A DNA stretch of 64,000 nt, from positions 3,563 through 67,562 of the forward strand of contig DATDQB010000010.1 in assembly GCA_035292445.1 (NCBI GenBank), read 5' to 3'. A program made the translations under genes and the position numbers. Positions 1 to 64,000 of the stretch are shown here, piece after piece. The notes beneath the pieces are model-generated. The model saw nothing but the letters and a program-made list of their open reading frames with translations, searched no databases and was not told the origin of the DNA. Every line of letters begins with the position of its first letter. The stretch's first letter is position 1. Origin of the DNA: Candidatus Omnitrophota bacterium (GTDB lineage Bacteria > Omnitrophota > Gorgyraeia > Zapsychrales > Zapsychraceae).

Positions 1-1104
1 TGTAAGATCCTCCTTGAGGAACTCCCTGGGGGACTTTGCCGCCGCAAGCAAGTTTGGCCCCTTCTTTAAGCGCTTGCTGAATCTGACGTAAAATAAGGTC
101 CCGCTGCTCTTTGGAGGCCATCGGGCCGAATTCCGTCGTAAAATCCGCCGCATCACCGATCTTCAGCGACTTCGTCCGCTCAACGAGCTTCCCTATAAAT
201 GCATCGTAAATAGCCTCTTCCACAAAAAGCCTTGAGACAGCCGTGCACATTTGCCCTTGGTTCATAAAAATGCCGGATAAAACGCCTCCCAATGCCGCTT
301 CCTTATCACAATCGGAAAAAACAATGGCCGGTGATTTGCCCCCCAACTCCATTGTAAGCTTCTTGGTCGTAACCGCCGCCAGTTGCATGATCTTTCGCCC
401 TGTTTGGGTGCTGCCGGTGAAGCTGATCATGTTGACATCTTCGCTTTGTACCAATTGGGAAGCCGCCTCATTGCCCGTTGTTGTAAGGATATTAATCACA
501 CCCTTGGGCAAATCTGAATCGGCGATCAGTTGTGCCAAACGCAAAATAGAAGCGCAGGCGATCGGTGAAGGCTTAAAGATAATCGTATTACCGACGATAA
601 TGGCCGGAGCGACTTTCCAGGCCGCATATATAAGAGGATAATTGTAGGAGCAGATGCTACCCACGACGCCATACGGCTCAAACCGCGTTAAGCTTTTTAC
701 GGGATCATTGACCGGATTAACGCGTTCCTTTAGAACATCCCCGAGATTACCGTAATAATCAAACGCATCCGCTGCCGCCGGCACATCGATAAAATTCACC
801 TGTTTGGTCGTCTTGCCGACATCCATGACTTCCAGCTCGGCCAATTCTTTAGCGTGATCACGGATCAGTTTTGCTATTTTCTTTAAATAGCTGCCTCTTT
901 CGGCAAAAGTGAAATTCTTCCAAGGCCCTTCATCAAAAGCTTTACGGGCCGCTGCGATCGCTGTCTTCATCTCATCGACGGAGGCATCCGCAACCTGAGC
1001 AAAAACTTCCCCAGTTGACGGGTTAACGGCATCAAAATACTTCTTGGTCTTGGCCATTTTTCCGTTGATCAAAAGGTCAAATTGTCTAAGGGTCGTTGAT
1101 TTCA
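1..1104 (-). CDS. NAD(P)-dependent aldehyde dehydrogenase (C-terminus runs off the window edge)
   Basis: Manual minus-strand translation from ATG at 1104 gives MKSTTLRQFDLLINGK...ELGGKSP...GQMCTA motifs typical of the ALDH superfamily; ORF open to position 1. Confidence 0.85.
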
Positions 1105-1185
1105 TCTTATTCTACGGGAACCTCCGCTACTGACTTTTCTGAATCAATAATTATGGTAGTCAGTACTGCAGGTTCCATTTTCGTT

Positions 1186-2214
1186 TCACTCAACTGGAAC
1201 CTGCTGCCACAGCTCAAATACGCGTGAACAGGGTGCGTACCATTTGGAGATCTTAGCGAAATCGCCGCGTAAATGCATTTTCTTTTGTGTGGTAGCCACA
1301 AACGGGTCTATTTCCCGATTAAACACCGCCCGCCACACCTTCTCCGGGGCGGTGATCAAAAACTCCGCGTTCTCATCAGAGCCGACTTTTTCGATTCTAC
1401 CTTTTCGAAACGCGAAGCTGTACGTTTTTCCGGTTTCATTCAGCTTGACCGCCAAGTCCATGGTCATGTTCGTCTTCTCACCCAGCTCTTTCATCTGCTT
1501 ATCTTTATTGACCAGATCAACAATGCTGGCGATCTGTTCTTTTGAGAATAATTTAAATTTCTTTTTATTATTCTGTACGGGCACAGCGCGCTGTGCCCCT
1601 ATCTTGCCCTTTGTACGGGCGACCCGGTGGGTCGCCCCTACGGAATACAACCGGCTGATCGCATCCGTTTTAATGGCGTCTTCAAGCGCCTGGATCAAAA
1701 GAAAACAATCAAAAAGCTCATTGCCCATCGCCACAACGCCATGATTGCGTAAAACAACGATGTTGTTCTTTTTTAAAGCTTCAATGATGGGCACGACATC
1801 GGTCACCGCCGGGGTGGTCTGTTTGACGGATGGCACATCCCCTAAATAAAATCTGGCCTCGAAAATCTTTGGGATCAACTTCTCATTTTCCAGGAAATAA
1901 GCGTTAGTGTATGTTGTATGCGTATGAATAATGGCCCGCGCGTCGGGAAAATTCTTATAAATTTCCGTATGAAGAAGTTTTTCGGAAGAGACAGCCCCTT
2001 CTTCTAACAGCGTTCCATCCAACTTCATGGCCAATACGCCTTTTTCCTGCAAAAGCCCCAAACAAGTTTTGTGGCCCGTAATGACGATCGTGTCCTTATC
2101 AACGCGCGCGCTGATATTACCGTTAAGCCCGCTCACGAGCTCCTTATCCCACATCAGCCCGCCGATGGCGATGATGTTCCGTTTAGCGTTATTTATTTTC
2201 TCTTCGTTATTCAT
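1186..2214 (-). CDS. Class II aldolase/adducin-domain protein with C-terminal SCP2-like domain; candidate methylthioribulose-1-P aldolase/dehydratase (MtnB/Ald2-like)
   Basis: HTHT..Y zinc-site region and overall class II aldolase fold motifs; C-terminal F..T.QKKMHLRGDFAKISKW resembles SCP2 (F.QGKLKI.GD pattern); start taken at MNNEEK to avoid the upstream overlap; adjacent to mtnA. Confidence 0.7.
   Translation of the reverse strand: MNNEEKINNAKRNIIAIGGLMWDKELVSGLNGNISARVDKDTIVITGHKTCLGLLQEKGVLAMKLDGTLLEEGAVSSEKLLHTEIYKNFPDARAIIHTHTTYTNAYFLENEKLIPKIFEARFYLGDVPSVKQTTPAVTDVVPIIEALKKNNIVVLRNHGVVAMGNELFDCFLLIQALEDAIKTDAISRLYSVGATHRVARTKGKIGAQRAVPVQNNKKKFKLFSKEQIASIVDLVNKDKQMKELGEKTNMTMDLAVKLNETGKTYSFAFRKGRIEKVGSDENAEFLITAPEKVWRAVFNREIDPFVATTQKKMHLRGDFAKISKWYAPCSRVFELWQQVPVE
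1575..1645. repeat. Two tandem GTAGGG-family-like hairpins inserted in frame in the class II aldolase gene (between aldolase and SCP2-like domains)
   Basis: gtacGGGCACAGCGCGCTGTGCCCctatcttgccctttgtacGGGCGACCCgGTGGGTCGCCCctacgg; translated VGATHRVARTKGKIGAQRAVPV. Confidence 0.7.
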
Positions 2215-2689
2215 AGCGTTTACTGATATATTTCTGGGGAACCCATTCAACGAGCGGTACATAAGCCTTGATGCCGCTGGGGGCGACGCGTTGCCCTCGA
2301 AAATAAAATAGGTCGTCCGGTTTGCCCATAAATTTTGTTTTCTCGCTGGATTTAAAAATATTCACAGGAATTTTATGGCGCTTGGCCAAAACGCCCAAGA
2401 TAAGGCTTCCGATGCGGCACACGGCCCCTTTTTCATCAGCGATCTGATACGACAGCCACACTTCCTTGACCATATCTTTGGCGAATAAAAATCCGGCCAT
2501 GTTATCCGATATAAGGACCGGTTTGATGCCGCGCTTTAAAAGCTCTTGGGAGCTGTCCTCGGCGGCCTTCAAGCTCGGGCGCCCCTCGAGAACAAACGCC
2601 TCTTTGACGCCTTGTTTCTTCAGCCGGTCAAAGGCTTTCTCATCAAAGATCCCCTGCAAAACTATTTTTTTGCCATTATTAGCGGACAT
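2207..2689 (-). CDS. Short eIF-2B alpha/beta/delta-like protein (aligns to C-terminal half of MtnA)
   Basis: 160 aa; GRPSLKA...GIKPVLISDNMAGFLFA...KRHKIPVNIF aligns with TRPYLQG...GANVTLVADNAIGLLMA...EFDIPFYVL of the adjacent mtnA; may be a truncated duplicate. Confidence 0.45.
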   Translation of the reverse strand: MSANNGKKIVLQGIFDEKAFDRLKKQGVKEAFVLEGRPSLKAAEDSSQELLKRGIKPVLISDNMAGFLFAKDMVKEVWLSYQIADEKGAVCRIGSLILGVLAKRHKIPVNIFKSSEKTKFMGKPDDLFYFRGQRVAPSGIKAYVPLVEWVPQKYISKRYE

Positions 2690-3719
2690 CGATCGGTAGT
2701 GACCTCGTTATATATTCGTGCGGGACCACATCAAAACCCGGATAAAAGCCATGAACGGCTCCGCGCACAATCCTTTTTTTGGAAAACGTTAAAAGTTCCT
2801 CGCTGTCTCTGATCTCTATGGGGATATCTTTGCCTGTTTTCACTTTATTTGACGGCTGCGTTAACACGTAGAACGGTATGTCAAATTCCTGGGCCAACAC
2901 GGCGATCTGGTACGTGCCGATCTTATTGGCGAAATCGCCGTTAGCGCAAGAGCGGTCGGAACCGACGATCACTTTATCGACCAACCCGTCCGCCATCAGT
3001 AACCCGATGGCGTTATCAGCGACCAATGTTACATTAGCGCCCATGCGGTTCAATTCCCACGCCGTCAGTTTGGCCCCCTGCAAGTAAGGTCGTGTTTCGG
3101 TCGCAAAGAAATGGATCTTCTTACCATCCTGCTTACAGATCCACGCGGCCATGGCCAGCTCACCGCTGACGTTACAATGCGTCAGGATACTGTCGCCGTT
3201 CTCGATCGTGGCAGCGATCTTTCGCACCCGCTCAAGCCGGCGCATGCGGATCCCCATTAAATAACCTTGAATATTCTTGGACACGAACTCTCGCAGATCA
3301 ATTCCCTCAGCCACCGCCTGCTTTGCCCATCCGACAACCATCCCCGTCACTTCGCTGAAAGGAAACGTCGGGCGGCTGTTATTTAACATATCGGCGGTTT
3401 TTTCTAACCGTTTCAATACCGCCGTAGGGGCGAGTCGCCGACTCGCCCCTACGTTATTTAATTCCAACAAAAACGCGTTTAAAACAACCAAAAACTGCCC
3501 GAACGCCCGAGTCTTCATGTCCTTAATGACCTTCACTGCTTCCTTCACCGAAGTGACAGGAATATAATGAAGCTTCTTGGGGATAAGCGTTTCATCAAGG
3601 ACATATAACGTATTCTTCTTTAGATACGCCGGCCAGAACAATGGCGATTCTTTGATTTCTTTGTGGTCAAGTTGTATGTTCTGCTTGATCATTTTATTTT
3701 CTAGCCAATTGCTCGGCAC
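2679..3719 (-). CDS. mtnA: S-methyl-5-thioribose-1-phosphate isomerase (eIF-2B family)
   Basis: TETRPYLQGAKLTAWEL, VIVGSDRSCANGDFANKIGTY, IPFYVL motifs of MtnA/eIF2B family; carries an in-frame palindromic element (VGASRRLAPT). Confidence 0.8.
   Translation of the reverse strand: MPSNWLENKMIKQNIQLDHKEIKESPLFWPAYLKKNTLYVLDETLIPKKLHYIPVTSVKEAVKVIKDMKTRAFGQFLVVLNAFLLELNNVGASRRLAPTAVLKRLEKTADMLNNSRPTFPFSEVTGMVVGWAKQAVAEGIDLREFVSKNIQGYLMGIRMRRLERVRKIAATIENGDSILTHCNVSGELAMAAWICKQDGKKIHFFATETRPYLQGAKLTAWELNRMGANVTLVADNAIGLLMADGLVDKVIVGSDRSCANGDFANKIGTYQIAVLAQEFDIPFYVLTQPSNKVKTGKDIPIEIRDSEELLTFSKKRIVRGAVHGFYPGFDVVPHEYITRSLPIDVR
3424..3452. repeat. GTAGGG-family 29-nt palindrome inserted in frame in mtnA
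   Basis: GTAGGGGCGAGTCGccGACTCGCCCCTAC; translated VGASRRLAPT. Confidence 0.8.
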
Positions 3720-4485
3720 TTTCTAATTTTTTAACCAATTCCAGACCGATGTTGATCAGCGCCCCTTCGGCCATGTAATAATCGGTGTTCATGAAGCCCA
3801 TCTCACCGGTGATAACGTTATCGCTGACGGCCAATATGACCGCGGCCGGGATCTTATATTGCGCGCAGATCGTTAAAAAGGCGGATGACACCATATCGAC
3901 GGCAATAGCGCCACCGGCAACGGCTTTGTTCACATGCTCTTTGGTCTCTCTAAGGATCGCATCCGTTGTCCAGCAGCATCCTTCATGTACTTTATTCTCC
4001 AAAAGCCCCTGGCTAGGCAGAAGCTGCTGGGCGAGTTCTTTCAATTGCTTCGTCAACTCTTTATCAGCGGTGGGAACATAATTCTTATCCACATAATACT
4101 GGGTGACGCCATCGCCTTTCAAAGCCGTCGTCGCCACGATCAGATCGCCGACCTTGATATCTTCCCTTAAAGCCCCGCAACTGCCTAAACGGATCATGGC
4201 CTTGACCCCCGCGTTACAAAGGATCTCGGTCGTGATGGAGGTGTCCGCCGCAAAACGCCCGCCGTTGATCGTCGTCACTCTTGTCCCGGCAAATTCGCCC
4301 GTATGCATGGTGTATTCCATAAAACTGAAATTCTTGATGGGGTTCGTCAACTTCTTGACAATGGCATCCGCGCGTTCCCGTGGGCCGGGCACCAGCGCAT
4401 ATTTGCCGACGGCTTCGGGCGTCAGCTGCACCATTCCCATCAGATCTTTCCCTGTTAAATGGGCTTCTCGTTTCATGGTAGTCAT
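3694..4485 (-). CDS. Purine/uridine nucleoside phosphorylase family protein (PNP_UDP_1); possible 5'-methylthioadenosine phosphorylase
   Basis: PGPRERA and RLGSCGALRED motifs match the DeoD-type phosphorylase family (PGDPLRA / RVGSCGA); clustered with mtnA. Confidence 0.75.
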   Translation of the reverse strand: MTTMKREAHLTGKDLMGMVQLTPEAVGKYALVPGPRERADAIVKKLTNPIKNFSFMEYTMHTGEFAGTRVTTINGGRFAADTSITTEILCNAGVKAMIRLGSCGALREDIKVGDLIVATTALKGDGVTQYYVDKNYVPTADKELTKQLKELAQQLLPSQGLLENKVHEGCCWTTDAILRETKEHVNKAVAGGAIAVDMVSSAFLTICAQYKIPAAVILAVSDNVITGEMGFMNTDYYMAEGALINIGLELVKKLESAEQLARK

Positions 4486-4562
4486 TTTAAGAATCCTTTC
4501 TTTAGCTATCAGTCGTCAGCTTTCAGTCTTCAGCTGAAGACTGTCGACTGATGACTGACGAC

Positions 4563-6050
4563 TTAAGTTAACGCTTCCTGTTTCAACAAACCCTTATCAA
4601 CTTTCCCTGTTCTATTTTTCGGCAAATCAAGCCGCAACTCAATTGTGTGCGGCACTTTAAAATTGGCCAAATGCTGCCGCGCGAAATAACGGATCTCCTC
4701 CGGGCTTACATTCATCCCTTCTTTCAAAACCACGTACGCTTTGACAGCTTCCCCCTTCATCCGGTCGGGGACGCCGACGACCGCGCACTCGGCCACGGCT
4801 TCGTGCTTGTAAAGGGCCGCTTCCACCTCCGGCGCGTACACGATCTGCCCGCCGACTTTGATCATCTCTTTCTTGCGCCCAACGATATAAAGAAAACCTT
4901 TTTCATCGAAGCGTCCCAGATCACCCGTATATAAACCGTCTCTTTTCTTGACCTCCGCTGTCGCCTCCGGGTCCTTATAATAACCGTCCATCACGATCCA
5001 CCCGCTGATGACGATCTCGCCGACTTGACCGAGCGTGACCTCCTGCCCATCATCATCAACGATTTTTATCTTGCAATTGGGCGCGGGCTTGCCGACGCTT
5101 GTGATATTATCGCTGTCCAACGGTGTCACCGTATTGGGAGGGCAAGTTTCCGTCATGCCCCAGCCGTTCAAAAGCCGCGCGTTCGGGCAATATTTATGGA
5201 AACGCGCCATGATCTCAGGAGAGCTCGGCGCGCCGAAAACAACGACCCAACGCAGTGAGGATAAATTAAACCGTTCTATTTCTTTTAATGTCAACAGGGC
5301 ATTGTACATGGGAGGGACAATATGAAAACACGTCACGTGATGCTGCTGCACCAGCGAAAGGAATTCGAAAGGATTGAACCGGTCCATCAAAATAAGCGTG
5401 ATACCGAATTGAATGCAGTTTTGGATATAAATAAACCCGCCGATATGGCTCAAGGGAATGGCGCAAATCTTAATGTCTTTATTGCTTAGATCGACGAAAT
5501 GATCCATCGCGGCAGGCGAGCCTTCCAAATGTTTATAATTAAGCAATATGCCTTTCGGTCTTCCCGTGGTGCCGGATGTGTACATAATAAGGGAAGGGTC
5601 GCTGTCTTTAATATCGGCCTGAGGAACATCGCTTTGCGCTTGAGCGATCAATCCTTCGATATCCGCACATAAAATAACCGTCTCCAGGCTGGGAAGGTTT
5701 TGCTTGATCTTCTCCAGTTCCACCTCATTCCTGGGCATGGCGATCAACACTTTAGCCTCACAATGCTCCAAACAGCTGGTCAATTCATCCTCTTTAAGCA
5801 TGAAGTCCAAGGGGACAGCCACACCGCCCAAATAAAGGCAAGCTAAATAGCTGTAAACATATTCCGGGCAATTGGGCAGGTAAATGGCGATCTTATCGGC
5901 TTTAGACACACCTCTTTCGCTTAAAGCGTTAGCCAGTTTCAATGACCGCTCTTTTAGCTGTTGGAACGTAACCTCTTTGCCTTTAAAGACTAAAGCCATT
6001 TTATCAGCAAAGCGGGTTACCGATTTCTCTAAAAATTCCTTTATAAACAT
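4563..6050 (-). CDS. AMP-dependent acyl-CoA synthetase/ligase
   Basis: YTSGTTGRPKG AMP-binding motif, 495 aa, typical ANL superfamily layout. Confidence 0.85.
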   Translation of the reverse strand: MFIKEFLEKSVTRFADKMALVFKGKEVTFQQLKERSLKLANALSERGVSKADKIAIYLPNCPEYVYSYLACLYLGGVAVPLDFMLKEDELTSCLEHCEAKVLIAMPRNEVELEKIKQNLPSLETVILCADIEGLIAQAQSDVPQADIKDSDPSLIMYTSGTTGRPKGILLNYKHLEGSPAAMDHFVDLSNKDIKICAIPLSHIGGFIYIQNCIQFGITLILMDRFNPFEFLSLVQQHHVTCFHIVPPMYNALLTLKEIERFNLSSLRWVVVFGAPSSPEIMARFHKYCPNARLLNGWGMTETCPPNTVTPLDSDNITSVGKPAPNCKIKIVDDDGQEVTLGQVGEIVISGWIVMDGYYKDPEATAEVKKRDGLYTGDLGRFDEKGFLYIVGRKKEMIKVGGQIVYAPEVEAALYKHEAVAECAVVGVPDRMKGEAVKAYVVLKEGMNVSPEEIRYFARQHLANFKVPHTIELRLDLPKNRTGKVDKGLLKQEALT

Positions 6051-6062
6051 AGAAAATCCTTT

Positions 6063-6084
6063 AACTAGTAAAATTTTACTAGTT
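6063..6084. promoter_or_regulatory. Perfect 22-bp palindrome AACTAGTAAAATTTTACTAGTT upstream of the acyl-CoA synthetase start and downstream of the PadR gene; candidate operator
   Basis: Perfect inverted repeat in an AT-rich intergenic region between 6050 and 6163. Confidence 0.35.
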
Positions 6085-6162
6085 AGATTTTAGTAGAATC
6101 TAACCCATTGTCAATAAATTTCTTATATATATTAAAAATATTACTTATAGGGGAAATTTGGG

Positions 6163-6678
6163 CTAGGTGAGGACTTCGGCCAGCTTGGTTATGGACTTAA
6201 TTTCAGCTTCAACCAAATCAAGGTCATGATCCAGGATAATTTGCAGGTGTTTTTGGGTGGTTTTGATGTTCCCTTTTAGGGAGGTAAGCTCTCTTTTGAT
6301 CCTGTTGAGAAAAATAAGCCGGCCCCGCAACTGGCGCTGGGCGATCTTTTTGTCAACATATTGAAGGAAATATAAAGAAAGGTCGATGTTAAAATACGGC
6401 CGCTCAATGGAAAGGAAGCTTTCGGTGATCAGATGGTCGAAGATCTTTTCACCCTTTTGCGTCAAGCTGTAAACGTACTTTTCCGGCCATTTTCCCTCTC
6501 GGCCGACATCTTTCTTAATAAGCCCCAGCTTTTCCATTGTCTTTAAAGGATAATAAATGGATTTGATCTTCAAGCCCACAAAAGGGAAAAGCTCTTCCTC
6601 GATCAGGCGTTTGATCTCATAGCCGTGTTTGGGGCCTTCTTTAAGCAATCCTAGAAATAAAAGTTCGTGTTCGATCAT
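6163..6678 (-). CDS. PadR family transcriptional regulator
   Basis: LLFLGLLKEGPKHGYEIKRLIEE winged-helix N-terminus typical of PadR; 4-nt overlap with upstream pyk. Confidence 0.7.
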   Translation of the reverse strand: MIEHELLFLGLLKEGPKHGYEIKRLIEEELFPFVGLKIKSIYYPLKTMEKLGLIKKDVGREGKWPEKYVYSLTQKGEKIFDHLITESFLSIERPYFNIDLSLYFLQYVDKKIAQRQLRGRLIFLNRIKRELTSLKGNIKTTQKHLQIILDHDLDLVEAEIKSITKLAEVLT

Positions 6679-7697
6679 TTCGGCCTTATATTCTCGTACT
6701 TCTCCGTGTATTCCAAGATCTGCGACATCATTTTGATGGTGCGCGATGGGTATTTACCGATGGCTGTTTCACCCGATAACATCACGTAATCCGCCCCGTC
6801 CAAAATGGCGGTCGCCACGTCCGTGACCTCCGCCCGCGTCGGGCGGCCCTGATCGATCATGCTATCCAGCATCTGGGTCGCGATAATAGAAAGTTTCTTT
6901 TTCCGGTTGCAATGGCGGATGATATATTTCTGCAGCAAAGGGATCTTATAAATGGGCAGTGTCACCCCCAGATCCCCTCGGGCCACCATCACCCCGTCAC
7001 AGGCATCCAAAATGCTTTCGATGTTCTTAACGCCCTCTTCTGTTTCGATCTTAGCGATGATCTTACACTGCGGCAAATGCGGCTCGACCATTTCAACGAT
7101 GCGCTGGATATCTTTTTTGTTGCGGACGAACGACTGGGCGATCTTCTCCACTTTATTTTTGATGCCGAACTCAATGTCATTCTTATCTTGCTCCGTCAAA
7201 ATATTTGATTGTAACTTAAGGCCGGGGATATTGACGCCTTTGCGTTCTTTTAAAATGCCGCCTTGGACCACCCGGCATTTCGCGCGCTTGCCGTCATTGG
7301 CCATGACCTTCAAAAAGATCGTCCCGTCATCGATAAAGATACCCGCCCCCCGCGGTATCACTTTCAGATCTTCCGCAAAATCAAGCGGGATAAGCGCCTC
7401 CCCGCCATCGGGCTCTTTAGTGAGGTAGGCTATCTTATTGCTCTGCAGATTGATCTTCTTCTTTAATTTGCCGACGCGGATGCGGTACCCTTCCAGATCC
7501 TGCAAGATCGTGATCTTATAGCCGTGTTTTTCATTGACCGAGCGCACCAGATCGATCAATTTCTGGTGATGCTCATGATCACCGTGAGAAAAATTCAGGC
7601 GGGCGACGTCCATGCCGCGGGAAGCCATCTTGACGATCATCGCCTCACTGGAGCTGGCCGGGCCTAACGTACAAATAATTTTGGTGTATCGGGACAT
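6675..7697 (-). CDS. pyk: Pyruvate kinase, short form lacking the C-terminal allosteric domain
   Basis: TKIICTLGPA, NFSHG, MVARGDLGV, SGETA.GKYP motifs; only 340 aa versus about 470 aa for canonical PK. Confidence 0.85.
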   Translation of the reverse strand: MSRYTKIICTLGPASSSEAMIVKMASRGMDVARLNFSHGDHEHHQKLIDLVRSVNEKHGYKITILQDLEGYRIRVGKLKKKINLQSNKIAYLTKEPDGGEALIPLDFAEDLKVIPRGAGIFIDDGTIFLKVMANDGKRAKCRVVQGGILKERKGVNIPGLKLQSNILTEQDKNDIEFGIKNKVEKIAQSFVRNKKDIQRIVEMVEPHLPQCKIIAKIETEEGVKNIESILDACDGVMVARGDLGVTLPIYKIPLLQKYIIRHCNRKKKLSIIATQMLDSMIDQGRPTRAEVTDVATAILDGADYVMLSGETAIGKYPSRTIKMMSQILEYTEKYENIRPK

Positions 7698-7712
7698 AAT
7701 AATAAAAATAAT

Positions 7713-7768
7713 GTAAGGGCAACCTTTACGGTTGCCCGATATTGGGCAGGCGCAAGGCCTGCCCCTAC
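7713..7768. repeat. GTAGGG-family double-hairpin palindromic element (copy 1 of a 3-copy 56-nt subtype); its CCCCTAC end supplies the TAG stop of the lipoprotein gene
   Basis: gtaagGGCAACCtttacGGTTGCCCgatattGGGCAGGcgcaaggCCTGCCCctac; near-identical copies at 45004..45059 and 50496..50551. Confidence 0.8.
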
Positions 7769-8232
7769 TCCGCTACTTGAAATTTTGTTCCCAATTCTTC
7801 AAAGACAATTCTTGCGACCGTCCGCTTAGCCGTCGATGCTAAGGAAGAAACGTCCACCCGGATCGTTTCCAGGCTGGTGCGGGTGAAGAAAATGCCGACC
7901 TCTGTCGTATTCACGCTTCCTTCAACGCCCATGACGATAATGTAGGGAGGGCTCGCGTATAGATCCGACATAAATATGTCAAAGACCCCCTCATCTATTT
8001 CAGGAGGCTTCACCCAAGGTTTAGCCGATGGCTTATAGCGGCCTAAGCGCATTATGGCCTCGAAGCAATCCTCGTAACTGCAATGGAATGCCTTGCTGAT
8101 GCCGTCTTGGCTGGCCTTATCTTGCAATGTTTGGGTTGAGGTGCCAACGATTCTTTTGGCCGCCTCTTTAACAGAGCAACCTTGAAGGGGCATCATCAAG
8201 GCAATAATAATAAAAAGATATCGTAAATTCAT
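7765..8232 (-). CDS. Hypothetical lipoprotein
   Basis: Signal peptide with lipobox (LQGC); no recognised domain. Confidence 0.5.
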   Translation of the reverse strand: MNLRYLFIIIALMMPLQGCSVKEAAKRIVGTSTQTLQDKASQDGISKAFHCSYEDCFEAIMRLGRYKPSAKPWVKPPEIDEGVFDIFMSDLYASPPYIIVMGVEGSVNTTEVGIFFTRTSLETIRVDVSSLASTAKRTVARIVFEELGTKFQVAE

Positions 8233-9461
8233 GACGGCCTTTGGACGGCTTTGTTAAGCGTTTCGATGTGGACCTTAAAATCCTCGCAAATCTTCTCTAA
8301 CCCGACGGATTGCGCCCTTGCCTTGGTCAATTCATACTGAAGGATCTTTTCTTTCTCCTTCAAGTGCACATTGAATTCCTGAGCCTTCTGCAATTGCGCA
8401 CGCAGCTCTTCATTCGCCTGTTTTAGCTCTCCGTTGTGCCGTCGTAATCCCTCCAAAATATTCTTGGACTCTTCATCCAGGGAAGATTCCCGCTTCGATT
8501 CCCCAACGCCCTGAAGGGCCATGATCCTATCCGCCGCCTGCGCCAATTTCTGCTCATAGGTCAGCTTGGCGACCTCAAGATCTTCCTTGAACTGCCTGGC
8601 CTGCTCTTGGGCTTCTTTCAGCTGACTCAAAAGCGCGCGGTTACTTTCTTTATGTTGGGAAAGTTCGGCCTCTATCTTTCTAAACTTACCTTCCATTTCA
8701 TTCTTATAAAGGATCAACTCGTTGAATTCTTCCCATTTTCTCTCCATGCCTTCTTTACTTTGAAGAAGCTTTTCATTTTCTTCCCTGAGCTTAAGAATGT
8801 TGTTCTGCAACGCCTCTTCTTTCGACCACTCGATGCTCTTTTGATGATCGAACTCCGCCTTAAAAAGAATAAATTTCTTCTCCAGCCCATCAAAACGCTC
8901 ACGCTCGGCCGACACCTGCCTTTTTAACTCCTCATTCTCGACGGTCAATTGCCCGAGAGACTGCTGGGCATGTTCCCCAAGATTCTTAGCTTGAGCCAGC
9001 TGTTGCTGCTCCTCTTCGCTCAAAGTAACAGCATTCTTACTGGAGAGCTCCCGGTCTAACGCATCTTTCAATTGTTTGTTTTCCGCCTCAAGCCGTTCAA
9101 TGGTTTCCTGAGCTTTCTGAAGGCCCGCCGCTTTGACGCGTTCTGCCATTTGGGTATGAAGTTCCGGAACCTCCGGCTTCTGTTCCGGGAAGCTCGCTGC
9201 GGCAGCTGCTTTGGGGGAAGGCGTTGGCGGCGCCTGCTGCGCCTGCGCCATCTGGATCAGCTGGGAATTGGTCAATTTCTTTTTGGGAAGTGCGCTGAAA
9301 TTTTTCTTTAACGCTTTTATTTCTTCAGGGTCCGAGATCGGCACAGCCGTTCCCGTCACTTTGGAGGATTTCTTTCTTTTCTTAATAGCTAAATAACTCA
9401 ACCCGGCGACTAAGACCAGCGCCACTAAAATTGTTGCCATTAATTTCCTTTCTACAACCAA
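8229..9461 (-). CDS. Membrane-anchored coiled-coil protein
   Basis: N-terminal TM helix (ILVALVLVAGLSYLAI) then long E/K/Q-rich heptad-like sequence. Confidence 0.5.
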   Translation of the reverse strand: MVVERKLMATILVALVLVAGLSYLAIKKRKKSSKVTGTAVPISDPEEIKALKKNFSALPKKKLTNSQLIQMAQAQQAPPTPSPKAAAAASFPEQKPEVPELHTQMAERVKAAGLQKAQETIERLEAENKQLKDALDRELSSKNAVTLSEEEQQQLAQAKNLGEHAQQSLGQLTVENEELKRQVSAERERFDGLEKKFILFKAEFDHQKSIEWSKEEALQNNILKLREENEKLLQSKEGMERKWEEFNELILYKNEMEGKFRKIEAELSQHKESNRALLSQLKEAQEQARQFKEDLEVAKLTYEQKLAQAADRIMALQGVGESKRESSLDEESKNILEGLRRHNGELKQANEELRAQLQKAQEFNVHLKEKEKILQYELTKARAQSVGLEKICEDFKVHIETLNKAVQRPS

Positions 9462-9463
9462 AA

Positions 9464-10426
9464 CTAAAGATAGGCGTGTTTTTTAAGGTACGCCGAATAA
9501 TCCAAAACCGCGTCTTCCAACCTGGTAAAAGGCTTCTTATACCCATTCTGTCTTAACTTGGACATTTCGGCCTGGGTAAAATATTGATACCGCTCTTTAA
9601 GTTCTTCCGGCATGTCGACATACTCGATCTTGGGCTTTTTACCGACGGCTTTAAAAAGAGCGCTGGCCAACTGGTTCCACGTGCAAGCGTTACCCGTACC
9701 GACATTAAAAATACCGTTTACTTGCGGATGGTCGAAAAAGAACATGACCACATCCACCGCGTCTTTAACGTAAATGAAATCCCTCTTTTGCTCCCCGTCT
9801 TTATAGTCGCGCCGGTAAGATTTGAATAAGCTCATTTTCCCTTCATCAACCACCTTTTGGAAAGCCTTGGCCACGACACTTCGCATCTCGCCTTTATGAT
9901 ACTCATTGGGCCCAAAAACATTAAAGAACTTAAGCCCGGCGACCTTGTCCATAAAACTATTTTCCAGCACCCAAAGGTCGAAATTCTGTTTTGATTTTCC
10001 GTAAAGGTTTAAGGGCTGGCAACGGCGGATGGTTTCAACGTCATCATTATAACCCGCACTCCCATCGCCATAGGTGGCGGCGGAGCTGGCGTAAATAAAA
10101 CGGACATTATGCTTGAGCGCCCATTGGGCCAGCGTTTTGGTATATTCCAGATTATTGATGCGGAAATATTCGGCGTCCTGAAGGGTGGTGGAGGAGCATG
10201 CCCCCATGTGGATAAGGCATTCTATTTTTTCCTGGAACGCCTCGGATTTGATAAGCTCGAGAAAATCGTCCTTCTCATAATAGGCTTTGTATTTTTTGTT
10301 GGCCAGGTTCCCCTCTTTATCCTCTTCCATATGATCGACAAGAATAAGGTCGCCCCGACCGCGCTTGTTGAGTTCTGCGACAATGCAGCTGCCGATAAAC
10401 CCGGCGGCTCCGGTAACAATAATCAT
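9464..10426 (-). CDS. hldD: ADP-L-glycero-D-manno-heptose 6-epimerase (NAD-dependent epimerase)
   Basis: MIIVTGAAGFIGS, CSSTT, YASSAATYG, FNVGTG closely match E. coli HldD. Confidence 0.85.
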   Translation of the reverse strand: MIIVTGAAGFIGSCIVAELNKRGRGDLILVDHMEEDKEGNLANKKYKAYYEKDDFLELIKSEAFQEKIECLIHMGACSSTTLQDAEYFRINNLEYTKTLAQWALKHNVRFIYASSAATYGDGSAGYNDDVETIRRCQPLNLYGKSKQNFDLWVLENSFMDKVAGLKFFNVFGPNEYHKGEMRSVVAKAFQKVVDEGKMSLFKSYRRDYKDGEQKRDFIYVKDAVDVVMFFFDHPQVNGIFNVGTGNACTWNQLASALFKAVGKKPKIEYVDMPEELKERYQYFTQAEMSKLRQNGYKKPFTRLEDAVLDYSAYLKKHAYL

Positions 10427-10439
10427 AAAAAACTCCCTG

Positions 10440-10510
10440 CGGTTGCCTGTTTCCAGTTACCGGTTACCATAAAATTTCTGGTAACAGGTAACGGGTTACT
10501 GGTAACCATT
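10440..10510. promoter_or_regulatory. Intergenic cluster of GGTTACC/GGTAAC hexamers in inverted arrangement (hairpin/terminator or operator)
   Basis: ccagttaccggttaccataaaatttctggtaacaggtaacgggttactggtaacc between lipoprotein stop and hldD start. Confidence 0.3.
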
Positions 10511-11131
10511 TTCCTTCTTTTCTGTGTAGAAAATATATTTACCGATATGCTGCCCGATCTCCTGCCCCAACTGCCCGAAGTCCCCTTTGGCTTTTTCGGC
10601 TTCAATGGAATCTTTAAAAAGTAGAACGGTCACGTTACTTCGGGAATCCACCAGGCGCCCTTCGACGCTCAGGCGGATCTTGGGCTTCATGCCCATCCAT
10701 TTCTTCCAACCGGAAGGGCTCGATAGCTCAGTGACATGCCCTCTTAAGATAAGCTCGGCGTCCTGTTCCTCTTCCGTCAAAGCGATATCGAAGCGGTCCG
10801 CTTTAAATTCATCTTTTAGTTCTTGCGGTAAAGCTTTGCCTTCGTAAATGTCCAAAACACCCCTGATGATCCTCAAAGACACCCGGTCCAGCTCATCGTT
10901 GACTTCGACGTTAGGCCCGGCGCTAAAGGGCTTAATGAGAAGTTTGCCGCCCTCGTGGAGCCTGGCCTTATTGACAATGCGGCCGGCTTCGACAAAACGC
11001 GTTTTCTCGAGCTTTTCCAGTTGCATGGCCGATGGCTCAATATCGGGATTAGCTTCTTGGCTCCCAAACCAGGCGCAACCAGAACAAATGAAAAGAATAA
11101 TCAATAAATCATAACGGGGGATCAGCTTCAT
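10496..11131 (-). CDS. Hypothetical lipoprotein
   Basis: Signal peptide plus lipobox (ICSGC). Confidence 0.5.
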   Translation of the reverse strand: MKLIPRYDLLIILFICSGCAWFGSQEANPDIEPSAMQLEKLEKTRFVEAGRIVNKARLHEGGKLLIKPFSAGPNVEVNDELDRVSLRIIRGVLDIYEGKALPQELKDEFKADRFDIALTEEEQDAELILRGHVTELSSPSGWKKWMGMKPKIRLSVEGRLVDSRSNVTVLLFKDSIEAEKAKGDFGQLGQEIGQHIGKYIFYTEKKENGYQ

Positions 11132-11217
11132 AAATCAGCAAGATTTTAGCATAGAGCTTCGGTGGGCTCAAGAGAATAATAGAAGTAATAATAATATTAA
11201 TACCGCGGATTTAGGGG

Positions 11218-14200
11218 TTATTCCCTTATACCTATAGGTTCTTTTCTTTCGTAGGCTTTGGAAAGCTCTAAGGAGCTAGCGGAATGCTCTGCCAGCGGTT
11301 CGGGCTCTTCTTGGTCAGTGATCCCTAAAAGAAGGGGTAAATTCGTGACAGGGATAATCTGGTAAATGATCGGCGCAAAACCGTTGATCGGCATGGTTTC
11401 CAGCTTCTTTAATTCTTCCGGTAAATTGAATTCTATCGCCCTCCCGCGCTCTTCGATGTCCAACATATCAGGATTCAAGTCAATACCACCGACTTTATCC
11501 TTCTCTTTAGCCCCCATCATCGCCCGGTCGGGTTTGTTGTCTGCCGGACTATTGGGAATAATTATTGAAACAATGGCTCCATGATTATCTCTACGATTTT
11601 CAAACTTTAATGTCCAACCGACATCTTGAAAGGCCCAGCTTAGCGAGATGACATCGAGGCCAGACCTTCCCCAAAATGGTGTATCTTCCGAAGGTATTTT
11701 GGGTGTAACCACTTGCTCTTTTCCCAATCTCTCTAATATTTCAGGCGATATGCCAGTGCCATTATCGATGACTTGAATCAAAATTTGTTGATCTCGAACA
11801 GCTGCTTGTATTGTAATTTGACCTAACTGTCTTGCATTACTACCGTGTTGAGCAAAGATGGCATCAATGGCATTGCGATACAAATCATCCATCCTAGCAT
11901 CCAGATATCCTCGATTTGTCCATTGCGAATGGTCCGTAGGATACCTCTTAAATTGGCCTGACTCTTCTAATTTTAATGTTAATTTTTTCCCGGCTTGCCG
12001 CAAAGCAACAAGAGCTTGTTCTCTCAAATCATAATTATCCGAAACTTTAAATTGGTAAAACTGTACCGTTTCTTCTCCCACCATCGCGGTGTCGGCTTGA
12101 GCGGCAATTTTCATGGCCGCCACGCTCATATCATCGATTTTTCTAAACCGGTTTTCTCTCTGTTTGTCTTTAGCATGGGCCGCAGCTTGATTTCTGATAG
12201 CCCTACTAAAATCGTTCATATCCTCGAATTGATCGGCAAACTGCGCAACGGAATCTTCAAACTCCTTTTTACTTTTAGTAAAATTTTCATATATCCCATC
12301 GGAGACGGAAAAAACTATATCATCAAGTTCAATGTCGACTATACCATACTGCCAATCTTGCAATTCATGACCGCGTTCCAGGCCTATCCCATCGCTAAGA
12401 ATAGCACTGTACATGTGCCCTATCGCCTGTTCTTCTGTCATAGAACCTGTGCGAATAAACTCTTGCGCAAAGGTATCATCCTGCGTTAATTGGATCAACT
12501 GCCGTTTGCGTTTGCTCCATGCATAAATCCGGCTATCCCCCTTGTTAAAGAAAATAACCTGCCTTTTCCCCGATACGGTTTCCTCACGAATATGAAATAA
12601 GCTTAAAGTGGTTTCAAGCTTATCCTCCTTTTGATCTGTAAGACTATTGACCATTTTATATTCTGCATAAGCTGCTTGAATTTTCTGAACCAAATCTTCC
12701 CAGATCGGTTTTAATTCTCCCCTCGTACGCACTTGCGCCAGAATATCCACCTTTAGTTGATCAAGCGAAACTTCAACAGCTAATCGAGAAGCAACTCCTG
12801 AATATTTATGATCGCCAACACCATCGGCCAAAGCAACGGCTCTTTTAACCCGGTTCACATCGGTATAATCTTTGTTGGGACGAGCCCGAAGCGTATCTGA
12901 AACCATGCCGGTCCGTACATGCTCATCCGCTATCATGGCGCGATCTAAATCACCATCGATAGGAGAACTAATGGGCACTTGCTCCATTCGATTAAAAGCA
13001 TCGATCATTTTTTCAATACTGACCGATCTTCTTCTTTGCGCCATTGTTGCATTTGGCCTTAATCTCATTTCGATCCGTTCCGGTATGGTGTTTCGAATAA
13101 TGTGATCCACATACTGCCAGCGGCCAAACTCCGCGCTCCGACGCAGACCAAACCGCTCATAATTTGCCAAAACATTAATGGTCGGCTCCCCATTTCTCAT
13201 GGTAGGAATAAAATCGGGCCTGATACCCATCAAGGAGGTAAACGGCTCTATTTTCCCTTCGAGACCACCATTCTCAAAACGATAATGGCCTTGATGCGCC
13301 AACTCGGCGGCAATATATAATAGTGCAACTATAGGATGCAAGCCGAGATCCTGAGGAAAAATCTCATTAATCAATTTCTGCTTGCCGGAAACGCCGTGGA
13401 CCAAATTCACCCTGATCGTGTCTTCTTGCGTGTCCAATCCAATACGGGCAAAAACACCTTTCATAGGGTCAACGCTGTCTCCTTCTTCTCCAATGACCAG
13501 GTAAATACCATGCGTATTTTCTGCTAATCCGTATTTCATCGCAATAAAATATGACGTTCCAGGAATAGTGGCCTTTAAAATGGCTTGGCCATTAATAAAT
13601 TCGGGGGAAAACATACCCGTCATTCTTTTCATATTCGAGGTTGGTAATATCAATTTCTGATTATCATCGATTCCCGGAGGCAGAAAATAAACATACTTCT
13701 CCCTTAAATTAGAATAACGTTGATAGGTATCGATAGTTGTGTCAATAAAGTCTGCGAATACTGCATCAGAGACAGCGCTCAAATTTATTCCTTCTTTATT
13801 CAGCCACTGCATTACATTAAAAATGATATCGGAAGTAATCTGCCATTTATGGCTTAAAGCGTTTATCCACGCCTGCGCATATCGCTTTTTCCCGGAGGTA
13901 TATAATTTAGTAATATGAAAGAATATTTTATGGATTAAAGCGGGTGTGGGAAGGCGGTCTTCTTTTCCAGTATCGCCCCAAGCCATGATCTGTTCTTTAT
14001 CTGTATCCGTGAATCCCCATCTTCCTTGAAGAGCACGCACCTGAGGCGCTGTTTCTATAAGGCCCGCCATTTCTTCTGACAACATGGCGTTATCGGTTAA
14101 AGATGGTCCCAATAATCGCGTTACATCCGTGACACTTTCCCCATCGCGGCCTTTGGCATCTAACACGGCAGAGGCGATTATGGCATGATTAAAATTTTGC

Positions 14201-15318
14201 TCAACCCTAGCCGCGAATTCCGGGGCATCGACAACCAGCATGGCCTCATCCACTGCCATTTTCGCCCCACCGGAAAAATACTTTCGTGGAATGACTTCCT
14301 GGGTGGCGGGATCATACTCTTCTTTGATGTAATTGTAGACCCCGACCTTAAAGGCCTCTAAATACTGCTCGTAGATCTTTTGTTTCACTTGTTTGTCTTC
14401 GACGTCCACGCCCTCTGTTTTATTTTGATCCACGTAAATTCTGTTGAGCAAATGCCCCTCAAGTTTTCTCTTGAACCACGTGGCTAAGATCAATGAATTG
14501 TAGATCTGGCGCAAATTGGCGAAATTCTTGCCTTCGTTGACTTCCTTCTCGATCTCAGGAAGAATCACCTCCCTCATCATTTCAGTCATCAGTCGTCGGT
14601 CTTCAGTCGTCAGACCTTCCTCTGACGTCTGATGACTGATGTCTGATGACTGACTAAGCGCCAAATAGTCTTCTTCCAACATCACCTTCAAATGCGACTC
14701 CACCACAAAGGCCGTATCGCCGTTCTCATAGACAACCGCTTTTTCAGGAACGATCCACACTTTATTGAACGTGTTGACCGGAATATCGCTGGTGCCGTAC
14801 AATTCATAAGCCCTCTGATGGATCCTATCCCAGAACTTCTTGCCCAATTCTTCCTCAGGATAGATCAGGCTTGCCGTTAATTGTTTAAGCAAATAATCCT
14901 GCGCCAAAAGGTCGCGCCCCATTTCCGTTATACCGAAACCCTCCGGCACAATGCGGTCCTTTTCATACGGCGAGAGATTGACCCACAAGTCTTCTTTGGG
15001 CACGGTCAAACTGGCCAGAAAATATTTGACCAATTTGTCGGCTTCAAGGCGCAAGGCCTCGTCTTTGAGGTTGCTTTCGCCTGTATCGATAATGAAATCA
15101 AAACGAAGCGGATTATCGGCGTAAATTTTAATGCCTTTCATCAAAGGCGGCGTGAAGGCGACGCTTGGCGGGAGCAACGTTCCCGGGGAGACAAGCGGTA
15201 AGGCCGCTTGCGCCCACACGAGTGAAGGAAGATAGACCGTTGAAACAAAAAAGACAACGGCAATCGTGGCGCAAATAAACTTAAATAATTGTGATTTTCT
15301 TAGAATATGTATACACAT
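11218..15318 (-). CDS. Giant modular protein (1366 aa): signal/TM, conserved N-cap, unknown module, PP2C-like phosphatase, GHKL (HATPase_c) module, conserved C-cap; paralog of the 4345-aa protein
   Basis: N-terminal hydrophobic segment; PP2C motif ALADGVGDHKYSGVASRLA...SVSDGIYE; HATPase_c motif IQVIDNGTGISPEILERLGKE...GRSGLDVIS; N-cap and C-cap about 60-70% identical to the 50935..63972 protein; five D-x-A-M-[VLIM] junction motifs. Confidence 0.8.
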   Translation of the reverse strand: MCIHILRKSQLFKFICATIAVVFFVSTVYLPSLVWAQAALPLVSPGTLLPPSVAFTPPLMKGIKIYADNPLRFDFIIDTGESNLKDEALRLEADKLVKYFLASLTVPKEDLWVNLSPYEKDRIVPEGFGITEMGRDLLAQDYLLKQLTASLIYPEEELGKKFWDRIHQRAYELYGTSDIPVNTFNKVWIVPEKAVVYENGDTAFVVESHLKVMLEEDYLALSQSSDISHQTSEEGLTTEDRRLMTEMMREVILPEIEKEVNEGKNFANLRQIYNSLILATWFKRKLEGHLLNRIYVDQNKTEGVDVEDKQVKQKIYEQYLEAFKVGVYNYIKEEYDPATQEVIPRKYFSGGAKMAVDEAMLVVDAPEFAARVEQNFNHAIIASAVLDAKGRDGESVTDVTRLLGPSLTDNAMLSEEMAGLIETAPQVRALQGRWGFTDTDKEQIMAWGDTGKEDRLPTPALIHKIFFHITKLYTSGKKRYAQAWINALSHKWQITSDIIFNVMQWLNKEGINLSAVSDAVFADFIDTTIDTYQRYSNLREKYVYFLPPGIDDNQKLILPTSNMKRMTGMFSPEFINGQAILKATIPGTSYFIAMKYGLAENTHGIYLVIGEEGDSVDPMKGVFARIGLDTQEDTIRVNLVHGVSGKQKLINEIFPQDLGLHPIVALLYIAAELAHQGHYRFENGGLEGKIEPFTSLMGIRPDFIPTMRNGEPTINVLANYERFGLRRSAEFGRWQYVDHIIRNTIPERIEMRLRPNATMAQRRRSVSIEKMIDAFNRMEQVPISSPIDGDLDRAMIADEHVRTGMVSDTLRARPNKDYTDVNRVKRAVALADGVGDHKYSGVASRLAVEVSLDQLKVDILAQVRTRGELKPIWEDLVQKIQAAYAEYKMVNSLTDQKEDKLETTLSLFHIREETVSGKRQVIFFNKGDSRIYAWSKRKRQLIQLTQDDTFAQEFIRTGSMTEEQAIGHMYSAILSDGIGLERGHELQDWQYGIVDIELDDIVFSVSDGIYENFTKSKKEFEDSVAQFADQFEDMNDFSRAIRNQAAAHAKDKQRENRFRKIDDMSVAAMKIAAQADTAMVGEETVQFYQFKVSDNYDLREQALVALRQAGKKLTLKLEESGQFKRYPTDHSQWTNRGYLDARMDDLYRNAIDAIFAQHGSNARQLGQITIQAAVRDQQILIQVIDNGTGISPEILERLGKEQVVTPKIPSEDTPFWGRSGLDVISLSWAFQDVGWTLKFENRRDNHGAIVSIIIPNSPADNKPDRAMMGAKEKDKVGGIDLNPDMLDIEERGRAIEFNLPEELKKLETMPINGFAPIIYQIIPVTNLPLLLGITDQEEPEPLAEHSASSLELSKAYERKEPIGIRE

Positions 15319-15448
15319 AGGCAGCCTACTAGTAATAACCCTATTAAGACTCCACCTAGTAAGTATACTATATAGAAAACAGGCTTTACCAATCGAAGTT
15401 TGTCATGGAAAAACTCGGTAAGATATTGGAAATAAAACGGTTAGTGAA

Positions 15449-16942
15449 TTAACCGCGTTGGCTGGCGGTGCTTAAATTCGCCAAGTTTTTGGCGAGCTCG
15501 GGGGTGAGCTGCTTTTCCTTTAGGCGCCAGACCCAATTCCCCTTCGTTGTGCCCGGGGTGTTCATCCGAGCGTGCTCATCAAGGCCTAAAACATCTTGCA
15601 TCGGGAAAATGGCCCAGTTGGCTTTGGAATGCATGGCAAGGCTTATCAGTTTCCAATGGATGTCTGTAACGCTTAAATCTGATTTTAAATACTCATGCAA
15701 ATTTTTCCGTTCCCATTCATTGATACCGTGCTTGAACCATCCGACCGTCGTGTTATTGTCATGGGTCCCGGTGTACACAACGCAATTGGGGTTATGGTAA
15801 TTGTGGGGCAAATAAGGGTTGTACGCGTCGCTGCCGAAAGCGAACTGCAGTACTTTCATCCCCGGAAAGCCGATCTCACTGATCTTGCGGTGCACCTCTT
15901 CAGAGATCATTCCCAGGTCTTCCGCGATAATGGGCAATTGGTCCCTCTGGGAACGCAGCGTCCCTAAAAATTCGTCCGTCGGGACATCAACCCAATTGCC
16001 GTTAATGGCCGTTTTCTCAGCGGCCGGGATTTCCCAATAGTTGATAAACCCGCGAAAATGATCGACCCGAACCCAATCAAAAAGTTTCAGGTTAAAATGC
16101 ATGCGGTTCATCCACCATTCGAATTGGTTCTGCTTTTGATATTCCCAATCGTAGACAGGATTGCCCCAGCGCTGCCCCGTTTCACTGAAAGAATCCGGCG
16201 GGGCACCGGCGACAAATAAAGGCTTGCCATGATCATCCAATTTGAAATTCTTAGGGTTCTCCCACACATCAACACTATCCAAGTCAACATAAATGGGGAT
16301 GTCGCCAACGATCTCAACTCCCTTTTGCCAGCAATAATTCTTTAACCCCGACCATTGCTTGAAAAATAAAAATTGCATGATCTTGAATTCTTCGATGCCG
16401 GCCTCGTCTTTCTGTGCAAGCGCCTCCAAGGCCTTGGCATCATGGGAACGGTAGCTTTCAGGCCATTCATTCCAACACTTCTCGGAAAATTTCCTTTTCA
16501 GCCATTTGAAGGCGGCGTAGTCCTGAAGCCAAAACCGGCTCTCCTCGACGAACGCCTGGTAGTTCAATTCCTGGCGGTTGAAATTCTTAATGACCTTCTC
16601 AAAGAGACGGCTTTTCAGCTGGATGACCGCCTTATAGTTGATTTTTTCGGTATCGAACGACGGTATTTTTTGGATATCCTTAGGTTCCAACAACCCCTCT
16701 TCGACGAGCAATTCAGGACTTATGAAGAACCTGTTCCCGGCAAAAGCCGAGGGGCTGCTGTACGGCGAATGGGACATCACCGGATTGGTCGGATTTAAAG
16801 GAAGGATCTGCCATAACTTCTGTTTTGATTGGCTAAGAAAATCGACGAACCGGTAAGCCCCCGGGCCCAAATCGCCGATACCGAAACGCGAAGGTAACGA
16901 GCTGATATGAAGAAGAATACCGCTTTTGCGTCCGTCCATCAT
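15449..16942 (-). CDS. malQ: 4-alpha-glucanotransferase (amylomaltase, GH77)
   Basis: SGILLHISSLPSRFGIGDLGPGAYRFVDFL...WQILPLNP N-terminal signature of MalQ. Confidence 0.9.
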   Translation of the reverse strand: MMDGRKSGILLHISSLPSRFGIGDLGPGAYRFVDFLSQSKQKLWQILPLNPTNPVMSHSPYSSPSAFAGNRFFISPELLVEEGLLEPKDIQKIPSFDTEKINYKAVIQLKSRLFEKVIKNFNRQELNYQAFVEESRFWLQDYAAFKWLKRKFSEKCWNEWPESYRSHDAKALEALAQKDEAGIEEFKIMQFLFFKQWSGLKNYCWQKGVEIVGDIPIYVDLDSVDVWENPKNFKLDDHGKPLFVAGAPPDSFSETGQRWGNPVYDWEYQKQNQFEWWMNRMHFNLKLFDWVRVDHFRGFINYWEIPAAEKTAINGNWVDVPTDEFLGTLRSQRDQLPIIAEDLGMISEEVHRKISEIGFPGMKVLQFAFGSDAYNPYLPHNYHNPNCVVYTGTHDNNTTVGWFKHGINEWERKNLHEYLKSDLSVTDIHWKLISLAMHSKANWAIFPMQDVLGLDEHARMNTPGTTKGNWVWRLKEKQLTPELAKNLANLSTASQRG

Positions 16943-18420
16943 GGGCTGTGAGTCATTGAAGGTTGAATTAATCGTTCAAAAATAACCCGGCCGTTGACCA
17001 AAGCCGGGTCCTTGCTTTGCGCCGCCTCAAGCCTGGAAACAAAATCTTCCAAAAAAGAAATACCGGTTATTTCCCTGGCCAACTCGATGGCACGCGCTGC
17101 GTAGCGCAAGATCTGAATGGTCTCTATCCTAGAAACATCTTCGAAAAACCATCCGCAACTGGTGAACATAAACATGGCGAATTTCTGCATTTCTAATAAT
17201 TTCAAGATTTTTGTTTTGTCTTGTAGGGGCAGGGCATGCCCTGCCCCTACGATATCTCGAATAAATTTATCCACATTGTTATCAGAAAGGTTCAACAATA
17301 ACGTGATATATTCATCTCGTGCCTTCCACGGATCATCACAAAATTGACACATTTGAGTTTCATAAACGTCTATTAATTGATCCCTCAACCAATTCAGCGA
17401 TTCCCGAAGCGTGCCGCGCCATTTATGCACCTTGCGCGTGTGCGTATCATAACTATGGCGGTCGTCCTTGCTCCAGCGATTTAATCCCGAGTCGCAGCTC
17501 CACGCGGTATTTTCAATGATTTCGACTTCAAAGGTTGGCGGGTGGCGTTCTAAAAATGAGCCGTAATTAATTAACTGCGCTTCATCGCTTTGGTCAAAAT
17601 GATCGAAAACCTTTTTAAGGACCAGCTGCCCTCTTTTATGGTGATGCCCGTAGGTTTCCCCATCCACCGCGCAATGAATGACCGTAGGCTCATCAAAGGG
17701 GCGCTCGATTTCCCGCTGGATGCCGTGAATAAAACGAGTGGCGCTGTTGATATAGCCTCCGAAGGCAACATGGGTGGCCATGGAGCCGTCATAAAAAAAC
17801 AAAGCGATGCTTTTACCGGAGGGCAACGGACATTTATAAACCCTTTTCGTTTCAACGCTGGCGTATTGGCCGACCTCTTCCCACACCCTCTGTCCCTGTT
17901 TTCGTATTTTTGCCGCCTGCGCAGGGGCAAGGACTGTAAATAGAATGCCGTGCTGGACCAATACCTCAAGGGTCGCCACATCCACCGCCGTTTCGGGAAG
18001 CCACATCCCTTCGGGCTTGCGCTTGAACCGATGCTCGAAATCCTTGATCCCCCAGATCACCTGCGTATGTTTATCCCGTTCATTGGCCAGGGGCATAATC
18101 ATGTGGTTGTAGCCCTGCGCCAAGGCCGAGCCGTGGCCCTGGAATCGGATTCGGCTTATTTGGTCCGCCTGAAGAATGGCCTCGTAGGAATATGCGCCCT
18201 TTTCCTTAAGCCACGTCAAAAGGGTCGGCCCAAAATTAAAACTCATCCGTTCGTAGTTCTTGAGCTTGGCGTTGGATTCATAGCATTCGGCATTGATGCG
18301 CTCATTCCAGTCGTGGTAGGGATGGGCGGTTTCCTGGACGTCAACCTGGCTGGTCCAAGGATTCTCTCGGGGAGGCTGATAAAAATGCCCGTGCAGGCAA
18401 ATATATTTTTCCATTTTCAA
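16939..18420 (-). CDS. Glycoside hydrolase family 57 protein (probable 1,4-alpha-glucan branching enzyme)
   Basis: HGHFYQPPRE signature of GH57; size about 490 aa; co-located with malQ; contains an in-frame 28-nt palindrome (VGAGHALPL). Confidence 0.8.
   Translation of the reverse strand: MKMEKYICLHGHFYQPPRENPWTSQVDVQETAHPYHDWNERINAECYESNAKLKNYERMSFNFGPTLLTWLKEKGAYSYEAILQADQISRIRFQGHGSALAQGYNHMIMPLANERDKHTQVIWGIKDFEHRFKRKPEGMWLPETAVDVATLEVLVQHGILFTVLAPAQAAKIRKQGQRVWEEVGQYASVETKRVYKCPLPSGKSIALFFYDGSMATHVAFGGYINSATRFIHGIQREIERPFDEPTVIHCAVDGETYGHHHKRGQLVLKKVFDHFDQSDEAQLINYGSFLERHPPTFEVEIIENTAWSCDSGLNRWSKDDRHSYDTHTRKVHKWRGTLRESLNWLRDQLIDVYETQMCQFCDDPWKARDEYITLLLNLSDNNVDKFIRDIVGAGHALPLQDKTKILKLLEMQKFAMFMFTSCGWFFEDVSRIETIQILRYAARAIELAREITGISFLEDFVSRLEAAQSKDPALVNGRVIFERLIQPSMTHSP
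17223..17250. repeat. GTAGGG-family perfect 28-nt palindrome inserted in frame inside the GH57 gene
   Basis: GTAGGGGCAGGGCATGCCCTGCCCCTAC; translated as VGAGHALPL in the minus-strand frame. Confidence 0.8.
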
Positions 18421-18504
18421 AGGCCTTTACGATGTGATTATCTTATCAAAGGATAAAGACCCCATCAATCAATTATGTGATTAAAATGACTTATAAAAGG
18501 AGCT

Positions 18505-19689
18505 TTAGTGGGAACAAACAAGGTGCTGGATTTCTTCCACTTCATCCAGCTTGATATAAGGAGCGGGTTGACTCAAGTAATATCCTTGCCCCGCATCGAC
18601 GCCAAGATCGATGAGCGTCAGTAGATCCTGCTTGGTTTCGATGCCTTCGGCAATGCAAAGGATATTATTTTCTTTGCAAAAAGAAGTGATGAATTTGACA
18701 ATGCTTTTCTTGAACGAATCCGCATGGAGGTTATTGACGATGTGCCGGTCGATTTTGACGATCTCGGGCCTGGTCTGCACAATGGATTCCAGGCTGGCGT
18801 AACCGCCACCCACATCATCCACCGCGAACTTAAAGCCGTACTCCCTAAAGCGCTTGAGGTGGTCAAAAAAGATCTTAAAGTCGGTGACGGCGGAGCGTTC
18901 GGTGATCTCCAAGATCACATTCTCGATCTTGATCTTGCTTTGTTCAAACAGGGATTTGATCGTTAAGAACCTGGGGCCTTCCACAAAATAAGGATTACAA
19001 TTGAGAAATAATTTCTCGTTCGTTAGGATCCGCGAAGCGTATTCGATGGCCTTCTTCCATGAGGCCATTTCCATCTCCTGATAAAGGCCGAATTGAAGCG
19101 CGGCCTTAAAAAGAAGCTCGGGGTTGGCCAGCATGGATTGCGTCTTGGGCCGGCAGAAAGCTTCGAAGCCGATCAAGCGAAACGGCTGCAGCTGAACGAT
19201 AGGTTGAAAGAACGGGATGATCAATCCATCATCAATGATCGTCCGTAGCTCGCGGATAATAGCTTCCTCTCCCTGAGAGACAAGCTTTCCGTCCCGAAAC
19301 GGAGCGCTGCGCCTTAACACCGCCTCCATCCTTGCCACCAGCTCCTCGAATTCAAATGGTTTGACCAAATAATCATCCGCCCCCAGATACAGGCCTTCGA
19401 CAATATTCTCGGGCAGCATTTTGGCGCTTTGTATGATAATCGGAATGTGCCGGCTGTCTTCATTTTCTTTGAGTTTTCGACAGACATCAAAACCGTCTTG
19501 ATCGGGAAGGACGATATCCAACAAAACTAGATCAATGTGGGAAGCGATTTTTTGGAGGGCTTCTTTGCCGGAACCGACCACATCAACTTCATAGCCTCTG
19601 GATTCCAGCAACATGGATAGCATCTGGCTTACGGAAGCATCGTCATCCACCAGTAATATGTGTTTTTTAAGATTGATTTTGTTGATCAT
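18505..19689 (-). CDS. Response regulator receiver plus EAL-domain c-di-GMP phosphodiesterase
   Basis: ILLVDDD...DLVLLDIVLPDQDG REC; EAL-domain region FEAFCRP...DDVGGGYASL; start taken at ATG 19689 (the ORF-track start at 19713 is a TTG). Confidence 0.85.
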   Translation of the reverse strand: MINKINLKKHILLVDDDASVSQMLSMLLESRGYEVDVVGSGKEALQKIASHIDLVLLDIVLPDQDGFDVCRKLKENEDSRHIPIIIQSAKMLPENIVEGLYLGADDYLVKPFEFEELVARMEAVLRRSAPFRDGKLVSQGEEAIIRELRTIIDDGLIIPFFQPIVQLQPFRLIGFEAFCRPKTQSMLANPELLFKAALQFGLYQEMEMASWKKAIEYASRILTNEKLFLNCNPYFVEGPRFLTIKSLFEQSKIKIENVILEITERSAVTDFKIFFDHLKRFREYGFKFAVDDVGGGYASLESIVQTRPEIVKIDRHIVNNLHADSFKKSIVKFITSFCKENNILCIAEGIETKQDLLTLIDLGVDAGQGYYLSQPAPYIKLDEVEEIQHLVCSH

Positions 19690-19691
19690 TA

Positions 19692-19700
19692 CCCCCCCCC
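19692..19700. repeat. Homopolymeric tract C9 on plus strand (G9 on the coding strand) between an AGGTGG SD-like sequence and the ATG of the REC-EAL gene
   Basis: cattacccccccccacctatcagt read on the minus strand is ACTGATAGGTGGGGGGGGGTAATG. Confidence 0.7.
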
Positions 19701-20003
19701 ACCTATCAGTCAACCCATTCGACTACGCTCAGGGTTGATTCTGAGCGTGAAGTCGAAGAGTCAAAGGCATGTTCCCTTCCCCAATGTTAGGCAACGACAC
19801 AGCTTTTATGCCCTGCTTAAAGTATATTCTATCCGGTATCTTCTTGACGATGCACAATTTACATAATTTAAATATCTCTAATATGCGGCCAATCTTTATA
19901 ATCCATTATATCTGAGATAGTTATAAGAAAATAAACGGAAAGAAGGAAACGTTTTCTTTTTTGAAGAGATTTTCTTCGCTTTTGTGACGCTTTTGAACTG
20001 TTT

Positions 20004-20561
20004 TCAAATAATAACCGAAGAAGCCCGGGTGCGTACATATTCCGTAAAATAGTACGTGGTATCCCCATCTATATGGGGCTTGGAAAGGTTCCGGCGTTCA
20101 AATTCCAGCCGGTATGGAGGGAAAAACGCATCACAAGAAAAGCTATGGAGAACTTGGGTGATATAGAGCTTTTGACACTCTGGTTTCTTCAGCGCTTCTT
20201 GGTAGGTTTTAGCGCCTCCGATGACATAAATATTTTCCACCAAATCCATTAATGGGGCCTTCTCCAATATCTCAAAGGCCTGATCAAAGTCCTGAGCTTT
20301 GTAGACTTCCACCGGAACCTCAAGATCCTTATTTTTTGTTAAGACGATATTGATACGCCCTGCCAACGGACGAAATTTAGGAGGAATGGATTCCCATGTC
20401 TTGCGGCCCATGATCACGGCGTTCTTCTTATCCGGCGCTTTGGTCTTGCTGGTGAGTTCCCTGAAATACTTTAGATCGCCGGGCAAATGCCAAGGGAGTT
20501 GACCGTTTTTACCAATGCCGTTGTTGGTATCGGTAGCGACAACTATGCTGAATGGCTTCAT
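20004..20561 (-). CDS. folA: Dihydrofolate reductase
   Basis: IVVATDTNNGIGKNGQLPWHLPGDLKYF...VIMGRKTWESIP classic DHFR motifs. Confidence 0.9.
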   Translation of the reverse strand: MKPFSIVVATDTNNGIGKNGQLPWHLPGDLKYFRELTSKTKAPDKKNAVIMGRKTWESIPPKFRPLAGRINIVLTKNKDLEVPVEVYKAQDFDQAFEILEKAPLMDLVENIYVIGGAKTYQEALKKPECQKLYITQVLHSFSCDAFFPPYRLEFERRNLSKPHIDGDTTYYFTEYVRTRASSVII

Positions 20562-20564
20562 AGG

Positions 20565-21380
20565 TTAAACCGCGATGGGAAACTTGATGAAGGCGTCATG
20601 TTGATAATTCTCAAGCCTAATATCTTCGAAGGCGATTTCGAAAATTTTCTTCTGGGCGATCTTCACTTGAGGAAGCGGCTTAGGCGTGCGCTTAAGCTGC
20701 TCTTTCAATCCATCGATATGGTTAAGGTAAATGTGGGCGTCCCCCAATGTATGGACAAATATGCCTGGCGTTAACCGGCACTCTTGGGCCATCAGCATCA
20801 ACAATAACGCATAACTGGCGATATTGAACGGTACGCCCAAGGCAATATCGGCCGAGCGTTGATAGAGTTGGCAATCCAGCCGGCCGTTAACCACATAAAG
20901 CTGGAAAAAAGCATGGCAGGGCGGCAAAGCCATTCTGTCAATGTCCGCCACATTCCAGGCGTTCACAATAATACGCCGGGAATCGGGATTTTTCTTGATA
21001 AGTTCCAGGGCATTCTGGATCTGATCGATATGTTCTTTGCGGAAGGACTTGGCTTTTTCATCCCAAACAAACTTATCCCATTTTCGCCATTGATATCCGT
21101 AAACAGGCCCCAACTCCCCCTTTTCATCGGCCCAAGCGTTCCAAATAGGCGTGTACTGTTTTAAATCATCATTGATGTTGGTGGAGCCGCGCAAAAACCA
21201 CAAGAGCTCCCGCACCACGGCTTCAAATAAAACTTTCTTGGTTGTTAAAAGAGGGAAGCCGTCGCGCAGGTCGTATTTGGTTTGATAGCCGAAGACAGAT
21301 ACCGTCCCAGTGCCGGTACGGTCCTCTTTTTTATCGCCATGCTCTAACACATAGCGGACAAGCTCTAGGTATTGTCTCAT
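20565..21380 (-). CDS. thyA: Thymidylate synthase
   Basis: [15 protein letters not shown], overall ThyA length and motifs. Confidence 0.95.
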
Positions 21381-21401
21381 AGCTGGTATTATAACAAACG
21401 A

Positions 21402-22460
21402 TTATAATTTTAAGCGAAATTCTTCAAATTTCAAAGAAGGGCTTTGCTCCATCTTTCCTTTTTTCTCTTCAATGATAAACCCGGCATACGAAGGGCCCAT
21501 TTGATCCATAAGCGCGACCCCTTCTTCACGGCCCAAGACAGTCAGCGCGGTCGCCAACGCATCGGCCTCAAGGCCCGTAGGGGCGATGGCCGTTGCGCTG
21601 ACAACGCCTTCCTGCGGATACCCGGTCACGGGATTGAAAATGTGGGAATACCTCTTTCCCTGGATCTCAAAATACTTCTCATAATTGCCTGAAGTGGTCA
21701 CCGAGGCGTCTTTAAGCAGGACAACGGCGCTAAACTTATCACGGTCCTTAGGGTCCCGTATGCCGACACGCCAAGGCTGGCCCTTACAATTGTTCCCGCC
21801 CGCATAAATATCCCCACCGGCATCGATAAAAAAGCTATGAACGCCGTTGTCACGAAAGATCCTGGCTGCCTCATCAATGGCGTAGCCGGCCGCAATGCCG
21901 CCCAGATCGACCTTTGTCGTCGGATTGGTCAACTGAACGTTATTAAGCTCAAATAAAAGTATGGTGTGCGCTCCAATCGCCCTTTTGACTTGCGCTATTG
22001 CCTCAGGGGCCGGGAGGGAATCTTTCTGCGCGGCATCTTTCCACAATTGGATGAGCGGCCAGACGGTGATATCAAAAGCGCCTCTCGTCAGCTGATTGAA
22101 CCGAATAGCTTCTTGGATCACTTTGTAAGTGTCTGCCCCGACCTCAACCGGCTGCTCATAAGCCTGGTTGATCTTGGCCACATCACTTCGCTCATCAAAA
22201 ACGTTCATCCGCCAGGCAATGTCTTCCAGGCGCTCCCACACGCGTTTATAGATTTCCTGGATATCCAATTCTTTAACTTGCGAGGCGCACGTATCAATCT
22301 GGACATAAGTCCCCATCATATATTTTGTTTCGCTGTACTTTTCCTGCCCCTCTTTCCGGCCGGTCGCCGCCCATAACACCAAACAGCCTAATATGATGCC
22401 CGCCCACAGGTAATTCTCTTTGGATAACTTCATTTGTGAATGATTAAATCGAAGCGCCAA
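21402..22460 (-). CDS. apbE: FAD:protein FMN transferase (ApbE family), membrane-anchored
   Basis: DLGGIAAGYAIDEA...FIDAGGDIYAGG ApbE motifs; N-terminal TM. Confidence 0.85.
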   Translation of the reverse strand: MALRFNHSQMKLSKENYLWAGIILGCLVLWAATGRKEGQEKYSETKYMMGTYVQIDTCASQVKELDIQEIYKRVWERLEDIAWRMNVFDERSDVAKINQAYEQPVEVGADTYKVIQEAIRFNQLTRGAFDITVWPLIQLWKDAAQKDSLPAPEAIAQVKRAIGAHTILLFELNNVQLTNPTTKVDLGGIAAGYAIDEAARIFRDNGVHSFFIDAGGDIYAGGNNCKGQPWRVGIRDPKDRDKFSAVVLLKDASVTTSGNYEKYFEIQGKRYSHIFNPVTGYPQEGVVSATAIAPTGLEADALATALTVLGREEGVALMDQMGPSYAGFIIEEKKGKMEQSPSLKFEEFRLKL

Positions 22461-23203
22461 TCAACGCTTTGAGGTTGCCCCGCATAATAGAACGGGTTAA
22501 ATGAATCCTGAAAAGAAACTTTAACGTTATCCCCTTCAAGCATCTGACGGAACTTCTCTTTCGAAAATAACCGCAGCGGCGGCTTGTATTCTTCACGGAT
22601 GCTTTTGCCGAGCTTATAATGGTCTTGGCAATAACGCCTATACGCTTCTTTGGCTTCTTCGTATTTCTGTGACTTCGCTTGGTCGGGAAGCTGGCCGATT
22701 AAGGCACACCCCCCTTTTTTTAGGACGCGGACGATCTCCTTAAGGGAACATTGCACGTATTCATCACTGTCGAAATTCATAAATACGTAATAACTTAAAA
22801 TACGATCGAAAGACCCGCTGGCCAACGGTAACGAACCGATCTCACCGTTGATAAGCCGCCCCTTAAGGCGGCTGCCGGCGAATTTCATCATTTCCATGGA
22901 AAAATCAAGGCCGTAGGACTCTCTGACATGAGGACTTAACTGCTCGAGGATCCACCCGCCGCCGCAACCAAGCTCGATCAATCTATCTTGCCGGGTTGGC
23001 CGAAGGCCCTGACATAAGCTTTGAACAAGACAATCGGTCTTTTCCTGTGCCCATTCAATACCTTCCTGGACCTCCCATTTGCTCAAAAGCCACTGTTTAT
23101 TGGCGTATTCTTGCTGCGCTTTGGCCCCCCACCGATCAAAAAGTGCTTTGAGTCTCATATCGTCCTTTAAGAAAGAAACGGATAAATAAAATTGCTGCCC
23201 CAT
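22430..23203 (-). CDS. Class I SAM-dependent methyltransferase
   Basis: LIELGCGGGWILEQL motif I; Methyltransf_11-like. Confidence 0.7.
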   Translation of the reverse strand: MGQQFYLSVSFLKDDMRLKALFDRWGAKAQQEYANKQWLLSKWEVQEGIEWAQEKTDCLVQSLCQGLRPTRQDRLIELGCGGGWILEQLSPHVRESYGLDFSMEMMKFAGSRLKGRLINGEIGSLPLASGSFDRILSYYVFMNFDSDEYVQCSLKEIVRVLKKGGCALIGQLPDQAKSQKYEEAKEAYRRYCQDHYKLGKSIREEYKPPLRLFSKEKFRQMLEGDNVKVSFQDSFNPFYYAGQPQSVDWRFDLIIHK

Positions 23204-24204
23204 CGCACCATCGCATCCGGCATCAAAGGTGATGTGAAAAACTTCGTATAAACTTTCAAAATGCGTTTTTGGCTGAACTTATACCCTTGTGGGGCAAACC
23301 CCAAATGATAGATGTCTGACTCAAGAGTCGGTGCGCAGATATGCCTCTTGAACCAGATCAGCCCCTCTTGCTCCAGGCCGCTTGAGCCCAGATCGATTTT
23401 CTCCAACCCTTTTTCTTTAGCGTACTTGATCCCTTCCCACATCAGAAGGTTGTTGGGTTTCAGATGAAGCACATCCTGGCGGGAGGTGCTGAATTTATAA
23501 AAAAGCCCCTTGCCGCAGGCGAGAAATATCTGGGCGGCGAGCAAACGGCCCCTCGAATCAAGAGCTCCTATTAAAACACCCTTATCTTTTTCCATATACT
23601 CTTCCCAGATATTTTCAAAAAAACGATAAGGCTGCGGGAAAATCTTATATTTATTCTTTCTTAATTTAAGATGCAATTCATAAAATTTCGGTAAATATTC
23701 TTTGGTGCAGCGTTTGAATTTGAGATGCCCCAACGCTTTCTTGTAAGCCACTTTAAAGGTACGAAACGTGTTCTTCCACAGCTCATCCAAATCGGCGCGC
23801 ACATCGATCTCATGGTGTTTTTCCTTACTGAGCAATTTGAAATCCCCACACTGCCTTGCCGTTTCATCTTTAAGGTTGCGGATGGCGATGCGGTACATCG
23901 GATATTCCTGCCGGATCGCCTCGAAAAAAAGTTTCCAATGCCGCGGGTCTGTCACGTGGCAGTCCAGATAATCGCAGTACGAGCCCACGCAGATCTTCCA
24001 CTCCAGGAAATTATGAACGGCCGAATAAATGAAATACGAAAGGACCTTGCCATCCTGCTGTAGATATTTGCAAAAAAGCTTTAGGCCGTACGTTTTATCG
24101 ATGACCCGCTGCCAAGACAGCGATGAGAACAGATTGCGTTCGGCCTCAGGCAACGCCAGCTTCTCAAAGGCCTCGAACAACGGCAGTGTTTTTATCTCAT
24201 TCAT
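23167..24204 (-). CDS. FemAB-like / GNAT-fold acyltransferase family protein (weak assignment)
   Basis: About 345 aa, two-lobed GNAT-like pattern similar to the FemXAB/CelD-type Acetyltransf_6 family; in a glycosylation cluster. Confidence 0.45.
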   Translation of the reverse strand: MNEIKTLPLFEAFEKLALPEAERNLFSSLSWQRVIDKTYGLKLFCKYLQQDGKVLSYFIYSAVHNFLEWKICVGSYCDYLDCHVTDPRHWKLFFEAIRQEYPMYRIAIRNLKDETARQCGDFKLLSKEKHHEIDVRADLDELWKNTFRTFKVAYKKALGHLKFKRCTKEYLPKFYELHLKLRKNKYKIFPQPYRFFENIWEEYMEKDKGVLIGALDSRGRLLAAQIFLACGKGLFYKFSTSRQDVLHLKPNNLLMWEGIKYAKEKGLEKIDLGSSGLEQEGLIWFKRHICAPTLESDIYHLGFAPQGYKFSQKRILKVYTKFFTSPLMPDAMVRWGSNFIYPFLS

Positions 24205-25816
24205 ATCCCGTTTCTCTTTGCTGTTTTCTGATCTCTAAACGCCTTCCGACTTCCTCGATCAGATCTTTGCCCGCAAATGTGCGCAGCTTATTGAATCGCC
24301 CGTTTTTATTGGCCTTAAGAAATCGGATGCATTGTCTTAGATCTTCGTTATGCTCAAGAACAAACCGCTCCAACATGGCGTCGCTGAAATGGTCATACTC
24401 TTTAACCGGTTTGATGTTAGATAACATGAACTCCAAATGGTCTTCCAATGCCGTGTCAAAGCGCTTTTTGCTTTGAGTATAAGAAATATAGGCCTGCGGA
24501 TCAAGCATGATATATTGATAGCCCTGCGAATAATAAACGGCGATCTCACTGAACTGGTGCGGCAGCTCTTTGACATTATCCCGCTTGGGGCTGTATAAAT
24601 TCTGAACGAACGATTGGGTGGACAGCACTTTCGTATCGATGCCGTTGGCAAGGGCATCCTTCATCGCCTGCTGGTAATCCGAGCTGAACGTTCTTATCGT
24701 ATTGGCGCGGCCAGCTTGCTGAAGGAGCATCAAAAAGGCCAACGCAACGACAAAAGCGCGCAGACCGGCCCATCGGGGCATCCGGGCCAGATGAACGACC
24801 GAGGACGCCACCGCCATTGACATAAAGGGCATCACGACACACAAGTACCTCAAGCCTTTCTCATGCGCGAAAGAAAAGATCATCATGTACAACAAGGCGA
24901 TGCAAAAAGGAAGGGTTATTTTCCAGCGCCGCTGGATAAGAAACACCATATTGACGAAAAAGAACAATCCAAAAAGAATGCCCTCCAACCGGAAAACAGC
25001 ATAAGGATAAGATAAAAGATTATAAAGCTCGAAATGTCCTTTGGCAGACTCCCCTTGGCGGATCATCCAAAAAAAGATCGTCGAAAAATGACCGGCGTTG
25101 TTCAGCAACCCAAAGAACATAATGATGATGGCTGCCGTCAACATGCTCCAGACGAACCTTCTGGGATTAAAAGACGCCCGTTCCGTCAGCCAAAGATACA
25201 TTTCGACGAACCCAACCAATAAGGGGAAGATGAACATGCGGTAATTGGAAAAATAGGATAACGCAAAGAATACGCCGGAACATATAACTCTTACGCTGAA
25301 TTTCTTAATAAAAAAATAACTAGCAAATCCTGCCAGTAAACATAGCGCGCTCAACGTTTCCTGCAATCCCAACCTCGAGTAATAAACATGGCTCGGTAAT
25401 AACGCCAGCACGGCGGCGGAGAGAAGCGCCGTCTCCCTGGACCCATAATATCGGTACGAAAAGAAATAGACGAGAATTACCGTTGCTATGCCGAAGGTAG
25501 CCGCCAACAACTTCGGGAAATAATAGGTCTGGGCCTCTCCCCAAAAACTGCGCAAATGAGAAAGAAAGAACCACAATCCCTTGCCCGTGCTCAAAGACAG
25601 GTATAAGTTGTATTTTAATATTTTAATCACTTCCTGAAAATCCCGTGGCGGGTTCTTTGAAAGAAGCTCATCGAAGGTGCGATGTATCGTCAAATAATGC
25701 CCTTCATCGTAATAAAAAAGATCGTTGTTCTTAAGCCCGTCGAAGCGCAGATAAAGGCTGGCTGCGATGGCAGCCAGCAATACCAGAAAAACGGTTCTCT
25801 TCAATGTCAGTACCAT
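24197..25816 (-). CDS. GT-C fold membrane glycosyltransferase (ArnT/PMT-like, GT39/GT83-type)
   Basis: About 12 predicted TM helices, DEGHY loop motif near N-terminus, 539 aa; next to a GT2 polyprenyl-phosphate sugar synthase. Confidence 0.6.
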   Translation of the reverse strand: MVLTLKRTVFLVLLAAIAASLYLRFDGLKNNDLFYYDEGHYLTIHRTFDELLSKNPPRDFQEVIKILKYNLYLSLSTGKGLWFFLSHLRSFWGEAQTYYFPKLLAATFGIATVILVYFFSYRYYGSRETALLSAAVLALLPSHVYYSRLGLQETLSALCLLAGFASYFFIKKFSVRVICSGVFFALSYFSNYRMFIFPLLVGFVEMYLWLTERASFNPRRFVWSMLTAAIIIMFFGLLNNAGHFSTIFFWMIRQGESAKGHFELYNLLSYPYAVFRLEGILFGLFFFVNMVFLIQRRWKITLPFCIALLYMMIFSFAHEKGLRYLCVVMPFMSMAVASSVVHLARMPRWAGLRAFVVALAFLMLLQQAGRANTIRTFSSDYQQAMKDALANGIDTKVLSTQSFVQNLYSPKRDNVKELPHQFSEIAVYYSQGYQYIMLDPQAYISYTQSKKRFDTALEDHLEFMLSNIKPVKEYDHFSDAMLERFVLEHNEDLRQCIRFLKANKNGRFNKLRTFAGKDLIEEVGRRLEIRKQQRETGYE

Positions 25817-26530
25817 TTATTTTTTTATTCTTAAACTTAAGAAAATAATGGGCCGCAAGATGCTCCACCAGCCTGAGAACGGCCTCATTTTGGTATAACC
25901 GTGTTTTCTCTTGGGGTAGATCTTCCTGACAGGAACCTCTTTTACCTTATATCCGAGCGTGACGGCTTTATAGAACAGATACGGCTCCATTTCATACCGC
26001 TCAAGCCACGGCTGATCAAGGTTGATCCTTCGGTCTTCAAGCATGGAGATCCTGACGGCCCGAAAGCCGTTGGTCGAATCGGTGATCTTGCGCCCCGTCA
26101 ACACAGAAAAAATGAACGGATAAAGCCGTGTCGCCATTTTACGATAAAGCGGTATGTCGCCGCCGAACTGCCCGCCAGGCAAATAACGCGAGCCCTGGAC
26201 AAAATCAAAGCCTTCCTCGATCCCTTTTTGAAGCTTATAAACATCTTGAGGGTCATCTTTATTATTGCCGGAAACAAAAAAAACAGCCACGTATCCTTTC
26301 TCTTGAGCGTATTTCAGGATCTGCCTGACCCCGTGACCGGCCCCTTTGTTCGTTGTGTTTTTGATAACAACAATGTGCTCTGGAGATGGTAAATTATCCA
26401 AGCTGCCGTCGTCGGAGCCGTCATCAATGATCAGACAATCATAAACGGAATAATCGTTGAAACGCGCGATGACCTGGCGGATTTTCTGGCCTTCATTAAG
26501 CGCGCAGGTTCCCAGAAGATATTTGTTCAT
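25817..26530 (-). CDS. Family 2 glycosyltransferase (polyprenyl-phosphate mannose/glucose synthase-like)
   Basis: IIDDGSDDGS DXD-containing GT2 N-terminus; about 237 aa, Dpm1-like. Confidence 0.85.
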   Translation of the reverse strand: MNKYLLGTCALNEGQKIRQVIARFNDYSVYDCLIIDDGSDDGSLDNLPSPEHIVVIKNTTNKGAGHGVRQILKYAQEKGYVAVFFVSGNNKDDPQDVYKLQKGIEEGFDFVQGSRYLPGGQFGGDIPLYRKMATRLYPFIFSVLTGRKITDSTNGFRAVRISMLEDRRINLDQPWLERYEMEPYLFYKAVTLGYKVKEVPVRKIYPKRKHGYTKMRPFSGWWSILRPIIFLSLRIKK

Positions 26531-26533
26531 TTT

Positions 26534-26992
26534 TTAACTTCTTTTGTAATCGCCGCTTTTGCCGCCGCTTTTATGAAGAAGTTTTGTTTCCTTAATGACC
26601 ATGCCCTTATCTGCCCATTTCATCATGTCATAGATGGTCAGCGAAGCTATGCTCGATGCCGTCAACGCCTCCATTTCAACGCCCGTTTTACCGGTGTAAT
26701 TGACCTCCACCGTTGAAGTGACGGCATAAGCCTTTTTATCCAAATGAAAATCAACAAGGACCTGATTGATCAATAGCGGATGGCAGTGCGGGATAAATTC
26801 GTGGATCCTCTTTGCCGCAAGAATAGCGGCGACCTTGGCCGTTTCCAGCACATCTCCTTTAGGCGAGGCGCCTTCAACCAATCCTTTATACGCTTTTGGG
26901 CCCATCACCAAAGTCGATGCGGCGATCGCCTTTCGCTTGGTGTCCTTTTTGTTGCTGACATCGACCATGCCGCGCTTATTCTTTTTCATCAT
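26534..26992 (-). CDS. moaC: Cyclic pyranopterin monophosphate synthase
   Basis: MVDVSNK...GDVL..A..AAILAAKR...IPHCHP MoaC motifs. Confidence 0.9.
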   Translation of the reverse strand: MMKKNKRGMVDVSNKKDTKRKAIAASTLVMGPKAYKGLVEGASPKGDVLETAKVAAILAAKRIHEFIPHCHPLLINQVLVDFHLDKKAYAVTSTVEVNYTGKTGVEMEALTASSIASLTIYDMMKWADKGMVIKETKLLHKSGGKSGDYKRS

Positions 26993-27420
26993 TAAAAATC
27001 CTCCGCCCCAAATGGTTGGATCTTTTTTCTCAAGGATTTTCTCTCGGCACGCTTATGCTTTTGCTCCAGGATCTCCTCTTTTAAGCCCTGCGGGCGTTTG
27101 CGCTGCTGCCTCTTTTTTTTCTCGGCTGCGTGGCGTATCTTAAGCTCTTCTTCACGCTTATAATGCTCGATCTTCTCGACCAGTAAATATCTGGCTTTTT
27201 GCCGGTTCAACGCCTGGGAGCGCTCGGCCTGGCATTTGACCTGAACACCTGTTGGGAGATGGTGGAGGACAACACAGCTGGCGACTTTGTTGACGTTTTG
27301 CCCGCCGGGGCCGGAAGATCTGATAAATTGCTCCTTGATATCATGGTCATAGATCTTAAGCCGCTTCATCTTTTTGCTTAGCTCTTTTTCTTTATCAAAA
27401 AATACTTCGGGACGGGCCAT
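26992..27420 (-). CDS. arfB: Peptidyl-tRNA hydrolase ArfB (class I release factor-like, GGQ)
   Basis: SSGPGGQNVNKV GGQ motif plus basic C-terminal tail; start taken at MARPEVFF. Confidence 0.8.
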   Translation of the reverse strand: MARPEVFFDKEKELSKKMKRLKIYDHDIKEQFIRSSGPGGQNVNKVASCVVLHHLPTGVQVKCQAERSQALNRQKARYLLVEKIEHYKREEELKIRHAAEKKKRQQRKRPQGLKEEILEQKHKRAERKSLRKKIQPFGAEDF

Positions 27421-27422
27421 GA

Positions 27423-28289
27423 TCACACGCTCCTGAGTTTCTGATAGAGAAGGGCGCACCAGCCTTCTCCCTGCTTGATCTGAAGGCATCTTAACGGCAG
27501 CGCCGAAAATTCTCTCTTTAAACGCGGCAGATTATTCTCCGAAATGCCCGAGACGGCCAGAAAGAAACGCGGCTTGACCAAACGCACAAGCTTTCGTTTG
27601 AGCTTGATCAGATCAAAGGTGATCAGATTGGCCGCGACAAAATCGAATTTTTTACGGGACGGAAAATCCTCAACCCCCGCTTTTAACACGCCCGATGCCG
27701 GAAAGCGGTTCTCCCTTAGATTCTTTTTGGCACTCCGGACCGCTTCAGCACTGTTATCAATAGCGCGGGTCTCTTCGGCCCCGCAGGCATAAGCCACTAA
27801 CGAAAGAATGCCCGAGCCGGTCCCCAAGTCTAAAAAGCTCTTAAATTTGCCTTTGGAGCGTTCGATTATTTCGGCCATGAACCGCGTGGTCGGATGAAGC
27901 CCTGAGCCGAACGCCCCCTGGGGATCAATCAAAATATCGTGAAGGCTTCTTCCTTGTTGATGTTTTTCCTTTTCCCAGGCCGGGATCACACGGATACGCC
28001 TGGTTAAAAGGAATGACTTGAAATCCGTCTTCCATCTGGAAAACCAATCATCCTTTTTCAGTTCCTTTATTTTCAACGACACATGCCGCAGGCCCAAGAC
28101 ATGGATCTTCTCGATCATTCGACCGGCCATTCGGGATGATTGGAAATAAATGGATAAATGGCAAAAAGGGCGCTCCTCGACCTCAACGATATTTTGAACG
28201 GGGATCCCCTGGCGGATAAGCACGTTCTTGATCAACGCTGCTGCTGCCGCGGAAGGTTTCTTTGTTGTGATGACGAGTTCGAAAAGCAA
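27423..28289 (-). CDS. prmA: Ribosomal protein L11 methyltransferase
   Basis: DLGTGSGILSLVAYACGA...AIDNSAEAV motif, about 288 aa. Confidence 0.8.
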   Translation of the reverse strand: MLFELVITTKKPSAAAAALIKNVLIRQGIPVQNIVEVEERPFCHLSIYFQSSRMAGRMIEKIHVLGLRHVSLKIKELKKDDWFSRWKTDFKSFLLTRRIRVIPAWEKEKHQQGRSLHDILIDPQGAFGSGLHPTTRFMAEIIERSKGKFKSFLDLGTGSGILSLVAYACGAEETRAIDNSAEAVRSAKKNLRENRFPASGVLKAGVEDFPSRKKFDFVAANLITFDLIKLKRKLVRLVKPRFFLAVSGISENNLPRLKREFSALPLRCLQIKQGEGWCALLYQKLRSV

Positions 28290-28295
28290 AAATTT

Positions 28296-29261
28296 TTAAT
28301 TTAATGGCGTTGCTTTTATGCCGTTTAAATATTCGTAGAAATCATTCTCGGTAGACAGCATTAAGGTGGTGCTTGTGTTGATCGTGCTGCGATAGGTCTC
28401 GAGTGTCTTCACAAACGAATAAAACTCAGGGTCTCTATTGTAGGCATCGGCGTAGATCTTGATGGCTTTGGCGTCCGCCTCCCCTTGGATCTCCTGGGCT
28501 GTCTTGTACGCCTCCGATTGGATTTGATTCAATTCTTTTTGCATGAGCCCTTCGATCTCCGCCTTTTCTCCCTGGCCTTCCGAGCGGTACTTCTCGGCGG
28601 CCCGTTTGCGCTCGGAAATCATGCGTTCATAAACTTTCTGGCGGACTTCCTCGACATAATTGATCCTTTTCAAACGCACATCCAACAATTCGATCCCGTA
28701 AGCCGTTATGGATTGACGGGCGCGTTCCCAGATCTTTTCGCTTAACTTATCCCGCCCGTACTCAATGGTCTCCAATTCGGTCTTGCCGAACTGTTCTTCC
28801 GGATCATCTGACAATTCCGCCTTGGCTTCTTCCAAAATGCGGTTGGAATTGCGGATAACTTCAACCAAACGATGGCTTGAAATGATGTCTCTGGTTGAGG
28901 CGTCGATAATATCGTCCAACCGCGTTTGTGCGGAGGCCTCGGTACGCACCGACTGCATGAATTTCAATGGGTCCACGATGCGCCAGCGGGCGGTTGTTTC
29001 CACCCAAATAAAACGCTTTTCCGATGTCGGGATCTGGTTAGGGTCACCGTCCCACTGCATCAGCCTTTTATCAAAATAGTTCGCCGTTTGGATCAAGGGG
29101 ATCTTAAAATACAACCCGGCCTTGGTAATGGGCTCTCCGATAAGCATCCCGAATTGCGTGACAACCACCTGCTCGGTTTCGTCGACCGTGTACATTGCCC
29201 CGCTGGCAACCAATAGAAGCGCTAATACGAAAACCGCAAAAAGAATATTGAGTCCCTTCAT
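28296..29261 (-). CDS. hflC: SPFH/band 7 protease modulator HflC
   Basis: N-terminal TM, YTVDETEQVVVTQFG SPFH start; paired with HflK. Confidence 0.85.
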   Translation of the reverse strand: MKGLNILFAVFVLALLLVASGAMYTVDETEQVVVTQFGMLIGEPITKAGLYFKIPLIQTANYFDKRLMQWDGDPNQIPTSEKRFIWVETTARWRIVDPLKFMQSVRTEASAQTRLDDIIDASTRDIISSHRLVEVIRNSNRILEEAKAELSDDPEEQFGKTELETIEYGRDKLSEKIWERARQSITAYGIELLDVRLKRINYVEEVRQKVYERMISERKRAAEKYRSEGQGEKAEIEGLMQKELNQIQSEAYKTAQEIQGEADAKAIKIYADAYNRDPEFYSFVKTLETYRSTINTSTTLMLSTENDFYEYLNGIKATPLN

Positions 29262-30256
29262 TTTTCACCCCCTTCATTGATCTTTAGCAAGGGTAACACC
29301 GCGTTCGCCTTCGGCTCAAAAATATAAATCTTTCCGGCTTTAGGAATGACTTCTTCCAGCGTTTCCAGATAAAGCCGGCGCCGGGTCACGTCTTTGGCTT
29401 CCTTGTAAGCTTCCCACGTTTTGATGAATTTTGCGGCATCGCCTTCGGCCATTTTGACCCGGGCCAAAGCATAACCTTCAGCTTCCTTGATCGTTTTCTC
29501 CGCCTGCCCCTTGGCCCTGGGAATGACTTTGTTGTACGCCTCCCACGATTCGTTGATGACCTTTTCGCGTTCCTGCTCGGCCTGATTGACTTCATTAAAA
29601 GAAGTTTGTACGGCTTGCGGTGGAAGCACCTCCTGCAATTCCACTTTATAGATTTGTACGCCTGTCTGGTATTTGTCCAAAAGTTCCTGTAATTTATCTT
29701 TTGCTTCCAGGTTGATTTCATTTTTCTTCATGGTCAGCGCTTCCGTCACCGTATGATCGCCGATGACCTGGCGCATCACGGTTTCCGATAAATCACGAAC
29801 CGTCTGGCCGGGATCGCGCACATTAAAAAGCAATTGCACCGGATCCTTGATCTTGAATTGAACAATCCAGGAAACATCCAGCACGTTAAAATCGCCCGTA
29901 AGAAGCAAGGCCTCTTCATCAAAAGATTTCTGGGAATACCTTGTCTGAACGCCCGGCTGGTCGGTACGGAAACCAAACTCTTCCTTAAAGATGCGTTTGA
30001 CTTTAACTTTATCGAGTTTTTCAATCTGAAAGGGGAGTTTCCAATGAAGACCGGGTTCCGTTGTACGGACGTATTTTCCGAAACGCCGGATCACGCCGAC
30101 TTCATCCTGGTCAACGGAATAAAAAGAAGTAACGATAAAGAACAAAACAACAGAAAAAGCTGCTAATGGGACAATCCATTTATTCAGTTCAGAGATCCTC
30201 TGCCCGCCTTGTTTAAAAAGTTCTTCTGGTGTATCGGGAATGCGCCATGCCATCAT
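29258..30256 (-). CDS. hflK: SPFH/band 7 protease modulator HflK
   Basis: FYSVDQDEVGVIRRFGKY SPFH start; 4-nt overlap with hflC. Confidence 0.85.
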   Translation of the reverse strand: MMAWRIPDTPEELFKQGGQRISELNKWIVPLAAFSVVLFFIVTSFYSVDQDEVGVIRRFGKYVRTTEPGLHWKLPFQIEKLDKVKVKRIFKEEFGFRTDQPGVQTRYSQKSFDEEALLLTGDFNVLDVSWIVQFKIKDPVQLLFNVRDPGQTVRDLSETVMRQVIGDHTVTEALTMKKNEINLEAKDKLQELLDKYQTGVQIYKVELQEVLPPQAVQTSFNEVNQAEQEREKVINESWEAYNKVIPRAKGQAEKTIKEAEGYALARVKMAEGDAAKFIKTWEAYKEAKDVTRRRLYLETLEEVIPKAGKIYIFEPKANAVLPLLKINEGGEK

Positions 30257-30264
30257 GCCCTCCT

Positions 30265-31266
30265 TTATAAAATGACAATATTGTTACGCCCAGCCTTTTT
30301 GGCCGCGTACATCGCTTCGTCCGTCTGTGCGATCAGATCTTTGACGGAATTGATATCTTTTGAGGAACGACCGCTAATACCGATGCTAACGGTGCTGTAA
30401 ACGCCCTGTGACGGCTCGTTGGTTAACCGCTCAAATATCACTTTTAAACGCTGGGCCGCGATTTTGGCGTTCTTAGGGGAGGTTTCGGGCAAAATAACAA
30501 GGAATTCATCTCCGCCGTAGCGGCCCACGATATCCACTTCCCTTAAATTCTGCCGGATCAGATCAGCCGTTTCTCTTAAGACCGTATCCCCCCGCTGATG
30601 GCCATAGGCATCATTGATTTGTTTGAATTTATCCATGTCGATCATCATGCAGGAAAGGTCGAGATTATAGCGTTTGGCGCGCAAGAACTCCTCTTCCAAA
30701 CGATCCCGAATGGCGCCGTGATTGAGGACCCGCGTCAAGCCATCCGTTTGGGCCAGGCGTTTAAGATGCCGTTCATATTTCTTCTGGACCGAGATATCTT
30801 CAAAGGTGAAGATCGCGCGCCTAAAGTTCGTTTCGTGCTCTTTGGGAACGGCCACTTTCATTAAAACATCGAACGACTTCCCATCAAGGGTGCGGCTTTT
30901 GAACTCCCCCTGAAGAACTCTTCTTCCCTCCAAAATGCTGGCGAATATCTCCACCAGCACGACGGCCGCTTCCCGATGCAATGTTTTGTTTAAATTGACG
31001 ATAAATTCTTTCTTGTTGGCGGCCCCGTAAAGATTTAACGCGGCCCGATTCAAATGAATAATTTTAAGCTTTCTTAACGTTTCCAGGAAAATGCGCGGAT
31101 GTGTCCGTAAGTAGGTGCGGTATTTCGTTATTTTCTTTCTTTTAAAGGTCTGTTTAAGCCTTGCTAAGACGTTCAGATCCCGTTCCATGATGGCGATGGG
31201 AGCGTTATCAAAAATCATCTTATATCGGCTAAGATGCATTGGCTTATTTCTTCCCTTGGTTAGCAA
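30265..31266 (-). CDS. PAS-domain diguanylate cyclase (GGDEF)
   Basis: [19 protein letters not shown] motif with N-terminal PAS-like region. Confidence 0.85.
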
Positions 31267-32002
31267 CCGCTGTCATGGCTTTCAAAAGGGCCTCTTGATC
31301 TCCCAAATAATAATGCTTGATGGGCTTTAACTTTTCATCAAGCTCATAGACCAAAGGAATCCCGGTGGGAATATTCAAATTGATAATGTCTTCATTGGAT
31401 ATGTTATCCAAATGCTTGACCAGCGCCCTGAGGCTGTTGCCGTGGGCGGCGATGATGACATTTTTTCCCGTTCGCACAACAGGGGCAATGGTTTCGTTCC
31501 AGTAGGAGAGAAACCGCTTCACCGTCAATTCCAGACTTTCCGTAGAAGGCAAATCTATTTTTTTCAAATCCTTATAGCGCGGGTCATGAAGCGGATGGCG
31601 TTTATCGCTTTCTTCCAAAGGCGGCGGCGGGACATCGTAACTTCTTCTCCAAATCAACACCTGTTCTTCACCAAACTTTTGCGCCGTTTCGGATTTATTT
31701 AAGCCCTGCAACGCCCCGTAATGGCGTTCATTCAATCGCCAAGAGCGGTGAACCGGGATCCACATCAAATCCATCTCATCTAAAACAATCCATAACGTGC
31801 GGATCGCCCTCTTTAAGACCGAAGTGAAGGCCACATCAAAGCTGAGGCCTTCCTTTTTTAAAAGCCTGCCCGCATCATGGGCTTCCCTAAACCCTTTCTG
31901 TGATAAATCGACATCTGTCCAACCCGTAAATTTATTTTCTTTATTCCACGTGCTTTCGCCATGCCGTAAAAGGACCAGTTTATAGGTCGGCATTCTTACC
32001 AC
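31244..32002 (-). CDS. gpmA: 2,3-bisphosphoglycerate-dependent phosphoglycerate mutase
   Basis: [27 protein letters not shown] classic GpmA N-terminus; the true start may be MPTYK at 31993. Confidence 0.95.
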
Positions 32003-32109
32003 TCCTCTCGATTAATATGAGTATTAATACTTATTACATTCTACACAATATTGGTGAAATTTGAATCTTTTTTGCGGGAATAGTGGGAAGTCTAAAAGTA
32101 GCTAATGAT

Positions 32110-32340
32110 TTAAGCTTTTCTTCTTCTTGAGGAGGCGCGTTTTTTGGCGGGATCTTTCTTTTTAGGAAGATGATAGTTCATCCAGGCTTTGGAAAAATGC
32201 ACAAGCCAATCCTCCGCCGCTTTTTCAAAGCCGATATCATAACCAGCCTTCTCGCTCTCGATCCAAAGATGGCGGTGGATCTCTTCGATGACTCTTTTGT
32301 CTTTTAACAGATAACTATTAGGCATACTCTTTTCATCCAT
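32110..32340 (-). CDS. Small hypothetical protein (76 aa) with basic C-terminal tail
   Basis: Clean ORF; no recognised family. Confidence 0.4.
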   Translation of the reverse strand: MDEKSMPNSYLLKDKRVIEEIHRHLWIESEKAGYDIGFEKAAEDWLVHFSKAWMNYHLPKKKDPAKKRASSRRRKA

Positions 32341-32445
32341 GCTGCAATTCTAACATCTTTCCTGTGGTTTTGTCAAACCCATTCAGATACCACAATAACT
32401 AACCTTAATAGGTATCTTCAGGGTTGACACTGAGAGCCCCGCCTA

Positions 32446-32468
32446 CTGCGGGCGGGGCCGAATGTGTC
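32446..32468. other. GC-rich hairpin GCCCCGCC-tactgcg-GGCGGGGC in the intergenic region
   Basis: 8-bp perfect stem; no flanking U-run on either strand. Confidence 0.3.
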
Positions 32469-32517
32469 AAATACGCTTCTCAACCGGGCCGCCGACAAAA
32501 AACCACACAAAAATTCA

Positions 32518-33318
32518 TTATTTATCGAGGCTTACATAGGCTTGGTCTTCCAGAATTTGACGAATCGTGGCAATACTGGCCTCCAAAAACGTCTGCCCTG
32601 CCCGGGGTTCGCCCCTATAGGCTTCCCCCTCAAACATTTGTAAACGCCCAAGAAGTCTCTGGCGCTCGTCTTTCGATACGCCTAACTGGCTGAACCGCCC
32701 TCGAGCATTCAACTGGTGGCTAATCAAAATTTTATTCACCAGCGTGGAAGCCTCAAGCAACTCTAACGATGACTCTTTTCTTTTTTCATTGATTTTAACA
32801 ATGCCCTCAGAAAATAACCTGAGCATAGAATCATCCAGTTGCTCTTTAAAAACAGCCTCGTAGATTTGGGTAATCAGCGCCCGCTCTTCATTATTAAAAG
32901 CCACTTGATCGTTAACAAATCGGGTAAACAACTGCACAACTTTCAACATAAGCCCGTTATCGGATCGGTCAAATTTCTCGATTAAGTTGCGCGCAATGCG
33001 CAGATTCACATTGGCCATGATCAGCCTGTCCTTTTCCCCTGCCAACGCATTCAAATCCTTGAATTTCTCCTCGCTCAATGGCGACATGTTCTTTTTGGCC
33101 TGGTCGTTTTGATAAAGATACTCCAGTCCCATCAAATACGTCTTCACGAATTCATACTTTTCTCCGTCGGGATTGTTCAAAGCAAACTGGGCCGCGTCTT
33201 CCGGTATTTCCTGAGCAAAAGTTGTCGCGACAAAGCAAAGCACCAGCGCGAAAAAAAGGACAAAAAAAGCAGCCTCTTGAAGAAGCTGCCTTTTTTGTCG
33301 GTACTGTTTGAATTTCAT
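32518..33318 (-). CDS. Secreted hypothetical protein
   Basis: Signal peptide (FFVLFFALVLCFVATTFAQE); no recognised domain. Confidence 0.5.
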   Translation of the reverse strand: MKFKQYRQKRQLLQEAAFFVLFFALVLCFVATTFAQEIPEDAAQFALNNPDGEKYEFVKTYLMGLEYLYQNDQAKKNMSPLSEEKFKDLNALAGEKDRLIMANVNLRIARNLIEKFDRSDNGLMLKVVQLFTRFVNDQVAFNNEERALITQIYEAVFKEQLDDSMLRLFSEGIVKINEKRKESSLELLEASTLVNKILISHQLNARGRFSQLGVSKDERQRLLGRLQMFEGEAYRGEPRAGQTFLEASIATIRQILEDQAYVSLDK

Positions 33319-34367
33319 TAAGCGACGGTTACGTCTTTGGATAAATAAACGTCCTGAATGGCGTTTAAAAGCTTAACGCCTTCGTTCATCGGCCGCTGGA
33401 ACGCTTTGCGCCCCGAAATAAGCCCCATGCCGCCGGCACGTTTATTGATAATGGCCGTCTTAACGGCTTCCTGAAAATCGTTGTCCCCGGAAGCGCCGCC
33501 GGAATTGATCAACCCGATCTTGCCCATATAACAGTTGGCCACCTGATAACGGCACAGATCGATCGGATGATCGCTGGATAATTTCTCATAAACAAACTTG
33601 TGGGTCTTCGCAAATTTAATGGCGTTAAAGCCGCCGTTATTTTCCGGAAGCTTTTGCTTGATGATATCCGCTTCGATCGTCACGCCTAAGTGGTTCGCTT
33701 GGCCGGTCAGATCCGCGGCCACATGATAATCCTTATCCCCTTGCTTGAAGGCGTTGTTCCTTAGATAACACCAAAGGACCGTAAATAATCCCAACTCATG
33801 CGCCCATTTGAATTGCTGGCTGATCTCCTCGATCTGGCGGGAGGATTCCTCGGACCCGAAATAAATCGTGGCCCCGACCGCAGCCGCACCCATGTTCGCG
33901 GCCTGTTCGGCATCCCCAAAAAGCCGCTGATCATATTTATTCGGGTAGGTCATGAGCTCGTTATGATTGAGTTTAACGATAAACGGAATTTTTTTGGCGT
34001 ATTTCTTGGAGCATAACCCCAAAGCGCCCAGCGTCGATGCAACACCGTTACAGCCGCCTTCGATGGCCAATTTAACGATGTTTTCCGGATCAAAATATTC
34101 CGGATTCGGCGCGAAAGATGCACCAGCGGTGTGCTCGATACCCTGGTCCACCGGTAAAATGGATAAATAACCGCTGCCGCCCAGACGCCCGTGCTTGTAG
34201 AGCCGCTTCATGTTAGCTAATACCTTTTCACTACGGTCGCTGTGCGAAAAGACGCGCTCGACAAAGTCGCCGCTGGGAAGCGTTAATGATTCTTTGGGGA
34301 TGGTTTGGCATTTATGTTTAAGCAAATTTTCGGTATCATTACCCAAGTAGTCAAGTACATTGCTCAT
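33318..34367 (-). CDS. fbaB: Class I fructose-bisphosphate aldolase (DhnA/FbaB type)
   Basis: Near-colinear match to E. coli FbaB: [46 protein letters not shown]. Confidence 0.95.
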
Positions 34368-34472
34368 GTGTTTCTCCTTATCTTATTACTTAGATATTTC
34401 CTAAATTTCTCCCAACATTTTATTCATTTCCTATTCAAAAGCAAGAAAAAATTTCAATTCCCTATGCTTTCG

Positions 34473-35015
34473 TTAAGCCCCGTTCTTCAAAAAATAAAGA
34501 CCGGCGAATATCTTAGGCTCAAGAAGATAGCCTTTCTTTTCTTTTTGTTTCAGCCACCTCTCGACGTTCGATAACGGCACTTCGTGGACCGTGATGTTCT
34601 CGGTGCTGTCGCCCCCGCCCTTGCCGGTCTTTTTAAGGCCGTACGCCCGGACCATCGTGACCAAATCAGAGGTGGAGCCTCCTGAAACCGGCCCGGTCAA
34701 AAACTTTTTCATGCGTTTGGCCCGGTATCCTGTTTCTTCGAACAATTCCCGAATGGCTGCTGACTCTAAAGATTCCCCTTTCAAGCCATGCTCATCGCTC
34801 ACCAATCCTGCCGGGAACTCAATCACTTTCTTTCTGACCGGGGGACGGTACTGTTCAACAAAAATCACACGATCATCGTCGGTTTTAGCCACGATAATGA
34901 CAATGCCGGTGCAGTTGCTTCGCTCAACAAACTCCCAACCGCCTTCTTTAACAAAACGGATATACCGCCCTTCATGCAGCACAACCCTTCGGCCTCGTTG
35001 ATTAGATTTTTTCAT
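34473..35015 (-). CDS. NUDIX hydrolase
   Basis: Nudix box GLVSDEHGLKGESLESAAIRELFEETGY. Confidence 0.8.
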   Translation of the reverse strand: MKKSNQRGRRVVLHEGRYIRFVKEGGWEFVERSNCTGIVIIVAKTDDDRVIFVEQYRPPVRKKVIEFPAGLVSDEHGLKGESLESAAIRELFEETGYRAKRMKKFLTGPVSGGSTSDLVTMVRAYGLKKTGKGGGDSTENITVHEVPLSNVERWLKQKEKKGYLLEPKIFAGLYFLKNGA

Positions 35016-35038
35016 TCTTAATAATTTGGCTAGGGCGC

Positions 35039-35704
35039 CTACGGCGTTTCCAATTCAATGGAGGAAACACCTAATTCACATTCGATGTACTCAATATCTT
35101 CGGCCGTGGCGGGAATTAAATCGACTTCAACCGGATTCCACTTACCGCGGGCCAATTGCCCCTTAAAACTATACTTGGCGCCTGTTAACGACTCCCGCCA
35201 TTGATCAAAGGTTAAAGGGGAACCGGGCGTCCATTTCTTGCCCCAAACCAATCTTAAGGTAAAATCCCGGAAATCAGCATAATTAGGATTGCCGATCTGT
35301 AAGAAAAGACGGTACCCTCCGTTAACCGGCTGCATATCCTGGACATTAATAAAAAACATGCCCGTGGGGGTTTCGATTTTCTGGTAAGAGCGGTTATCGG
35401 GGCTCAGCTCGACGGTCTTGTTACTGATCCCCAGTAACCGTGATTCCAGGCTTTCCTCCAAATGCTCACTGTACTTCGCCAATCCTTCTTCAAGGTTTTT
35501 GGTATAATTGTTGATGCCTTGCTCCAGGCTGCCTGTGTAAGTCGCCAGCGAAGGCGGTAGTGTATCCAAGTACTCCTCAACAGCCCGTAAGCGGGCATCC
35601 AACTCTTCCACCGACGACTGTTGAGCAAAAACACCGCCTCCTGAAAATACGCCTGCCAGCACGGCCATAAGAACAATGGCTTGCATGAACATCTTTGCCT
35701 CCAT
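35039..35704 (-). CDS. Secreted hypothetical protein
   Basis: Signal peptide; no recognised domain. Confidence 0.5.
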   Translation of the reverse strand: MEAKMFMQAIVLMAVLAGVFSGGGVFAQQSSVEELDARLRAVEEYLDTLPPSLATYTGSLEQGINNYTKNLEEGLAKYSEHLEESLESRLLGISNKTVELSPDNRSYQKIETPTGMFFINVQDMQPVNGGYRLFLQIGNPNYADFRDFTLRLVWGKKWTPGSPLTFDQWRESLTGAKYSFKGQLARGKWNPVEVDLIPATAEDIEYIECELGVSSIELETP

Positions 35705-35817
35705 TTTATCTTGTAAAATCTTCTGTCATTTTACCCCCGAAGAAGGGCTGTGACAAGCGAATTAGCATCTTCGTAAAGTTAAGGAAATGAGGAAATCCGA
35801 CAATCGCCTAACGCAGA

Positions 35818-36474
35818 TTATTGTTCAACGGTTGCAGCGGCTGGTTCTTCTTCTGAAGCAGGAGCCGGCAATATTTCCGGTAGAGGGCCTACCGTCGATG
35901 CTGGAGGAGCTGTTAATTCTGTTATTTGCGTCCCTCCCAAATTAGCTCCTCGCCAACTGCGTATGGAAACAATATTTTCAAAAACCATTTTAATATCCCC
36001 GTAATAATATACAGAAAGATTTCCATCGTCGTCGGTTTCGTAGGATTCGGTGGGCTCGCCGTATTTTCTTTGGATCATGGTATACGTAATGTTCTCTCCT
36101 ATCAATTCCTTGCTCTCCAAGTCAAAACGCAGATCATCGACGCTTTTGGTATAGACTGTCTTCTTAAAGGTGTCGTACTCCCAGTCCTTCCAAACACGTT
36201 TGCGCTCGAAGATCAGGCGTAGATCTTCATAATCGTAAGTGATCCTTTTATCATCATCAAGGATATTGGGAGCATCTCCGTAGTCTTTTTGGATGTCCTG
36301 CAAGCGGGTTTTACCGATCTGAATCTTCCCTTCGAGAACGTCGCTCTTAAGCCGGGTAACGTCCTCGGGAGTTGCGATGACGCCTTTAAGGGCATGGGCG
36401 TAAGAAGACCCTATCAACAGAGCCAAGCTCACCGATAAGAATAAAATCAGGCTTTTTATTGAATTTTTAATCAT
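35818..36474 (-). CDS. Secreted hypothetical protein
   Basis: Signal peptide; Pro/Ala-rich C-terminal tail. Confidence 0.5.
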   Translation of the reverse strand: MIKNSIKSLILFLSVSLALLIGSSYAHALKGVIATPEDVTRLKSDVLEGKIQIGKTRLQDIQKDYGDAPNILDDDKRITYDYEDLRLIFERKRVWKDWEYDTFKKTVYTKSVDDLRFDLESKELIGENITYTMIQRKYGEPTESYETDDDGNLSVYYYGDIKMVFENIVSIRSWRGANLGGTQITELTAPPASTVGPLPEILPAPASEEEPAAATVEQ

Positions 36475-36529
36475 TTTTTCATTGAACCAGGGGTATTATA
36501 ACACATCCTCTTAGGAGGGCATTAAAAAT

Positions 36530-38260
36530 TCAGGTTTTTTTCCGCCATTCTTCCATAACAGCCTCCATTAAGGGAGCAATGGTCTTCTCGGAAAAATCAA
36601 AGCGTATGCCAGCGGCCTCATAAAGCTCAGGGATGGTCCTGGAGCCGCCCAACGCCAACGCTTTCTTGTAATGGCCGAGGGCTTTCTTCGGATCTTTCTT
36701 GGCTGTCAGCCATAACTGCAACGCCCCCAGCTGAGCAATGCCGTATTCGATATAATAAAAAGGCACCTCAAAAATATGCAGCTGGCGGTGCCACAGATAT
36801 TCATGCTCGGATTCCAGCCCCTGCCAATCCACATACCCCGAACCGAACCGCCAGCGGATACGAATCCATTCCTGACTGCGCTGTTGCGGCGTATGATCGG
36901 GATTTTCATAGAGCCAGTGCTGAAAACAATCTACAATGGCCACCCAAACAAGCGTAAAAACGACATCTTTAAAATGATCGCTGATCGAGCGGTCCGTTTC
37001 CTCTTCATTATAAAAAACGCTGATCCGCTCATCGGGCAAGATCTCCATGGCCATGGACGCGACCTCATTGAATTCCATGGGCCCGTGCCGGTAGTCGAAC
37101 AACGGATCATGGCGGCAGGCCAACGAATGGAACGCATGGCCGGCTTCATGAAGGAGGGTGCGCATATCCGAATCCAGGCCGACCGCGTTCATGAAAATAA
37201 AAGGAAGCCGCGCTTCGTGCAGCGCGTGCTGGTAGCCGCCGGGCGCCTTGCCTTTGCGGCTTTCCAGGTCCAGCAAGCCTTCATCCGCCATCAAAGCGAA
37301 ATGCGCGCCCAATTCTTCGTCCATATCCGAAAATATCTTCTTGCAGCCTTCGACCAATTCTTCGACGCGCTCAAAGGGCTTAAGCGGCGGTTGCGCCGCC
37401 GGATCAACGGCCAGGTCCCATGGCCTCAAGGCATCGAGTTTCATTTTCTTTTTTCTCTCCTCAAGGATCCGCCCCATGAGCGGAACGACGATGCGCTCGA
37501 TTGTTTGATGATAATGCTTACAATCCTGCGGCGTATAATCAAAACGCCCCAGGGCTTTGAACTTGTAATCGCGGTAATTGTCAAATCCCGCGTTCTTGGC
37601 CATCTGAGTACGCAGCTTGAGCATCCGGCCAAACAGATCGTCCAGCCTGCCTTTGTCCTTGAGCCGCCGATGGGCTGACTTCAGCCACGCCTTTTCGCGA
37701 AGGCCGCGGTCAAGCTCGACCAGATACTTGCCCATCTGGGGCAGCGTATGCTCCTTCCCTTTGAATGAAATCGTCATCGCGGCGCAAATGGCCTGGTATT
37801 CCTGGCCCAAAAGCTCTTCTTGCGTTGACAAAGCGACGTTTTCCTCTACGAAGAGTTCAAGTTCGTTCTTTATCTCACGCTCATAAACGCCGTAACGCTT
37901 TTTATCGAGAGGATGCTCTTTCGCCGCCTCAAAAAATCTTTTATTCAACTTATCGTCCATTTGTTTGATGATCGGCTCGATCGTTTCGATAAATTTCTTG
38001 TACGCGTCAGTGCGCTTGGCATCATCGGTCTGGCAGGTCATCAGGATATAAACGATCGCCCCCTCCTGACTAAGGACGGCATCCAGTTCGCTGCGCTCTA
38101 ACAGCCAACGTTCCAAATCTTTGGTAGAGGCCATGGGCCGCTCAAGAAGCCGTTGGTACAGTAATTCAACAGTTTGGGGGTTTTGAAGGTCCACGTCTTT
38201 GGGAACGAAGCTTCGCGACTGAAACCTGGAAAGATTAAGAGAGTTTGCGGTTAAATTCAT
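36530..38260 (-). CDS. pepF: M3 family oligoendopeptidase F
   Basis: LLHEAGHAFHSL HExxH zinc site in M3B context, 576 aa. Confidence 0.85.
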   Translation of the reverse strand: MNLTANSLNLSRFQSRSFVPKDVDLQNPQTVELLYQRLLERPMASTKDLERWLLERSELDAVLSQEGAIVYILMTCQTDDAKRTDAYKKFIETIEPIIKQMDDKLNKRFFEAAKEHPLDKKRYGVYEREIKNELELFVEENVALSTQEELLGQEYQAICAAMTISFKGKEHTLPQMGKYLVELDRGLREKAWLKSAHRRLKDKGRLDDLFGRMLKLRTQMAKNAGFDNYRDYKFKALGRFDYTPQDCKHYHQTIERIVVPLMGRILEERKKKMKLDALRPWDLAVDPAAQPPLKPFERVEELVEGCKKIFSDMDEELGAHFALMADEGLLDLESRKGKAPGGYQHALHEARLPFIFMNAVGLDSDMRTLLHEAGHAFHSLACRHDPLFDYRHGPMEFNEVASMAMEILPDERISVFYNEEETDRSISDHFKDVVFTLVWVAIVDCFQHWLYENPDHTPQQRSQEWIRIRWRFGSGYVDWQGLESEHEYLWHRQLHIFEVPFYYIEYGIAQLGALQLWLTAKKDPKKALGHYKKALALGGSRTIPELYEAAGIRFDFSEKTIAPLMEAVMEEWRKKT

Positions 38261-38353
38261 GGCTTAATTTTAAGGAAATACAGATTATTCAATCTAACAA
38301 ATTTTATCGGCCGGCACACCAAATTTATTGATTATTTACCACAGACTTAACTC

Positions 38354-38381
38354 TTGACATCGCAGGGATAATGAGTATACT
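38354..38381 (+). promoter_or_regulatory. Sigma-70-like promoter for rpmB (TTGACA, 16-nt spacer, TATACT)
   Basis: Consensus -35 at 38354..38359 and -10 at 38376..38381, 34 nt upstream of the rpmB ATG. Confidence 0.5.
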
Positions 38382-38414
38382 TGTTTTCAAGATTTAACTT
38401 AAAATAATAAATAG

Positions 38415-38648
38415 GTGAGCGGCATGAAAGTATGCATTATTTGTGGCAAGGGATCGATTCCCGGAAATAAATACAAAAGACGTGGTCAGATCAAACGTAC
38501 CGGTGGGGCCGGCTCTAAAATCGTCGGTAAAACCCTGCGCGTCTTTAAACCCAACCTTCAGAAGATCAAAATCCGCTTGGAAGGCACTGTCAAGCGCGTC
38601 AACGTCTGCACCGGATGCATCAAAGCCGGAAAAATCGTAAAAGCGTAA
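38415..38648 (+). CDS. rpmB: 50S ribosomal protein L28
   Basis: CxxC...CxxC zinc-ribbon small basic protein with PNLQ motif typical of bL28. Confidence 0.75.
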   Translation: MSGMKVCIICGKGSIPGNKYKRRGQIKRTGGAGSKIVGKTLRVFKPNLQKIKIRLEGTVKRVNVCTGCIKAGKIVKA

Positions 38649-38654
38649 ATTTCG

Positions 38655-38689
38655 TTAATAGCTAATAGTTAATGGTTAATGGTTAATAG
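38655..38689. repeat. Five tandem heptamers TTAATAG/CTAATAG/TTAATGG directly after the rpmB stop
   Basis: ttaatag ctaatag ttaatgg ttaatgg ttaatag. Confidence 0.7.
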
Positions 38690-38724
38690 TGCGATGTTGT
38701 CCGATTTCCCTATTCACTATTAAC
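38683..38724. terminator. Hairpin (10-bp stem GTTAATAGTG/CACTATTAAC, 22-nt loop) between convergent rpmB and recJ; possible bidirectional terminator
   Basis: Inverted repeat; AT-rich flanks but no clean U-run. Confidence 0.35.
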
Positions 38725-38751
38725 TATTTACGATTAACAAACAACCCACTT

Positions 38752-40461
38752 TCATTCGCTTAACCTGATATCTTTCAACTTCAACTGCGTTTCCGGCGCT
38801 TTATTCCAATCATCGATAGCCAGTTCGTAAGCCAAATCAATCGGTTTGCCTTGCCTGATCAGATCCGCCTCATCCGCCATACCGAAACCGACCGCCGAGA
38901 TCGATGTTTGCCCGTCCGTCACCCAAAACTTCAACGTATCCCGACCCATGATCCTTGGATAGCCGACAACATCAAGCTTGCGTGAACAAAAGATGGGCGC
39001 CGGATTGGCCTCACCAAACGGCTCCATGGACTCGACAATCTGCGCCAATTCCATATTCACCGTATTCAAAGGGATCTCGCAATCAATGGCGAGAACTGGA
39101 GTTAATTTCTTCAACTCCAGAAGCCGGTCAGCGAGTTTGTTGATCCCGCGGCGGAACGGATCGATATTTTCTTCCTTGATGGTTAAGCCTGCCGCGCCTT
39201 CATGGCCACCGAATTGCTCCAGCCAATCCGAACAATTGGCCAAGGCATCATGCAAATGAAACCCTTCAATGCTCCTGGCCGAGGCCGTGCCTATCCCTTC
39301 TTCCAAGGAGATCACAACCGCCGGGCGGTAATACCGCTCTGCGATCTTCGACGCCACTATTCCCAAAACCCCCTTATGCCATCCTTCACGGCTTAAAACG
39401 ATCACTTTCTCATTATTAAAATTGATCTCCTGGTCGATCATCTCCAGCGCCTGCTGGACGATCTCCCGTTGCGTTTTTTGGCGGGCGTTATTATGCCGTT
39501 CTAAAGCTTTCGCCAGCGCTAAAGCTTTGATGGGGTCCTTGGCTAAAAGAAGGTCTAACGACGTGTGCGCCGTATCCATCCTCCCGGCGGCATTGATGCG
39601 CGGGCCTAAAATAAAACCCACATGGTACGGGCTGATCTTCTTTTTGCCATCGATGCGCGCCACTTCCATCAACGCCTGAAGCCCTATGTTCTTCGTTTGA
39701 GAGATGGTGGGAAGCCCGGCTTTCACAAAAATACGGTTCTCTCCGCGAAGAGGCGCCACGTCCGTAATGGTCCCCAGCGCCGCCATATGCAGGATTTCCG
39801 GATCGATCGTTCCGGTCATGGCCTGCGTTAATTTGGCAACAAGGCCTACGGATGCCAGGTCACGAAAAGGATAATTACAATCATTTTGCTTGGGATTAAT
39901 GATGGCGAGCGCCTTCGGAATGCGCTTATGCGCCGGCTCATGGTGGTCGATGATGATGACATCAATGCCTTCGTTCTTGATCGCTTCCACTTCATCATAG
40001 GCCGTAATGCCGCAGTCAACGGCGATCAAAAGCCCCACGCCCTGAGCTTTGGCTATTTTGGCGATACCATGATTTAATCCATAACCGTCATCCATCCTGT
40101 GAGGGATATGTGTAAGGACATTGATGCCCATCGCTGTCAAAAGCTCATAAAGCATGGCCGATGAAGTTACGCCGTCTACGTCGTAATCACCGTGAATGAG
40201 GACGTTCTCTTTATTTTTTTGGGCGTGGCGGATCCTCGCCACGGCCTTTTCCATATCTTTAATAAGGAAAGGATCATGCAGATGGGATAAATCAGCGCAA
40301 AGAAACTGCTCGGCCTCTTTCCTGTCCGTGATATTACGGTTAATAAGAAGCTGGGCAACGATAGGATGAATCTTTAAACCGTCGCTTAACTCGCGTTGCG
40401 CTTGAGGGTTCGGATCTTTAAAGGACCAGATTCTTTGCATATCACATTTGCTGCGGGGCAT
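38752..40461 (-). CDS. recJ: Single-stranded-DNA-specific exonuclease RecJ
   Basis: DHH motifs (LIHGDYDVDGVTS, IIIDHHE), DHHA1 region, 569 aa. Confidence 0.9.
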   Translation of the reverse strand: MPRSKCDMQRIWSFKDPNPQAQRELSDGLKIHPIVAQLLINRNITDRKEAEQFLCADLSHLHDPFLIKDMEKAVARIRHAQKNKENVLIHGDYDVDGVTSSAMLYELLTAMGINVLTHIPHRMDDGYGLNHGIAKIAKAQGVGLLIAVDCGITAYDEVEAIKNEGIDVIIIDHHEPAHKRIPKALAIINPKQNDCNYPFRDLASVGLVAKLTQAMTGTIDPEILHMAALGTITDVAPLRGENRIFVKAGLPTISQTKNIGLQALMEVARIDGKKKISPYHVGFILGPRINAAGRMDTAHTSLDLLLAKDPIKALALAKALERHNNARQKTQREIVQQALEMIDQEINFNNEKVIVLSREGWHKGVLGIVASKIAERYYRPAVVISLEEGIGTASARSIEGFHLHDALANCSDWLEQFGGHEGAAGLTIKEENIDPFRRGINKLADRLLELKKLTPVLAIDCEIPLNTVNMELAQIVESMEPFGEANPAPIFCSRKLDVVGYPRIMGRDTLKFWVTDGQTSISAVGFGMADEADLIRQGKPIDLAYELAIDDWNKAPETQLKLKDIRLSE

Positions 40462-42112
40462 TGACCCCTAATAATTTCAAGCCGTTGGCGATAACGATGC
40501 GCGATGCGTTGACAAGCCCAAGGCGTTGGGCGGAAAGGTTCACATCGTCACTGATCACGCGATGTTTGTCATAGAAGCGATGAAAAACGGATGCCAACTC
40601 TTGAAGATAGCTAACTAGCGGATAAGGATCCCATTGGGCGTAACACGCCAGAAGCGTATCGGGAAAATAGCCCAATTTCTTGATCAAATCCAACTCCTCT
40701 TCTTCATTGAGCAAATCGAATTTATCTTGGGAGATCTTAACGCCCGTTTCTTTCGCCTTTTTATTCATACTATACACCCGCGCATGCCCATATTGAACAT
40801 AATAAACGGGATTCTCAGGCGTCTGCTTTTTAGCCAGGTCCAGATCGAACTCCAAATGGGCACTGATATGGCGCATCATAAAGAAAAACCGGGCCGCATC
40901 AGATCCGACCTCATCAAGGACTTCCCTTAAACTGATATACTGGCCTCGCCTGGTTGACATGGAGAGCTCTTTCCCGTCACGGTAAATGGTGGCCAGTTGA
41001 ACAATGAGCACCTTGAGCGCCTCGCGATCTTTCCCCAGCGCTTCAACCGCCGCCGTCAGCCGCGGGATGTACCCATGATGGTCCGGCCCCCAAATATTGA
41101 CGACTTTTTCAAAACCGCGTTCAAATTTATTTTTATGGTACACAATGTCCGGCGTTATATAGGTGTAACTGCCGTCGCTTTTCTCAAGGACGCGGTCTTT
41201 GTCATCGCCAAAATCGGTTGACTTAAACCACAAAGCACTGTCTTTCTCATAAATAAAGCCCTTCTCCCCTAGATAATCAAGAATAGCCTCAATGTTCTTT
41301 TTGGTCGCGATCTTCGATTGATACGACCACACATCGAAGTGGACGCCGAAATCTTCCAACTCCTTCTTGATGATATCCATCAAATAATTGACGCCAAAAT
41401 GCATGAAATCTGCATCGATTTTTTTCTTTAAACCATCAACGGAAGATACCTTATTTTTTTCCATGAAAATGCGGGCCATGTCCTTGATGTATTCGCCCTG
41501 ATAGTGATCTTCCGGGAAAGTAATCTTCTCACCAAGGATTTCCAACGCGCGCGATTTGAGCGATTGGCCTAAGATATTGATCTGGTTGCCTTCGTCATTG
41601 ACGTAATATTCTTTCGTCACATCAAAACCAACGAACCTTAAGATATTCCCCAAGGCATCCCCCACGGCTCCCTGGCGGGCATGAGCCACACTTAATGGCC
41701 CGGTCGGATTGGCGCTGACAAATTCAATCTGTACTTTCTTGCCTGCGCCGACCTGGCTGCGGCCGTACGCGTCCCCCTCTTTGAATATTTGTGTGAGAAT
41801 ACCACTTAACGCATGCGACGTAAGATAAAAATTAATAAAACCCGGCTTTATGAAATCGACTTTAGCCACATCCGCTGCAAGAACAGTATTAGCAAAAGAA
41901 CCTGAAATGACTCCACTAAACTTTTCAGCGATGACAATAGGAGGCTGTTGCAGTTGCTTGGATGAAATTAAAGCAAAATTACAGGAAAGATCTCCATGGG
42001 CTTTATTTGCAGGTGTTTCTAATCTTATCTCTGGAATTATTAGAGCAGGATAGGTCTCTTGAACAAGGCCTTGAAGGTGAGCTTGAAGTTGTTTCTTGAA
42101 ATCGTTTAACAT
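40442..42112 (-). CDS. argS: Arginine--tRNA ligase
   Basis: SANPTGPLSVAHAR HIGH-region, class I ArgRS length and C-terminal ...QQM. Confidence 0.95.
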   Translation of the reverse strand: MLNDFKKQLQAHLQGLVQETYPALIIPEIRLETPANKAHGDLSCNFALISSKQLQQPPIVIAEKFSGVISGSFANTVLAADVAKVDFIKPGFINFYLTSHALSGILTQIFKEGDAYGRSQVGAGKKVQIEFVSANPTGPLSVAHARQGAVGDALGNILRFVGFDVTKEYYVNDEGNQINILGQSLKSRALEILGEKITFPEDHYQGEYIKDMARIFMEKNKVSSVDGLKKKIDADFMHFGVNYLMDIIKKELEDFGVHFDVWSYQSKIATKKNIEAILDYLGEKGFIYEKDSALWFKSTDFGDDKDRVLEKSDGSYTYITPDIVYHKNKFERGFEKVVNIWGPDHHGYIPRLTAAVEALGKDREALKVLIVQLATIYRDGKELSMSTRRGQYISLREVLDEVGSDAARFFFMMRHISAHLEFDLDLAKKQTPENPVYYVQYGHARVYSMNKKAKETGVKISQDKFDLLNEEEELDLIKKLGYFPDTLLACYAQWDPYPLVSYLQELASVFHRFYDKHRVISDDVNLSAQRLGLVNASRIVIANGLKLLGVNAPQQM

Positions 42113-42200
42113 ATTTCGTACCTCGTACTTCGTACATCGTACATCGTGAAGATTCCCAAATGCGAAGTACGAAGTACGAAAGACGAAGTACGAAAATGGG
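42113..42200 (-). promoter_or_regulatory. Long imperfect hairpin built from (T)TCGTAC / GTACGA(A) hexamer repeats in the argS 5' leader; overlaps the SD-like GAGGT
   Basis: Left arm ttcgtacctcgtacttcgtacatcgtacatcg, loop tgaagattcccaaatg, right arm cgaagtacgaagtacgaaagacgaagtacgaaa. Confidence 0.4.
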
Positions 42201-42205
42201 TGAAT

Positions 42206-42580
42206 CTATTCCCAGTTAATCGCTTTAGCCTCCTGCCATAACCCTTCCAGATTATAGAACTCCCTGACCTGCTTCTGGAAAATATGGGTGACGACATCCC
42301 CGGTATCGAAAACGATCCAGTTGGATTTACGCATGCCGAGAGTGGCTTTGATACGGTGGCCCCGCTTGCTCAATTCTTCTTCGATATGATCGGCAATGGC
42401 ACCCACATGACGGTCGGAAGTGCCGGAGCAGATGACAAAATAATCGCAAAAGTTTATGAGCTTACGCATATCAAGAACAACGATATCCTCTGCCTTCTTA
42501 TCTGAAGCAAACTTTGCGATTGATTTGGTGATATTTCTTGAACTGATGGAAGCTTGTTTAATAGCAGGCACCCTCTCCAC
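42206..42580 (-). CDS. rsfS: Ribosomal silencing factor RsfS (Iojap)
   Basis: KKAEDIVVLDM...CDYFVICSGTSDRHVGAIADHI...WIVFDTGDVVTHIF Iojap family motifs. Confidence 0.85.
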   Translation of the reverse strand: MERVPAIKQASISSRNITKSIAKFASDKKAEDIVVLDMRKLINFCDYFVICSGTSDRHVGAIADHIEEELSKRGHRIKATLGMRKSNWIVFDTGDVVTHIFQKQVREFYNLEGLWQEAKAINWE

Positions 42581-42669
42581 GCAAGAATATCAATGGCTGA
42601 TGGCTATACCTTTTAAACCTTCTCGGTCTGCTATTATTTTTATAGCATAATTTCGGAAGATGGAAAATC

Positions 42670-42840
42670 TTATTTCTTTAATTTTTCGGCTTGGTCTTTA
42701 CCGAGAACTCGCCAACATTCGTGAGTTCCAGTAGGAGACTTGGCAATGGCGAAAAAGCGGCCGCCTTTTTGCTTTACGGTAAAGTCTGAGGTGTTGAATT
42801 TTTTCTTGGTCTTTACATCATAGAATGATAATTCTGCCAT
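42670..42840 (-). CDS. Small hypothetical protein (56 aa), not in the ORF track
   Basis: Manual translation MAELSFYDVKTKKKFNTSDFTVKQKGGRFFAIAKSPTGTHECWRVLGKDQAEKLKK; strong GGAGG SD 7 nt upstream of ATG. Confidence 0.45.
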   Translation of the reverse strand: MAELSFYDVKTKKKFNTSDFTVKQKGGRFFAIAKSPTGTHECWRVLGKDQAEKLKK

Positions 42841-42933
42841 GTGTTTCCTCCTACGGTTGATTGTTAAATATTGTCCTTGAGTTTAACTGAATAAATTTAA
42901 GTTGTCAAACCAAAAAAGCTGAAACTGATTCAT

Positions 42934-44208
42934 TTAATTGCGAATCCCAAATAACGAATGAATTTCTTTTTCCTGATCGTTCGTCAGCGGGCCGATCAAG
43001 GCCAGGTTAAAACGCTTGGGATCGAGGATATGCTTGGCAACGCGCCGCACATCCGATGGCGTTATCTTCTTGAGTTCATTGACGACCTCATGCCTCGTAT
43101 GTAGGCGGTTGCGGCTCATGAGGCTTTCCCCCATCCAGATCATATGTTCCATTGTGTCTTCTAAACCTAACAGGATTTGGCCTATGACATATTCCCTGGC
43201 CCTTTTAAATTCTTCCTGCCCGACATTCGCCGCCTTGATCCTCTCCAGCTCCTTCAATATCAGCCCCAGCGCTTGCGTGAGCCTTTGATTATCAACGCCC
43301 GCCTTGATGAGAAAAATGCCGGTATCGGCCAGCGGTTTATTGTAACTGGAGATCGAATACGCGAGCCCATGCTTTTCCCGCACCTCGACGAACAGGCGGC
43401 TGCTCATGTTCCCGCCTAAAATGACGCTTAACAGGCTTAAAACGTAGCGCTCCTTCTGAAATTGGTTGTAGCCCAGCATCCCCAATGCCAAATGCATCTG
43501 CTCGATATCTTTTTTGTGCAGATTTAACCGGGGGGCGCTCTGGGCATTGACCGCTTTGATAAATCCTTTACCCGCGGAACCGGCCGCGCGACCCAGTTTT
43601 CTTTTGGCCGCCTGAACAAGCTTGGTGTGGGAGATCTTGCCACAGGCCACGATTGCCGCGTTACCGGCGCCGTAATACGTCTTATGGAAATCCGAAAGGT
43701 TCTCTTTGGTCGTTGAGCCGACGCTTTCGACCGTCCCGGCCAAGCTTTTGCCCAACGGATGGTTCGGCCAAACCAATCCATCCAGCAGTTCCATCACATG
43801 GTATTGAGGGATATCATGGTACATCTTGATCTCTTCCATGATGACGGTCTTCTCTTTATTGAGTTCCTCGGTTTTCATATTAGGGAAAAACGCCATGTCG
43901 GCCAAGACATCAAAAGTCTGATCGAAATGTTTGGCCGGGATCTTGGCATGATAGCACGTTTGCTCCTCAGCGGTAAACGCGTTCAGTGAGCCACCGACCC
44001 CTTCGATCAATTGCTTGATCTCCTCGCAGGCATACTTTTGGCTTCCTTTAAAGACCATGTGTTCCAAAAAATGCGCGGCGCCCTTGATGTGGTCCTCTTC
44101 GTAACGGCCGCCGGCATTGAACCAGAAGCCTAAGGCGACACTATCGCGATCTTTCATTTCGTGGGAAACGATTCTTAAGCCATTGGGGAGAATTTCTTTT
44201 TTATACAT
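42934..44208 (-). CDS. M16 family zinc peptidase (insulinase-like)
   Basis: HFLEHMVFKGS inverted zinc-binding motif. Confidence 0.85.
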   Translation of the reverse strand: MYKKEILPNGLRIVSHEMKDRDSVALGFWFNAGGRYEEDHIKGAAHFLEHMVFKGSQKYACEEIKQLIEGVGGSLNAFTAEEQTCYHAKIPAKHFDQTFDVLADMAFFPNMKTEELNKEKTVIMEEIKMYHDIPQYHVMELLDGLVWPNHPLGKSLAGTVESVGSTTKENLSDFHKTYYGAGNAAIVACGKISHTKLVQAAKRKLGRAAGSAGKGFIKAVNAQSAPRLNLHKKDIEQMHLALGMLGYNQFQKERYVLSLLSVILGGNMSSRLFVEVREKHGLAYSISSYNKPLADTGIFLIKAGVDNQRLTQALGLILKELERIKAANVGQEEFKRAREYVIGQILLGLEDTMEHMIWMGESLMSRNRLHTRHEVVNELKKITPSDVRRVAKHILDPKRFNLALIGPLTNDQEKEIHSLFGIRN

Positions 44209-44993
44209 TAACGAAGGCCTTTCATAAGCTGATCGACAAATGCAGAAACTTTTTTAACCGACCCACGGGTTTTATAGATCTGATTGACGATGGCACTGCC
44301 GATTATAACGCCGTCAGCGATTTTGGCGACAGCGCGCACCTGCTCTTTGGTCGAAACGCCAAACCCCACACAGACTGGTTTAGCCGTTAAGCGCTTGGCC
44401 AAACGTACTTGGCTTTTAATGGTTTCGGGAAGCTTGCTGCGCGCTCCGGTGACGCCGGTCAAAGAAACGTAGTAAATGAACCCGGTTGACGCCTTGGCGA
44501 TGAGCTGCATGCGTTTCTTGGTAGTTGTCGGTGCAATAAAAAATACCGTTGCCAGATCATTCTTTCTAGCTGCTTGAGTTAGTTTATGGCTTTCTTCGGG
44601 GGGCAGATCGGGAATGATGACGCCATCCACGCCGCTTGATCTTGCCTTCTTTATGAACTGCTCTTCGCCACGATGGAAAACAGGATTGAAATACGTCATG
44701 AGCGCGATCGGCATATTGCTCTTTTGCCGGATACGGGAAACGAGCTGAAAGATCTTATCTAACGTAACGCCTTTGCCTAACGCCCGTTGCGAGGATGCCT
44801 GAATGGTCGGCCCGTCCGCCAACGGATCGGAAAATGGCACGCCCAGCTCAACAATATCCACGCCGATTCTTTCGAAGGCAATGACCAATGCTTCGGTAGC
44901 TTTAAGGGACGGATCGCCTGCGGTGATGAAAGCGATGAAGGCTTTTTCCCGTCGTTTTCTTAATTCATTAAATTTTTTGGTAATACGATTCAT
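44208..44993 (-). CDS. trpA: Tryptophan synthase alpha chain
   Basis: ELGVPFSDPLADGPTIQ motif, 261 aa. Confidence 0.9.
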   Translation of the reverse strand: MNRITKKFNELRKRREKAFIAFITAGDPSLKATEALVIAFERIGVDIVELGVPFSDPLADGPTIQASSQRALGKGVTLDKIFQLVSRIRQKSNMPIALMTYFNPVFHRGEEQFIKKARSSGVDGVIIPDLPPEESHKLTQAARKNDLATVFFIAPTTTKKRMQLIAKASTGFIYYVSLTGVTGARSKLPETIKSQVRLAKRLTAKPVCVGFGVSTKEQVRAVAKIADGVIIGSAIVNQIYKTRGSVKKVSAFVDQLMKGLR

Positions 44994-45003
44994 AATTAAT
45001 CCT

Positions 45004-45059
45004 GCAGGGGCAACCTTTATGGTTGCCCGTTATCGGGCAGACGCAAGGCCTGCCCCTAC
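45004..45059. repeat. GTAGGG-family double-hairpin element (copy 2 of the 56-nt subtype); supplies the TAG stop of trpB
   Basis: gcaGGGGCAACCtttatGGTTGCCCgttatcGGGCAGacgcaaggCCTGCCCctac. Confidence 0.8.
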
Positions 45060-46237
45060 ATCAAATCCTTTATCGAATTCATATCCTTGTCACCTCTACC
45101 GGACAAACAAACAATGACCGTTTTCTTTCCTTTTACCTTCCTCGCCAACTTTTCTAAATACGCGATCGCATGGGCCGTTTCCAACGCCGGGATGATCCCT
45201 TCCGTCCTCGATAACAGCTTAAGTCCTTCAATAGCTTCTTTATCATTAATTGAAACGTATTGCGCCCGTTTAATTTTCTTATAGTACGAATGCTCCGGCC
45301 CGACACCGGGATAATCCAGCCCGGCCGCGATCGAATGCGCTACTTTGATCTGGCCGTCGCGCGTTTGTAACAGATCTGATTTGCTCCCATGAAGGACGCC
45401 GATCTCCCCCATCGCCAACGGCGCCGAGTGATGGCCTGATTGCAATCCCAGCCCGGCCGCCTCAACTCCGATCATTTTTACTCTCTTGTCATTGAAGAAA
45501 GTATGGAACAGCCCCATCGCGTTACTGCCGCCGCCGACACAGGCCAGCAGATAATCCGGCAATTTCTTTTCTTTGGCCAAAAATTGCTTTCGGGCTTCAC
45601 GGCCGATGACCGATTGGAATTCGCGCACCATCAAAGGATACGGATGCGGGCCGGCCACGGAGCCGATAATATAAAATGTGTTCTGAACATTGGTGACCCA
45701 ATCGCGAATGGCTTCATTCATCGCGTCTTTAAGTGTCTGCGATCCCGAAGTGACGGTAATGACCTTGGCTCCCAGAAGCTTCATCCGGTCCACATTAAGC
45801 GCTTGGCGCTTGGTGTCCTGCGCTCCCATGTAGATCTCGCATTGCAACCCCATAAGCGCAGCTGCGGTTGCGGTCGCCACACCGTGCTGGCCGGCGCCGG
45901 TTTCGGCGATGATACGGGTCTTGCCCATGCGCTTGGCGATCAATACCTGGCCTAAGGTGTTATTGATCTTGTGCGCACCCGTATGGAGTAGGTCCTCGCG
46001 TTTTAAATACACTTTAAGCCTTCCCACATGCTCGCTTAGACGTTTCGCGTAATACAAACTCGTGGGCCGGCCGGCGTATTCCTTCAGATAATAATCCAAC
46101 TCCCGATGGAATTTTCTGTCCTTCCTGAGGGCAGAAAACGTCCTTTGCAGTTCGTCCAGAAGCGCCATCAGCGTCTCAGGGACGAACCGCCCGCCGAAGG
46201 GACCGAAATGGCCATTTTTATCGGGTAATTTATTCAT
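45056..46237 (-). CDS. trpB: Tryptophan synthase beta chain
   Basis: [20 protein letters not shown]-enzyme motifs of TrpB. Confidence 0.95.
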
Positions 46238-46305
46238 ATCACTTCCTAAAATTGAATTCCTATTGGAACATAAAATTATGGGTATGTCAATCTTTCATAC
46301 CCATC

Positions 46306-46334
46306 GTAGGGACAGTACATTGTGCTGTCCCTAC
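46306..46334. repeat. GTAGGG-family 29-nt palindrome; supplies the TAG stop of the M48 peptidase gene
   Basis: GTAGGGACAGtacattgtgCTGTCCCTAC. Confidence 0.8.
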
Positions 46335-48010
46335 GCTCGTGTCGTGGCTTCCTCTATCAAATACTGGAGCACTTCCAGTTCATCATGGTCAAACCAGATG
46401 GAACCGCAAGCGAAACATCGGTCCATTTCTACCTTGTAGACCTCGGTATAAAACATCCGATGCATTTTATTGCGGGGATGGTTGCATTTGGGACATGTAA
46501 ATAGCGTCTGCGGGTTCCTTTTGATAGCCGGCGCCATAAACATATCAGCCGTTTTCTTGATCGTTTCGGCAATATGCTTGACCTTCTCGGAGAAACCGAC
46601 ATCCTGTCGGATGATAATACGCTTAACGTCATTCTCATGGACCAGAACGCCGTGACAGAACGGGCATTTTTCAAGCTCTACGCCTTCATAATAGACTTTG
46701 GAAAGCGCCAGATGGCAACGCGGGCACTTTTCCGACGCTTCTTTCATTTCATCGCTGTGGCCGAGGACGCCGGCCAAGGCTTGATCTTCGTACGCCGGTT
46801 TGACTTTATCTTCATCCAAGCGCTTGATCCAGGTTTGCGGCTCGATCCAATCAAAGGTGGCCATCTGGACCAGCTCAAAAGGCCCTTGCCACCGGCCATC
46901 TTTGTGGACCATCCACTTGGTGTCGATGCCGACGGCTTCGGGCACTTGCGTTCTGGGTTTATTCTCTAATTTTTTTACACCCTGCACCAGCTGCTCGACA
47001 TCCGCATGAGCCATTTCCAAAAGAATGCCTAAACGCTTCTCAACCGGTGGATGCGTGGAAAACAGCTCGGCGAAAATGCCTTCATGTTCATCCAAATAGG
47101 CATACTGCGGGTTAACGATAAAAATAGCTTCCATTTCTTGAGCGGTCAATTCTTGCCCGCGCCAATGATAGGCAATGGCGTAAAGCGCTTCCGCCAAACT
47201 TAACGGATCGCGTGTTAAACGGACCGAAATGGCATCCGCCCGGTATTCGCGCTGGCGCGAAATGAACATCCGCACCAAATGGCTTAAAAATTTTGTCAGC
47301 AATAACAAAATATAGATCAATAAAATAACGGCAACGGCCCCTCCTCCGCTACCGCGCCCGCGGGATGAATAAGAACTGCGCCGGCCGCTGCCCCGAAGCA
47401 TCAGTTCGATCCCCTTCAAAAGGCCGCCGTAAAGGGCAAAAATGGAGCTGGTCACGGTCGTCGCCAAACAATCGCGCGAGACGATATGGGCCACTTCATG
47501 GCCCACGATCGCTTCGATCTGAGCGCGGGATAATCGGGCCAAAACACCTTCGGTGGTCCCGAGCACATGATGTCCCTCAAAATCGGAAAGCGCAAAGGCG
47601 TTCATGGCCATCGTTGGAATGATTACCCCTTCGATCTTTACCCCGCCCGTGGCCACAGAAACTTCATCCAAAATGTTACGGAACATCTGATGATACGTGT
47701 CCTTTTCATTAAGTTTCTCCGCCCCCAGAACGCCGAGCATTTTTTTGATCAAATTGCTGGTGGTGTAGCTCCAATGGCCGTAGCCAACGACACAAGCGAT
47801 GGCTAAAATGATAAGGGTCGTTGGAAAATCCAGGAAGAAGAACACAAAGGACTGCTGCTCATAAGTGGGGATCTCACTGTAGGCGATGGCATTGGCCACA
47901 ACCATCGCAATGCCCCAAAAGGCGAGAAAATAAAAAAGAATTAAAAAGGAAAAGACAAAACCGATGGTACGGGTTTTGTCTTCCTCGATTTGGGTGAACG
48001 AATACGGCAT
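46331..48010 (-). CDS. M48 family membrane metallopeptidase (HtpX-like) with C-terminal tandem zinc-ribbon domains
   Basis: N-terminal TM helices; HEVAHIVSRD HExxH; C-terminal CPRC...CPFC and CPKC...CFAC motifs. Confidence 0.75.
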   Translation of the reverse strand: MPYSFTQIEEDKTRTIGFVFSFLILFYFLAFWGIAMVVANAIAYSEIPTYEQQSFVFFFLDFPTTLIILAIACVVGYGHWSYTTSNLIKKMLGVLGAEKLNEKDTYHQMFRNILDEVSVATGGVKIEGVIIPTMAMNAFALSDFEGHHVLGTTEGVLARLSRAQIEAIVGHEVAHIVSRDCLATTVTSSIFALYGGLLKGIELMLRGSGRRSSYSSRGRGSGGGAVAVILLIYILLLLTKFLSHLVRMFISRQREYRADAISVRLTRDPLSLAEALYAIAYHWRGQELTAQEMEAIFIVNPQYAYLDEHEGIFAELFSTHPPVEKRLGILLEMAHADVEQLVQGVKKLENKPRTQVPEAVGIDTKWMVHKDGRWQGPFELVQMATFDWIEPQTWIKRLDEDKVKPAYEDQALAGVLGHSDEMKEASEKCPRCHLALSKVYYEGVELEKCPFCHGVLVHENDVKRIIIRQDVGFSEKVKHIAETIKKTADMFMAPAIKRNPQTLFTCPKCNHPRNKMHRMFYTEVYKVEMDRCFACGSIWFDHDELEVLQYLIEEATTRA

Positions 48011-48019
48011 CTTTTGAAT

Positions 48020-48048
48020 GTAGGGAACGGTTTCAAACCGTTCCCTAC
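48020..48048. repeat. GTAGGG-family 29-nt palindrome between the lemA stop and the M48 peptidase start
   Basis: GTAGGGAACGGTTTcAAACCGTTCCCTAC. Confidence 0.8.
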
Positions 48049-48053
48049 ATTAT

Positions 48054-48605
48054 TTAGAATTTGACCTTCGGCGTTTCTTTTTGGGCCGCGTCTTCGATCT
48101 CAAAGAAGTCGTTTTTCTTGAAATTAAAACTGCCGGCAATCACGTTCGCGGGAAAAGACTGGACGGCTGTGTTGAGCCGGTTGACCTCATCGTTGTAATA
48201 TTGCCGGGCGAAGGTAATCTTATTTTCGGTCGTAGTCAATTCTTCGTGAAGCTGCATCATCTGCCGGTCGGCCTTGAGATTGGGATATTGCTCCGAAACA
48301 GCAAAAAGGCTACGCAAGGTGCTCGTCAAAAGGTTTTCGGCCTGCTGGCGGTCTTTGAGGTCGCTCGCATTAATGGCCTGTTGGCGCGCCTTAATGACCT
48401 TTTCCAACGTGTCTTTCTCATGGGCCATATAGCCTTTGGCCGTTTCCACTAAATTGGGGATCAGGTCGTGGCGGCGTTTGAGCTGCACATCGATCTGCGA
48501 CCAGCCGTTTTTCACGTTCTCGCGCAATTGCACGAGCCGGTTGTAAACGCCGATGGCCCATATCATGGCAACAACTATCAAACCTAATAAGATCCAGAGA
48601 ATCAT
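48054..48605 (-). CDS. lemA: LemA family protein
   Basis: N-terminal TM plus NRLVQLRENVKNGWSQIDVQLKRRHDLIPNLVE LemA signature. Confidence 0.85.
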   Translation of the reverse strand: MILWILLGLIVVAMIWAIGVYNRLVQLRENVKNGWSQIDVQLKRRHDLIPNLVETAKGYMAHEKDTLEKVIKARQQAINASDLKDRQQAENLLTSTLRSLFAVSEQYPNLKADRQMMQLHEELTTTENKITFARQYYNDEVNRLNTAVQSFPANVIAGSFNFKKNDFFEIEDAAQKETPKVKF

Positions 48606-48663
48606 GCCTCTCCTCCCACGTTAAAGGTTAAAATTCAAAACCAGTATAGCACATCCTGAAAAC

Positions 48664-49344
48664 TTAAGGGGCATAACTTTCCATGACCAAAGACGTCTTG
48701 CCGAAACCGACCGAGCCCTTGATGCGCAAAGGGATCCTGCGTTCAGTTGTATCGAACCAAATCTGATAATCTTTGTCGTTGCCTTCCAAGTAATACGTTT
48801 CATGTTCCTGGCCAACCGCCTCTATTTTTTCCCGACCGGCAAACCCGATCATGACATCTTTTGTCGGCAAGGTCATCTCAAGCTTCTCTCCGGGTTTAAA
48901 CTGCCCGGAAACCCTGTAACGGTATATGAACGCGTAAATATTATCCAGCCTCTGAGGCTTTTTGATCTCGAAGGCCTCCCGCTTTCCCTTGGCGACTTTT
49001 ATGATACGCACGTACCCGTCTTCCCTGTAACGTTCGGTAATGCTCTCCTTTTTTCCCCACATGTCGATGTCGCGCTCGATAATGGCCGGATAGAACGATT
49101 GCGGGTCCAGATAGATCTTCTCGGTATCGCGCATGCGAAGCGCAGCCGTATCGACCGTGACCAGGATATAATCCCGGCCTTCCAGCGGTGTTATGCCGTG
49201 ATAGCGGACAATGACTTTCCCGACCGTTAAGTTGGCTTTCTTGATCTGGTAGGTGATGGTCTCACCGGGGACGAAGACGGCGGCAAAAGAGCTGGAAGAC
49301 AGCAAAACGATCAACGCTAAGAAAGATATTCGGCTTCGTATCAT
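48664..49344 (-). CDS. Secreted hypothetical protein (possibly DUF3108-like)
   Basis: Signal peptide; beta-rich; no firm family. Confidence 0.45.
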   Translation of the reverse strand: MIRSRISFLALIVLLSSSSFAAVFVPGETITYQIKKANLTVGKVIVRYHGITPLEGRDYILVTVDTAALRMRDTEKIYLDPQSFYPAIIERDIDMWGKKESITERYREDGYVRIIKVAKGKREAFEIKKPQRLDNIYAFIYRYRVSGQFKPGEKLEMTLPTKDVMIGFAGREKIEAVGQEHETYYLEGNDKDYQIWFDTTERRIPLRIKGSVGFGKTSLVMESYAP

Positions 49345-50483
49345 CTTCGATCATACGCCTTGATGTACTCTTCCAGCAGCCTTGTGCCCTTGCACATGTC
49401 CTTGACGTAAATATATTCATCGGTCGTGTGCGCGGTGCCCTCGGCCGCCCAGCCGGTGGCGAAGGCGGGGATGTTGTGGTGCTGGAAAAAGGTGACGACG
49501 GTCGCGCCCTCGCTGCCTTTGAGATGCGCGGGACATTTCATCTTCTTGGCGGTCTTTAAAAATAAGCTGACCGCCCGGTGCTTAGGATCAAGCTGGTAAG
49601 GCAACTGGTGGTCATCGATGATGATCTTGTATTCTTTGGTGACGCTTTCAATGATCTTTTTGTAAAGCTTTATGATACCGGCAAACTTCATATCCGGCGT
49701 ATAACGCGTATCGACCGAAAATTCGCAAAAATCCGCCACCATGTTGACCTTGTCCCCGCCATGGATGGTGCCGATATTGATGGTCGGGCCTCTTAACAGC
49801 GGATGTTTCTTATATTTGAATTTTATTTGCTTCAATTGATTGATGATCTGGCTGGCCTGCTCGATGGCGTTGACGCCCTGCCAGTTGTACGCGCCGTGGG
49901 CTTTCTTGCCGAAAATCTGGATGCGGATATGAAGCAACCCTTTTTGCGCCACAATAGCATCATATTCGGCCGAATCCATCACAACACAGACCTGAGGCTT
50001 CAACACTCTCTTCTCTAATAAAGGGATGATGCCGTAATCGCTCCCGGTTTCCTCATCGACCGTGGCCGCCATGATGATATCATGCCTTGGCTTAAAGCCG
50101 TCTTCGACCATGCTGTGCATGATTTCAAGACAGCTGGCGGTGTTGCCTTTGTCATCGGAGGCCCCGCGGCCGTAGAGTTTCCCTTTAACGATTTTTCCGC
50201 CGAAGGGATCATATTTCCATCCTTTGCCGATGGGGACGATATCAAAATGCGGGGTAATGCACATAGCTCCCTGTGACGCTTGCTTGCGCGGCAAACTCCC
50301 TCTTAACGTGGCGATGACATTCGGCCGCCTTTTGGCGTACGTGTAGGTCTTGACATCAAGCCCGAGGGAGCGCATGTACTTCTCGATCCACTTGGCGCAA
50401 TCCCATTCAAGGCCCGGAGGGTTGGTCGTGTTGTAGGAGATTAATTTTTGTAATGTTTTAATTAAACGTTCGTTATTTATCAT
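49341..50483 (-). CDS. M20 family metallopeptidase (ArgE/DapE-like deacylase)
   Basis: ITPHFDIVPIG, GRGASDDKG motifs; start set at MINNERL because the longer ORF-track N-terminus is a translation of the palindromic element. Confidence 0.8.
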   Translation of the reverse strand: MINNERLIKTLQKLISYNTTNPPGLEWDCAKWIEKYMRSLGLDVKTYTYAKRRPNVIATLRGSLPRKQASQGAMCITPHFDIVPIGKGWKYDPFGGKIVKGKLYGRGASDDKGNTASCLEIMHSMVEDGFKPRHDIIMAATVDEETGSDYGIIPLLEKRVLKPQVCVVMDSAEYDAIVAQKGLLHIRIQIFGKKAHGAYNWQGVNAIEQASQIINQLKQIKFKYKKHPLLRGPTINIGTIHGGDKVNMVADFCEFSVDTRYTPDMKFAGIIKLYKKIIESVTKEYKIIIDDHQLPYQLDPKHRAVSLFLKTAKKMKCPAHLKGSEGATVVTFFQHHNIPAFATGWAAEGTAHTTDEYIYVKDMCKGTRLLEEYIKAYDRR

Positions 50484-50495
50484 TTGTTTATAAAC

Positions 50496-50551
50496 GTAGG
50501 GGCAACCTTTACGGTTGCCCATCCTCGGGCAGGCACAAGGCCTGCCCCTAC
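50496..50551. repeat. GTAGGG-family double-hairpin element (copy 3 of the 56-nt subtype)
   Basis: gtagGGGCAACCtttacGGTTGCCCatcctcGGGCAGGcacaaggCCTGCCCctac. Confidence 0.8.
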
Positions 50552-50554
50552 GAT

Positions 50555-50860
50555 TCAATCCTTAAACAAATCCTCCGCTTTCATCTTCCCCAAATTCATC
50601 TTGTAATCATCAAAATCAATGACCGTGACACTGGGCTTCTCAGCAGCGAGCTTGGCCAGCTTGGGCCAGTGGGATCTGATGTTACGAAAGCTAACGTATT
50701 TAAATTCAGTTTTGCAGTTGGGACAAAGCGGTTCGTTTAATTTGATATCGATGTGATCGCAGTTGGCGCATTGGCCGGAAACATCGCCGTAGATGAGCAA
50801 TTGCTTTTTGATGGCGTGGAGGTCGATTTCTTTAAAAACACGGATAAATTTGCCGCTCAT
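50555..50860 (-). CDS. Small zinc-ribbon hypothetical protein (101 aa)
   Basis: CANC...CPNC cysteine pairs. Confidence 0.5.
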   Translation of the reverse strand: MSGKFIRVFKEIDLHAIKKQLLIYGDVSGQCANCDHIDIKLNEPLCPNCKTEFKYVSFRNIRSHWPKLAKLAAEKPSVTVIDFDDYKMNLGKMKAEDLFKD

Positions 50861-50928
50861 AATGGGCTAATTATAACATAAGAAGAGAAAAGGGAAGGAA
50901 ATTAATCGGGAAAGAATGTTAGGAAATC

Positions 50929-50995
50929 GGGTTATCAGGGTATCTGGTTATCAGGAATAAGCCTGATATCCTGGTATCCTGATGTCCTGATAACC
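50929..50995. repeat. Cluster of GGTTATCAGG (x2) and inverted CCTGATNTCC/CCTGATAACC (x3) decamers spanning the stop codon of the giant gene
   Basis: gggttatcagggtatctggttatcaggaataagcctgatatcctggtatcctgatgtcctgataacc. Confidence 0.6.
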
Positions 50996-53900
50996 TTTTC
51001 TTGTCTAATCGCTTTTGATAATTCAAAACCGAGGCCGTTCCCTTCCGCCAGCGGTTGCGGTTCATCATCAGCTATGCCTAATAATAGAGGAAGGTTCGTG
51101 ACCGGCGTAATGGAATAAATGATCGGGGTAAACCCTGTGATCGGCATGGTCTCAAGAATGGCGGGATCGAACTGTAGATCCATCCCCTGCCCCTGCGTTT
51201 GCAGCTCCAGCATGTCGGGGTTCATATCAATACCGCCGACATCTTTACCCTCAGCCAGAATCTCCGATTCTGGCGAGACCTCGCCCGCCTCTGGCGGGCG
51301 GGCCACCATCGCCTCATCATCGACTTCCGTTCCCATGCCCAGATCCCATCCATACTCGTCAATCGTTAGGATTTTCACGATTCTTTCCAACAAATCTCTT
51401 GCTTGAGGTCCGTCAACCTTAATAACCACTTGATCCCCTCTTACAAGCCCTAATGATATTATATCTGTTACTTCACTGATAACTTCTGACTCACCGCCAA
51501 CACCTAAAACTAAGGAATTACCAGGGTATCTATGCATCAACTCAATTATTCTTTCAGCTGGTCTTATATGTACACCGGCTGCTATGGCAACCTCTACCGC
51601 TTCTTCTGCTGAATTATCTTCATTTAATTCATCAAAACCTCGCGCCCCCACCATCGCCCGGTCAGACCTGTTTTCCGAAGTGACCGCTCGCCTCTCGGCT
51701 CCGCCGAGAGAGGCCTCGCCCATTGGGCGGGCCCGGTCATTCCCTGCTCCTCTTTCAATAATTAACCCCTCTTCCTTTAATTCCTCAAACCAACCCAAGA
51801 TATCTTCCTGCGTTATAGACCGAATCGCCTCAACATACCTTGACCAATTTGTTTCTCTTCCTACATTTTCAATAACATACCTAAACGCTTTACCATGAAT
51901 ATAAGAAAGGGCTCCATACGAGATATCCTGATTGAACATCAGCAAAGCCAACTGTATATTTAAGTCAGCTGAAATTCTAGTCCCTATTAAATGTGCTCCT
52001 TCTTGCTGTTCATATGGCCTTAAGATTTCATCACTCAGATAGTTGGAGTGGCTAAGAAGAATTTCTTTGGCCGATACCCCTATTACCTGATCGATATCCT
52101 TCTGTATAGATTCCGGCGTTTCTCCCGAGACAATTAAAGCATGCTCCATGTCCTCTAATTTCTTTTTATTTTCGGTATTTCGAGAAATTCTTTCCTGTTC
52201 AAATAATTTTCCAAGATAATACAGCTCTGAAGGTGTCAATACGGTAATAACATTCTCCATGCTGATTCCTGATTGAGCAATGACTTGATCCGACCTACGG
52301 TTACCAAGAATGCGAACCAAATAAGACCGGACGACCCTGTTATTAAGACCGCGCGCTGTTAAAACCTCCTTAGCCAATTCAACGCGGTGATTAACGACCG
52401 CTAGACTCTGTGTGAACAGATTTATTGAAGAAGGACGACTCATAAAAACAAACCCTAAGCGATCGCTGATTTCTGGATTATGTGCGGTGGAATCTCGATA
52501 GGGAATCCCATGGCGTTCAAAGATCATATATTCGTAAAGATGCGAAAGTTCACTTCCTAAGAGAAATAAACCACCCGTTACTGTCGGCTCCGTTATATTG
52601 CCGCCGGCCCAAGGAGGCACACCCTCTTCATATGTTGCAAAACCTCCTCCTGACCAGGGCGAACCAAAATAGGGAAACCAGACATGTCTCTTGATCAAAC
52701 CATTAGGCAATTGTCTTAAGTATGAATTATCAAAGAATTGGAGATTCTTGGCATAAGATAACCCAAGTAAAAATTCTCCCAAATCATCTTTGTCTATGTC
52801 TTGCTGCACAAGGATAGCATTAATTCGATCCGCTTCCGCTTGAACGGATACAGAATATCGGCCTGCTTGGTGATAATCCAGGAGCGCGTAAATCAAAATA
52901 TCTTGATCAGTTAATCCATCAATAAATTCCTGGCTATAAGCCGGATAGGCCCCTAAACGATTTCGAAGACGTGGGACAAGTTCCCGCTGCAACCAGCTTT
53001 GGTACCCATCAAGGTTTTCCACTCCAACCAAACTCAAAAATAACTGCTCACTCTCAACAACCGAAAATAAATTATTCTTACTAATCTTCGACAAAATATA
53101 CACCGCTCCTTGAAAATGTTGCAAATACACAGACTGCCGTTGTCTATCCTCTATACGATCAATGGCTTCCATGCGCCTTATGAATTGTCGAATGGCCTCG
53201 ATTTTGGTTATATTGATCAAATCAAACACTTGGAACATCACATTATACTGCGGATACTGCATCATGAGGCCTAAGCCCTCTCTTAGGATTTGCTCATCCC
53301 CTGTCCAGCGATGCACAATGCCTGCCAATTGAAGGATAACATTGCGGTGACTGATGTCTGATCTATCCACTTTAACAGCATGATACATCGAATCAACGTC
53401 AAATCCCTCCAAAAGAATATCCTGTCTTTTTTTCGATAAACGTGCCATATAATAAAATATTTGGATTGCCTCAAAATCATACGATATATTCTCAATCAAG
53501 TTTTCTTCTGTAATATGTGGACCCATCATTTCTTGCCACAGCCTCAAACCACCAGGGACATTAACTATTGTGTTTCCTGAAAGCTCCAAATAAGGCAATG
53601 TGGGCACCAGCCATAAGCCTATCGAGGCAATATTTTCACTGCGAATCCATTGCGCTATATTAATATGTTCTAAAGCAAAAATTTGCTCTTGCAGGCTCAA
53701 ATTGTATAAAGCACCTCTGACATATTCATTAAATAGATTAAGTTCTTCATTACTGAATACTGCGGCTCCAATATTAAGCAAGATCCATTCTCGCACAGCA
53801 GGTTCGAAATCTTCTATTAACGGGATAAGGCTGGGATTTGCCGTTTGCGCCACTTCAATTTTCTCTCTCAAAAATTCTAACGTCTCCGTTGGTTTTCCGG

Positions 53901-56900
53901 CATGCTCTTGAGCCAATATAGAACCTGCTAAAATGGAACCGATTGCCAAACTTCTTTTAATGTTCCTTAATGAAGAATCCCCCACCATCGCCCGGTCATC
54001 AAAGGCATTGGGTACGCGGCCCCGGGGCTGCGGCATTTCCTCAAATCTTTCTTCTTCAAAAACCATCATTTCTTCCGGGACAGGAGGCTCGGGTTCCGCT
54101 GGAAGGCGGACAAGTTCATCATCCACGATCGCGATATCGGAAGGCCTGATATCACGGACAAGGATCCCCGCCGCGATTAATCTGTTCCTGATCTCATTAA
54201 TGGTCAGCTCTTCTTCCATTTTGAAGGTATCGATAGTGAATTCCTCCCCCGCTCTCATATATCGCCCGTCCTCGAATTCCGTCAATCGTCTGATAACATG
54301 GGTGTCCGGATCGTCAATGATAATGTCCTGGATCCCAATACCAAGAATTAACGCTATCTCGGAAGCAAACACTTCTTTGACAATCATCACCGCCACCATC
54401 GCATGATCAACTGACTGCCCCATATCTATTGCGTGTTGAAATACCACTAACTGGCCATTGTGCCCCTCTTCAATAACAAACCCCGCCTGCGTAAATTGCT
54501 TTTTAACAAACGCTGGCATACGATGGTCGACCTTCTTGCCATAATCTGTCTCTCGGTGGTAGAACGTCGCAGCCAAAATACCGCCGGGCTTCAATATATC
54601 CTTTAAGCCTTCGATGAAAAGCCCCGTTCTTTCTTGCGACCACACCCCGCCTTGATCGGTCAGGGCATAGTACAAGACAGAGGCCGCCACAATGACATCA
54701 AACTTCTTAGGGAGCGCAGACAGCTTCAGAATATCCATGCGTTCGGCTTTAACGCCGTATATGCGCCGCGCCAATCGAGCCCCGCGCCAGCTAAGATCAC
54801 CAGCCGTTATGGTAGCGCCTTTTTCTTTCAACCAAGGGATCATACGGCTGTCCCGGCCCGGTCCGATCTCCAAGGCATCAATTCCCTCCCAAACCCGATC
54901 CAAATTCGTGAGATATCCGGCGATATAATCCGATGTGCCGCTAAAGAAACCGTCCAAATAATTAAAATAGCTCTTAAAGAGGCCTGGCCCGTAGATCGAC
55001 GGCTCATACCCCTCAGGTGGGATTAAGGCAATGCTCTCCTCAATGACCCGCTGAAGATTGTGCGCTGTTATAACAAAACCCTCTTCCTTAAGCTCAAACA
55101 ACCTAAAGACCACCCAATCGAGAGTATAAAAATCATATTGGCCGATAATACGCTGCAGTTCCTCCAAGATCAACGCGGCGATCGGCTGATAACGCTCCAA
55201 GACCTCCCTTAACTCAGGCAGGACGCTGCTGTCAAAGTACATGACATCCGCCATCTCAAAATCCGGATGGGCATATTCGGTTTTGGTTAAAATAATCTCG
55301 CGAATCTCCTCAATAGCCGCCATCGCATTATCGGCCGCATAAGGGGATTCGAAACGCAGCTCCAAGGCGTCGTTATTCTTGCCGTGGATGGAAGACAAAA
55401 CGACATTGCGGACGAGCGAAGGCATGCGGTACGCGCCAAGCCGTTCATGCTGCGGCCCTTTGCCGTCAGGCCCTTCCTTTTGCAGCAATCCCTGCCGCGC
55501 CAGGAACTCTGCCGTTCCGGTGTGGTATCCCTCCCATTTGACAACCCCAAATCCCGGCCGGCGCGCCTCATCGATCAACATATGCCGCGCATTGGTAAGG
55601 CGTTTCGTCCCGCCTCGATTAAGCTGTTGCAACTTGGCCCAGACCGACACTACCTGCTCGCCCGGTTCTTGGGTCAGATTCTTCAAACTGACTAACATCA
55701 CCCGGTCCCGACGCTCACTTCGTTCAGTCGGGACTCCGACCGAGTCTGCCTCTGGCAGACGAGCGTCGGAGTCGGATTGGTCTGCCGCTTTTTGTGCGGC
55801 AAGGATCAATTCTCCCATCCGATATCCGACGATCTTCAATAAAACGCCGGACCTGACCTTGTGTACAACGATATCGTGGATATCTTCATTGTCCGCACCG
55901 AACAATTTCAAAATTTCGGCATAGTACGGCGACTTTAGATATTCATCATCATGCGTTGAAATCTCTTGTTTTAATAGCCTTTGTGCCAGCTTTAAAACTT
56001 CCATATCGGTCACGGCTTCAACCGCGCGCTGCTGGTTGTATTCCGAGACGAATTGGCGGGCCAATAATTGAGCTGACTCTCCTAAATTTCTTTGGAAAAT
56101 ATAATAGGGCATGGGAATTTCGGCGCCAGGACGCGCTTCCATCCGCCTTATAATATTACCTTCGATCTTTTTATAAAAAGGATCTGTACGTTCTGTGCCA
56201 AGCTTAGCCGGAATGACCTTGAGTGATGACTCCCAATAAGCATCGATATAGCCTTTCATTACGGCATTGGCATCATGGCGATGCAACAACCATAAGATGA
56301 CCGCTGTCCATTGGAAATATGGGTCCACCGCCACTTTTGAAAAATAAATGCTTCTGATCGGCTTTACCGGTATGTATGCTTTTCCTTTTTGAATCTTAGG
56401 ATGGCTAAGGGCCACAGCAACCGGCTTTCCTAATTCGTTAAGTACGGCAAAGCTAAGCTGGGGATCAAAACGGTTCGGGTCATCGGCCAATTCAATAACA
56501 TCCTGCTGCAGACTAAATGTTTGATCCGCCGCGATCAAGTTCAATAACCGTAAGAATTCCGGCGCCTCTTGTAAAAGAAGCTCTCTGGTCAATGGAACAA
56601 GCTTGAGACGCTCTCCCTTAACGACCAGCTCATCATGCCGCTCTAACCATTCTGCGGCCGGCATGCCATCGATTTGCTCACCCGCGAAAACCTTGGAATG
56701 CCCCGGCGCTACGTCGTAACCATCCCCCACCATCGCGGCGTCTCCGGCAAGGGCCTCTTGGAACTCAGGCATCCCTTCCTCATTGAGGCGCCATTTGGTC
56801 GTCGCCGCTTTTCGCTCTTGCCCTTCCAGGCCGCGGTAACCGACCAAAGAAATACTTTGAGGCCTTTTTTGCCCTTCATAATGCGCCATGATCTCCAGGC

Positions 56901-59900
56901 GTGACAGCTCGGCCATCCTTGTCCCCATGCGCATGTTCATCATTTTTCCCAGCCTTTTGCCTTTGGGAAGAGGGAAATTACGGTTCAAGATGCCGTGCTG
57001 CAAACCTGTTTTGCCGACAAAATCACTGATATCAACGGCCACGCCGTCAAACTTGCTTGATGAATAGACCTTTCGAATTAAATTTTCGATATCTTTTTTT
57101 CTGAGCTGGACCTGGTTGACCTGGTACACAGGCCGCGTTCCGTCCCAAAGCCAGTGACTTTCCCGGTATTTTTCTTCGCGCCCTTCGACCATTTTGTAAC
57201 CGATAAACGCCATGGCCTTAACACTGCCATCCGTATTGTAATGGACCACCCATTCGACTTTGGAAAGACCGGCGCCGATCTTCATGCTTTCTATATGGTC
57301 CGCCCCCCACAGTTCACCATTGGGCAATGGAAAGGCAACGCGGATCTGCCCGGTCCGCAAATTCGATTCGCCCAAATATTTTGTGAGATCGATCTTTCTC
57401 CACGGCACATCCAGCGTTTCTTGATACAATTCCCTGACCTCATCCCCGTTTCCAGGTTTATACCTGTATTCATAAGCTTCGCCTGTCCATTCCCAATAGC
57501 TGCGCTCCATTTCATAATCTTTCTCATAGATCCTTTTGAAACCTATAAAAGTAATCCCCTTCACGTTCCCATCGGACAAAAAGTCGACCTTAAGCAAAAC
57601 TTTCGACAAATTCTTTCCGATCCTCATGAATTCTTGAAAGTCCCACGTCTTTCCGTTCGGCAACGGAAAGGTCCAGCCGATCTGGCCAGCCTTCAATTTT
57701 CCCGGCCCCAAATATTCCGTGATATCGACCGTGATCGACTTCTGTCCTTTTGAATTCCTATAAAACATCTTGATCAGCTCATCAGGGTCCTGAAATTCAA
57801 AATGCGTTCCGTTCCACAACGCATAACTCTTTCTGGTGATTGTCTGTTTTGACCTGTTCTTAGAAAGCCCGATAAAGCTCACAGCCTTAAGCTGGCCATC
57901 CGTAAAATGCGGCACCATTTTAACCTGTATCAATTTACCCCCCAGATGAATGCTACGCCTTTTGCCGCCCCACGAGGCGCCGTTGGGCAAAGGGAACATG
58001 TCCCTTACGATCCCGTATATCAAGTGATTCCGGCTAAAATGCTCCGTGATATCGAGTTCCATTCCGTCAAACCGCGCGTCCGTAAGATGCGCCTTGATCT
58101 TCTCATTAAGCTCCCTCATGAAATCGACGTATTCCAATTCCTCCCCGTCCCAGCGCCATAAGCTTCGGTTGTATTCTTCATGCTTTGAAGAACCGTTTTT
58201 CTTATAACCGATGAACATGACGCCCTGGATGTTTACCCGGTCAGGATCCCAAATCACTTTCATCTCCACACGCGATAGGTCTTTACCAAGCCTTAACTGA
58301 AGGAGCTCCCCCACGCGTTTGCCGCCGGGCAATAGGAACGCCGCCCTTAAAGACCCTCTTTTAAGGTTAAAGGGCGTCAATAAACGGGAAATATCAACGA
58401 CGACATCATGAAACTCGGGGTCTTGATAAATATGCTGGAGTTCATTGATATTATTCAGGGTCTTTACGAACCGCCCGTTCATCTGTTTGCGCTCGACTGA
58501 TATGATTTTACCGTTATTTTTTAGAATAACATGGCGGTCATAACTGTTGCCGTTGTTGACAAAAACGTTGGCGTTGACGGTCCACGTCGCATGATACAAA
58601 TGATCAAAGACCGTATCCCCTATCTGATAGAAACTGTCTTTGTTCACCATCATCGCCCGGTCAACGTTTTGCCCCTTGTCCATGACGGACGCGAAAGAAG
58701 AATCAAGCATCCCCAGATCACCTATGTAGAAAATGTTAGAATGCCCTTTTTCATTAAACGGATGCGGCACGTGGACAAACTCCAAATTGTTTTGTCTGAT
58801 GAATTCCTCCGCCCGCGTTTCTTTTTCCCTTAAACGATAATCCGCCAACCCGCTTTCTTCGGAAAGCAACACCCGCCAAATCGCCAATGAAGGATGCCGC
58901 TGTAGCCGACGCTTAAGTTCCCCAAAAAGTTCAAAAAACTTATCCGCTTTCATGTAATAGGAATGGTTCGCGAAGGATTCGTGCCCCAAAGGATTTCTTT
59001 CTACCCGATCGATAAACTCTTCCTCACTCACAACGCGAGGCGCATTGAACAAGTAAATATCCGCGTCCGGCTGCCGGGTGAAACCGTCCTGATAAAAAAT
59101 CTTTACGCTTGCGGCCGCGCTCGGCGGAATCTGTCCCGTTTCCAGAGCAAATTGAAAATTCCAGTTGGCTAACATCACATGCATCGGATTAATGTCCGTT
59201 GCCCAAACACTTTTTGCGCCGGACTTAAGGACATTAAGAAGATCAATTCCTGTCCCGACACCGATAATTCCTATGTCTTTCCCTTCAAAAATGCCCGGAT
59301 TATCCAGAACGGCCGTCTGAAAATCAACACTATGTTTATCAATCGTCTCAAACACGTCAAAATTGTCGATAGAAAACATGGTGAATATTCCGCTGGTTCC
59401 CCATATCTTTCTTAGTCGCTCCTGAATCGGTAAAACTACTTTATTTGTTGTACGTTTTAACCGTATCGTCTGCGCATATGGTTTGGGCGCCGGCGTTTCC
59501 GGGTAAAGGAACGGGATGGCGAGCTGTGCCAGCATACGGGCATTCAATGACAACGATTCTTCCGCAGAAACAATAGCTTCGGAGATATCAAATAGCAGAG
59601 GTTCGCCCGTCTTCCTTTGAAACATAATGCCGTAAGAAATAACTTTATGCTCTCCAAATAACGGAGTATTCCCTTCTAACGACAGAAGATACCCTTCAGG
59701 CGCCACATCCTCACCGTAAAGCAATGCTGAGAAAAAACGGACTCCATCCTCGGTGAAAGTAAGCGGTTCATACCACATCCTGGCGCCTTCGATCAATTCA
59801 GGAACGTCCAGAAAAATTTTATCCTTGTCTTTGTCCAAAAAAGAAAGAGAATCAATGATCTGGCGGCCCACCATCGCTTGATCCCTTACCCCAGCCCCCT

Positions 59901-62900
59901 CTTCATCGGTTATCGTTATAATCTTGATGGCCTCTTTGACCGATTTTCGTATGCTGGGGCCTTTTCTTTGGAGGCTGAGTGCGCTTAGATAAGGATATCC
60001 TGAGGCCGGCACCGATAGATTATCTGAGGTCGAGGCGATAATAACGGGCATCGACAACGACAACGCTTTTAACCCCTCGGCGATGGCAAGGGCGGAGCTC
60101 TCTTTGCCTACAACGACGTCAAAGGAGAACGGGTCCTCCGCGATCGTCTCCAGGGCCCGCTGTTCATTTTCGGCGTGAACGACGTTAAACTCTTCATTCA
60201 TGATATCCATCAGACGCCCCCGGCTTTGCGTCGCATCATCGACGATCAAGACCGTCCGGATCCTTGAAGTTACCCGGCGTTTTAACCCGCTTTCGATCCT
60301 GACGGTCAATTTCCGGTTTTCGATTGTCGCCGTAATGCCATCCTGGGCACGCAGCATCCGGGCCATCTCCGATACAACCGGCGAAAGCGGCTGTTCTTGC
60401 TGCCATAGCTCATCAAGCCTTTGGGGCATATCGCCACCCAGCAACTGCGCCCAATGGAACAAACTTGTCAAATAACCGTGCCCTATTTGCGCCTTCCCCG
60501 ATTCAAATTGTTCCAGGGGAACAGTAGCCAGCTGTCCGAGCAGCTCCAGCATATCGGTATCATCGATGTCTCTGATGAGCTTTCCTATCATGGCCCGGTC
60601 TTCCTGCCCGCCTTCTCCGATCAATTTTCTTTGATGATCAATAATCTGCCGTTTTACCCGCTCGTCAATGGCTGAAACGGCCTCGGCCCCCCGCGGGAAG
60701 CCGTATTCGTCATAATGGGCGGCAATCAGCACCAACTTTAAATCTTCCATCTCTTTCGAGGAAAAACCGGTATTATTAAGTAGATATAAGCTCAACCATT
60801 GTTTGATCTCTTCGCCGTAGTACCATTGGGAGGCCTCTCGGCCGAAATCTCCGGAGATCTTCTGCCACTGCCTGGGCGTCAACCGGCTTAAATTCTTAGA
60901 AAACAGAATAACGGGAAGCGGCATTTCGGCGCCGGGGCCGTACACATTTTCCAAAGCCACTTCAGACCCATCAACCGGTTCACGCCGGCTGTTAAGGAGT
61001 TTATCAAGGTTCAGCTCCAGCCTGCGCTTTAAGACCTGCTCAACCGATTCCGGGTGTTCACGCAAGTATCGAAGGTTGACCGTATCCCCCTTGCTATCAG
61101 CAAGAATTATATTGCCCGCCAGAAGATCGTTGATGATCTCAAGCAAAACCCTCAACCCCATGGCCGGATGGGCCAACCGTCTTTCGTATTCAAGCAAAGC
61201 GTAACCGATAATATTGTATTTGCTCTTGTAGCCGTCCTCGGCCGTTCCCAGCACGTTCCAGTTGAGATCAAGCGACGCCAGCGCGTTGAAAACTTCCACC
61301 AACACGGACACAAAAAGTTCGCTCCGCGAGAGCGGGGAATCCCCGTTAATGAACTGGGCCTTAAATTGCTGGCCGTACTCTTTGCCCAGGCCGATCTGTG
61401 GATCTTGGCTCAGAGCGTATCCCGCATGCAATTTATCAATATCAAAGATCGACTCGTCATCCTGGTTATAGACCTCGATGGTCGCGATCTTGTTCTTGAC
61501 GGAAATGAACCGGGTGATGTCAAAAGGAGGCATGAAGAATTCTGTCTTCTTTCCCGAACGAACCCAAAGACGTTCCCGGACCTCGTTCATGAGCTCGTCA
61601 TAATCAAAACTGCCCGTTTGCCTTTTGACTTCCCCAAATGCCTGGTCAAAACTCGATGCAACGGTTTCCGACCAATGCGCGATCGGTTCTGTCCAATCAA
61701 GGCTCATATCGAACGTTGAACGGTTGACGACCCTAAAGTGTGTTTCCCCCGTCTTTGAGGCCGCGATCATCACGGACATAAAAACTTCTTGCGGGGCGAT
61801 TTTGTAAAGACTTACATCATTTCTGTCTCTGCCGAAATAATAGAGGGTGTCGGACTTAAGCTGCCAGCCCTTTGACATCTGGCTCCCATCACCGTTGAAG
61901 CGCCGGAAAATGATCTGGCCGTCTTCGATAAAAAGCTTAAAATGATATTCCCCGAACTGGATGGTGATCACATTGACGAATTTTGAACTCATGCTGTTAT
62001 CGGGAGCAACGTTTTCTGACCTGTCACTAAGCATGGCGTTGTCTTCGCCCATCGCGCCCTTTGGTTCGGGGCCGAAATAATCGCGGGCGATCTCCAGCCG
62101 CCGGATCACTTCGTCCATTTCGGGACGGTCTTCCATCTTTTCTGCCGTCATGCCTTCAATAAGCGCCTTTAAGCCGCTGTTCTCCCAATCGGCTGTCGAG
62201 ATCCTTTCCGTCTGGTCACTGAACACGGTACGTATCGTTTTGCCGAGCCCGTAAACATCGGAGCGTGGCACTTTAACTTTTTCGGGGGCTACATAATCAT
62301 CTGCGCCCCAATCCGTTTCCTGGCCGATAACGGTAGCGATGCCGTAATCGATGAGAAATATCTCTCCGTCATCATCAAACAATATATGCTCCGGTTTAAC
62401 GTCGTTATGGACGAGACCGGAGCGCTCGTGCAGTTGTTTCAGTATCTCCGCGGCCTTGAGAATAACTTCTATTTGATGTTGGGGCCACAACCTCCTGAAA
62501 ATACTCGATTCAATCGTCAAAGCATGGGCCGGTCCTCTCGTCTTGATGAAGATCCACCCTTTTTCATTGACCTGGATGGACAATAATCGCGGCACGCCTT
62601 CGATACCGGCCTTTCCTATGATGTCCAGCGCCTGCGCTTCGTTGAGCGTGCGGTCATTGAAGCCGGTCTTATAAAAAATATCCGGCGGGTCATTGAGCTG
62701 TTGCAAGACCTCTCCAGCGCCGCCCGCACCGACATCTCTTTTTTCATCATAATTAAAAGAATACGCCTCCAAATAACCTTTTAATCGGGGATCGGCGCTG
62801 ATAAGCGCAATTGATCCCTGGTAAGTAGGGACGACCATCGCCTGATCGGGCAGGCCTTCGCCTTCAGGCTTTAAACCGACCGAGGCGATGAGGGCGTGGT

Positions 62901-63972
62901 CAAGATTATCCCTGACCTGCAAGGCATGGCGGGGATCATTGGAAACCACCATTGCCGCATCTAAGGCTATCCCCATCTGGGCGCCGCCGGAGAAATATTT
63001 GCGCGGGATGATCTCTTGGGTCGCCGGGTCATAGTCTTCTTTGATGTAATTGTAAACGCCGGTCTTGAAAGCCTCGAGGTACTGCTCATAGATCTTTTGT
63101 TTAATCTGCTTGTCCTCAACGTCAACGCCCTCAGTCTTATTTTGATCAACGTAGATCTTATTTAAAAGATGGTTATAAAGTGTCCGCTTGAACCAAGTCG
63201 CTAAGATCATGGAATGATAAATCTGCCGCAAATTAGCGAAGTTCTCACCTTCATTCACTTCCTTCTCGATCTCGGGAAGGATGATTTCACGGATGATTTC
63301 AGAACCAAGGTTATTTGTTTCTGCGGAAATCCCTCGCTGGTCATCGTTGGTTGGCAGATCAGCTCGGGACGTTGCGCTGTTTAAATTTTGTTGCAGCGCA
63401 ACGTAATCCTCTTCCAACATGACCTTCAAATACGCCTCAACGACAAAGGCCGTATCGCCGTTCTCGTACACAATCGCTTTTTCCGGTACGATCCACACTT
63501 TATTAAAGGTGTTGACCGGGATATCCGTTATGCCGAAACGTTCGTAAGCCAGCTTGTGCACTTTCTTCCAGAACTTCTCCCCCAATTCTTTCTCGGGATA
63601 AATGAGGCTCGCGGTCAGTTGTTTCAGAATATAATCTTGCGCGAGTAAGTCGCGGCCCATTTCGGTGACACCAAAACTTTCCGGGATGATGCGGTCTTTT
63701 TCATAGGGCGAAAGGTTCACCCACATTTCTTCTTTGGGCACTGTCAAGCTGGCAAGAAAATATTTAACCAACCTATCAGCTTCCTGGCGCAAGGCCTCAT
63801 CCTGCAGCTGGTTGTCGGCAAGATCAATAATGAAATCAAAATGAAGTGGATTCTGGGGATCGATCTTGATGCCTTTAAGAAGAGGCGGGACAAATCCGGG
63901 TGTGGGCGCCAGCATGATCCCGGGCGCGGGCAATGGGATCATCGGCTGGGCAAAGCTTATCCGCGGCGGCAT
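50935..63972 (-). CDS. Giant modular protein (at least 4345 aa, ORF open to the window edge at 64000): conserved N-cap, Hanks-type Ser/Thr kinase-like module, unknown modules, REC-like module, SAM-methyltransferase 1, 5x ~100-aa tandem repeat module, unknown modules, SAM-methyltransferase 2, small module, large ~750-aa module, HPr-like module, conserved C-cap
   Basis: Continuous 13 kb ORF; kinase HNDVKPEHIL...DYG...VAPE; MTase IGIIGVGTGIDLL and ALEIGPGRDS...LKPGGIL; REC-like RTVLIVDDATQ; HPr-like GVHIRPAERIIELM...GLVRGDQVVIKVDG; about 13 D-x-A-M-[VMIL] junction motifs; caps shared with the 11218..15318 protein. Confidence 0.8.
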   Translation of the reverse strand: MPPRISFAQPMIPLPAPGIMLAPTPGFVPPLLKGIKIDPQNPLHFDFIIDLADNQLQDEALRQEADRLVKYFLASLTVPKEEMWVNLSPYEKDRIIPESFGVTEMGRDLLAQDYILKQLTASLIYPEKELGEKFWKKVHKLAYERFGITDIPVNTFNKVWIVPEKAIVYENGDTAFVVEAYLKVMLEEDYVALQQNLNSATSRADLPTNDDQRGISAETNNLGSEIIREIILPEIEKEVNEGENFANLRQIYHSMILATWFKRTLYNHLLNKIYVDQNKTEGVDVEDKQIKQKIYEQYLEAFKTGVYNYIKEDYDPATQEIIPRKYFSGGAQMGIALDAAMVVSNDPRHALQVRDNLDHALIASVGLKPEGEGLPDQAMVVPTYQGSIALISADPRLKGYLEAYSFNYDEKRDVGAGGAGEVLQQLNDPPDIFYKTGFNDRTLNEAQALDIIGKAGIEGVPRLLSIQVNEKGWIFIKTRGPAHALTIESSIFRRLWPQHQIEVILKAAEILKQLHERSGLVHNDVKPEHILFDDDGEIFLIDYGIATVIGQETDWGADDYVAPEKVKVPRSDVYGLGKTIRTVFSDQTERISTADWENSGLKALIEGMTAEKMEDRPEMDEVIRRLEIARDYFGPEPKGAMGEDNAMLSDRSENVAPDNSMSSKFVNVITIQFGEYHFKLFIEDGQIIFRRFNGDGSQMSKGWQLKSDTLYYFGRDRNDVSLYKIAPQEVFMSVMIAASKTGETHFRVVNRSTFDMSLDWTEPIAHWSETVASSFDQAFGEVKRQTGSFDYDELMNEVRERLWVRSGKKTEFFMPPFDITRFISVKNKIATIEVYNQDDESIFDIDKLHAGYALSQDPQIGLGKEYGQQFKAQFINGDSPLSRSELFVSVLVEVFNALASLDLNWNVLGTAEDGYKSKYNIIGYALLEYERRLAHPAMGLRVLLEIINDLLAGNIILADSKGDTVNLRYLREHPESVEQVLKRRLELNLDKLLNSRREPVDGSEVALENVYGPGAEMPLPVILFSKNLSRLTPRQWQKISGDFGREASQWYYGEEIKQWLSLYLLNNTGFSSKEMEDLKLVLIAAHYDEYGFPRGAEAVSAIDERVKRQIIDHQRKLIGEGGQEDRAMIGKLIRDIDDTDMLELLGQLATVPLEQFESGKAQIGHGYLTSLFHWAQLLGGDMPQRLDELWQQEQPLSPVVSEMARMLRAQDGITATIENRKLTVRIESGLKRRVTSRIRTVLIVDDATQSRGRLMDIMNEEFNVVHAENEQRALETIAEDPFSFDVVVGKESSALAIAEGLKALSLSMPVIIASTSDNLSVPASGYPYLSALSLQRKGPSIRKSVKEAIKIITITDEEGAGVRDQAMVGRQIIDSLSFLDKDKDKIFLDVPELIEGARMWYEPLTFTEDGVRFFSALLYGEDVAPEGYLLSLEGNTPLFGEHKVISYGIMFQRKTGEPLLFDISEAIVSAEESLSLNARMLAQLAIPFLYPETPAPKPYAQTIRLKRTTNKVVLPIQERLRKIWGTSGIFTMFSIDNFDVFETIDKHSVDFQTAVLDNPGIFEGKDIGIIGVGTGIDLLNVLKSGAKSVWATDINPMHVMLANWNFQFALETGQIPPSAAASVKIFYQDGFTRQPDADIYLFNAPRVVSEEEFIDRVERNPLGHESFANHSYYMKADKFFELFGELKRRLQRHPSLAIWRVLLSEESGLADYRLREKETRAEEFIRQNNLEFVHVPHPFNEKGHSNIFYIGDLGMLDSSFASVMDKGQNVDRAMMVNKDSFYQIGDTVFDHLYHATWTVNANVFVNNGNSYDRHVILKNNGKIISVERKQMNGRFVKTLNNINELQHIYQDPEFHDVVVDISRLLTPFNLKRGSLRAAFLLPGGKRVGELLQLRLGKDLSRVEMKVIWDPDRVNIQGVMFIGYKKNGSSKHEEYNRSLWRWDGEELEYVDFMRELNEKIKAHLTDARFDGMELDITEHFSRNHLIYGIVRDMFPLPNGASWGGKRRSIHLGGKLIQVKMVPHFTDGQLKAVSFIGLSKNRSKQTITRKSYALWNGTHFEFQDPDELIKMFYRNSKGQKSITVDITEYLGPGKLKAGQIGWTFPLPNGKTWDFQEFMRIGKNLSKVLLKVDFLSDGNVKGITFIGFKRIYEKDYEMERSYWEWTGEAYEYRYKPGNGDEVRELYQETLDVPWRKIDLTKYLGESNLRTGQIRVAFPLPNGELWGADHIESMKIGAGLSKVEWVVHYNTDGSVKAMAFIGYKMVEGREEKYRESHWLWDGTRPVYQVNQVQLRKKDIENLIRKVYSSSKFDGVAVDISDFVGKTGLQHGILNRNFPLPKGKRLGKMMNMRMGTRMAELSRLEIMAHYEGQKRPQSISLVGYRGLEGQERKAATTKWRLNEEGMPEFQEALAGDAAMVGDGYDVAPGHSKVFAGEQIDGMPAAEWLERHDELVVKGERLKLVPLTRELLLQEAPEFLRLLNLIAADQTFSLQQDVIELADDPNRFDPQLSFAVLNELGKPVAVALSHPKIQKGKAYIPVKPIRSIYFSKVAVDPYFQWTAVILWLLHRHDANAVMKGYIDAYWESSLKVIPAKLGTERTDPFYKKIEGNIIRRMEARPGAEIPMPYYIFQRNLGESAQLLARQFVSEYNQQRAVEAVTDMEVLKLAQRLLKQEISTHDDEYLKSPYYAEILKLFGADNEDIHDIVVHKVRSGVLLKIVGYRMGELILAAQKAADQSDSDARLPEADSVGVPTERSERRDRVMLVSLKNLTQEPGEQVVSVWAKLQQLNRGGTKRLTNARHMLIDEARRPGFGVVKWEGYHTGTAEFLARQGLLQKEGPDGKGPQHERLGAYRMPSLVRNVVLSSIHGKNNDALELRFESPYAADNAMAAIEEIREIILTKTEYAHPDFEMADVMYFDSSVLPELREVLERYQPIAALILEELQRIIGQYDFYTLDWVVFRLFELKEEGFVITAHNLQRVIEESIALIPPEGYEPSIYGPGLFKSYFNYLDGFFSGTSDYIAGYLTNLDRVWEGIDALEIGPGRDSRMIPWLKEKGATITAGDLSWRGARLARRIYGVKAERMDILKLSALPKKFDVIVAASVLYYALTDQGGVWSQERTGLFIEGLKDILKPGGILAATFYHRETDYGKKVDHRMPAFVKKQFTQAGFVIEEGHNGQLVVFQHAIDMGQSVDHAMVAVMIVKEVFASEIALILGIGIQDIIIDDPDTHVIRRLTEFEDGRYMRAGEEFTIDTFKMEEELTINEIRNRLIAAGILVRDIRPSDIAIVDDELVRLPAEPEPPVPEEMMVFEEERFEEMPQPRGRVPNAFDDRAMVGDSSLRNIKRSLAIGSILAGSILAQEHAGKPTETLEFLREKIEVAQTANPSLIPLIEDFEPAVREWILLNIGAAVFSNEELNLFNEYVRGALYNLSLQEQIFALEHINIAQWIRSENIASIGLWLVPTLPYLELSGNTIVNVPGGLRLWQEMMGPHITEENLIENISYDFEAIQIFYYMARLSKKRQDILLEGFDVDSMYHAVKVDRSDISHRNVILQLAGIVHRWTGDEQILREGLGLMMQYPQYNVMFQVFDLINITKIEAIRQFIRRMEAIDRIEDRQRQSVYLQHFQGAVYILSKISKNNLFSVVESEQLFLSLVGVENLDGYQSWLQRELVPRLRNRLGAYPAYSQEFIDGLTDQDILIYALLDYHQAGRYSVSVQAEADRINAILVQQDIDKDDLGEFLLGLSYAKNLQFFDNSYLRQLPNGLIKRHVWFPYFGSPWSGGGFATYEEGVPPWAGGNITEPTVTGGLFLLGSELSHLYEYMIFERHGIPYRDSTAHNPEISDRLGFVFMSRPSSINLFTQSLAVVNHRVELAKEVLTARGLNNRVVRSYLVRILGNRRSDQVIAQSGISMENVITVLTPSELYYLGKLFEQERISRNTENKKKLEDMEHALIVSGETPESIQKDIDQVIGVSAKEILLSHSNYLSDEILRPYEQQEGAHLIGTRISADLNIQLALLMFNQDISYGALSYIHGKAFRYVIENVGRETNWSRYVEAIRSITQEDILGWFEELKEEGLIIERGAGNDRARPMGEASLGGAERRAVTSENRSDRAMVGARGFDELNEDNSAEEAVEVAIAAGVHIRPAERIIELMHRYPGNSLVLGVGGESEVISEVTDIISLGLVRGDQVVIKVDGPQARDLLERIVKILTIDEYGWDLGMGTEVDDEAMVARPPEAGEVSPESEILAEGKDVGGIDMNPDMLELQTQGQGMDLQFDPAILETMPITGFTPIIYSITPVTNLPLLLGIADDEPQPLAEGNGLGFELSKAIRQEKVIRTSGYQDIRLIPDNQIP
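56790..58410 (-). repeat. Five tandem ~100-aa protein repeats (FPLPNG-containing) inside the giant gene
   Basis: Repeats begin VDISRLLTPFNLKRG / LDITEHFSRNHLIYG / VDITEYLGPGKLKAG / IDLTKYLGESNLRTG / VDISDFVGKTGLQHG, each with FPLPNG/FPLPKG and a W.W(D/T)G end. Confidence 0.7.
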
Positions 63973-64000
63973 TAAACCCGTTATACTGAAAGTTATAACG

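What the first reader, a model, noticed from the sequence alone, without database searches (positions are those of the whole stretch)
50935..63972. Paralogous giant proteins built as domain cassettes between conserved caps, with a recurring D-x-A-M-[VMIL]-[GVA] junction at every module boundary
The 4345-aa and 1366-aa proteins share about 330 aa at the N-terminus (PPLMKGIKI...RKYFSGGA) and about 90 aa at the C-terminus (GGID[LM]NPDML...IIP VTNLPLLLGI...). Between these caps they carry completely different modules: a kinase, two methyltransferases, a REC-like domain, an HPr-like domain and a 5x repeat in one; PP2C and GHKL in the other. Every module boundary carries the same short peptide: DRAMVGA, DRAMMGA, DQAMVG, DRAMIG, DHAMVA, DAAMVG, DEAMVA, DNAMLS, DAAMVV and DEAMLVV. 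Many copies are encoded by the identical DNA core GGCGATGGTGG, so conservation is at the nucleotide level, not only the peptide level. Plus-strand coordinates of the cores in the giant gene: 51311-51334, 51643-51663, 51717-51738 (variant DRARPMG), 53979-53997, 54391-54408, 55311-55341, 55691-55713, 56722-56745, 58645-58662, 59866-59884, 60584-60600, 62020-62056, 62819-62850, 62947-62962. In the 1366-aa gene: 11511-11529, 12075-12095, 12939-12952, 14063-14100, 14222-14259. This looks like a cassette-shuffling or recombination system that generates multi-enzyme giant proteins, or else a polyprotein processed at conserved sites. I do not recognise it as a described architecture.
Basis: partly seen in the sequence, partly recalled or inferred. 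Interest (0 to 1): 0.9.

Follow-up and report, generated by a model that had tools for sequence, protein, structure and literature searches.

The report
Capped multi-enzyme carrier proteins of Omnitrophota
Two very large genes in this Omnitrophota genome belong to a big, apparently undescribed family of exported proteins in which a conserved head and tail enclose strings of unrelated enzymes separated by a short junction peptide that differs between genomes, which makes it look like a bacterial polyprotein or multi-effector carrier.

Summary
The 4345-aa and 1366-aa proteins share only an N-terminal cap (62% identity) and a C-terminal cap (44%). D-x-A-M occurs 12 and 5 times (0.47 and 0.20 expected) and once in the other 43 ORFs. 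Every Pfam-detected domain lies between two neighbouring motifs.

The genes are two members of a very large family found almost only in Omnitrophota. The N-cap has at least 591 loci in species-representative genomes. The C-cap has 3532 clusters at 50% identity and always sits at the extreme C-terminus.

The architecture is Sec-type signal peptide, N-cap of about 320 aa (no PDB, Pfam or NCBIfam match), variable cargo of cytoplasmic-type enzymes, then C-cap of about 70-90 aa. Cargo-less members exist.

The junction peptide is specific to the family; in non-family proteins it is at chance level. It comes in genome-specific forms: DxAM, SSP[VIL], NPAM and DxAV.

Selection acts on the peptide, not the DNA. 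Recombination cores and internal translation starts are therefore not supported.

My best reading, which is inferred and not shown, is an exported polyprotein or multi-effector carrier. Its junctions would be read by a trans-acting factor that co-evolves with them, most likely a protease. I found no published description.

The parts
50935..64000 (-). Giant family member (at least 4345 aa). The ORF is still open at the window end, so the true start lies upstream of base 64000.
63946..64000 (-). 3' part of the Sec-type signal peptide of the giant protein (..VITFSITGLMPPRISFAQ|P), cut off by the window end.
   Evidence: aligned to the small protein's ..PSLVWAQ|A
62968..63897 (-). N-cap of the giant protein (aa 26-335, ..PPLLKGIKI...RKYFSGG).
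62950..62961 (-). Junction DAAM (aa 338), directly after the N-cap.
62836..62847 (-). Junction DQAM (aa 376).
62215..62472 (-). Protein kinase domain (aa 501-586).
62032..62043 (-). Junction DNAM (aa 644).
60589..60600 (-). Junction DRAM (aa 1125).
60019..60252 (-). Weak receiver (REC)-like domain (aa 1241-1318; E=0.004, below Pfam's cut-off).
59872..59883 (-). Junction DQAM (aa 1364).
59008..59265 (-). Weak methyltransferase-like region (aa 1570-1655).
58651..58662 (-). Junction DRAM (aa 1771).
56773..58428 (-). Five divergent repeats of about 115 aa (..VDI..FPLP.G..FIGY..W.W.G..), all inside one inter-junction module.
56731..56742 (-). Junction DAAM (aa 2411).
55691..55713 (-). Variant junction DRVMLV (aa about 2754).
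55321..55332 (-). Junction DNAM (aa 2881).
54571..54873 (-). SAM-dependent methyltransferase domain (aa 3034-3134).
54397..54408 (-). Junction DHAM (aa 3189).
53986..53997 (-). Junction DRAM (aa 3326).
51717..51738 (-). Variant DRARPMG (aa about 4079).
51652..51663 (-). Junction DRAM (aa 4104).
51367..51606 (-). HPr-like domain (aa 4123-4202).
51307..51318 (-). Junction DEAM (aa 4219), the last one before the C-cap.
50935..51237 (-). C-cap of the giant protein (VGGIDMNPDML...GFTPIIYSITPVTNLPLLLG plus an acidic tail with ELSKA) and the stop codon.
11218..15318 (-). Second family member (1366 aa). It is 100% identical, over the part used as query (its residues 341-1366), to NCBI 'protein phosphatase 2C domain-containing protein [Candidatus Omnitrophota bacterium]'. 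NCBI annotates that protein from Met60.
15211..15318 (-). Sec-type signal peptide (K/R n-region, hydrophobic core aa 9-37, ..SLVWA|QA).
14251..15210 (-). N-cap of the small protein (aa 37-356).
14239..14250 (-). Junction DEAM (aa 357); it lies in a segment with pLDDT below 50 in the AlphaFold model.
14083..14094 (-). Junction DNAM (aa 409); it lies in a segment with pLDDT below 50.
12934..12945 (-). Junction DRAM (aa 792).
12220..12882 (-). PP2C phosphatase domain (aa 813-1033).
12082..12093 (-). Junction DTAM (aa 1076).
11554..11886 (-). GHKL ATPase domain (HATPase_c, aa 1145-1255).
11518..11529 (-). Junction DRAM (aa 1264), the last one before the C-cap.
11218..11493 (-). C-cap of the small protein (VGGIDLNPDML...GFAPIIYQIIPVTNLPLLLG plus an acidic tail) and the stop codon.

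Best explanation
Both genes are paralogous members of a very large protein family found almost only in Omnitrophota. I describe them as capped carrier proteins.

Shown:
- Each member has an N-terminal Sec-type signal peptide, a conserved N-cap of about 320 aa, a variable string of unrelated cytoplasmic-type enzyme or signalling domains, and a conserved C-cap of about 70-90 aa at the extreme C-terminus.
- A 4-5 residue junction peptide (here D-x-A-M-[VMIL]-[GA]) sits at the cap/cargo borders and between modules, in segments that look like linkers.
- The junction peptide is under peptide-level selection, is confined to this family, and exists in genome-specific forms.

Inferred:
- The precursor is exported by Sec.
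- The caps form the constant carrier part (anchoring, further secretion or translocation), because cargo-less members made of caps only exist.
- The junction peptide is the recognition site of a trans-acting factor encoded elsewhere in each genome. The most likely factor is an endoprotease cutting after the hydrophobic residue (D-x-A-M| or S-S-P-V|). Cleavage would release the modules with near-native N-termini.
- The modules would then act as separate enzymes on the cell surface or in prey or host cells. This fits the predatory or parasitic lifestyle proposed for Omnitrophota.
For: Family and caps:
- The N-cap search gave 1378 hits with E-values down to 1e-132. Nearly all named ones are Omnitrophota, and none has a Pfam domain in the cap.
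- At least 591 loci occur in species-representative genomes, with many paralogs per genome. One MAG (JAJDCA) has 12 family ORFs in 7 loci.
- The C-cap profile hits 3532 representatives, always in the last residues of proteins up to 5312 aa.
- 56 ORFs in the loci have both caps. The cap-only-at-one-end cases I inspected (the 13 C-cap-only ORFs) are truncated at a contig or locus end or are fragments.
- P0098 is a cargo-less member: signal peptide, N-cap and C-cap in 438 aa.

Export:
- 94 of 96 N-complete members have a hydrophobic core upstream of the N-cap. 93 have K/R before it and 84 have a small-x-small site after it (consensus A|Q).
- Neither window protein has any other convincing transmembrane segment. 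The giant protein has two further hydrophobic stretches (aa 1294-1313 and 3191-3219), but the stronger one contains K, E and D, so I read it as buried core rather than membrane helix.

Junction motif:
- 12 and 5 copies are observed in the window against 0.47 and 0.20 expected.
- D.AM is the most enriched gapped tripeptide in 77 cargos (105 observed, 11.3 expected; D.AML is 31-fold enriched).
- An independent sample chosen by C-cap gives 138 observed against 14.9 expected.
- Non-family ORFs of the same loci give 21 observed against 20.1 expected.
- A junction follows the N-cap within 30 aa in 42 of 144 proteins and precedes the C-cap within 35 aa in 87 of 205. Chance expectation is about 0.6% for a 30-aa stretch.
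- All five solid Pfam domains in the window lie between adjacent motifs.
- The first two motifs of the small protein fall in segments with pLDDT below 50.

Genome-specific forms:
- SSP[VILM] occurs at 0.27 per 1000 aa in the family against 0.02 outside it.
- Counts per genome (DxAM / SSPx) are JAJDCA 20/0, JBFMEN 26/3, CAYIQK 1/11, CAZIRV 0/5 and L039 27/1. NPAM and DxAV forms occur elsewhere.
- The window genome prefers Val at +1 (9 of 17, against 10 of 122 family-wide; P=3e-5) and Gly at +2, in both paralogs.

Native-like module starts: SSPI-KKILVVDD before receiver domains, ASSPV-SFAKLTIDD before phosphoglycerate kinase, and DAAM between phosphoglycerate kinase and enolase.

Cargo is cytoplasmic-type: kinase, PP2C, HPr, GHKL, methyltransferases, receiver domains, HEAT, PGK, Glu/Leu dehydrogenase, helicases, NUDIX and others.

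The predatory or parasitic lifestyle of Omnitrophota is taken from PMC10066038 and PMC13153191.
Against: - No cleavage has been observed.
- No protease domain was found in either protein.
- No conserved neighbouring gene, protease or other, was found in 80 loci.
- Some large members have no recognisable junction motif.
- Housekeeping-type cargo such as PGK, enolase and Glu/Leu dehydrogenase is odd for effectors, and ATP- or SAM-dependent enzymes have no obvious substrate supply outside a cytoplasm.
- The signal peptide is predicted only heuristically.
- The C-cap fold could not be predicted with confidence (pLDDT 58-70 on a shallow alignment).
- Junction forms shared within one genome could also arise by gene conversion among paralogs or by duplication of linkers. 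The L022 and L075 linkers are visibly duplicated.
Confidence: 0.4

Rival explanations
1. The protein is an uncleaved beads-on-a-string scaffold. The N-cap and C-cap form a constant anchoring or polymerising unit, as the conserved termini of flagellin enclose a hypervariable insert. The cargo stays attached and is displayed on the envelope or coat. The junction peptide would be a hinge or a docking site for a partner protein, not a cleavage site.
For: - Cargo-less caps-only members exist.
- The two caps always co-occur.
- No protease domain or protease neighbour was found.
- Some members lack junction motifs.
- Surface display of glycolytic enzymes as adhesins is known in other bacteria (own knowledge).
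Against: - A passive hinge does not explain strict conservation of 4-5 residues amid unconserved flanks, nor the genome-specific forms.
- AlphaFold of the cargo-less member gave no confident C-cap and no evidence that it packs on the N-cap.
- The N-cap has no fold match to any filament or S-layer protein.
Confidence: 0.25
2. The proteins are cytoplasmic or membrane-tethered multi-enzyme fusions that house housekeeping enzymes, such as PGK and enolase, as one polypeptide. The N-terminal hydrophobic segment would be an uncleaved anchor, or the cargo would not be exported at all.
For: - The cargo is made entirely of cytoplasmic-type enzymes, including a full-length PGK (E=1e-107) followed by enolase.
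- Giant multi-enzyme proteins are reported for Omnitrophota (10.64898/2026.06.07.730766).
Against: - An n-region with K/R followed by a single hydrophobic core places everything downstream outside the cytoplasm.
- 84 of 96 members have a signal-peptidase-like site.
- The window proteins have no further convincing transmembrane segments that could bring the cargo back inside.
Confidence: 0.1
3. This is the first reader's DNA-level model: the junctions are recombination cores (GGCGATGGTGG) at which cassettes are shuffled between paralogs.
For: - There is a mild codon bias at the junction in this genome: GCG in 11 of 17 Ala codons (P=0.012) and GTG in 8 of 9 Val codons (P=1.4e-4).
- Short motifs such as VENN mark swap points in polymorphic toxins (own knowledge).
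Against: - The exact 11-mer is present only 3 times. The Asp codon is split 9/8 and the x codon varies.
- Family-wide, Asp and Ala codon usage equals background.
- 12 conserved bases are too few for homologous recombination (own knowledge).
- No cargo module of the giant protein recurs in any other member of the 80 loci.
- The two window paralogs share nothing but the caps.
- The codon bias also fits selection for accurate codons at constrained residues (inference).
Confidence: 0.07
4. The junction Met is an internal translation start, so modules are made separately from one mRNA.
For: Met is invariant in this genome's form of the motif, and ATG-GTG is frequent.
Against: - The Shine-Dalgarno-like score upstream of junction ATGs (3.29) equals that of other internal ATGs (3.30). 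The test has low power, because true gene starts score only 3.42.
- Other forms of the junction use Val, Ile or Leu encoded mostly by non-start codons (GTT 10, GTC 6, GTG 6, ATT 5 and others).
- The conserved Asp at -3 and Ala at -1 are explained by a peptide reader, not by initiation.
- Modules made in the cytoplasm would not need the signal peptide or the caps.
Confidence: 0.03

Closest known systems
MARTX toxins of Vibrio and relatives (multifunctional autoprocessing RTX toxins; from own knowledge, not tested by homology)
   Same: Very large secreted proteins in which conserved N- and C-terminal regions enclose a variable set of unrelated effector domains. The effector set differs between paralogs or strains. 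Processing between effectors at short linker sites releases them.
   Different: - No RTX or glycine-rich repeats and no Peptidase_C80 cysteine protease domain.
- A Sec-type signal peptide instead of type I secretion.
- Caps with no sequence or fold relationship to anything known.
- The junction is a defined D-x-A-M or S-S-P-V peptide with genome-specific forms.
- The cargo includes housekeeping-type enzymes.
- There are many paralogs per genome and thousands across one phylum.
Type IX secretion cargo and gingipain-type polyproteins of Bacteroidota (C-terminal domain described in PMC11285876; polyprotein processing from own knowledge)
   Same: An N-terminal Sec signal, a multi-domain precursor and a conserved domain of about 80 aa at the extreme C-terminus that acts as a secretion or anchoring signal. 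The precursor is cut at recurring sites into domains.
   Different: - The C-cap gives no hit to any Pfam or NCBIfam model, which includes the type IX C-terminal domain models.
- Its fold is unresolved.
- Omnitrophota belong to the PVC group and are not known to have a type IX system (own knowledge).
- There is an additional conserved 320-aa N-cap.
- The cargo is cytoplasmic-type enzymes rather than proteases and adhesins.
Polymorphic toxin systems (CdiA, Rhs, MafB; from own knowledge)
   Same: A short conserved peptide marks the border between constant and variable parts. Paralogs carry different payloads.
   Different: - Here the variable part is internal and made of several modules, and the C-terminus is conserved.
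- No conserved downstream immunity gene or any other conserved neighbour was found.
- No toxin domains were detected.
Giant Omnitrophota proteins ('Archaeovorins' and 'Dockerin-type', bioRxiv 10.1101/2023.11.21.568195; very long proteins in 10.64898/2026.06.07.730766)
   Same: The same phylum, very long ORFs that string together many enzyme-type domains, and a published suggestion of post-translational cleavage into several products.
   Different: - Those proteins are 30,000 aa or longer, with many transmembrane helices, C39/S8 peptidase, SecA-like or dockerin domains.
- In the term searches of these papers and the one section I read, I met no mention of the N-cap, the C-cap or a junction motif.
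- The window proteins have no such domains and no convincing internal transmembrane helices.
Flagellin with a hypervariable or enzymatic central insert (own knowledge)
   Same: Conserved N- and C-termini enclose a freely variable central region. Insert-less forms exist.
   Different: No sequence or fold similarity. Export is Sec-dependent. The inserts are multi-domain and are separated by a conserved junction peptide.

Membership tests
MARTX toxin | Glycine-rich RTX-type repeat regions at both ends | tested here: not met
   No RTX (HemolysinCabind) or other repeat family was found in either protein by Pfam or NCBIfam. The C-cap has a single GGID.N element only.
MARTX toxin | Internal autoprocessing cysteine protease domain (Peptidase_C80) | tested here: not met
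   No peptidase family was hit in whole proteins or in single modules.
MARTX toxin | Type I secretion with no N-terminal Sec signal | tested here: not met
   A Sec-type signal peptide is seen in the small protein and, by a heuristic, in 94 of 96 N-complete family members.
MARTX toxin | Variable effector cassettes between conserved arms | tested here: met
   The paralogs share only the caps. The cargo differs among 48 members. This is an analogy only, not homology.
MARTX toxin | Proteolytic release of effectors at inter-domain linkers | not testable with these tools
   This needs proteomics or biochemistry.
Type IX secretion cargo (gingipain-like polyprotein) | Conserved C-terminal domain of about 80 aa with an Ig-like beta-sandwich fold, recognised by the type IX C-terminal domain models | tested here: inconclusive
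   Position and size fit. No Pfam or NCBIfam hit. AlphaFold gives only a beta-hairpin plus helix at pLDDT 58-70 on a shallow alignment.
Type IX secretion cargo (gingipain-like polyprotein) | Type IX machinery (PorU, PorV, SprA and others) in the genome | not tested
   Only 64 kb of the genome is held. The ten flanking genes I scanned are metabolic or regulatory, and one has no Pfam hit.
Polymorphic toxins (CdiA/Rhs type) | A variable C-terminal toxin after a demarcating motif, followed by a cognate immunity gene | tested here: not met
   The C-terminus is the conserved C-cap. No recurrent neighbouring gene was found in 80 loci.
Self-processing polyprotein (viral type) | A protease domain encoded within the precursor | tested here: inconclusive
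   No known peptidase family is detectable. The N-cap has an unknown fold with invariant Ser, Lys, Glu and Asp residues, and about 60% of the giant protein is unannotated.
Self-processing polyprotein (viral type) | A recurring short site at the borders of independently folding domains | tested here: met
   17 D-x-A-M sites are present. All five solid Pfam domains lie between adjacent sites. The site is enriched at cap/cargo borders.
Omnitrophota giant proteins (Archaeovorin or Dockerin-type, West-Roberts et al. 2023) | At least 30,000 aa, many transmembrane helices, C39/S8 peptidase, SecA-like or dockerin domains | tested here: not met
   The window proteins are 4345 aa or more and 1366 aa. 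They have no convincing internal transmembrane segment and none of these domains.
New family proposed here (capped carrier proteins of Omnitrophota) | Sec signal, N-cap (..WVNLSPYE..RKYFSGG), and C-cap (GGI[DN].xP...GF.PVI..I.P..LP.LLG) at the extreme C-terminus | tested here: met
   Both window proteins have all three elements. The giant protein's signal peptide is cut by the window end.

The most novel reading that the evidence does not exclude
Omnitrophota run a phylum-wide polyprotein system. Dozens of exported precursors per genome each string unrelated enzymes, including glycolytic ones, between a carrier head and tail. A dedicated protease cuts them at a junction code that co-evolves with it and differs between genomes (DxAM, SSPV, NPAM, DxAV). 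Whole enzyme sets would thereby be delivered to the cell surface or into prey. This would be a new secretion and processing logic for bacteria.
Probability: 0.3. Interest if true: 0.9.

Novelty: new variant of a known kind. Interest (0 to 1): 0.8.

Why it matters
Polyproteins cut at a defined code are a hallmark of viruses and are rare in bacteria. A family with thousands of members and many paralogs per genome would be a major, unannotated part of Omnitrophota biology. This phylum is uncultured and consists of ultra-small cells thought to live as predators or parasites.

If the family works as proposed:
- The junction peptide gives a sequence handle for splitting these long ORFs into real functional units. 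West-Roberts et al. explicitly said that the absence of known cleavage points blocked their analysis.
- It makes the question 'are giant Omnitrophota proteins processed?' directly testable by searching existing metaproteomes for peptides that start after D-x-A-M or S-S-P-V.
- The two caps are new domain families that deserve Pfam or NCBIfam models. Current annotation calls these proteins 'hypothetical', or names them after one cargo domain, and can drop the signal peptide by choosing a late start codon.

Tried and rejected
1. A word-index homology search with the C-cap found only one hit. The full HMM search was needed.
2. A homology search with the small protein's cargo returned only itself and two weak relatives, so there was no alignment for modelling the modules.
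The substitute was the cargo-less member P0098, where only three sequences covered the C-cap. It gave a low-confidence C-cap. A first alignment for it was misaligned and was discarded.
5. PHROGs and PADLOC scans of the caps and the unknown modules gave nothing usable.
6. Neighbour-gene clustering in 80 loci found no conserved partner.
7. A look-up of the encoding contig for P0122 found nothing on record.
8. BLAST self-comparison failed to show the 5x repeat. A regular-expression anchor search did show it.
9. Kizina et al. 2022 (PMC9004380) is not held.

Readings considered and rejected:
- Chance or a generic linker: the motif is at chance level outside the family.
- An assembly artefact: over the part used as query (residues 341-1366), the small protein matches an NCBI protein at 100% identity, and the family is widespread.
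- A eukaryote-style 2A 'skipping' peptide, suggested by GGIDLNP in the C-cap: this is only a superficial resemblance.

Full report
OBSERVATION

The window carries 45 long ORFs, all on the minus strand. The two genes in question are 50935-63972 (4345 aa) and 11218-15318 (1366 aa).

BLASTP between them finds two shared regions and nothing else. The N-terminal region is 62% identical over 430 columns. The C-terminal region is 44% identical over 131 columns. tblastn with either cap finds no third copy in the window.

D-x-A-M occurs 12 and 5 times. Composition predicts 0.47 and 0.20 (Poisson P about 2e-13 and 2e-6). It occurs once in the 14,079 aa of the other 43 ORFs, where 1.3 are expected. Two of them are variants: DRARPMG and DRVMLV.

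Pfam confirms a kinase, a methyltransferase and HPr in the big protein, and PP2C and a GHKL ATPase in the small one. The receiver-like domain and the second methyltransferase are only weak hits. The five repeats are real. Each solid Pfam domain lies wholly between two neighbouring junctions.

Two corrections are needed. First, the big ORF has no in-frame stop up to base 64000. The upstream codons read ..VITFSITGL before MPPRISFAQ|P, so its start and most of its signal peptide lie outside the window. Second, the exact DNA core GGCGATGGTGG occurs three times, not many.

WHAT THE GENES ARE

The small protein matches, at 100% identity over the part used as query (residues 341-1366), an NCBI entry named 'protein phosphatase 2C domain-containing protein [Candidatus Omnitrophota bacterium]'. 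That entry is annotated from Met60, which removes the signal peptide.

A search with the N-cap returned 1378 proteins with E-values down to 1e-132. Almost all named ones are Omnitrophota, and none has a Pfam domain in the cap. A scan of one genome per species found at least 591 loci, with several per genome.

From the 80 loci fetched I extracted the ORFs. Members range from about 400 aa to more than 3700 aa. Complete ones end in the same C-terminal element: GGI[DN][LF]xP..L.LQ.KRDG.G.PLP....I.GF.PVIINI.PV.NLPLLLG, followed by a variable acidic tail. 56 ORFs have both caps. The 13 ORFs with only a C-cap are cut by a contig or locus end or are fragments.

A profile of the C-cap, searched against 1.84 billion representatives, hits 3532 proteins (925 at E of 1e-10 or better). 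The match is always in the last residues, in proteins up to 5312 aa.

One member, P0098 (438 aa), is signal peptide plus N-cap plus C-cap with no cargo.

By a simple heuristic, 94 of 96 N-complete members have a hydrophobic core upstream of the N-cap. 93 have K/R before it and 84 have a small-x-small site after it. The family consensus shows A|Q. Apart from the signal peptide, the window proteins have no convincing transmembrane segment. The giant protein has two further hydrophobic stretches, the stronger of which carries K, E and D.

THE JUNCTION PEPTIDE

D.AM is the most enriched gapped tripeptide in the cargo of 77 family proteins (105 observed, 11.3 expected). D.AML is enriched 31-fold. 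The flanks are not conserved. Position +1 is L/I/V/T and +2 is T/A/S/V/G.

In an independent sample chosen through the C-cap (68 proteins of 700 aa or more), the count is 138 against 14.9 expected. In 214,281 aa of non-family ORFs from the same loci it is 21 against 20.1 expected. The motif is therefore a property of the family, not of the proteome.

A junction follows the N-cap within 30 aa in 42 of 144 proteins and precedes the C-cap within 35 aa in 87 of 205. Chance would give about 0.6% for a 30-aa stretch.

A second junction peptide, SSP[VILM], is 13 times more frequent in the family than outside it. It sits where a stand-alone domain would have its first residue: SSPI-KKILVVDD before receiver domains, and ASSPV-SFAKLTIDD before phosphoglycerate kinase, which also ends at ASSPI. 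In another member, DAAM separates phosphoglycerate kinase from enolase.

The forms are genome-specific. Counts of DxAM / SSPx are:
- JAJDCA: 20/0 in 12 ORFs
- JBFMEN: 26/3
- CAYIQK: 1/11
- CAZIRV: 0/5
- L039: 27/1

Other genomes use NPAM or DxAV(L), and a few show no clear motif.

The window genome has its own flavour, shared by both paralogs. Val is at +1 in 9 of 17 sites, against 10 of 122 elsewhere (P=3e-5). Gly is at +2 in 7 of 17, against 12 of 122. Yet the two N-caps are only 73% identical, about as far apart as caps of different genomes.

DNA LEVEL OR PEPTIDE LEVEL

In the window the Asp codon is GAT 9 times and GAC 8 times, and the x codon varies. GCG (11 of 17; P=0.012) and GTG for Val (8 of 9; P=1.4e-4) are over-used. 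Across the family, Asp and Ala codons match background. At +1 there is a preference for GTG, ATC and CTG. I read this as selection for accurate codons at constrained residues; that is inference.

There is no stretch long enough or constant enough to serve as a recombination substrate. No cargo module of the giant protein recurs in any other member of the 80 loci.

Internal initiation is also unlikely. The Shine-Dalgarno-like score before junction ATGs (3.29) equals that before other internal ATGs (3.30). The test is weak, because true starts score only 3.42. The SSP form uses mostly non-start codons.

THE CAPS

AlphaFold with a 97-sequence alignment gives an alpha/beta N-cap with a confident core (116 residues at pLDDT of 90 or more; mean 72). 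Everything after ..KYFSGG, including the first two junctions, has pLDDT below 50.

The C-cap could only be modelled in the cargo-less member, with three sequences covering it. The result was a hairpin plus helix at pLDDT 58-70. Its fold, and any contact with the N-cap, remain open.

CARGO AND CONTEXT

Pfam on 48 cargos finds receiver domains, several methyltransferase families, HEAT repeats, CofD, phosphoribosyltransferase, phosphoglycerate kinase (1e-107), Glu/Leu dehydrogenase, RmlD, SNF2 and DEAD helicases, GHKL ATPase, PPDK_N, NUDIX and glycosyltransferases. These are enzymes that normally work in a cytoplasm.

Neighbouring genes are not conserved. In the window the neighbours are ordinary metabolic and regulatory genes.

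HOW IT MOST LIKELY WORKS

Shown: the architecture, its restriction to one phylum, peptide-level selection on the junction, its confinement to the family, and its genome-specific forms.

Inferred:
1. Sec export and signal-peptide removal.
2. The caps are the constant carrier part, since caps-only proteins exist.
3. The junction is read by a trans-acting factor encoded elsewhere that co-evolves with it.

A protease cutting after the hydrophobic residue is the simplest such reader. It explains the native-like module starts and the sites at both cap/cargo borders. It also explains why enzymes that need ATP or SAM are exported: they would act as separate proteins in a target cell. That fits the predatory or parasitic lifestyle proposed for the phylum (PMC10066038; PMC13153191).

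I put this at 0.4. The main rival (0.25) is an uncleaved display scaffold in which the junction is a docking or hinge element. A cytoplasmic metabolon (0.1), DNA-level cassette recombination (0.07) and internal initiation (0.03) are less likely for the reasons given above.

COMPARISON WITH KNOWN SYSTEMS

The logic resembles MARTX toxins: conserved arms, swappable effectors and linker cleavage (own knowledge). It also resembles type IX cargo polyproteins such as gingipains: Sec signal, multi-domain precursor and a C-terminal domain of about 80 aa (PMC11285876).

None of the defining parts of either system is present. There are no RTX repeats, no C80 protease and no type I secretion, and no Pfam or NCBIfam model (which include the type IX C-terminal domain models) hits the C-cap.

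The giant Omnitrophota proteins described so far are a different class: 30,000 aa or more, many transmembrane helices, and C39/S8, SecA-like or dockerin domains. In my term searches of those papers I met no mention of caps or a junction motif. West-Roberts et al. state that missing information on cleavage points blocked their analysis.

Five full-text searches and the papers I opened gave no description of this family (searches; papers read). Absence from this library is not proof of absence.

VERDICT

The finding is genuine and statistically overwhelming. It belongs to a large family that, as far as I could find, is undescribed. I rate it as a new variant of a known kind, namely modular secreted multi-domain carriers or polyproteins. 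It is built from new domains and has a new, genome-specific junction code. The function is inferred, not shown.

Noticed in passing
window 63946-64000 and 15141-15318: The giant ORF is open to the window end, so its true start and signal peptide lie outside the window. The public (NCBI) annotation of the small protein starts at Met60 and so drops the predicted signal peptide.
   Followed up: partly
P0126 (protein): A 3396-aa protein carries about 20 internal partial copies of the C-cap profile (positions 17-53). It is a repeat protein built from part of the C-cap.
   Followed up: no
L056:4187-12637 and L004:931-4197: Family members carry full-length glycolytic enzymes as cargo. One has phosphoglycerate kinase, then DAAM, then enolase. 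Another has phosphoglycerate kinase bracketed by ASSPV and ASSPI.
   Followed up: partly
P0098: A cargo-less family member exists: signal peptide, N-cap and C-cap in 438 aa, seen on 5 contigs.
   Followed up: partly
window 1-64000: All 45 non-overlapping long ORFs lie on the minus strand, and GC skew is negative across the whole 64 kb.
   Followed up: no
window junction codons, e.g. 51652-51663, 53986-53997, 12082-12093: Val at +1 of the junction is GTG in 8 of 9 cases (background 26%). Family-wide, Ile at +1 is ATC in 12 of 15 (background 32%). This may be accuracy-driven codon choice at constrained sites.
   Followed up: partly
window 62848-62949 and 14095-14238: A short segment of about 35-50 aa between the first and second junction is itself conserved between the two paralogs (..P..A..V..N..HA.IAS..). 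It forms a mini-module that belongs to the N-terminal constant part.
   Followed up: no
loci L001, L003, L004, L008, L009 and others; proteins P0035, P0105: Many contigs carrying this Omnitrophota-type cap are titled 'uncultured Planctomycetales', and single proteins are labelled Heimdallarchaeota or Pacearchaeota. These are probably mislabelled or mis-binned records.
   Followed up: no
window 54316-54402 (giant protein aa 3191-3219): A strongly hydrophobic stretch (AMVAVMIVKEVFASEIALILGIGIQDIII) lies directly after the DHAM junction. It contains K, E and D, so it is probably buried core rather than a membrane helix.
   Followed up: no
L043, L070, L071, L059 (loci): Family genes often lie in tandem, with two or three in a row on the same strand. 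In the window the two members are 35 kb apart.
   Followed up: no

What the first reader, a model, noticed from the sequence alone, without database searches (positions are those of the whole stretch)
51335..51640. HPr-like phosphocarrier domain embedded in the giant protein
The segment AVEVAIAAGVHIRPAERIIELMHRYPGNSLVLGVGGESEVISEVTDIISLGLVRGDQVVIKVDGPQARDLLERIVKIL aligns along its full length with bacterial HPr (GLHTRPAA...[43 protein letters not shown]). The phospho-accepting His (VHIRP) is retained. The module is bracketed by DRAMVGA (51643-51663) and DDEAMVA (51311-51334) junctions. An HPr domain inside a multi-enzyme giant protein that also carries a Hanks kinase and a REC-like domain is unusual.
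Basis: partly seen in the sequence, partly recalled or inferred. Interest (0 to 1): 0.55.

Follow-up and report, generated by a model that had tools for sequence, protein, structure and literature searches.

The report
HPr domain inside Omnitrophota modular giant protein
A genuine copy of the small sugar-signalling protein HPr is built into a 4,373-residue exported protein of an uncultured Omnitrophota bacterium, as one of about eleven modules strung between a conserved head and tail. The domain is ordinary; the undescribed protein family that carries it is the more interesting result.

Summary
On the minus strand, residues 4121-4203 of the giant ORF (nt 51364-51612) are a complete HPr-family domain. 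Pfam PF00381 scores 41.6 bits (cut-off 23). The AlphaFold model has pLDDT 87.7 and superposes on HPr crystal structures at 1.3-1.7 Å. Gly13, His15, Arg17 and Pro18 are retained. The regulatory Ser46 is replaced by Glu, and the partner-binding face is more acidic than usual.

D-x-A-M-V linkers bracket the module. The protein has 12 such linkers against 0.16 expected by chance.

The carrier belongs to an Omnitrophota-specific family that I did not find in the searched literature. Its layout is Sec-type signal peptide, 340-residue conserved head, variable cargo and 65-residue conserved tail. At least 1,496 sequence clusters exist, and a second paralog lies in this window at 11218-15318. Cargo elsewhere is cytoplasmic-type: PPDK, PGI, PGM, PGK, NDK, kinases, PP2C, REC and HTH.

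HPr is rare cargo, found in 2 of about 108 members sampled. It also occurs in other Omnitrophota giant proteins that NCBI already labels "HPr family".

No EI, HprK or EII partner is in the protein or among the window ORFs I scanned. The function is inferred: a phospho-histidine switch or docking module, with an unresolved conflict between export and the need for PEP.

The parts
50935..63972 (-). Giant ORF of 4,345 aa as visible in the window. The real gene is 4,373 aa and starts 28 codons beyond the window end. Layout: head, about 11 cargo modules, tail.
   Evidence: gene called as 4,373 aa on ENA contig ERZ27254861:k141_2871849. One search shows no stop between 63973 and 64000. One search shows 99.95-100% identity across four assemblies.
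51364..51612 (-). HPr-fold core, aa 4121-4203, with beta-alpha-beta-beta-alpha-beta-alpha topology.
   Evidence: PF00381 at 41.6 bits. AF2 pLDDT 87.7, with the core above 92. Foldseek against PDB: rmsd 1.3-1.7 Å and TMt 0.86-0.89 for the top five hits.
51568..51570 (-). His4135, the equivalent of the HPr His15 phospho-acceptor. It sits immediately before helix 1.
   Evidence: Invariant in 59 of 59 aligned HPr sequences. Helix 1 starts at model residue 27, and His is residue 26. Coordinates.
51559..51564 (-). Arg4137-Pro4138, the equivalents of Arg17 and Pro18 in the active-site loop.
   Evidence: Arg is present in 57 of 58 and Pro in 57 of 58 of the closest HPr sequences.
51472..51474 (-). Glu4167 at the position of the regulatory Ser46.
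   Evidence: This column is Ser in 48 of the 58 closest HPr sequences and is never Glu. The next-but-one hydrophobic position (L/I/M/F in 54 of 58) is Thr4169.
51649..51663 (-). Upstream linker motif D-R-A-M-V, aa 4104-4108.
   Evidence: The residues after it have low pLDDT (mean 59), consistent with a flexible linker.
51304..51318 (-). Downstream linker motif D-E-A-M-V, aa 4219-4223.
   Evidence: The preceding residues have a mean pLDDT of about 51.
51073..51240 (-). Conserved C-terminal tail block, VGGIDMNP...PVTNLPLLLGI, aa 4245-4300.
   Evidence: It is found in 27 genome loci from Omnitrophota MAGs and in 46 of 61 3'-complete metagenome relatives, always 2-49 residues from the C-terminus.
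62962..63972 (-). Conserved head domain, aa 1-337. The signal-peptide-like N-terminus is cut off by the window edge.
   Evidence: 50-62% identity to 20 relatives. 1,496 clusters at E<=1e-5. AF2 pLDDT 73.8, with no fold or profile match in PDB or BFVD.
11218..15318 (-). Second, complete paralog of the same family, 1,366 aa. Layout: signal peptide, head, five D-x-A-M linkers, PP2C and HATPase_c cargo, tail.
   Evidence: The NCBI relative HLF17998.1 is from Candidatus Omnitrophota.

Best explanation
SHOWN. The segment encodes a complete, well-folded HPr-family domain, with the phospho-accepting His and its Gly, Arg and Pro neighbours intact. It is a self-contained module between two flexible D-x-A-M-V linkers. 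It is the last of about eleven cargo modules in an Omnitrophota protein laid out as signal peptide, conserved head, variable cargo and conserved tail.

INFERRED. The module works as a phospho-histidine switch or docking unit, not as part of a sugar transporter. It would take a phosphoryl group on His4135 from a PEP-dependent EI-type donor. In its two states it would bind or release partner enzymes, tying carbon and energy status to the signalling and enzyme modules carried by this protein family. That cargo includes a Ser/Thr kinase, methyltransferases, PP2C and HATPase, and in relatives PPDK, PGI, PGM, PGK and GH77.

Ser46 is replaced by Glu and the helix-1/helix-2 face carries extra acidic residues. 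I therefore expect no HprK control and a non-canonical or weakened EI interaction.

UNRESOLVED. Where this happens is open. A Sec-type signal with no transmembrane helix predicts that the whole chain leaves the producer's cytoplasm.
For: Domain identity:
- PF00381 at 41.6 bits, E 1.3e-10.
- 33 HPr, Crh or NPr sequences in PDB.
- 86 hits in 1.84 billion proteins.
- The closest stand-alone relative, P0127, sits in a ptsH-ptsI operon.

Fold:
- pLDDT 87.7.
- The 39 best PDB matches are all HPr, Crh or NPr.

Active site:
- G4133, H4135, R4137 and P4138 occupy columns that are 98-100% conserved in 58 relatives, although overall identity is only 21-35%.

Module boundaries:
- Every Pfam domain in the protein lies between linker motifs and none is interrupted.
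- The linker flanks of the HPr model have low pLDDT.

Family architecture:
-.

Cargo is rich in carbohydrate, energy and signalling enzymes:
- PGI at 646 bits, plus PGM and HEAT.
- PPDK at 432 bits.
- PGK, NDK, guanylate kinase and GH77.
- PP2C and HATPase_c.
- HTH and kinase.

His is retained in all seven embedded HPr modules read by eye in Omnitrophota long proteins: the window, L101, two in P0134 and two in P0143.

From established knowledge (my own, not tested here): E. coli HPr regulates glycogen phosphorylase and other carbon-metabolism enzymes by direct binding. PDB entries 9s8b and 9s8k are such complexes.
Against: - No EI, HprK or EII domain is in the protein. None was found among the roughly 30 window ORFs scanned, or in 1.5 Mb of related loci.
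- 65 of 66 5'-complete relatives have a Sec-like N-terminus. The giant protein has no convincing transmembrane helix. The module should therefore be outside the cytoplasm, where PEP and EI are absent.
- Glu at position 46, Thr at 48, Asp at 49 and Glu at 20 alter the face that binds EI and EIIA. From my own knowledge, S46D and S46E mutants are poor EI substrates.
- TIGR01003 scores only 31.8 bits against a 47.9-bit cut-off.
- HPr is rare cargo, in 2 of about 108 members, so it is not integral to the family.
- No phosphorylation data exist.
Confidence: 0.45

Rival explanations
1. Delivered effector or decoy. The whole head-cargo-tail protein is exported and its cargo acts inside an attacked or host cell. 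There the HPr module would drain phosphate from the victim's EI. Alternatively, with Glu in place of Ser46, it would imitate Ser46-phosphorylated HPr and mis-set the victim's carbon regulation.
For: - A Sec-type signal is present in 65 of 66 relatives, and the giant protein has no transmembrane helix.
- All cargo is of cytoplasmic type and needs ATP or PEP.
- Ankyrin, HEAT and TPR cargo is typical of effectors.
- Position 46 is Glu, unique among 58 relatives.
- Omnitrophota are proposed predators or parasites (PMC10066038; 10.1101/2023.11.21.568195).
Against: - No secretion or injection machinery is conserved next to these genes.
- The head and tail match no known secretion or translocation domain.
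- Housekeeping cargo such as PGI, PGK and NDK is not what toxins or effectors usually carry.
- The victim organisms and their PTS status are unknown.
Confidence: 0.2
2. Polyprotein precursor. A protease cuts at the D-x-A-M-V linkers and releases a free protein of about 115 residues, which serves as the cell's ordinary HPr or NPr.
For: - There are 12 linker motifs against 0.16 expected, all between domains.
- The motif is lineage-specific: D-x-A-M-L in L008, and A-S-S-P-V in L005 flanking PGI and PGM. That fits a co-evolving protease.
- Published work has proposed cleavage of Omnitrophota giant proteins.
- No stand-alone HPr was seen in the window or the loci.
Against: - No cleavage evidence exists, and no dedicated protease is encoded in the protein or conserved nearby.
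- The signal peptide would place the products outside the cytoplasm.
- The Ser46Glu change and the altered partner face are atypical for a housekeeping HPr.
- Only 2 of about 108 family members carry HPr, so most relatives would have to obtain HPr some other way.
Confidence: 0.12
3. Relic or purely structural module. The HPr fold is kept as a stable spacer or binding surface, without any phosphotransfer.
For: - There is no PTS partner in the protein or among the scanned window ORFs.
- The predicted location is extracytoplasmic.
- The partner face has diverged.
- In other embedded copies the Arg-Pro pair has drifted: HVRV and HMRV in P0134, HMTT and HAKT in P0143.
Against: - In this copy the whole G-x-H-x-R-P loop is intact, although overall identity to relatives is only 21-35%. 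That argues for selection on the active site.
- His is kept in all seven embedded copies read by eye.
Confidence: 0.18
4. Chance resemblance or mis-assembly. The segment is not really an HPr domain, or not really part of this gene.
For: None found.
Against: - E 1.3e-10 against Pfam.
- The fold matches HPr.
- The sequence is identical in four assemblies.
- The public collection's precomputed Pfam hits for the 4,373-aa gene also include PF00381.
Confidence: 0.01

Closest known systems
Stand-alone HPr / NPr phosphocarrier proteins (PtsH, PtsO; Pfam PF00381)
   Same: The fold is the same, at 1.3-1.7 Å rmsd. The length is about 85 residues. The G-x-H-x-R-P active-site loop has His at the N-cap of helix 1, and identity to many members is 25-40%.
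   Different: This copy is embedded in a 4,373-residue protein that carries a signal peptide. Ser46 is replaced by Glu and the partner face is acidified. No ptsI lies next to it, whereas the closest relative P0127 sits in a ptsH-ptsI operon. It scores below the TIGR01003 cut-off.
Multidomain PTS proteins that contain an HPr domain (FruB/FPr, DhaM, multiphosphoryl transfer proteins); from my own knowledge
   Same: An HPr domain is covalently joined to other domains in one polypeptide.
   Different: In those proteins the neighbouring domains are PTS partners (EIIA, EI). They are cytoplasmic and a few hundred residues long. Here the neighbours are an unannotated 778-residue module and the family tail, with no EIIA or EI domain anywhere. 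NF008319 (fused EIIA-Fru/HPr) gives only 12.6 bits.
Omnitrophota long 'multi-enzyme' proteins (bioRxiv 10.1101/2023.11.21.568195; 10.64898/2026.06.07.730766), including NCBI MDD3274354.1 and MFA7705789.1, which are labelled 'HPr family phosphocarrier protein'
   Same: They come from the same phylum. Many unrelated cytoplasmic-type Pfam domains tile one long polypeptide that usually has a signal peptide or transmembrane helices. Methyltransferase, HATPase, REC, HAD, PGM and HEAT are common content. P0134/P0227 and P0143 carry two HPr domains each.
   Different: Those papers deal mainly with proteins of 10,000 residues or more. They do not mention HPr, the head, the tail or the linker motifs. 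P0134/P0227 share only the HPr domain with the window protein. They use an H-x-R-V loop, and each HPr follows a different conserved region.
Modular multi-effector and polymorphic toxins (MARTX, Rhs, CdiA); analogy only, from my own knowledge
   Same: A conserved delivery part is combined with swappable cargo, and short conserved motifs mark the module borders.
   Different: There is no sequence or fold similarity. This family also has a conserved C-terminal tail, no immunity gene and housekeeping-enzyme cargo.

Membership tests
HPr family (Pfam PF00381 PTS-HPr) | Sequence match above the curated gathering score across the whole domain | tested here: met
   41.6 bits against a cut-off of 23, covering profile positions 2-79 of 81.
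HPr family (Pfam PF00381 PTS-HPr) | Open-faced beta-sandwich: a four-stranded antiparallel sheet with three helices on one face | tested here: met
   AF2 elements are E12-18, H27-38, E44-49, E52-56, H59-64, E72-78 and H82-94, with pLDDT 87.7. The top 39 PDB fold hits are all HPr, Crh or NPr. Caveat: the alignment used for the model consisted of HPr homologues.
HPr family (Pfam PF00381 PTS-HPr) | Phospho-accepting His at the N-cap of helix 1, in a G-x-H-x-R-P loop | tested here: met
   G4133-V-H4135-I-R4137-P4138. These columns are 98-100% conserved in 58 relatives.
HPr family (Pfam PF00381 PTS-HPr) | Phosphorylation by Enzyme I with PEP | not testable with these tools
   This needs a biochemical assay.
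HPr family (Pfam PF00381 PTS-HPr) | A PTS partner (EI, EIIA or HprK) encoded in the genome | tested here: inconclusive
   None was found among the roughly 30 window ORFs scanned or in 1.5 Mb of related loci. The rest of the genome was not available.
HprK-regulated HPr / Crh subgroup | Ser46 in a K/R-S-I/L context | tested here: not met
   The sequence is S4166-E4167-V4168. The column is Ser in 48 of 58 relatives and is never Glu.
NCBIfam TIGR01003 (HPr family, subfamily model) | Score above the curated cut-off | tested here: not met
   31.8 bits against a cut-off of 47.9. All HPr and NPr equivalog models are far below their cut-offs.
Fused PTS phosphotransfer proteins (FPr, DhaM, MTP) | HPr domain adjacent to an EIIA or EI domain in the same polypeptide | tested here: not met
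   No PTS domain other than PF00381 was found in the whole protein or in its separately scanned modules.
Omnitrophota head-cargo-tail family (defined here, not a curated family) | Conserved head of about 340 residues (WVNLSPYE, TEMGRDLL, IPRKYFSGG) | tested here: met
   50-62% identity to 20 relatives. E values down to 1e-139.
Omnitrophota head-cargo-tail family (defined here, not a curated family) | Conserved C-terminal tail (VGGIDLNP...PVTNLPLLLGL) within 50 residues of the end | tested here: met
   aa 4245-4300, with 45 residues following.
Omnitrophota head-cargo-tail family (defined here, not a curated family) | Sec-type signal peptide before the head | tested here: inconclusive
   The window cuts off 28 codons. 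Only ...VITFSITGL-MPPRISFAQP is visible. The signal is present in the in-window paralog and in 65 of 66 relatives by a hydrophobicity rule. No dedicated signal-peptide predictor was available.

The most novel reading that the evidence does not exclude
The head-cargo-tail proteins are a previously undescribed export or delivery platform of Omnitrophota. A Sec signal, a head with no detectable fold relative and a 65-residue tail would carry strings of cytoplasmic-type enzymes and regulators out of the cell. Lineage-specific linker motifs (D-x-A-M-V/L or A-S-S-P-V) would serve as processing sites. The cargo would then work in or on a host or prey cell. In that setting the HPr module, with a built-in phospho-Ser46 mimic (Glu), would be a decoy that hijacks the victim's PEP-dependent phosphorelay or carbon-catabolite control.
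Probability: 0.18. Interest if true: 0.85.

Novelty: new variant of a known kind. Interest (0 to 1): 0.45.

Why it matters
HPr is known as a small cytoplasmic phosphocarrier, or as a domain fused to other PTS parts. Here an apparently catalytically intact copy sits in a signal-peptide-bearing modular protein with no PTS partner.

That raises a concrete question: where and how do the cytoplasmic-type modules of Omnitrophota long proteins work? The family gives a handle on it. The family is abundant, its modules are cleanly delimited by short linker motifs, and its members are small enough (1-4 thousand residues) to express. Its cargo includes easily assayed enzymes such as PGI, PGK, PPDK, NDK and HPr.

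Testing export, linker cleavage and His phosphorylation on this family would inform the open debate about the function of giant proteins in these uncultured, possibly predatory bacteria.

Tried and rejected
1. A search with the full-length protein timed out. A word-indexed search with the HPr module alone found nothing. That tool listed nothing longer than 662 aa in my searches, so the absence of long relatives there is not informative.
2. I tested whether the Met of D-x-A-M-V is an internal start codon. There is no Shine-Dalgarno-like sequence upstream, the Asp codon is split 6/6 between GAT and GAC, and other lineages use the Met-less motif A-S-S-P-V. Rejected.
3. I tested for a nucleotide-level signal at the junction. 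GCG-ATG-GTG is enriched. However, Ala before Met is GCG or GCC in 31 of 34 non-motif cases too, so most of the effect is ordinary codon-pair bias. A residual preference for GTG after Met remains (8 of 9 against 9 of 25).
4. I asked whether the M20 peptidase gene near both the window HPr module and the ptsH of P0127 indicates shared ancestry. Identity is only 25%. This is coincidence.
5. I looked for a conserved partner gene, such as a protease or secretion system, next to family members. Only generic response regulators recur.
7. The PADLOC defence models gave only generic kinase and methyltransferase hits.
8. I guessed that window genes 20-29 kb might form an rpoN-ptsN-hprK-type cluster. They do not.
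Full report
**What is at the coordinates**

The stated range lies inside a single minus-strand ORF, 50935..63972, of 4,345 codons. The ORF runs off the window: there is no stop between 63973 and 64000. On its source contig the gene is called as 4,373 aa, and the collection's precomputed Pfam hits for it already include PF00381. The last 6.3-9.9 kb of the gene are 99.95-100% identical in four assemblies, so the fusion is not an assembly artefact. Housekeeping proteins of the window are identical to proteins of an NCBI 'Candidatus Omnitrophota bacterium' MAG.

**Is it an HPr domain?**

Yes.
- PF00381 scores 41.6 bits (E 1.3e-10, cut-off 23) on the isolated module and covers profile positions 2-79 of 81.
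- phmmer against PDB sequences returns 33 HPr, Crh or NPr chains.
- An exhaustive HMMER scan of 1.84 billion representatives returns 86 hits at E<1e-3. Most (about 70) are stand-alone proteins of roughly 82-110 aa at 25-40% identity.
- The best hit, P0127, sits directly upstream of a ptsI gene.
- An AlphaFold2 model built on 58 of these relatives has pLDDT 87.7, with the core above 92, and the canonical beta-alpha-beta-beta-alpha-beta-alpha order.
- The 39 best Foldseek hits in PDB are all HPr, Crh or NPr. The best five have rmsd 1.3-1.7 Å and target-normalised TM 0.86-0.89.

The fold result is not independent of the sequence result, because the alignment was made of HPr homologues.

**Which HPr features are kept**

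His4135 is invariant in the alignment. Gly4133, Arg4137 and Pro4138 occupy columns that are 98-100% conserved. His sits immediately before helix 1.

The regulatory Ser46 column is Ser in 48 of 58 relatives and is never Glu. Here it is Glu4167. The normally hydrophobic residue two positions later is Thr4169, followed by Asp4170. Position 20 is Glu.

From my own knowledge of the HPr-EI and HPr-HprK complexes, these residues lie on the shared partner-binding face, and acidic substitutions at 46 impair EI-dependent phosphorylation. So the catalytic loop looks functional, while the docking face is atypical. The subfamily model TIGR01003 is below its cut-off.

**The carrier protein**

D-x-A-M-[VILMA] occurs 12 times, against 0.16 expected. 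All Pfam-detectable domains fall between these motifs:
- Pkinase at aa 501-586 (Pfam envelope)
- a sub-threshold REC
- two methyltransferases
- HPr

. The residues flanking the HPr core have low pLDDT. The motifs therefore mark flexible linkers between independently folding modules.

The first roughly 340 residues (head) and a C-terminal block of about 65 residues (tail: VGGIDLNP...PVTNLPLLLGL) are conserved, and everything between them is unrelated from one member to the next.
- The head alone finds 1,496 sequence clusters and at least 527 JGI metagenome stretches.
- The tail finds 27 loci in Omnitrophota MAGs, some of them labelled Planctomycetales, with several genomes carrying two loci.
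- By a simple hydrophobicity rule, 65 of 66 5'-complete relatives have a Sec-type N-terminus with a basic n-region, a hydrophobic core and A-Q-A/S.
- 46 of 61 3'-complete relatives have the tail 2-49 residues from the end.
- A second, complete paralog lies in this very window at 11218..15318. It has a signal peptide, head, five D-x-A-M linkers, PP2C and HATPase_c cargo, and tail.
- The giant protein has no convincing transmembrane helix.
- The head model (pLDDT 73.8) and the head and tail profiles match nothing meaningful in PDB or BFVD.
- No neighbouring gene is conserved.
- The linker motif is lineage-specific: D-x-A-M-L in L008, and A-S-S-P-V six times in L005, where it brackets PGI, HEAT and PGM.

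**What the family carries**

The cargo is cytoplasmic in type:
- full-length PGI (646 bits), PGM and HEAT
- PPDK (432 bits to 1kbl)
- PGK, NDK, guanylate kinase, GH77, ABC1 kinase, ankyrin, TPR and HAD
- HTH and kinase
- NUDIX and HAD
- REC
- CofD and methyltransferases

An HMM built from the HPr alignment finds HPr cargo in only two of about 108 members: the window protein and L101. L101 has the module at aa 1746-1826 (43 bits) with the loop GIHGRVAG, followed by SSDRAMVG.

HPr domains also occur twice each in other long proteins, two of them from Omnitrophota MAGs. These are P0134/P0227 (NCBI MDD3274354.1, 5,530 aa partial, named 'HPr family phosphocarrier protein') and P0143, whose source organism I did not look up. 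They share nothing else with the window protein.

**Comparison with the literature**

Two preprints describe Omnitrophota long proteins tiled with many Pfam families. They report that 94% carry a signal peptide or transmembrane helices, and they debate whether the proteins are cleaved and where they act. Neither preprint, nor PMC10066038, mentions HPr, the head, the tail or the linker motifs. Text searches for the motifs found nothing.

**Mechanism**

Shown: a complete HPr fold with an intact phospho-His loop, as a discrete cargo module.

Inferred: it is a phosphorylatable switch or docking unit linked to the carbohydrate, energy and signalling cargo of this family. It is not part of a transport PTS, because no EI, EII or HprK is in the protein, among the roughly 30 window ORFs scanned, or in 1.5 Mb of related loci.

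The main unresolved conflict is topology. A Sec signal with no membrane anchor predicts export, yet HPr, like PPDK, PGK and NDK, needs cytoplasmic substrates.

The rival readings are:
- delivery into another cell as a decoy (Glu46 acting as a phospho-Ser mimic)
- polyprotein processing that releases an ordinary HPr
- a phosphotransfer-dead structural module

**Verdict**

The finding is correct, and the domain assignment is essentially certain. In itself it is a modest novelty: a known domain in a phylum already known for patchwork giant proteins, and already auto-labelled in NCBI for other proteins. The context uncovered while checking it is the part worth following up. That context is an abundant head-cargo-tail family with lineage-specific linker motifs and housekeeping-enzyme cargo behind a signal peptide, which I did not find described in the searched literature.

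Noticed in passing
window 11218-15318 (-): A second, complete member of the same head-cargo-tail family (1,366 aa). It has the signal peptide ...SLVWAQA|ALPLVSPG, the head, five D-x-A-M linkers, PP2C phosphatase and HATPase_c cargo, and the tail KVGGIDLNP...PVTNLPLLLGI.
   Followed up: yes
window 62962-63972 (-) and 51073-51240 (-); loci L004-L030 and L036-L115: The conserved head (about 340 aa) and tail (about 65 aa) define a large Omnitrophota-specific family: at least 1,496 clusters and at least 527 JGI metagenome hits. It has no Pfam, PDB or BFVD relative and no conserved gene neighbours. I did not find it described in the searched literature.
   Followed up: partly
L005:1718-10249 (+); L008:1880-10228 (+): The linker motif differs by lineage. 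A-S-S-P-V occurs six times in L005 and brackets the PGI, HEAT and PGM domains. D-x-A-M-L occurs nine times in L008. Many family members have no recognisable repeated motif.
   Followed up: partly
L023:2620-4485 (+); L005; alignment A4 members: Central-metabolism enzymes occur as cargo behind a Sec-type signal: PPDK (432 bits to PDB 1kbl), PGI (646 bits), PGM, PGK, NDK, guanylate kinase and GH77. This is hard to reconcile with export.
   Followed up: partly
window, the 12 junction codons listed (for example 51649-51663): Synonymous-codon bias at the linker motif. Ala is GCG in 9 of 12 cases and Val is GTG in 8 of 9, and the same trend appears in L008, L016, L101 and L024. Most of the Ala bias is general Ala-before-Met codon-pair bias. 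The GTG preference after Met is not explained.
   Followed up: partly
window 63973-64000: The giant ORF continues past the window edge. The real gene has 28 more N-terminal codons (4,373 aa), presumably the signal peptide. The visible part reads VITFSITGL before the first in-window ATG.
   Followed up: partly
window about 56730-58400 (-), aa 1859-2445 of the giant protein: Four or five internal repeats of about 110 aa, each with an F-P-L-P-N/K-G motif (aa 1993, 2102, 2214, 2333). They resemble a repeat in L016 (aa 1714-1815) and have no Pfam match.
   Followed up: no
P0134 / P0227 (NCBI MFA7705789.1, MDD3274354.1) and P0143: Other long proteins, the first two from Omnitrophota MAGs, carry two HPr-like domains each (H-x-R-V or degenerate loops). 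Each HPr follows a conserved region of about 330 aa containing GGIGGGGHRHK...GFIRIDPP. P0227 also repeats the motif K-T-Y-P-A-R-L and, by eye (not scanned against Pfam), appears to contain PRPP-synthetase-like and metallophosphatase-like parts.
   Followed up: partly
window 50555-50860 (-): A 101-aa ORF directly downstream of the giant gene has two CxxC pairs (CANCDH...CPNCKTEF), like a zinc ribbon, and no Pfam hit. It is present with identical sequence on 8 contigs.
   Followed up: no
It may still be a divergent receiver, since it has LIVDD and FDVVV motifs.
   Followed up: partly
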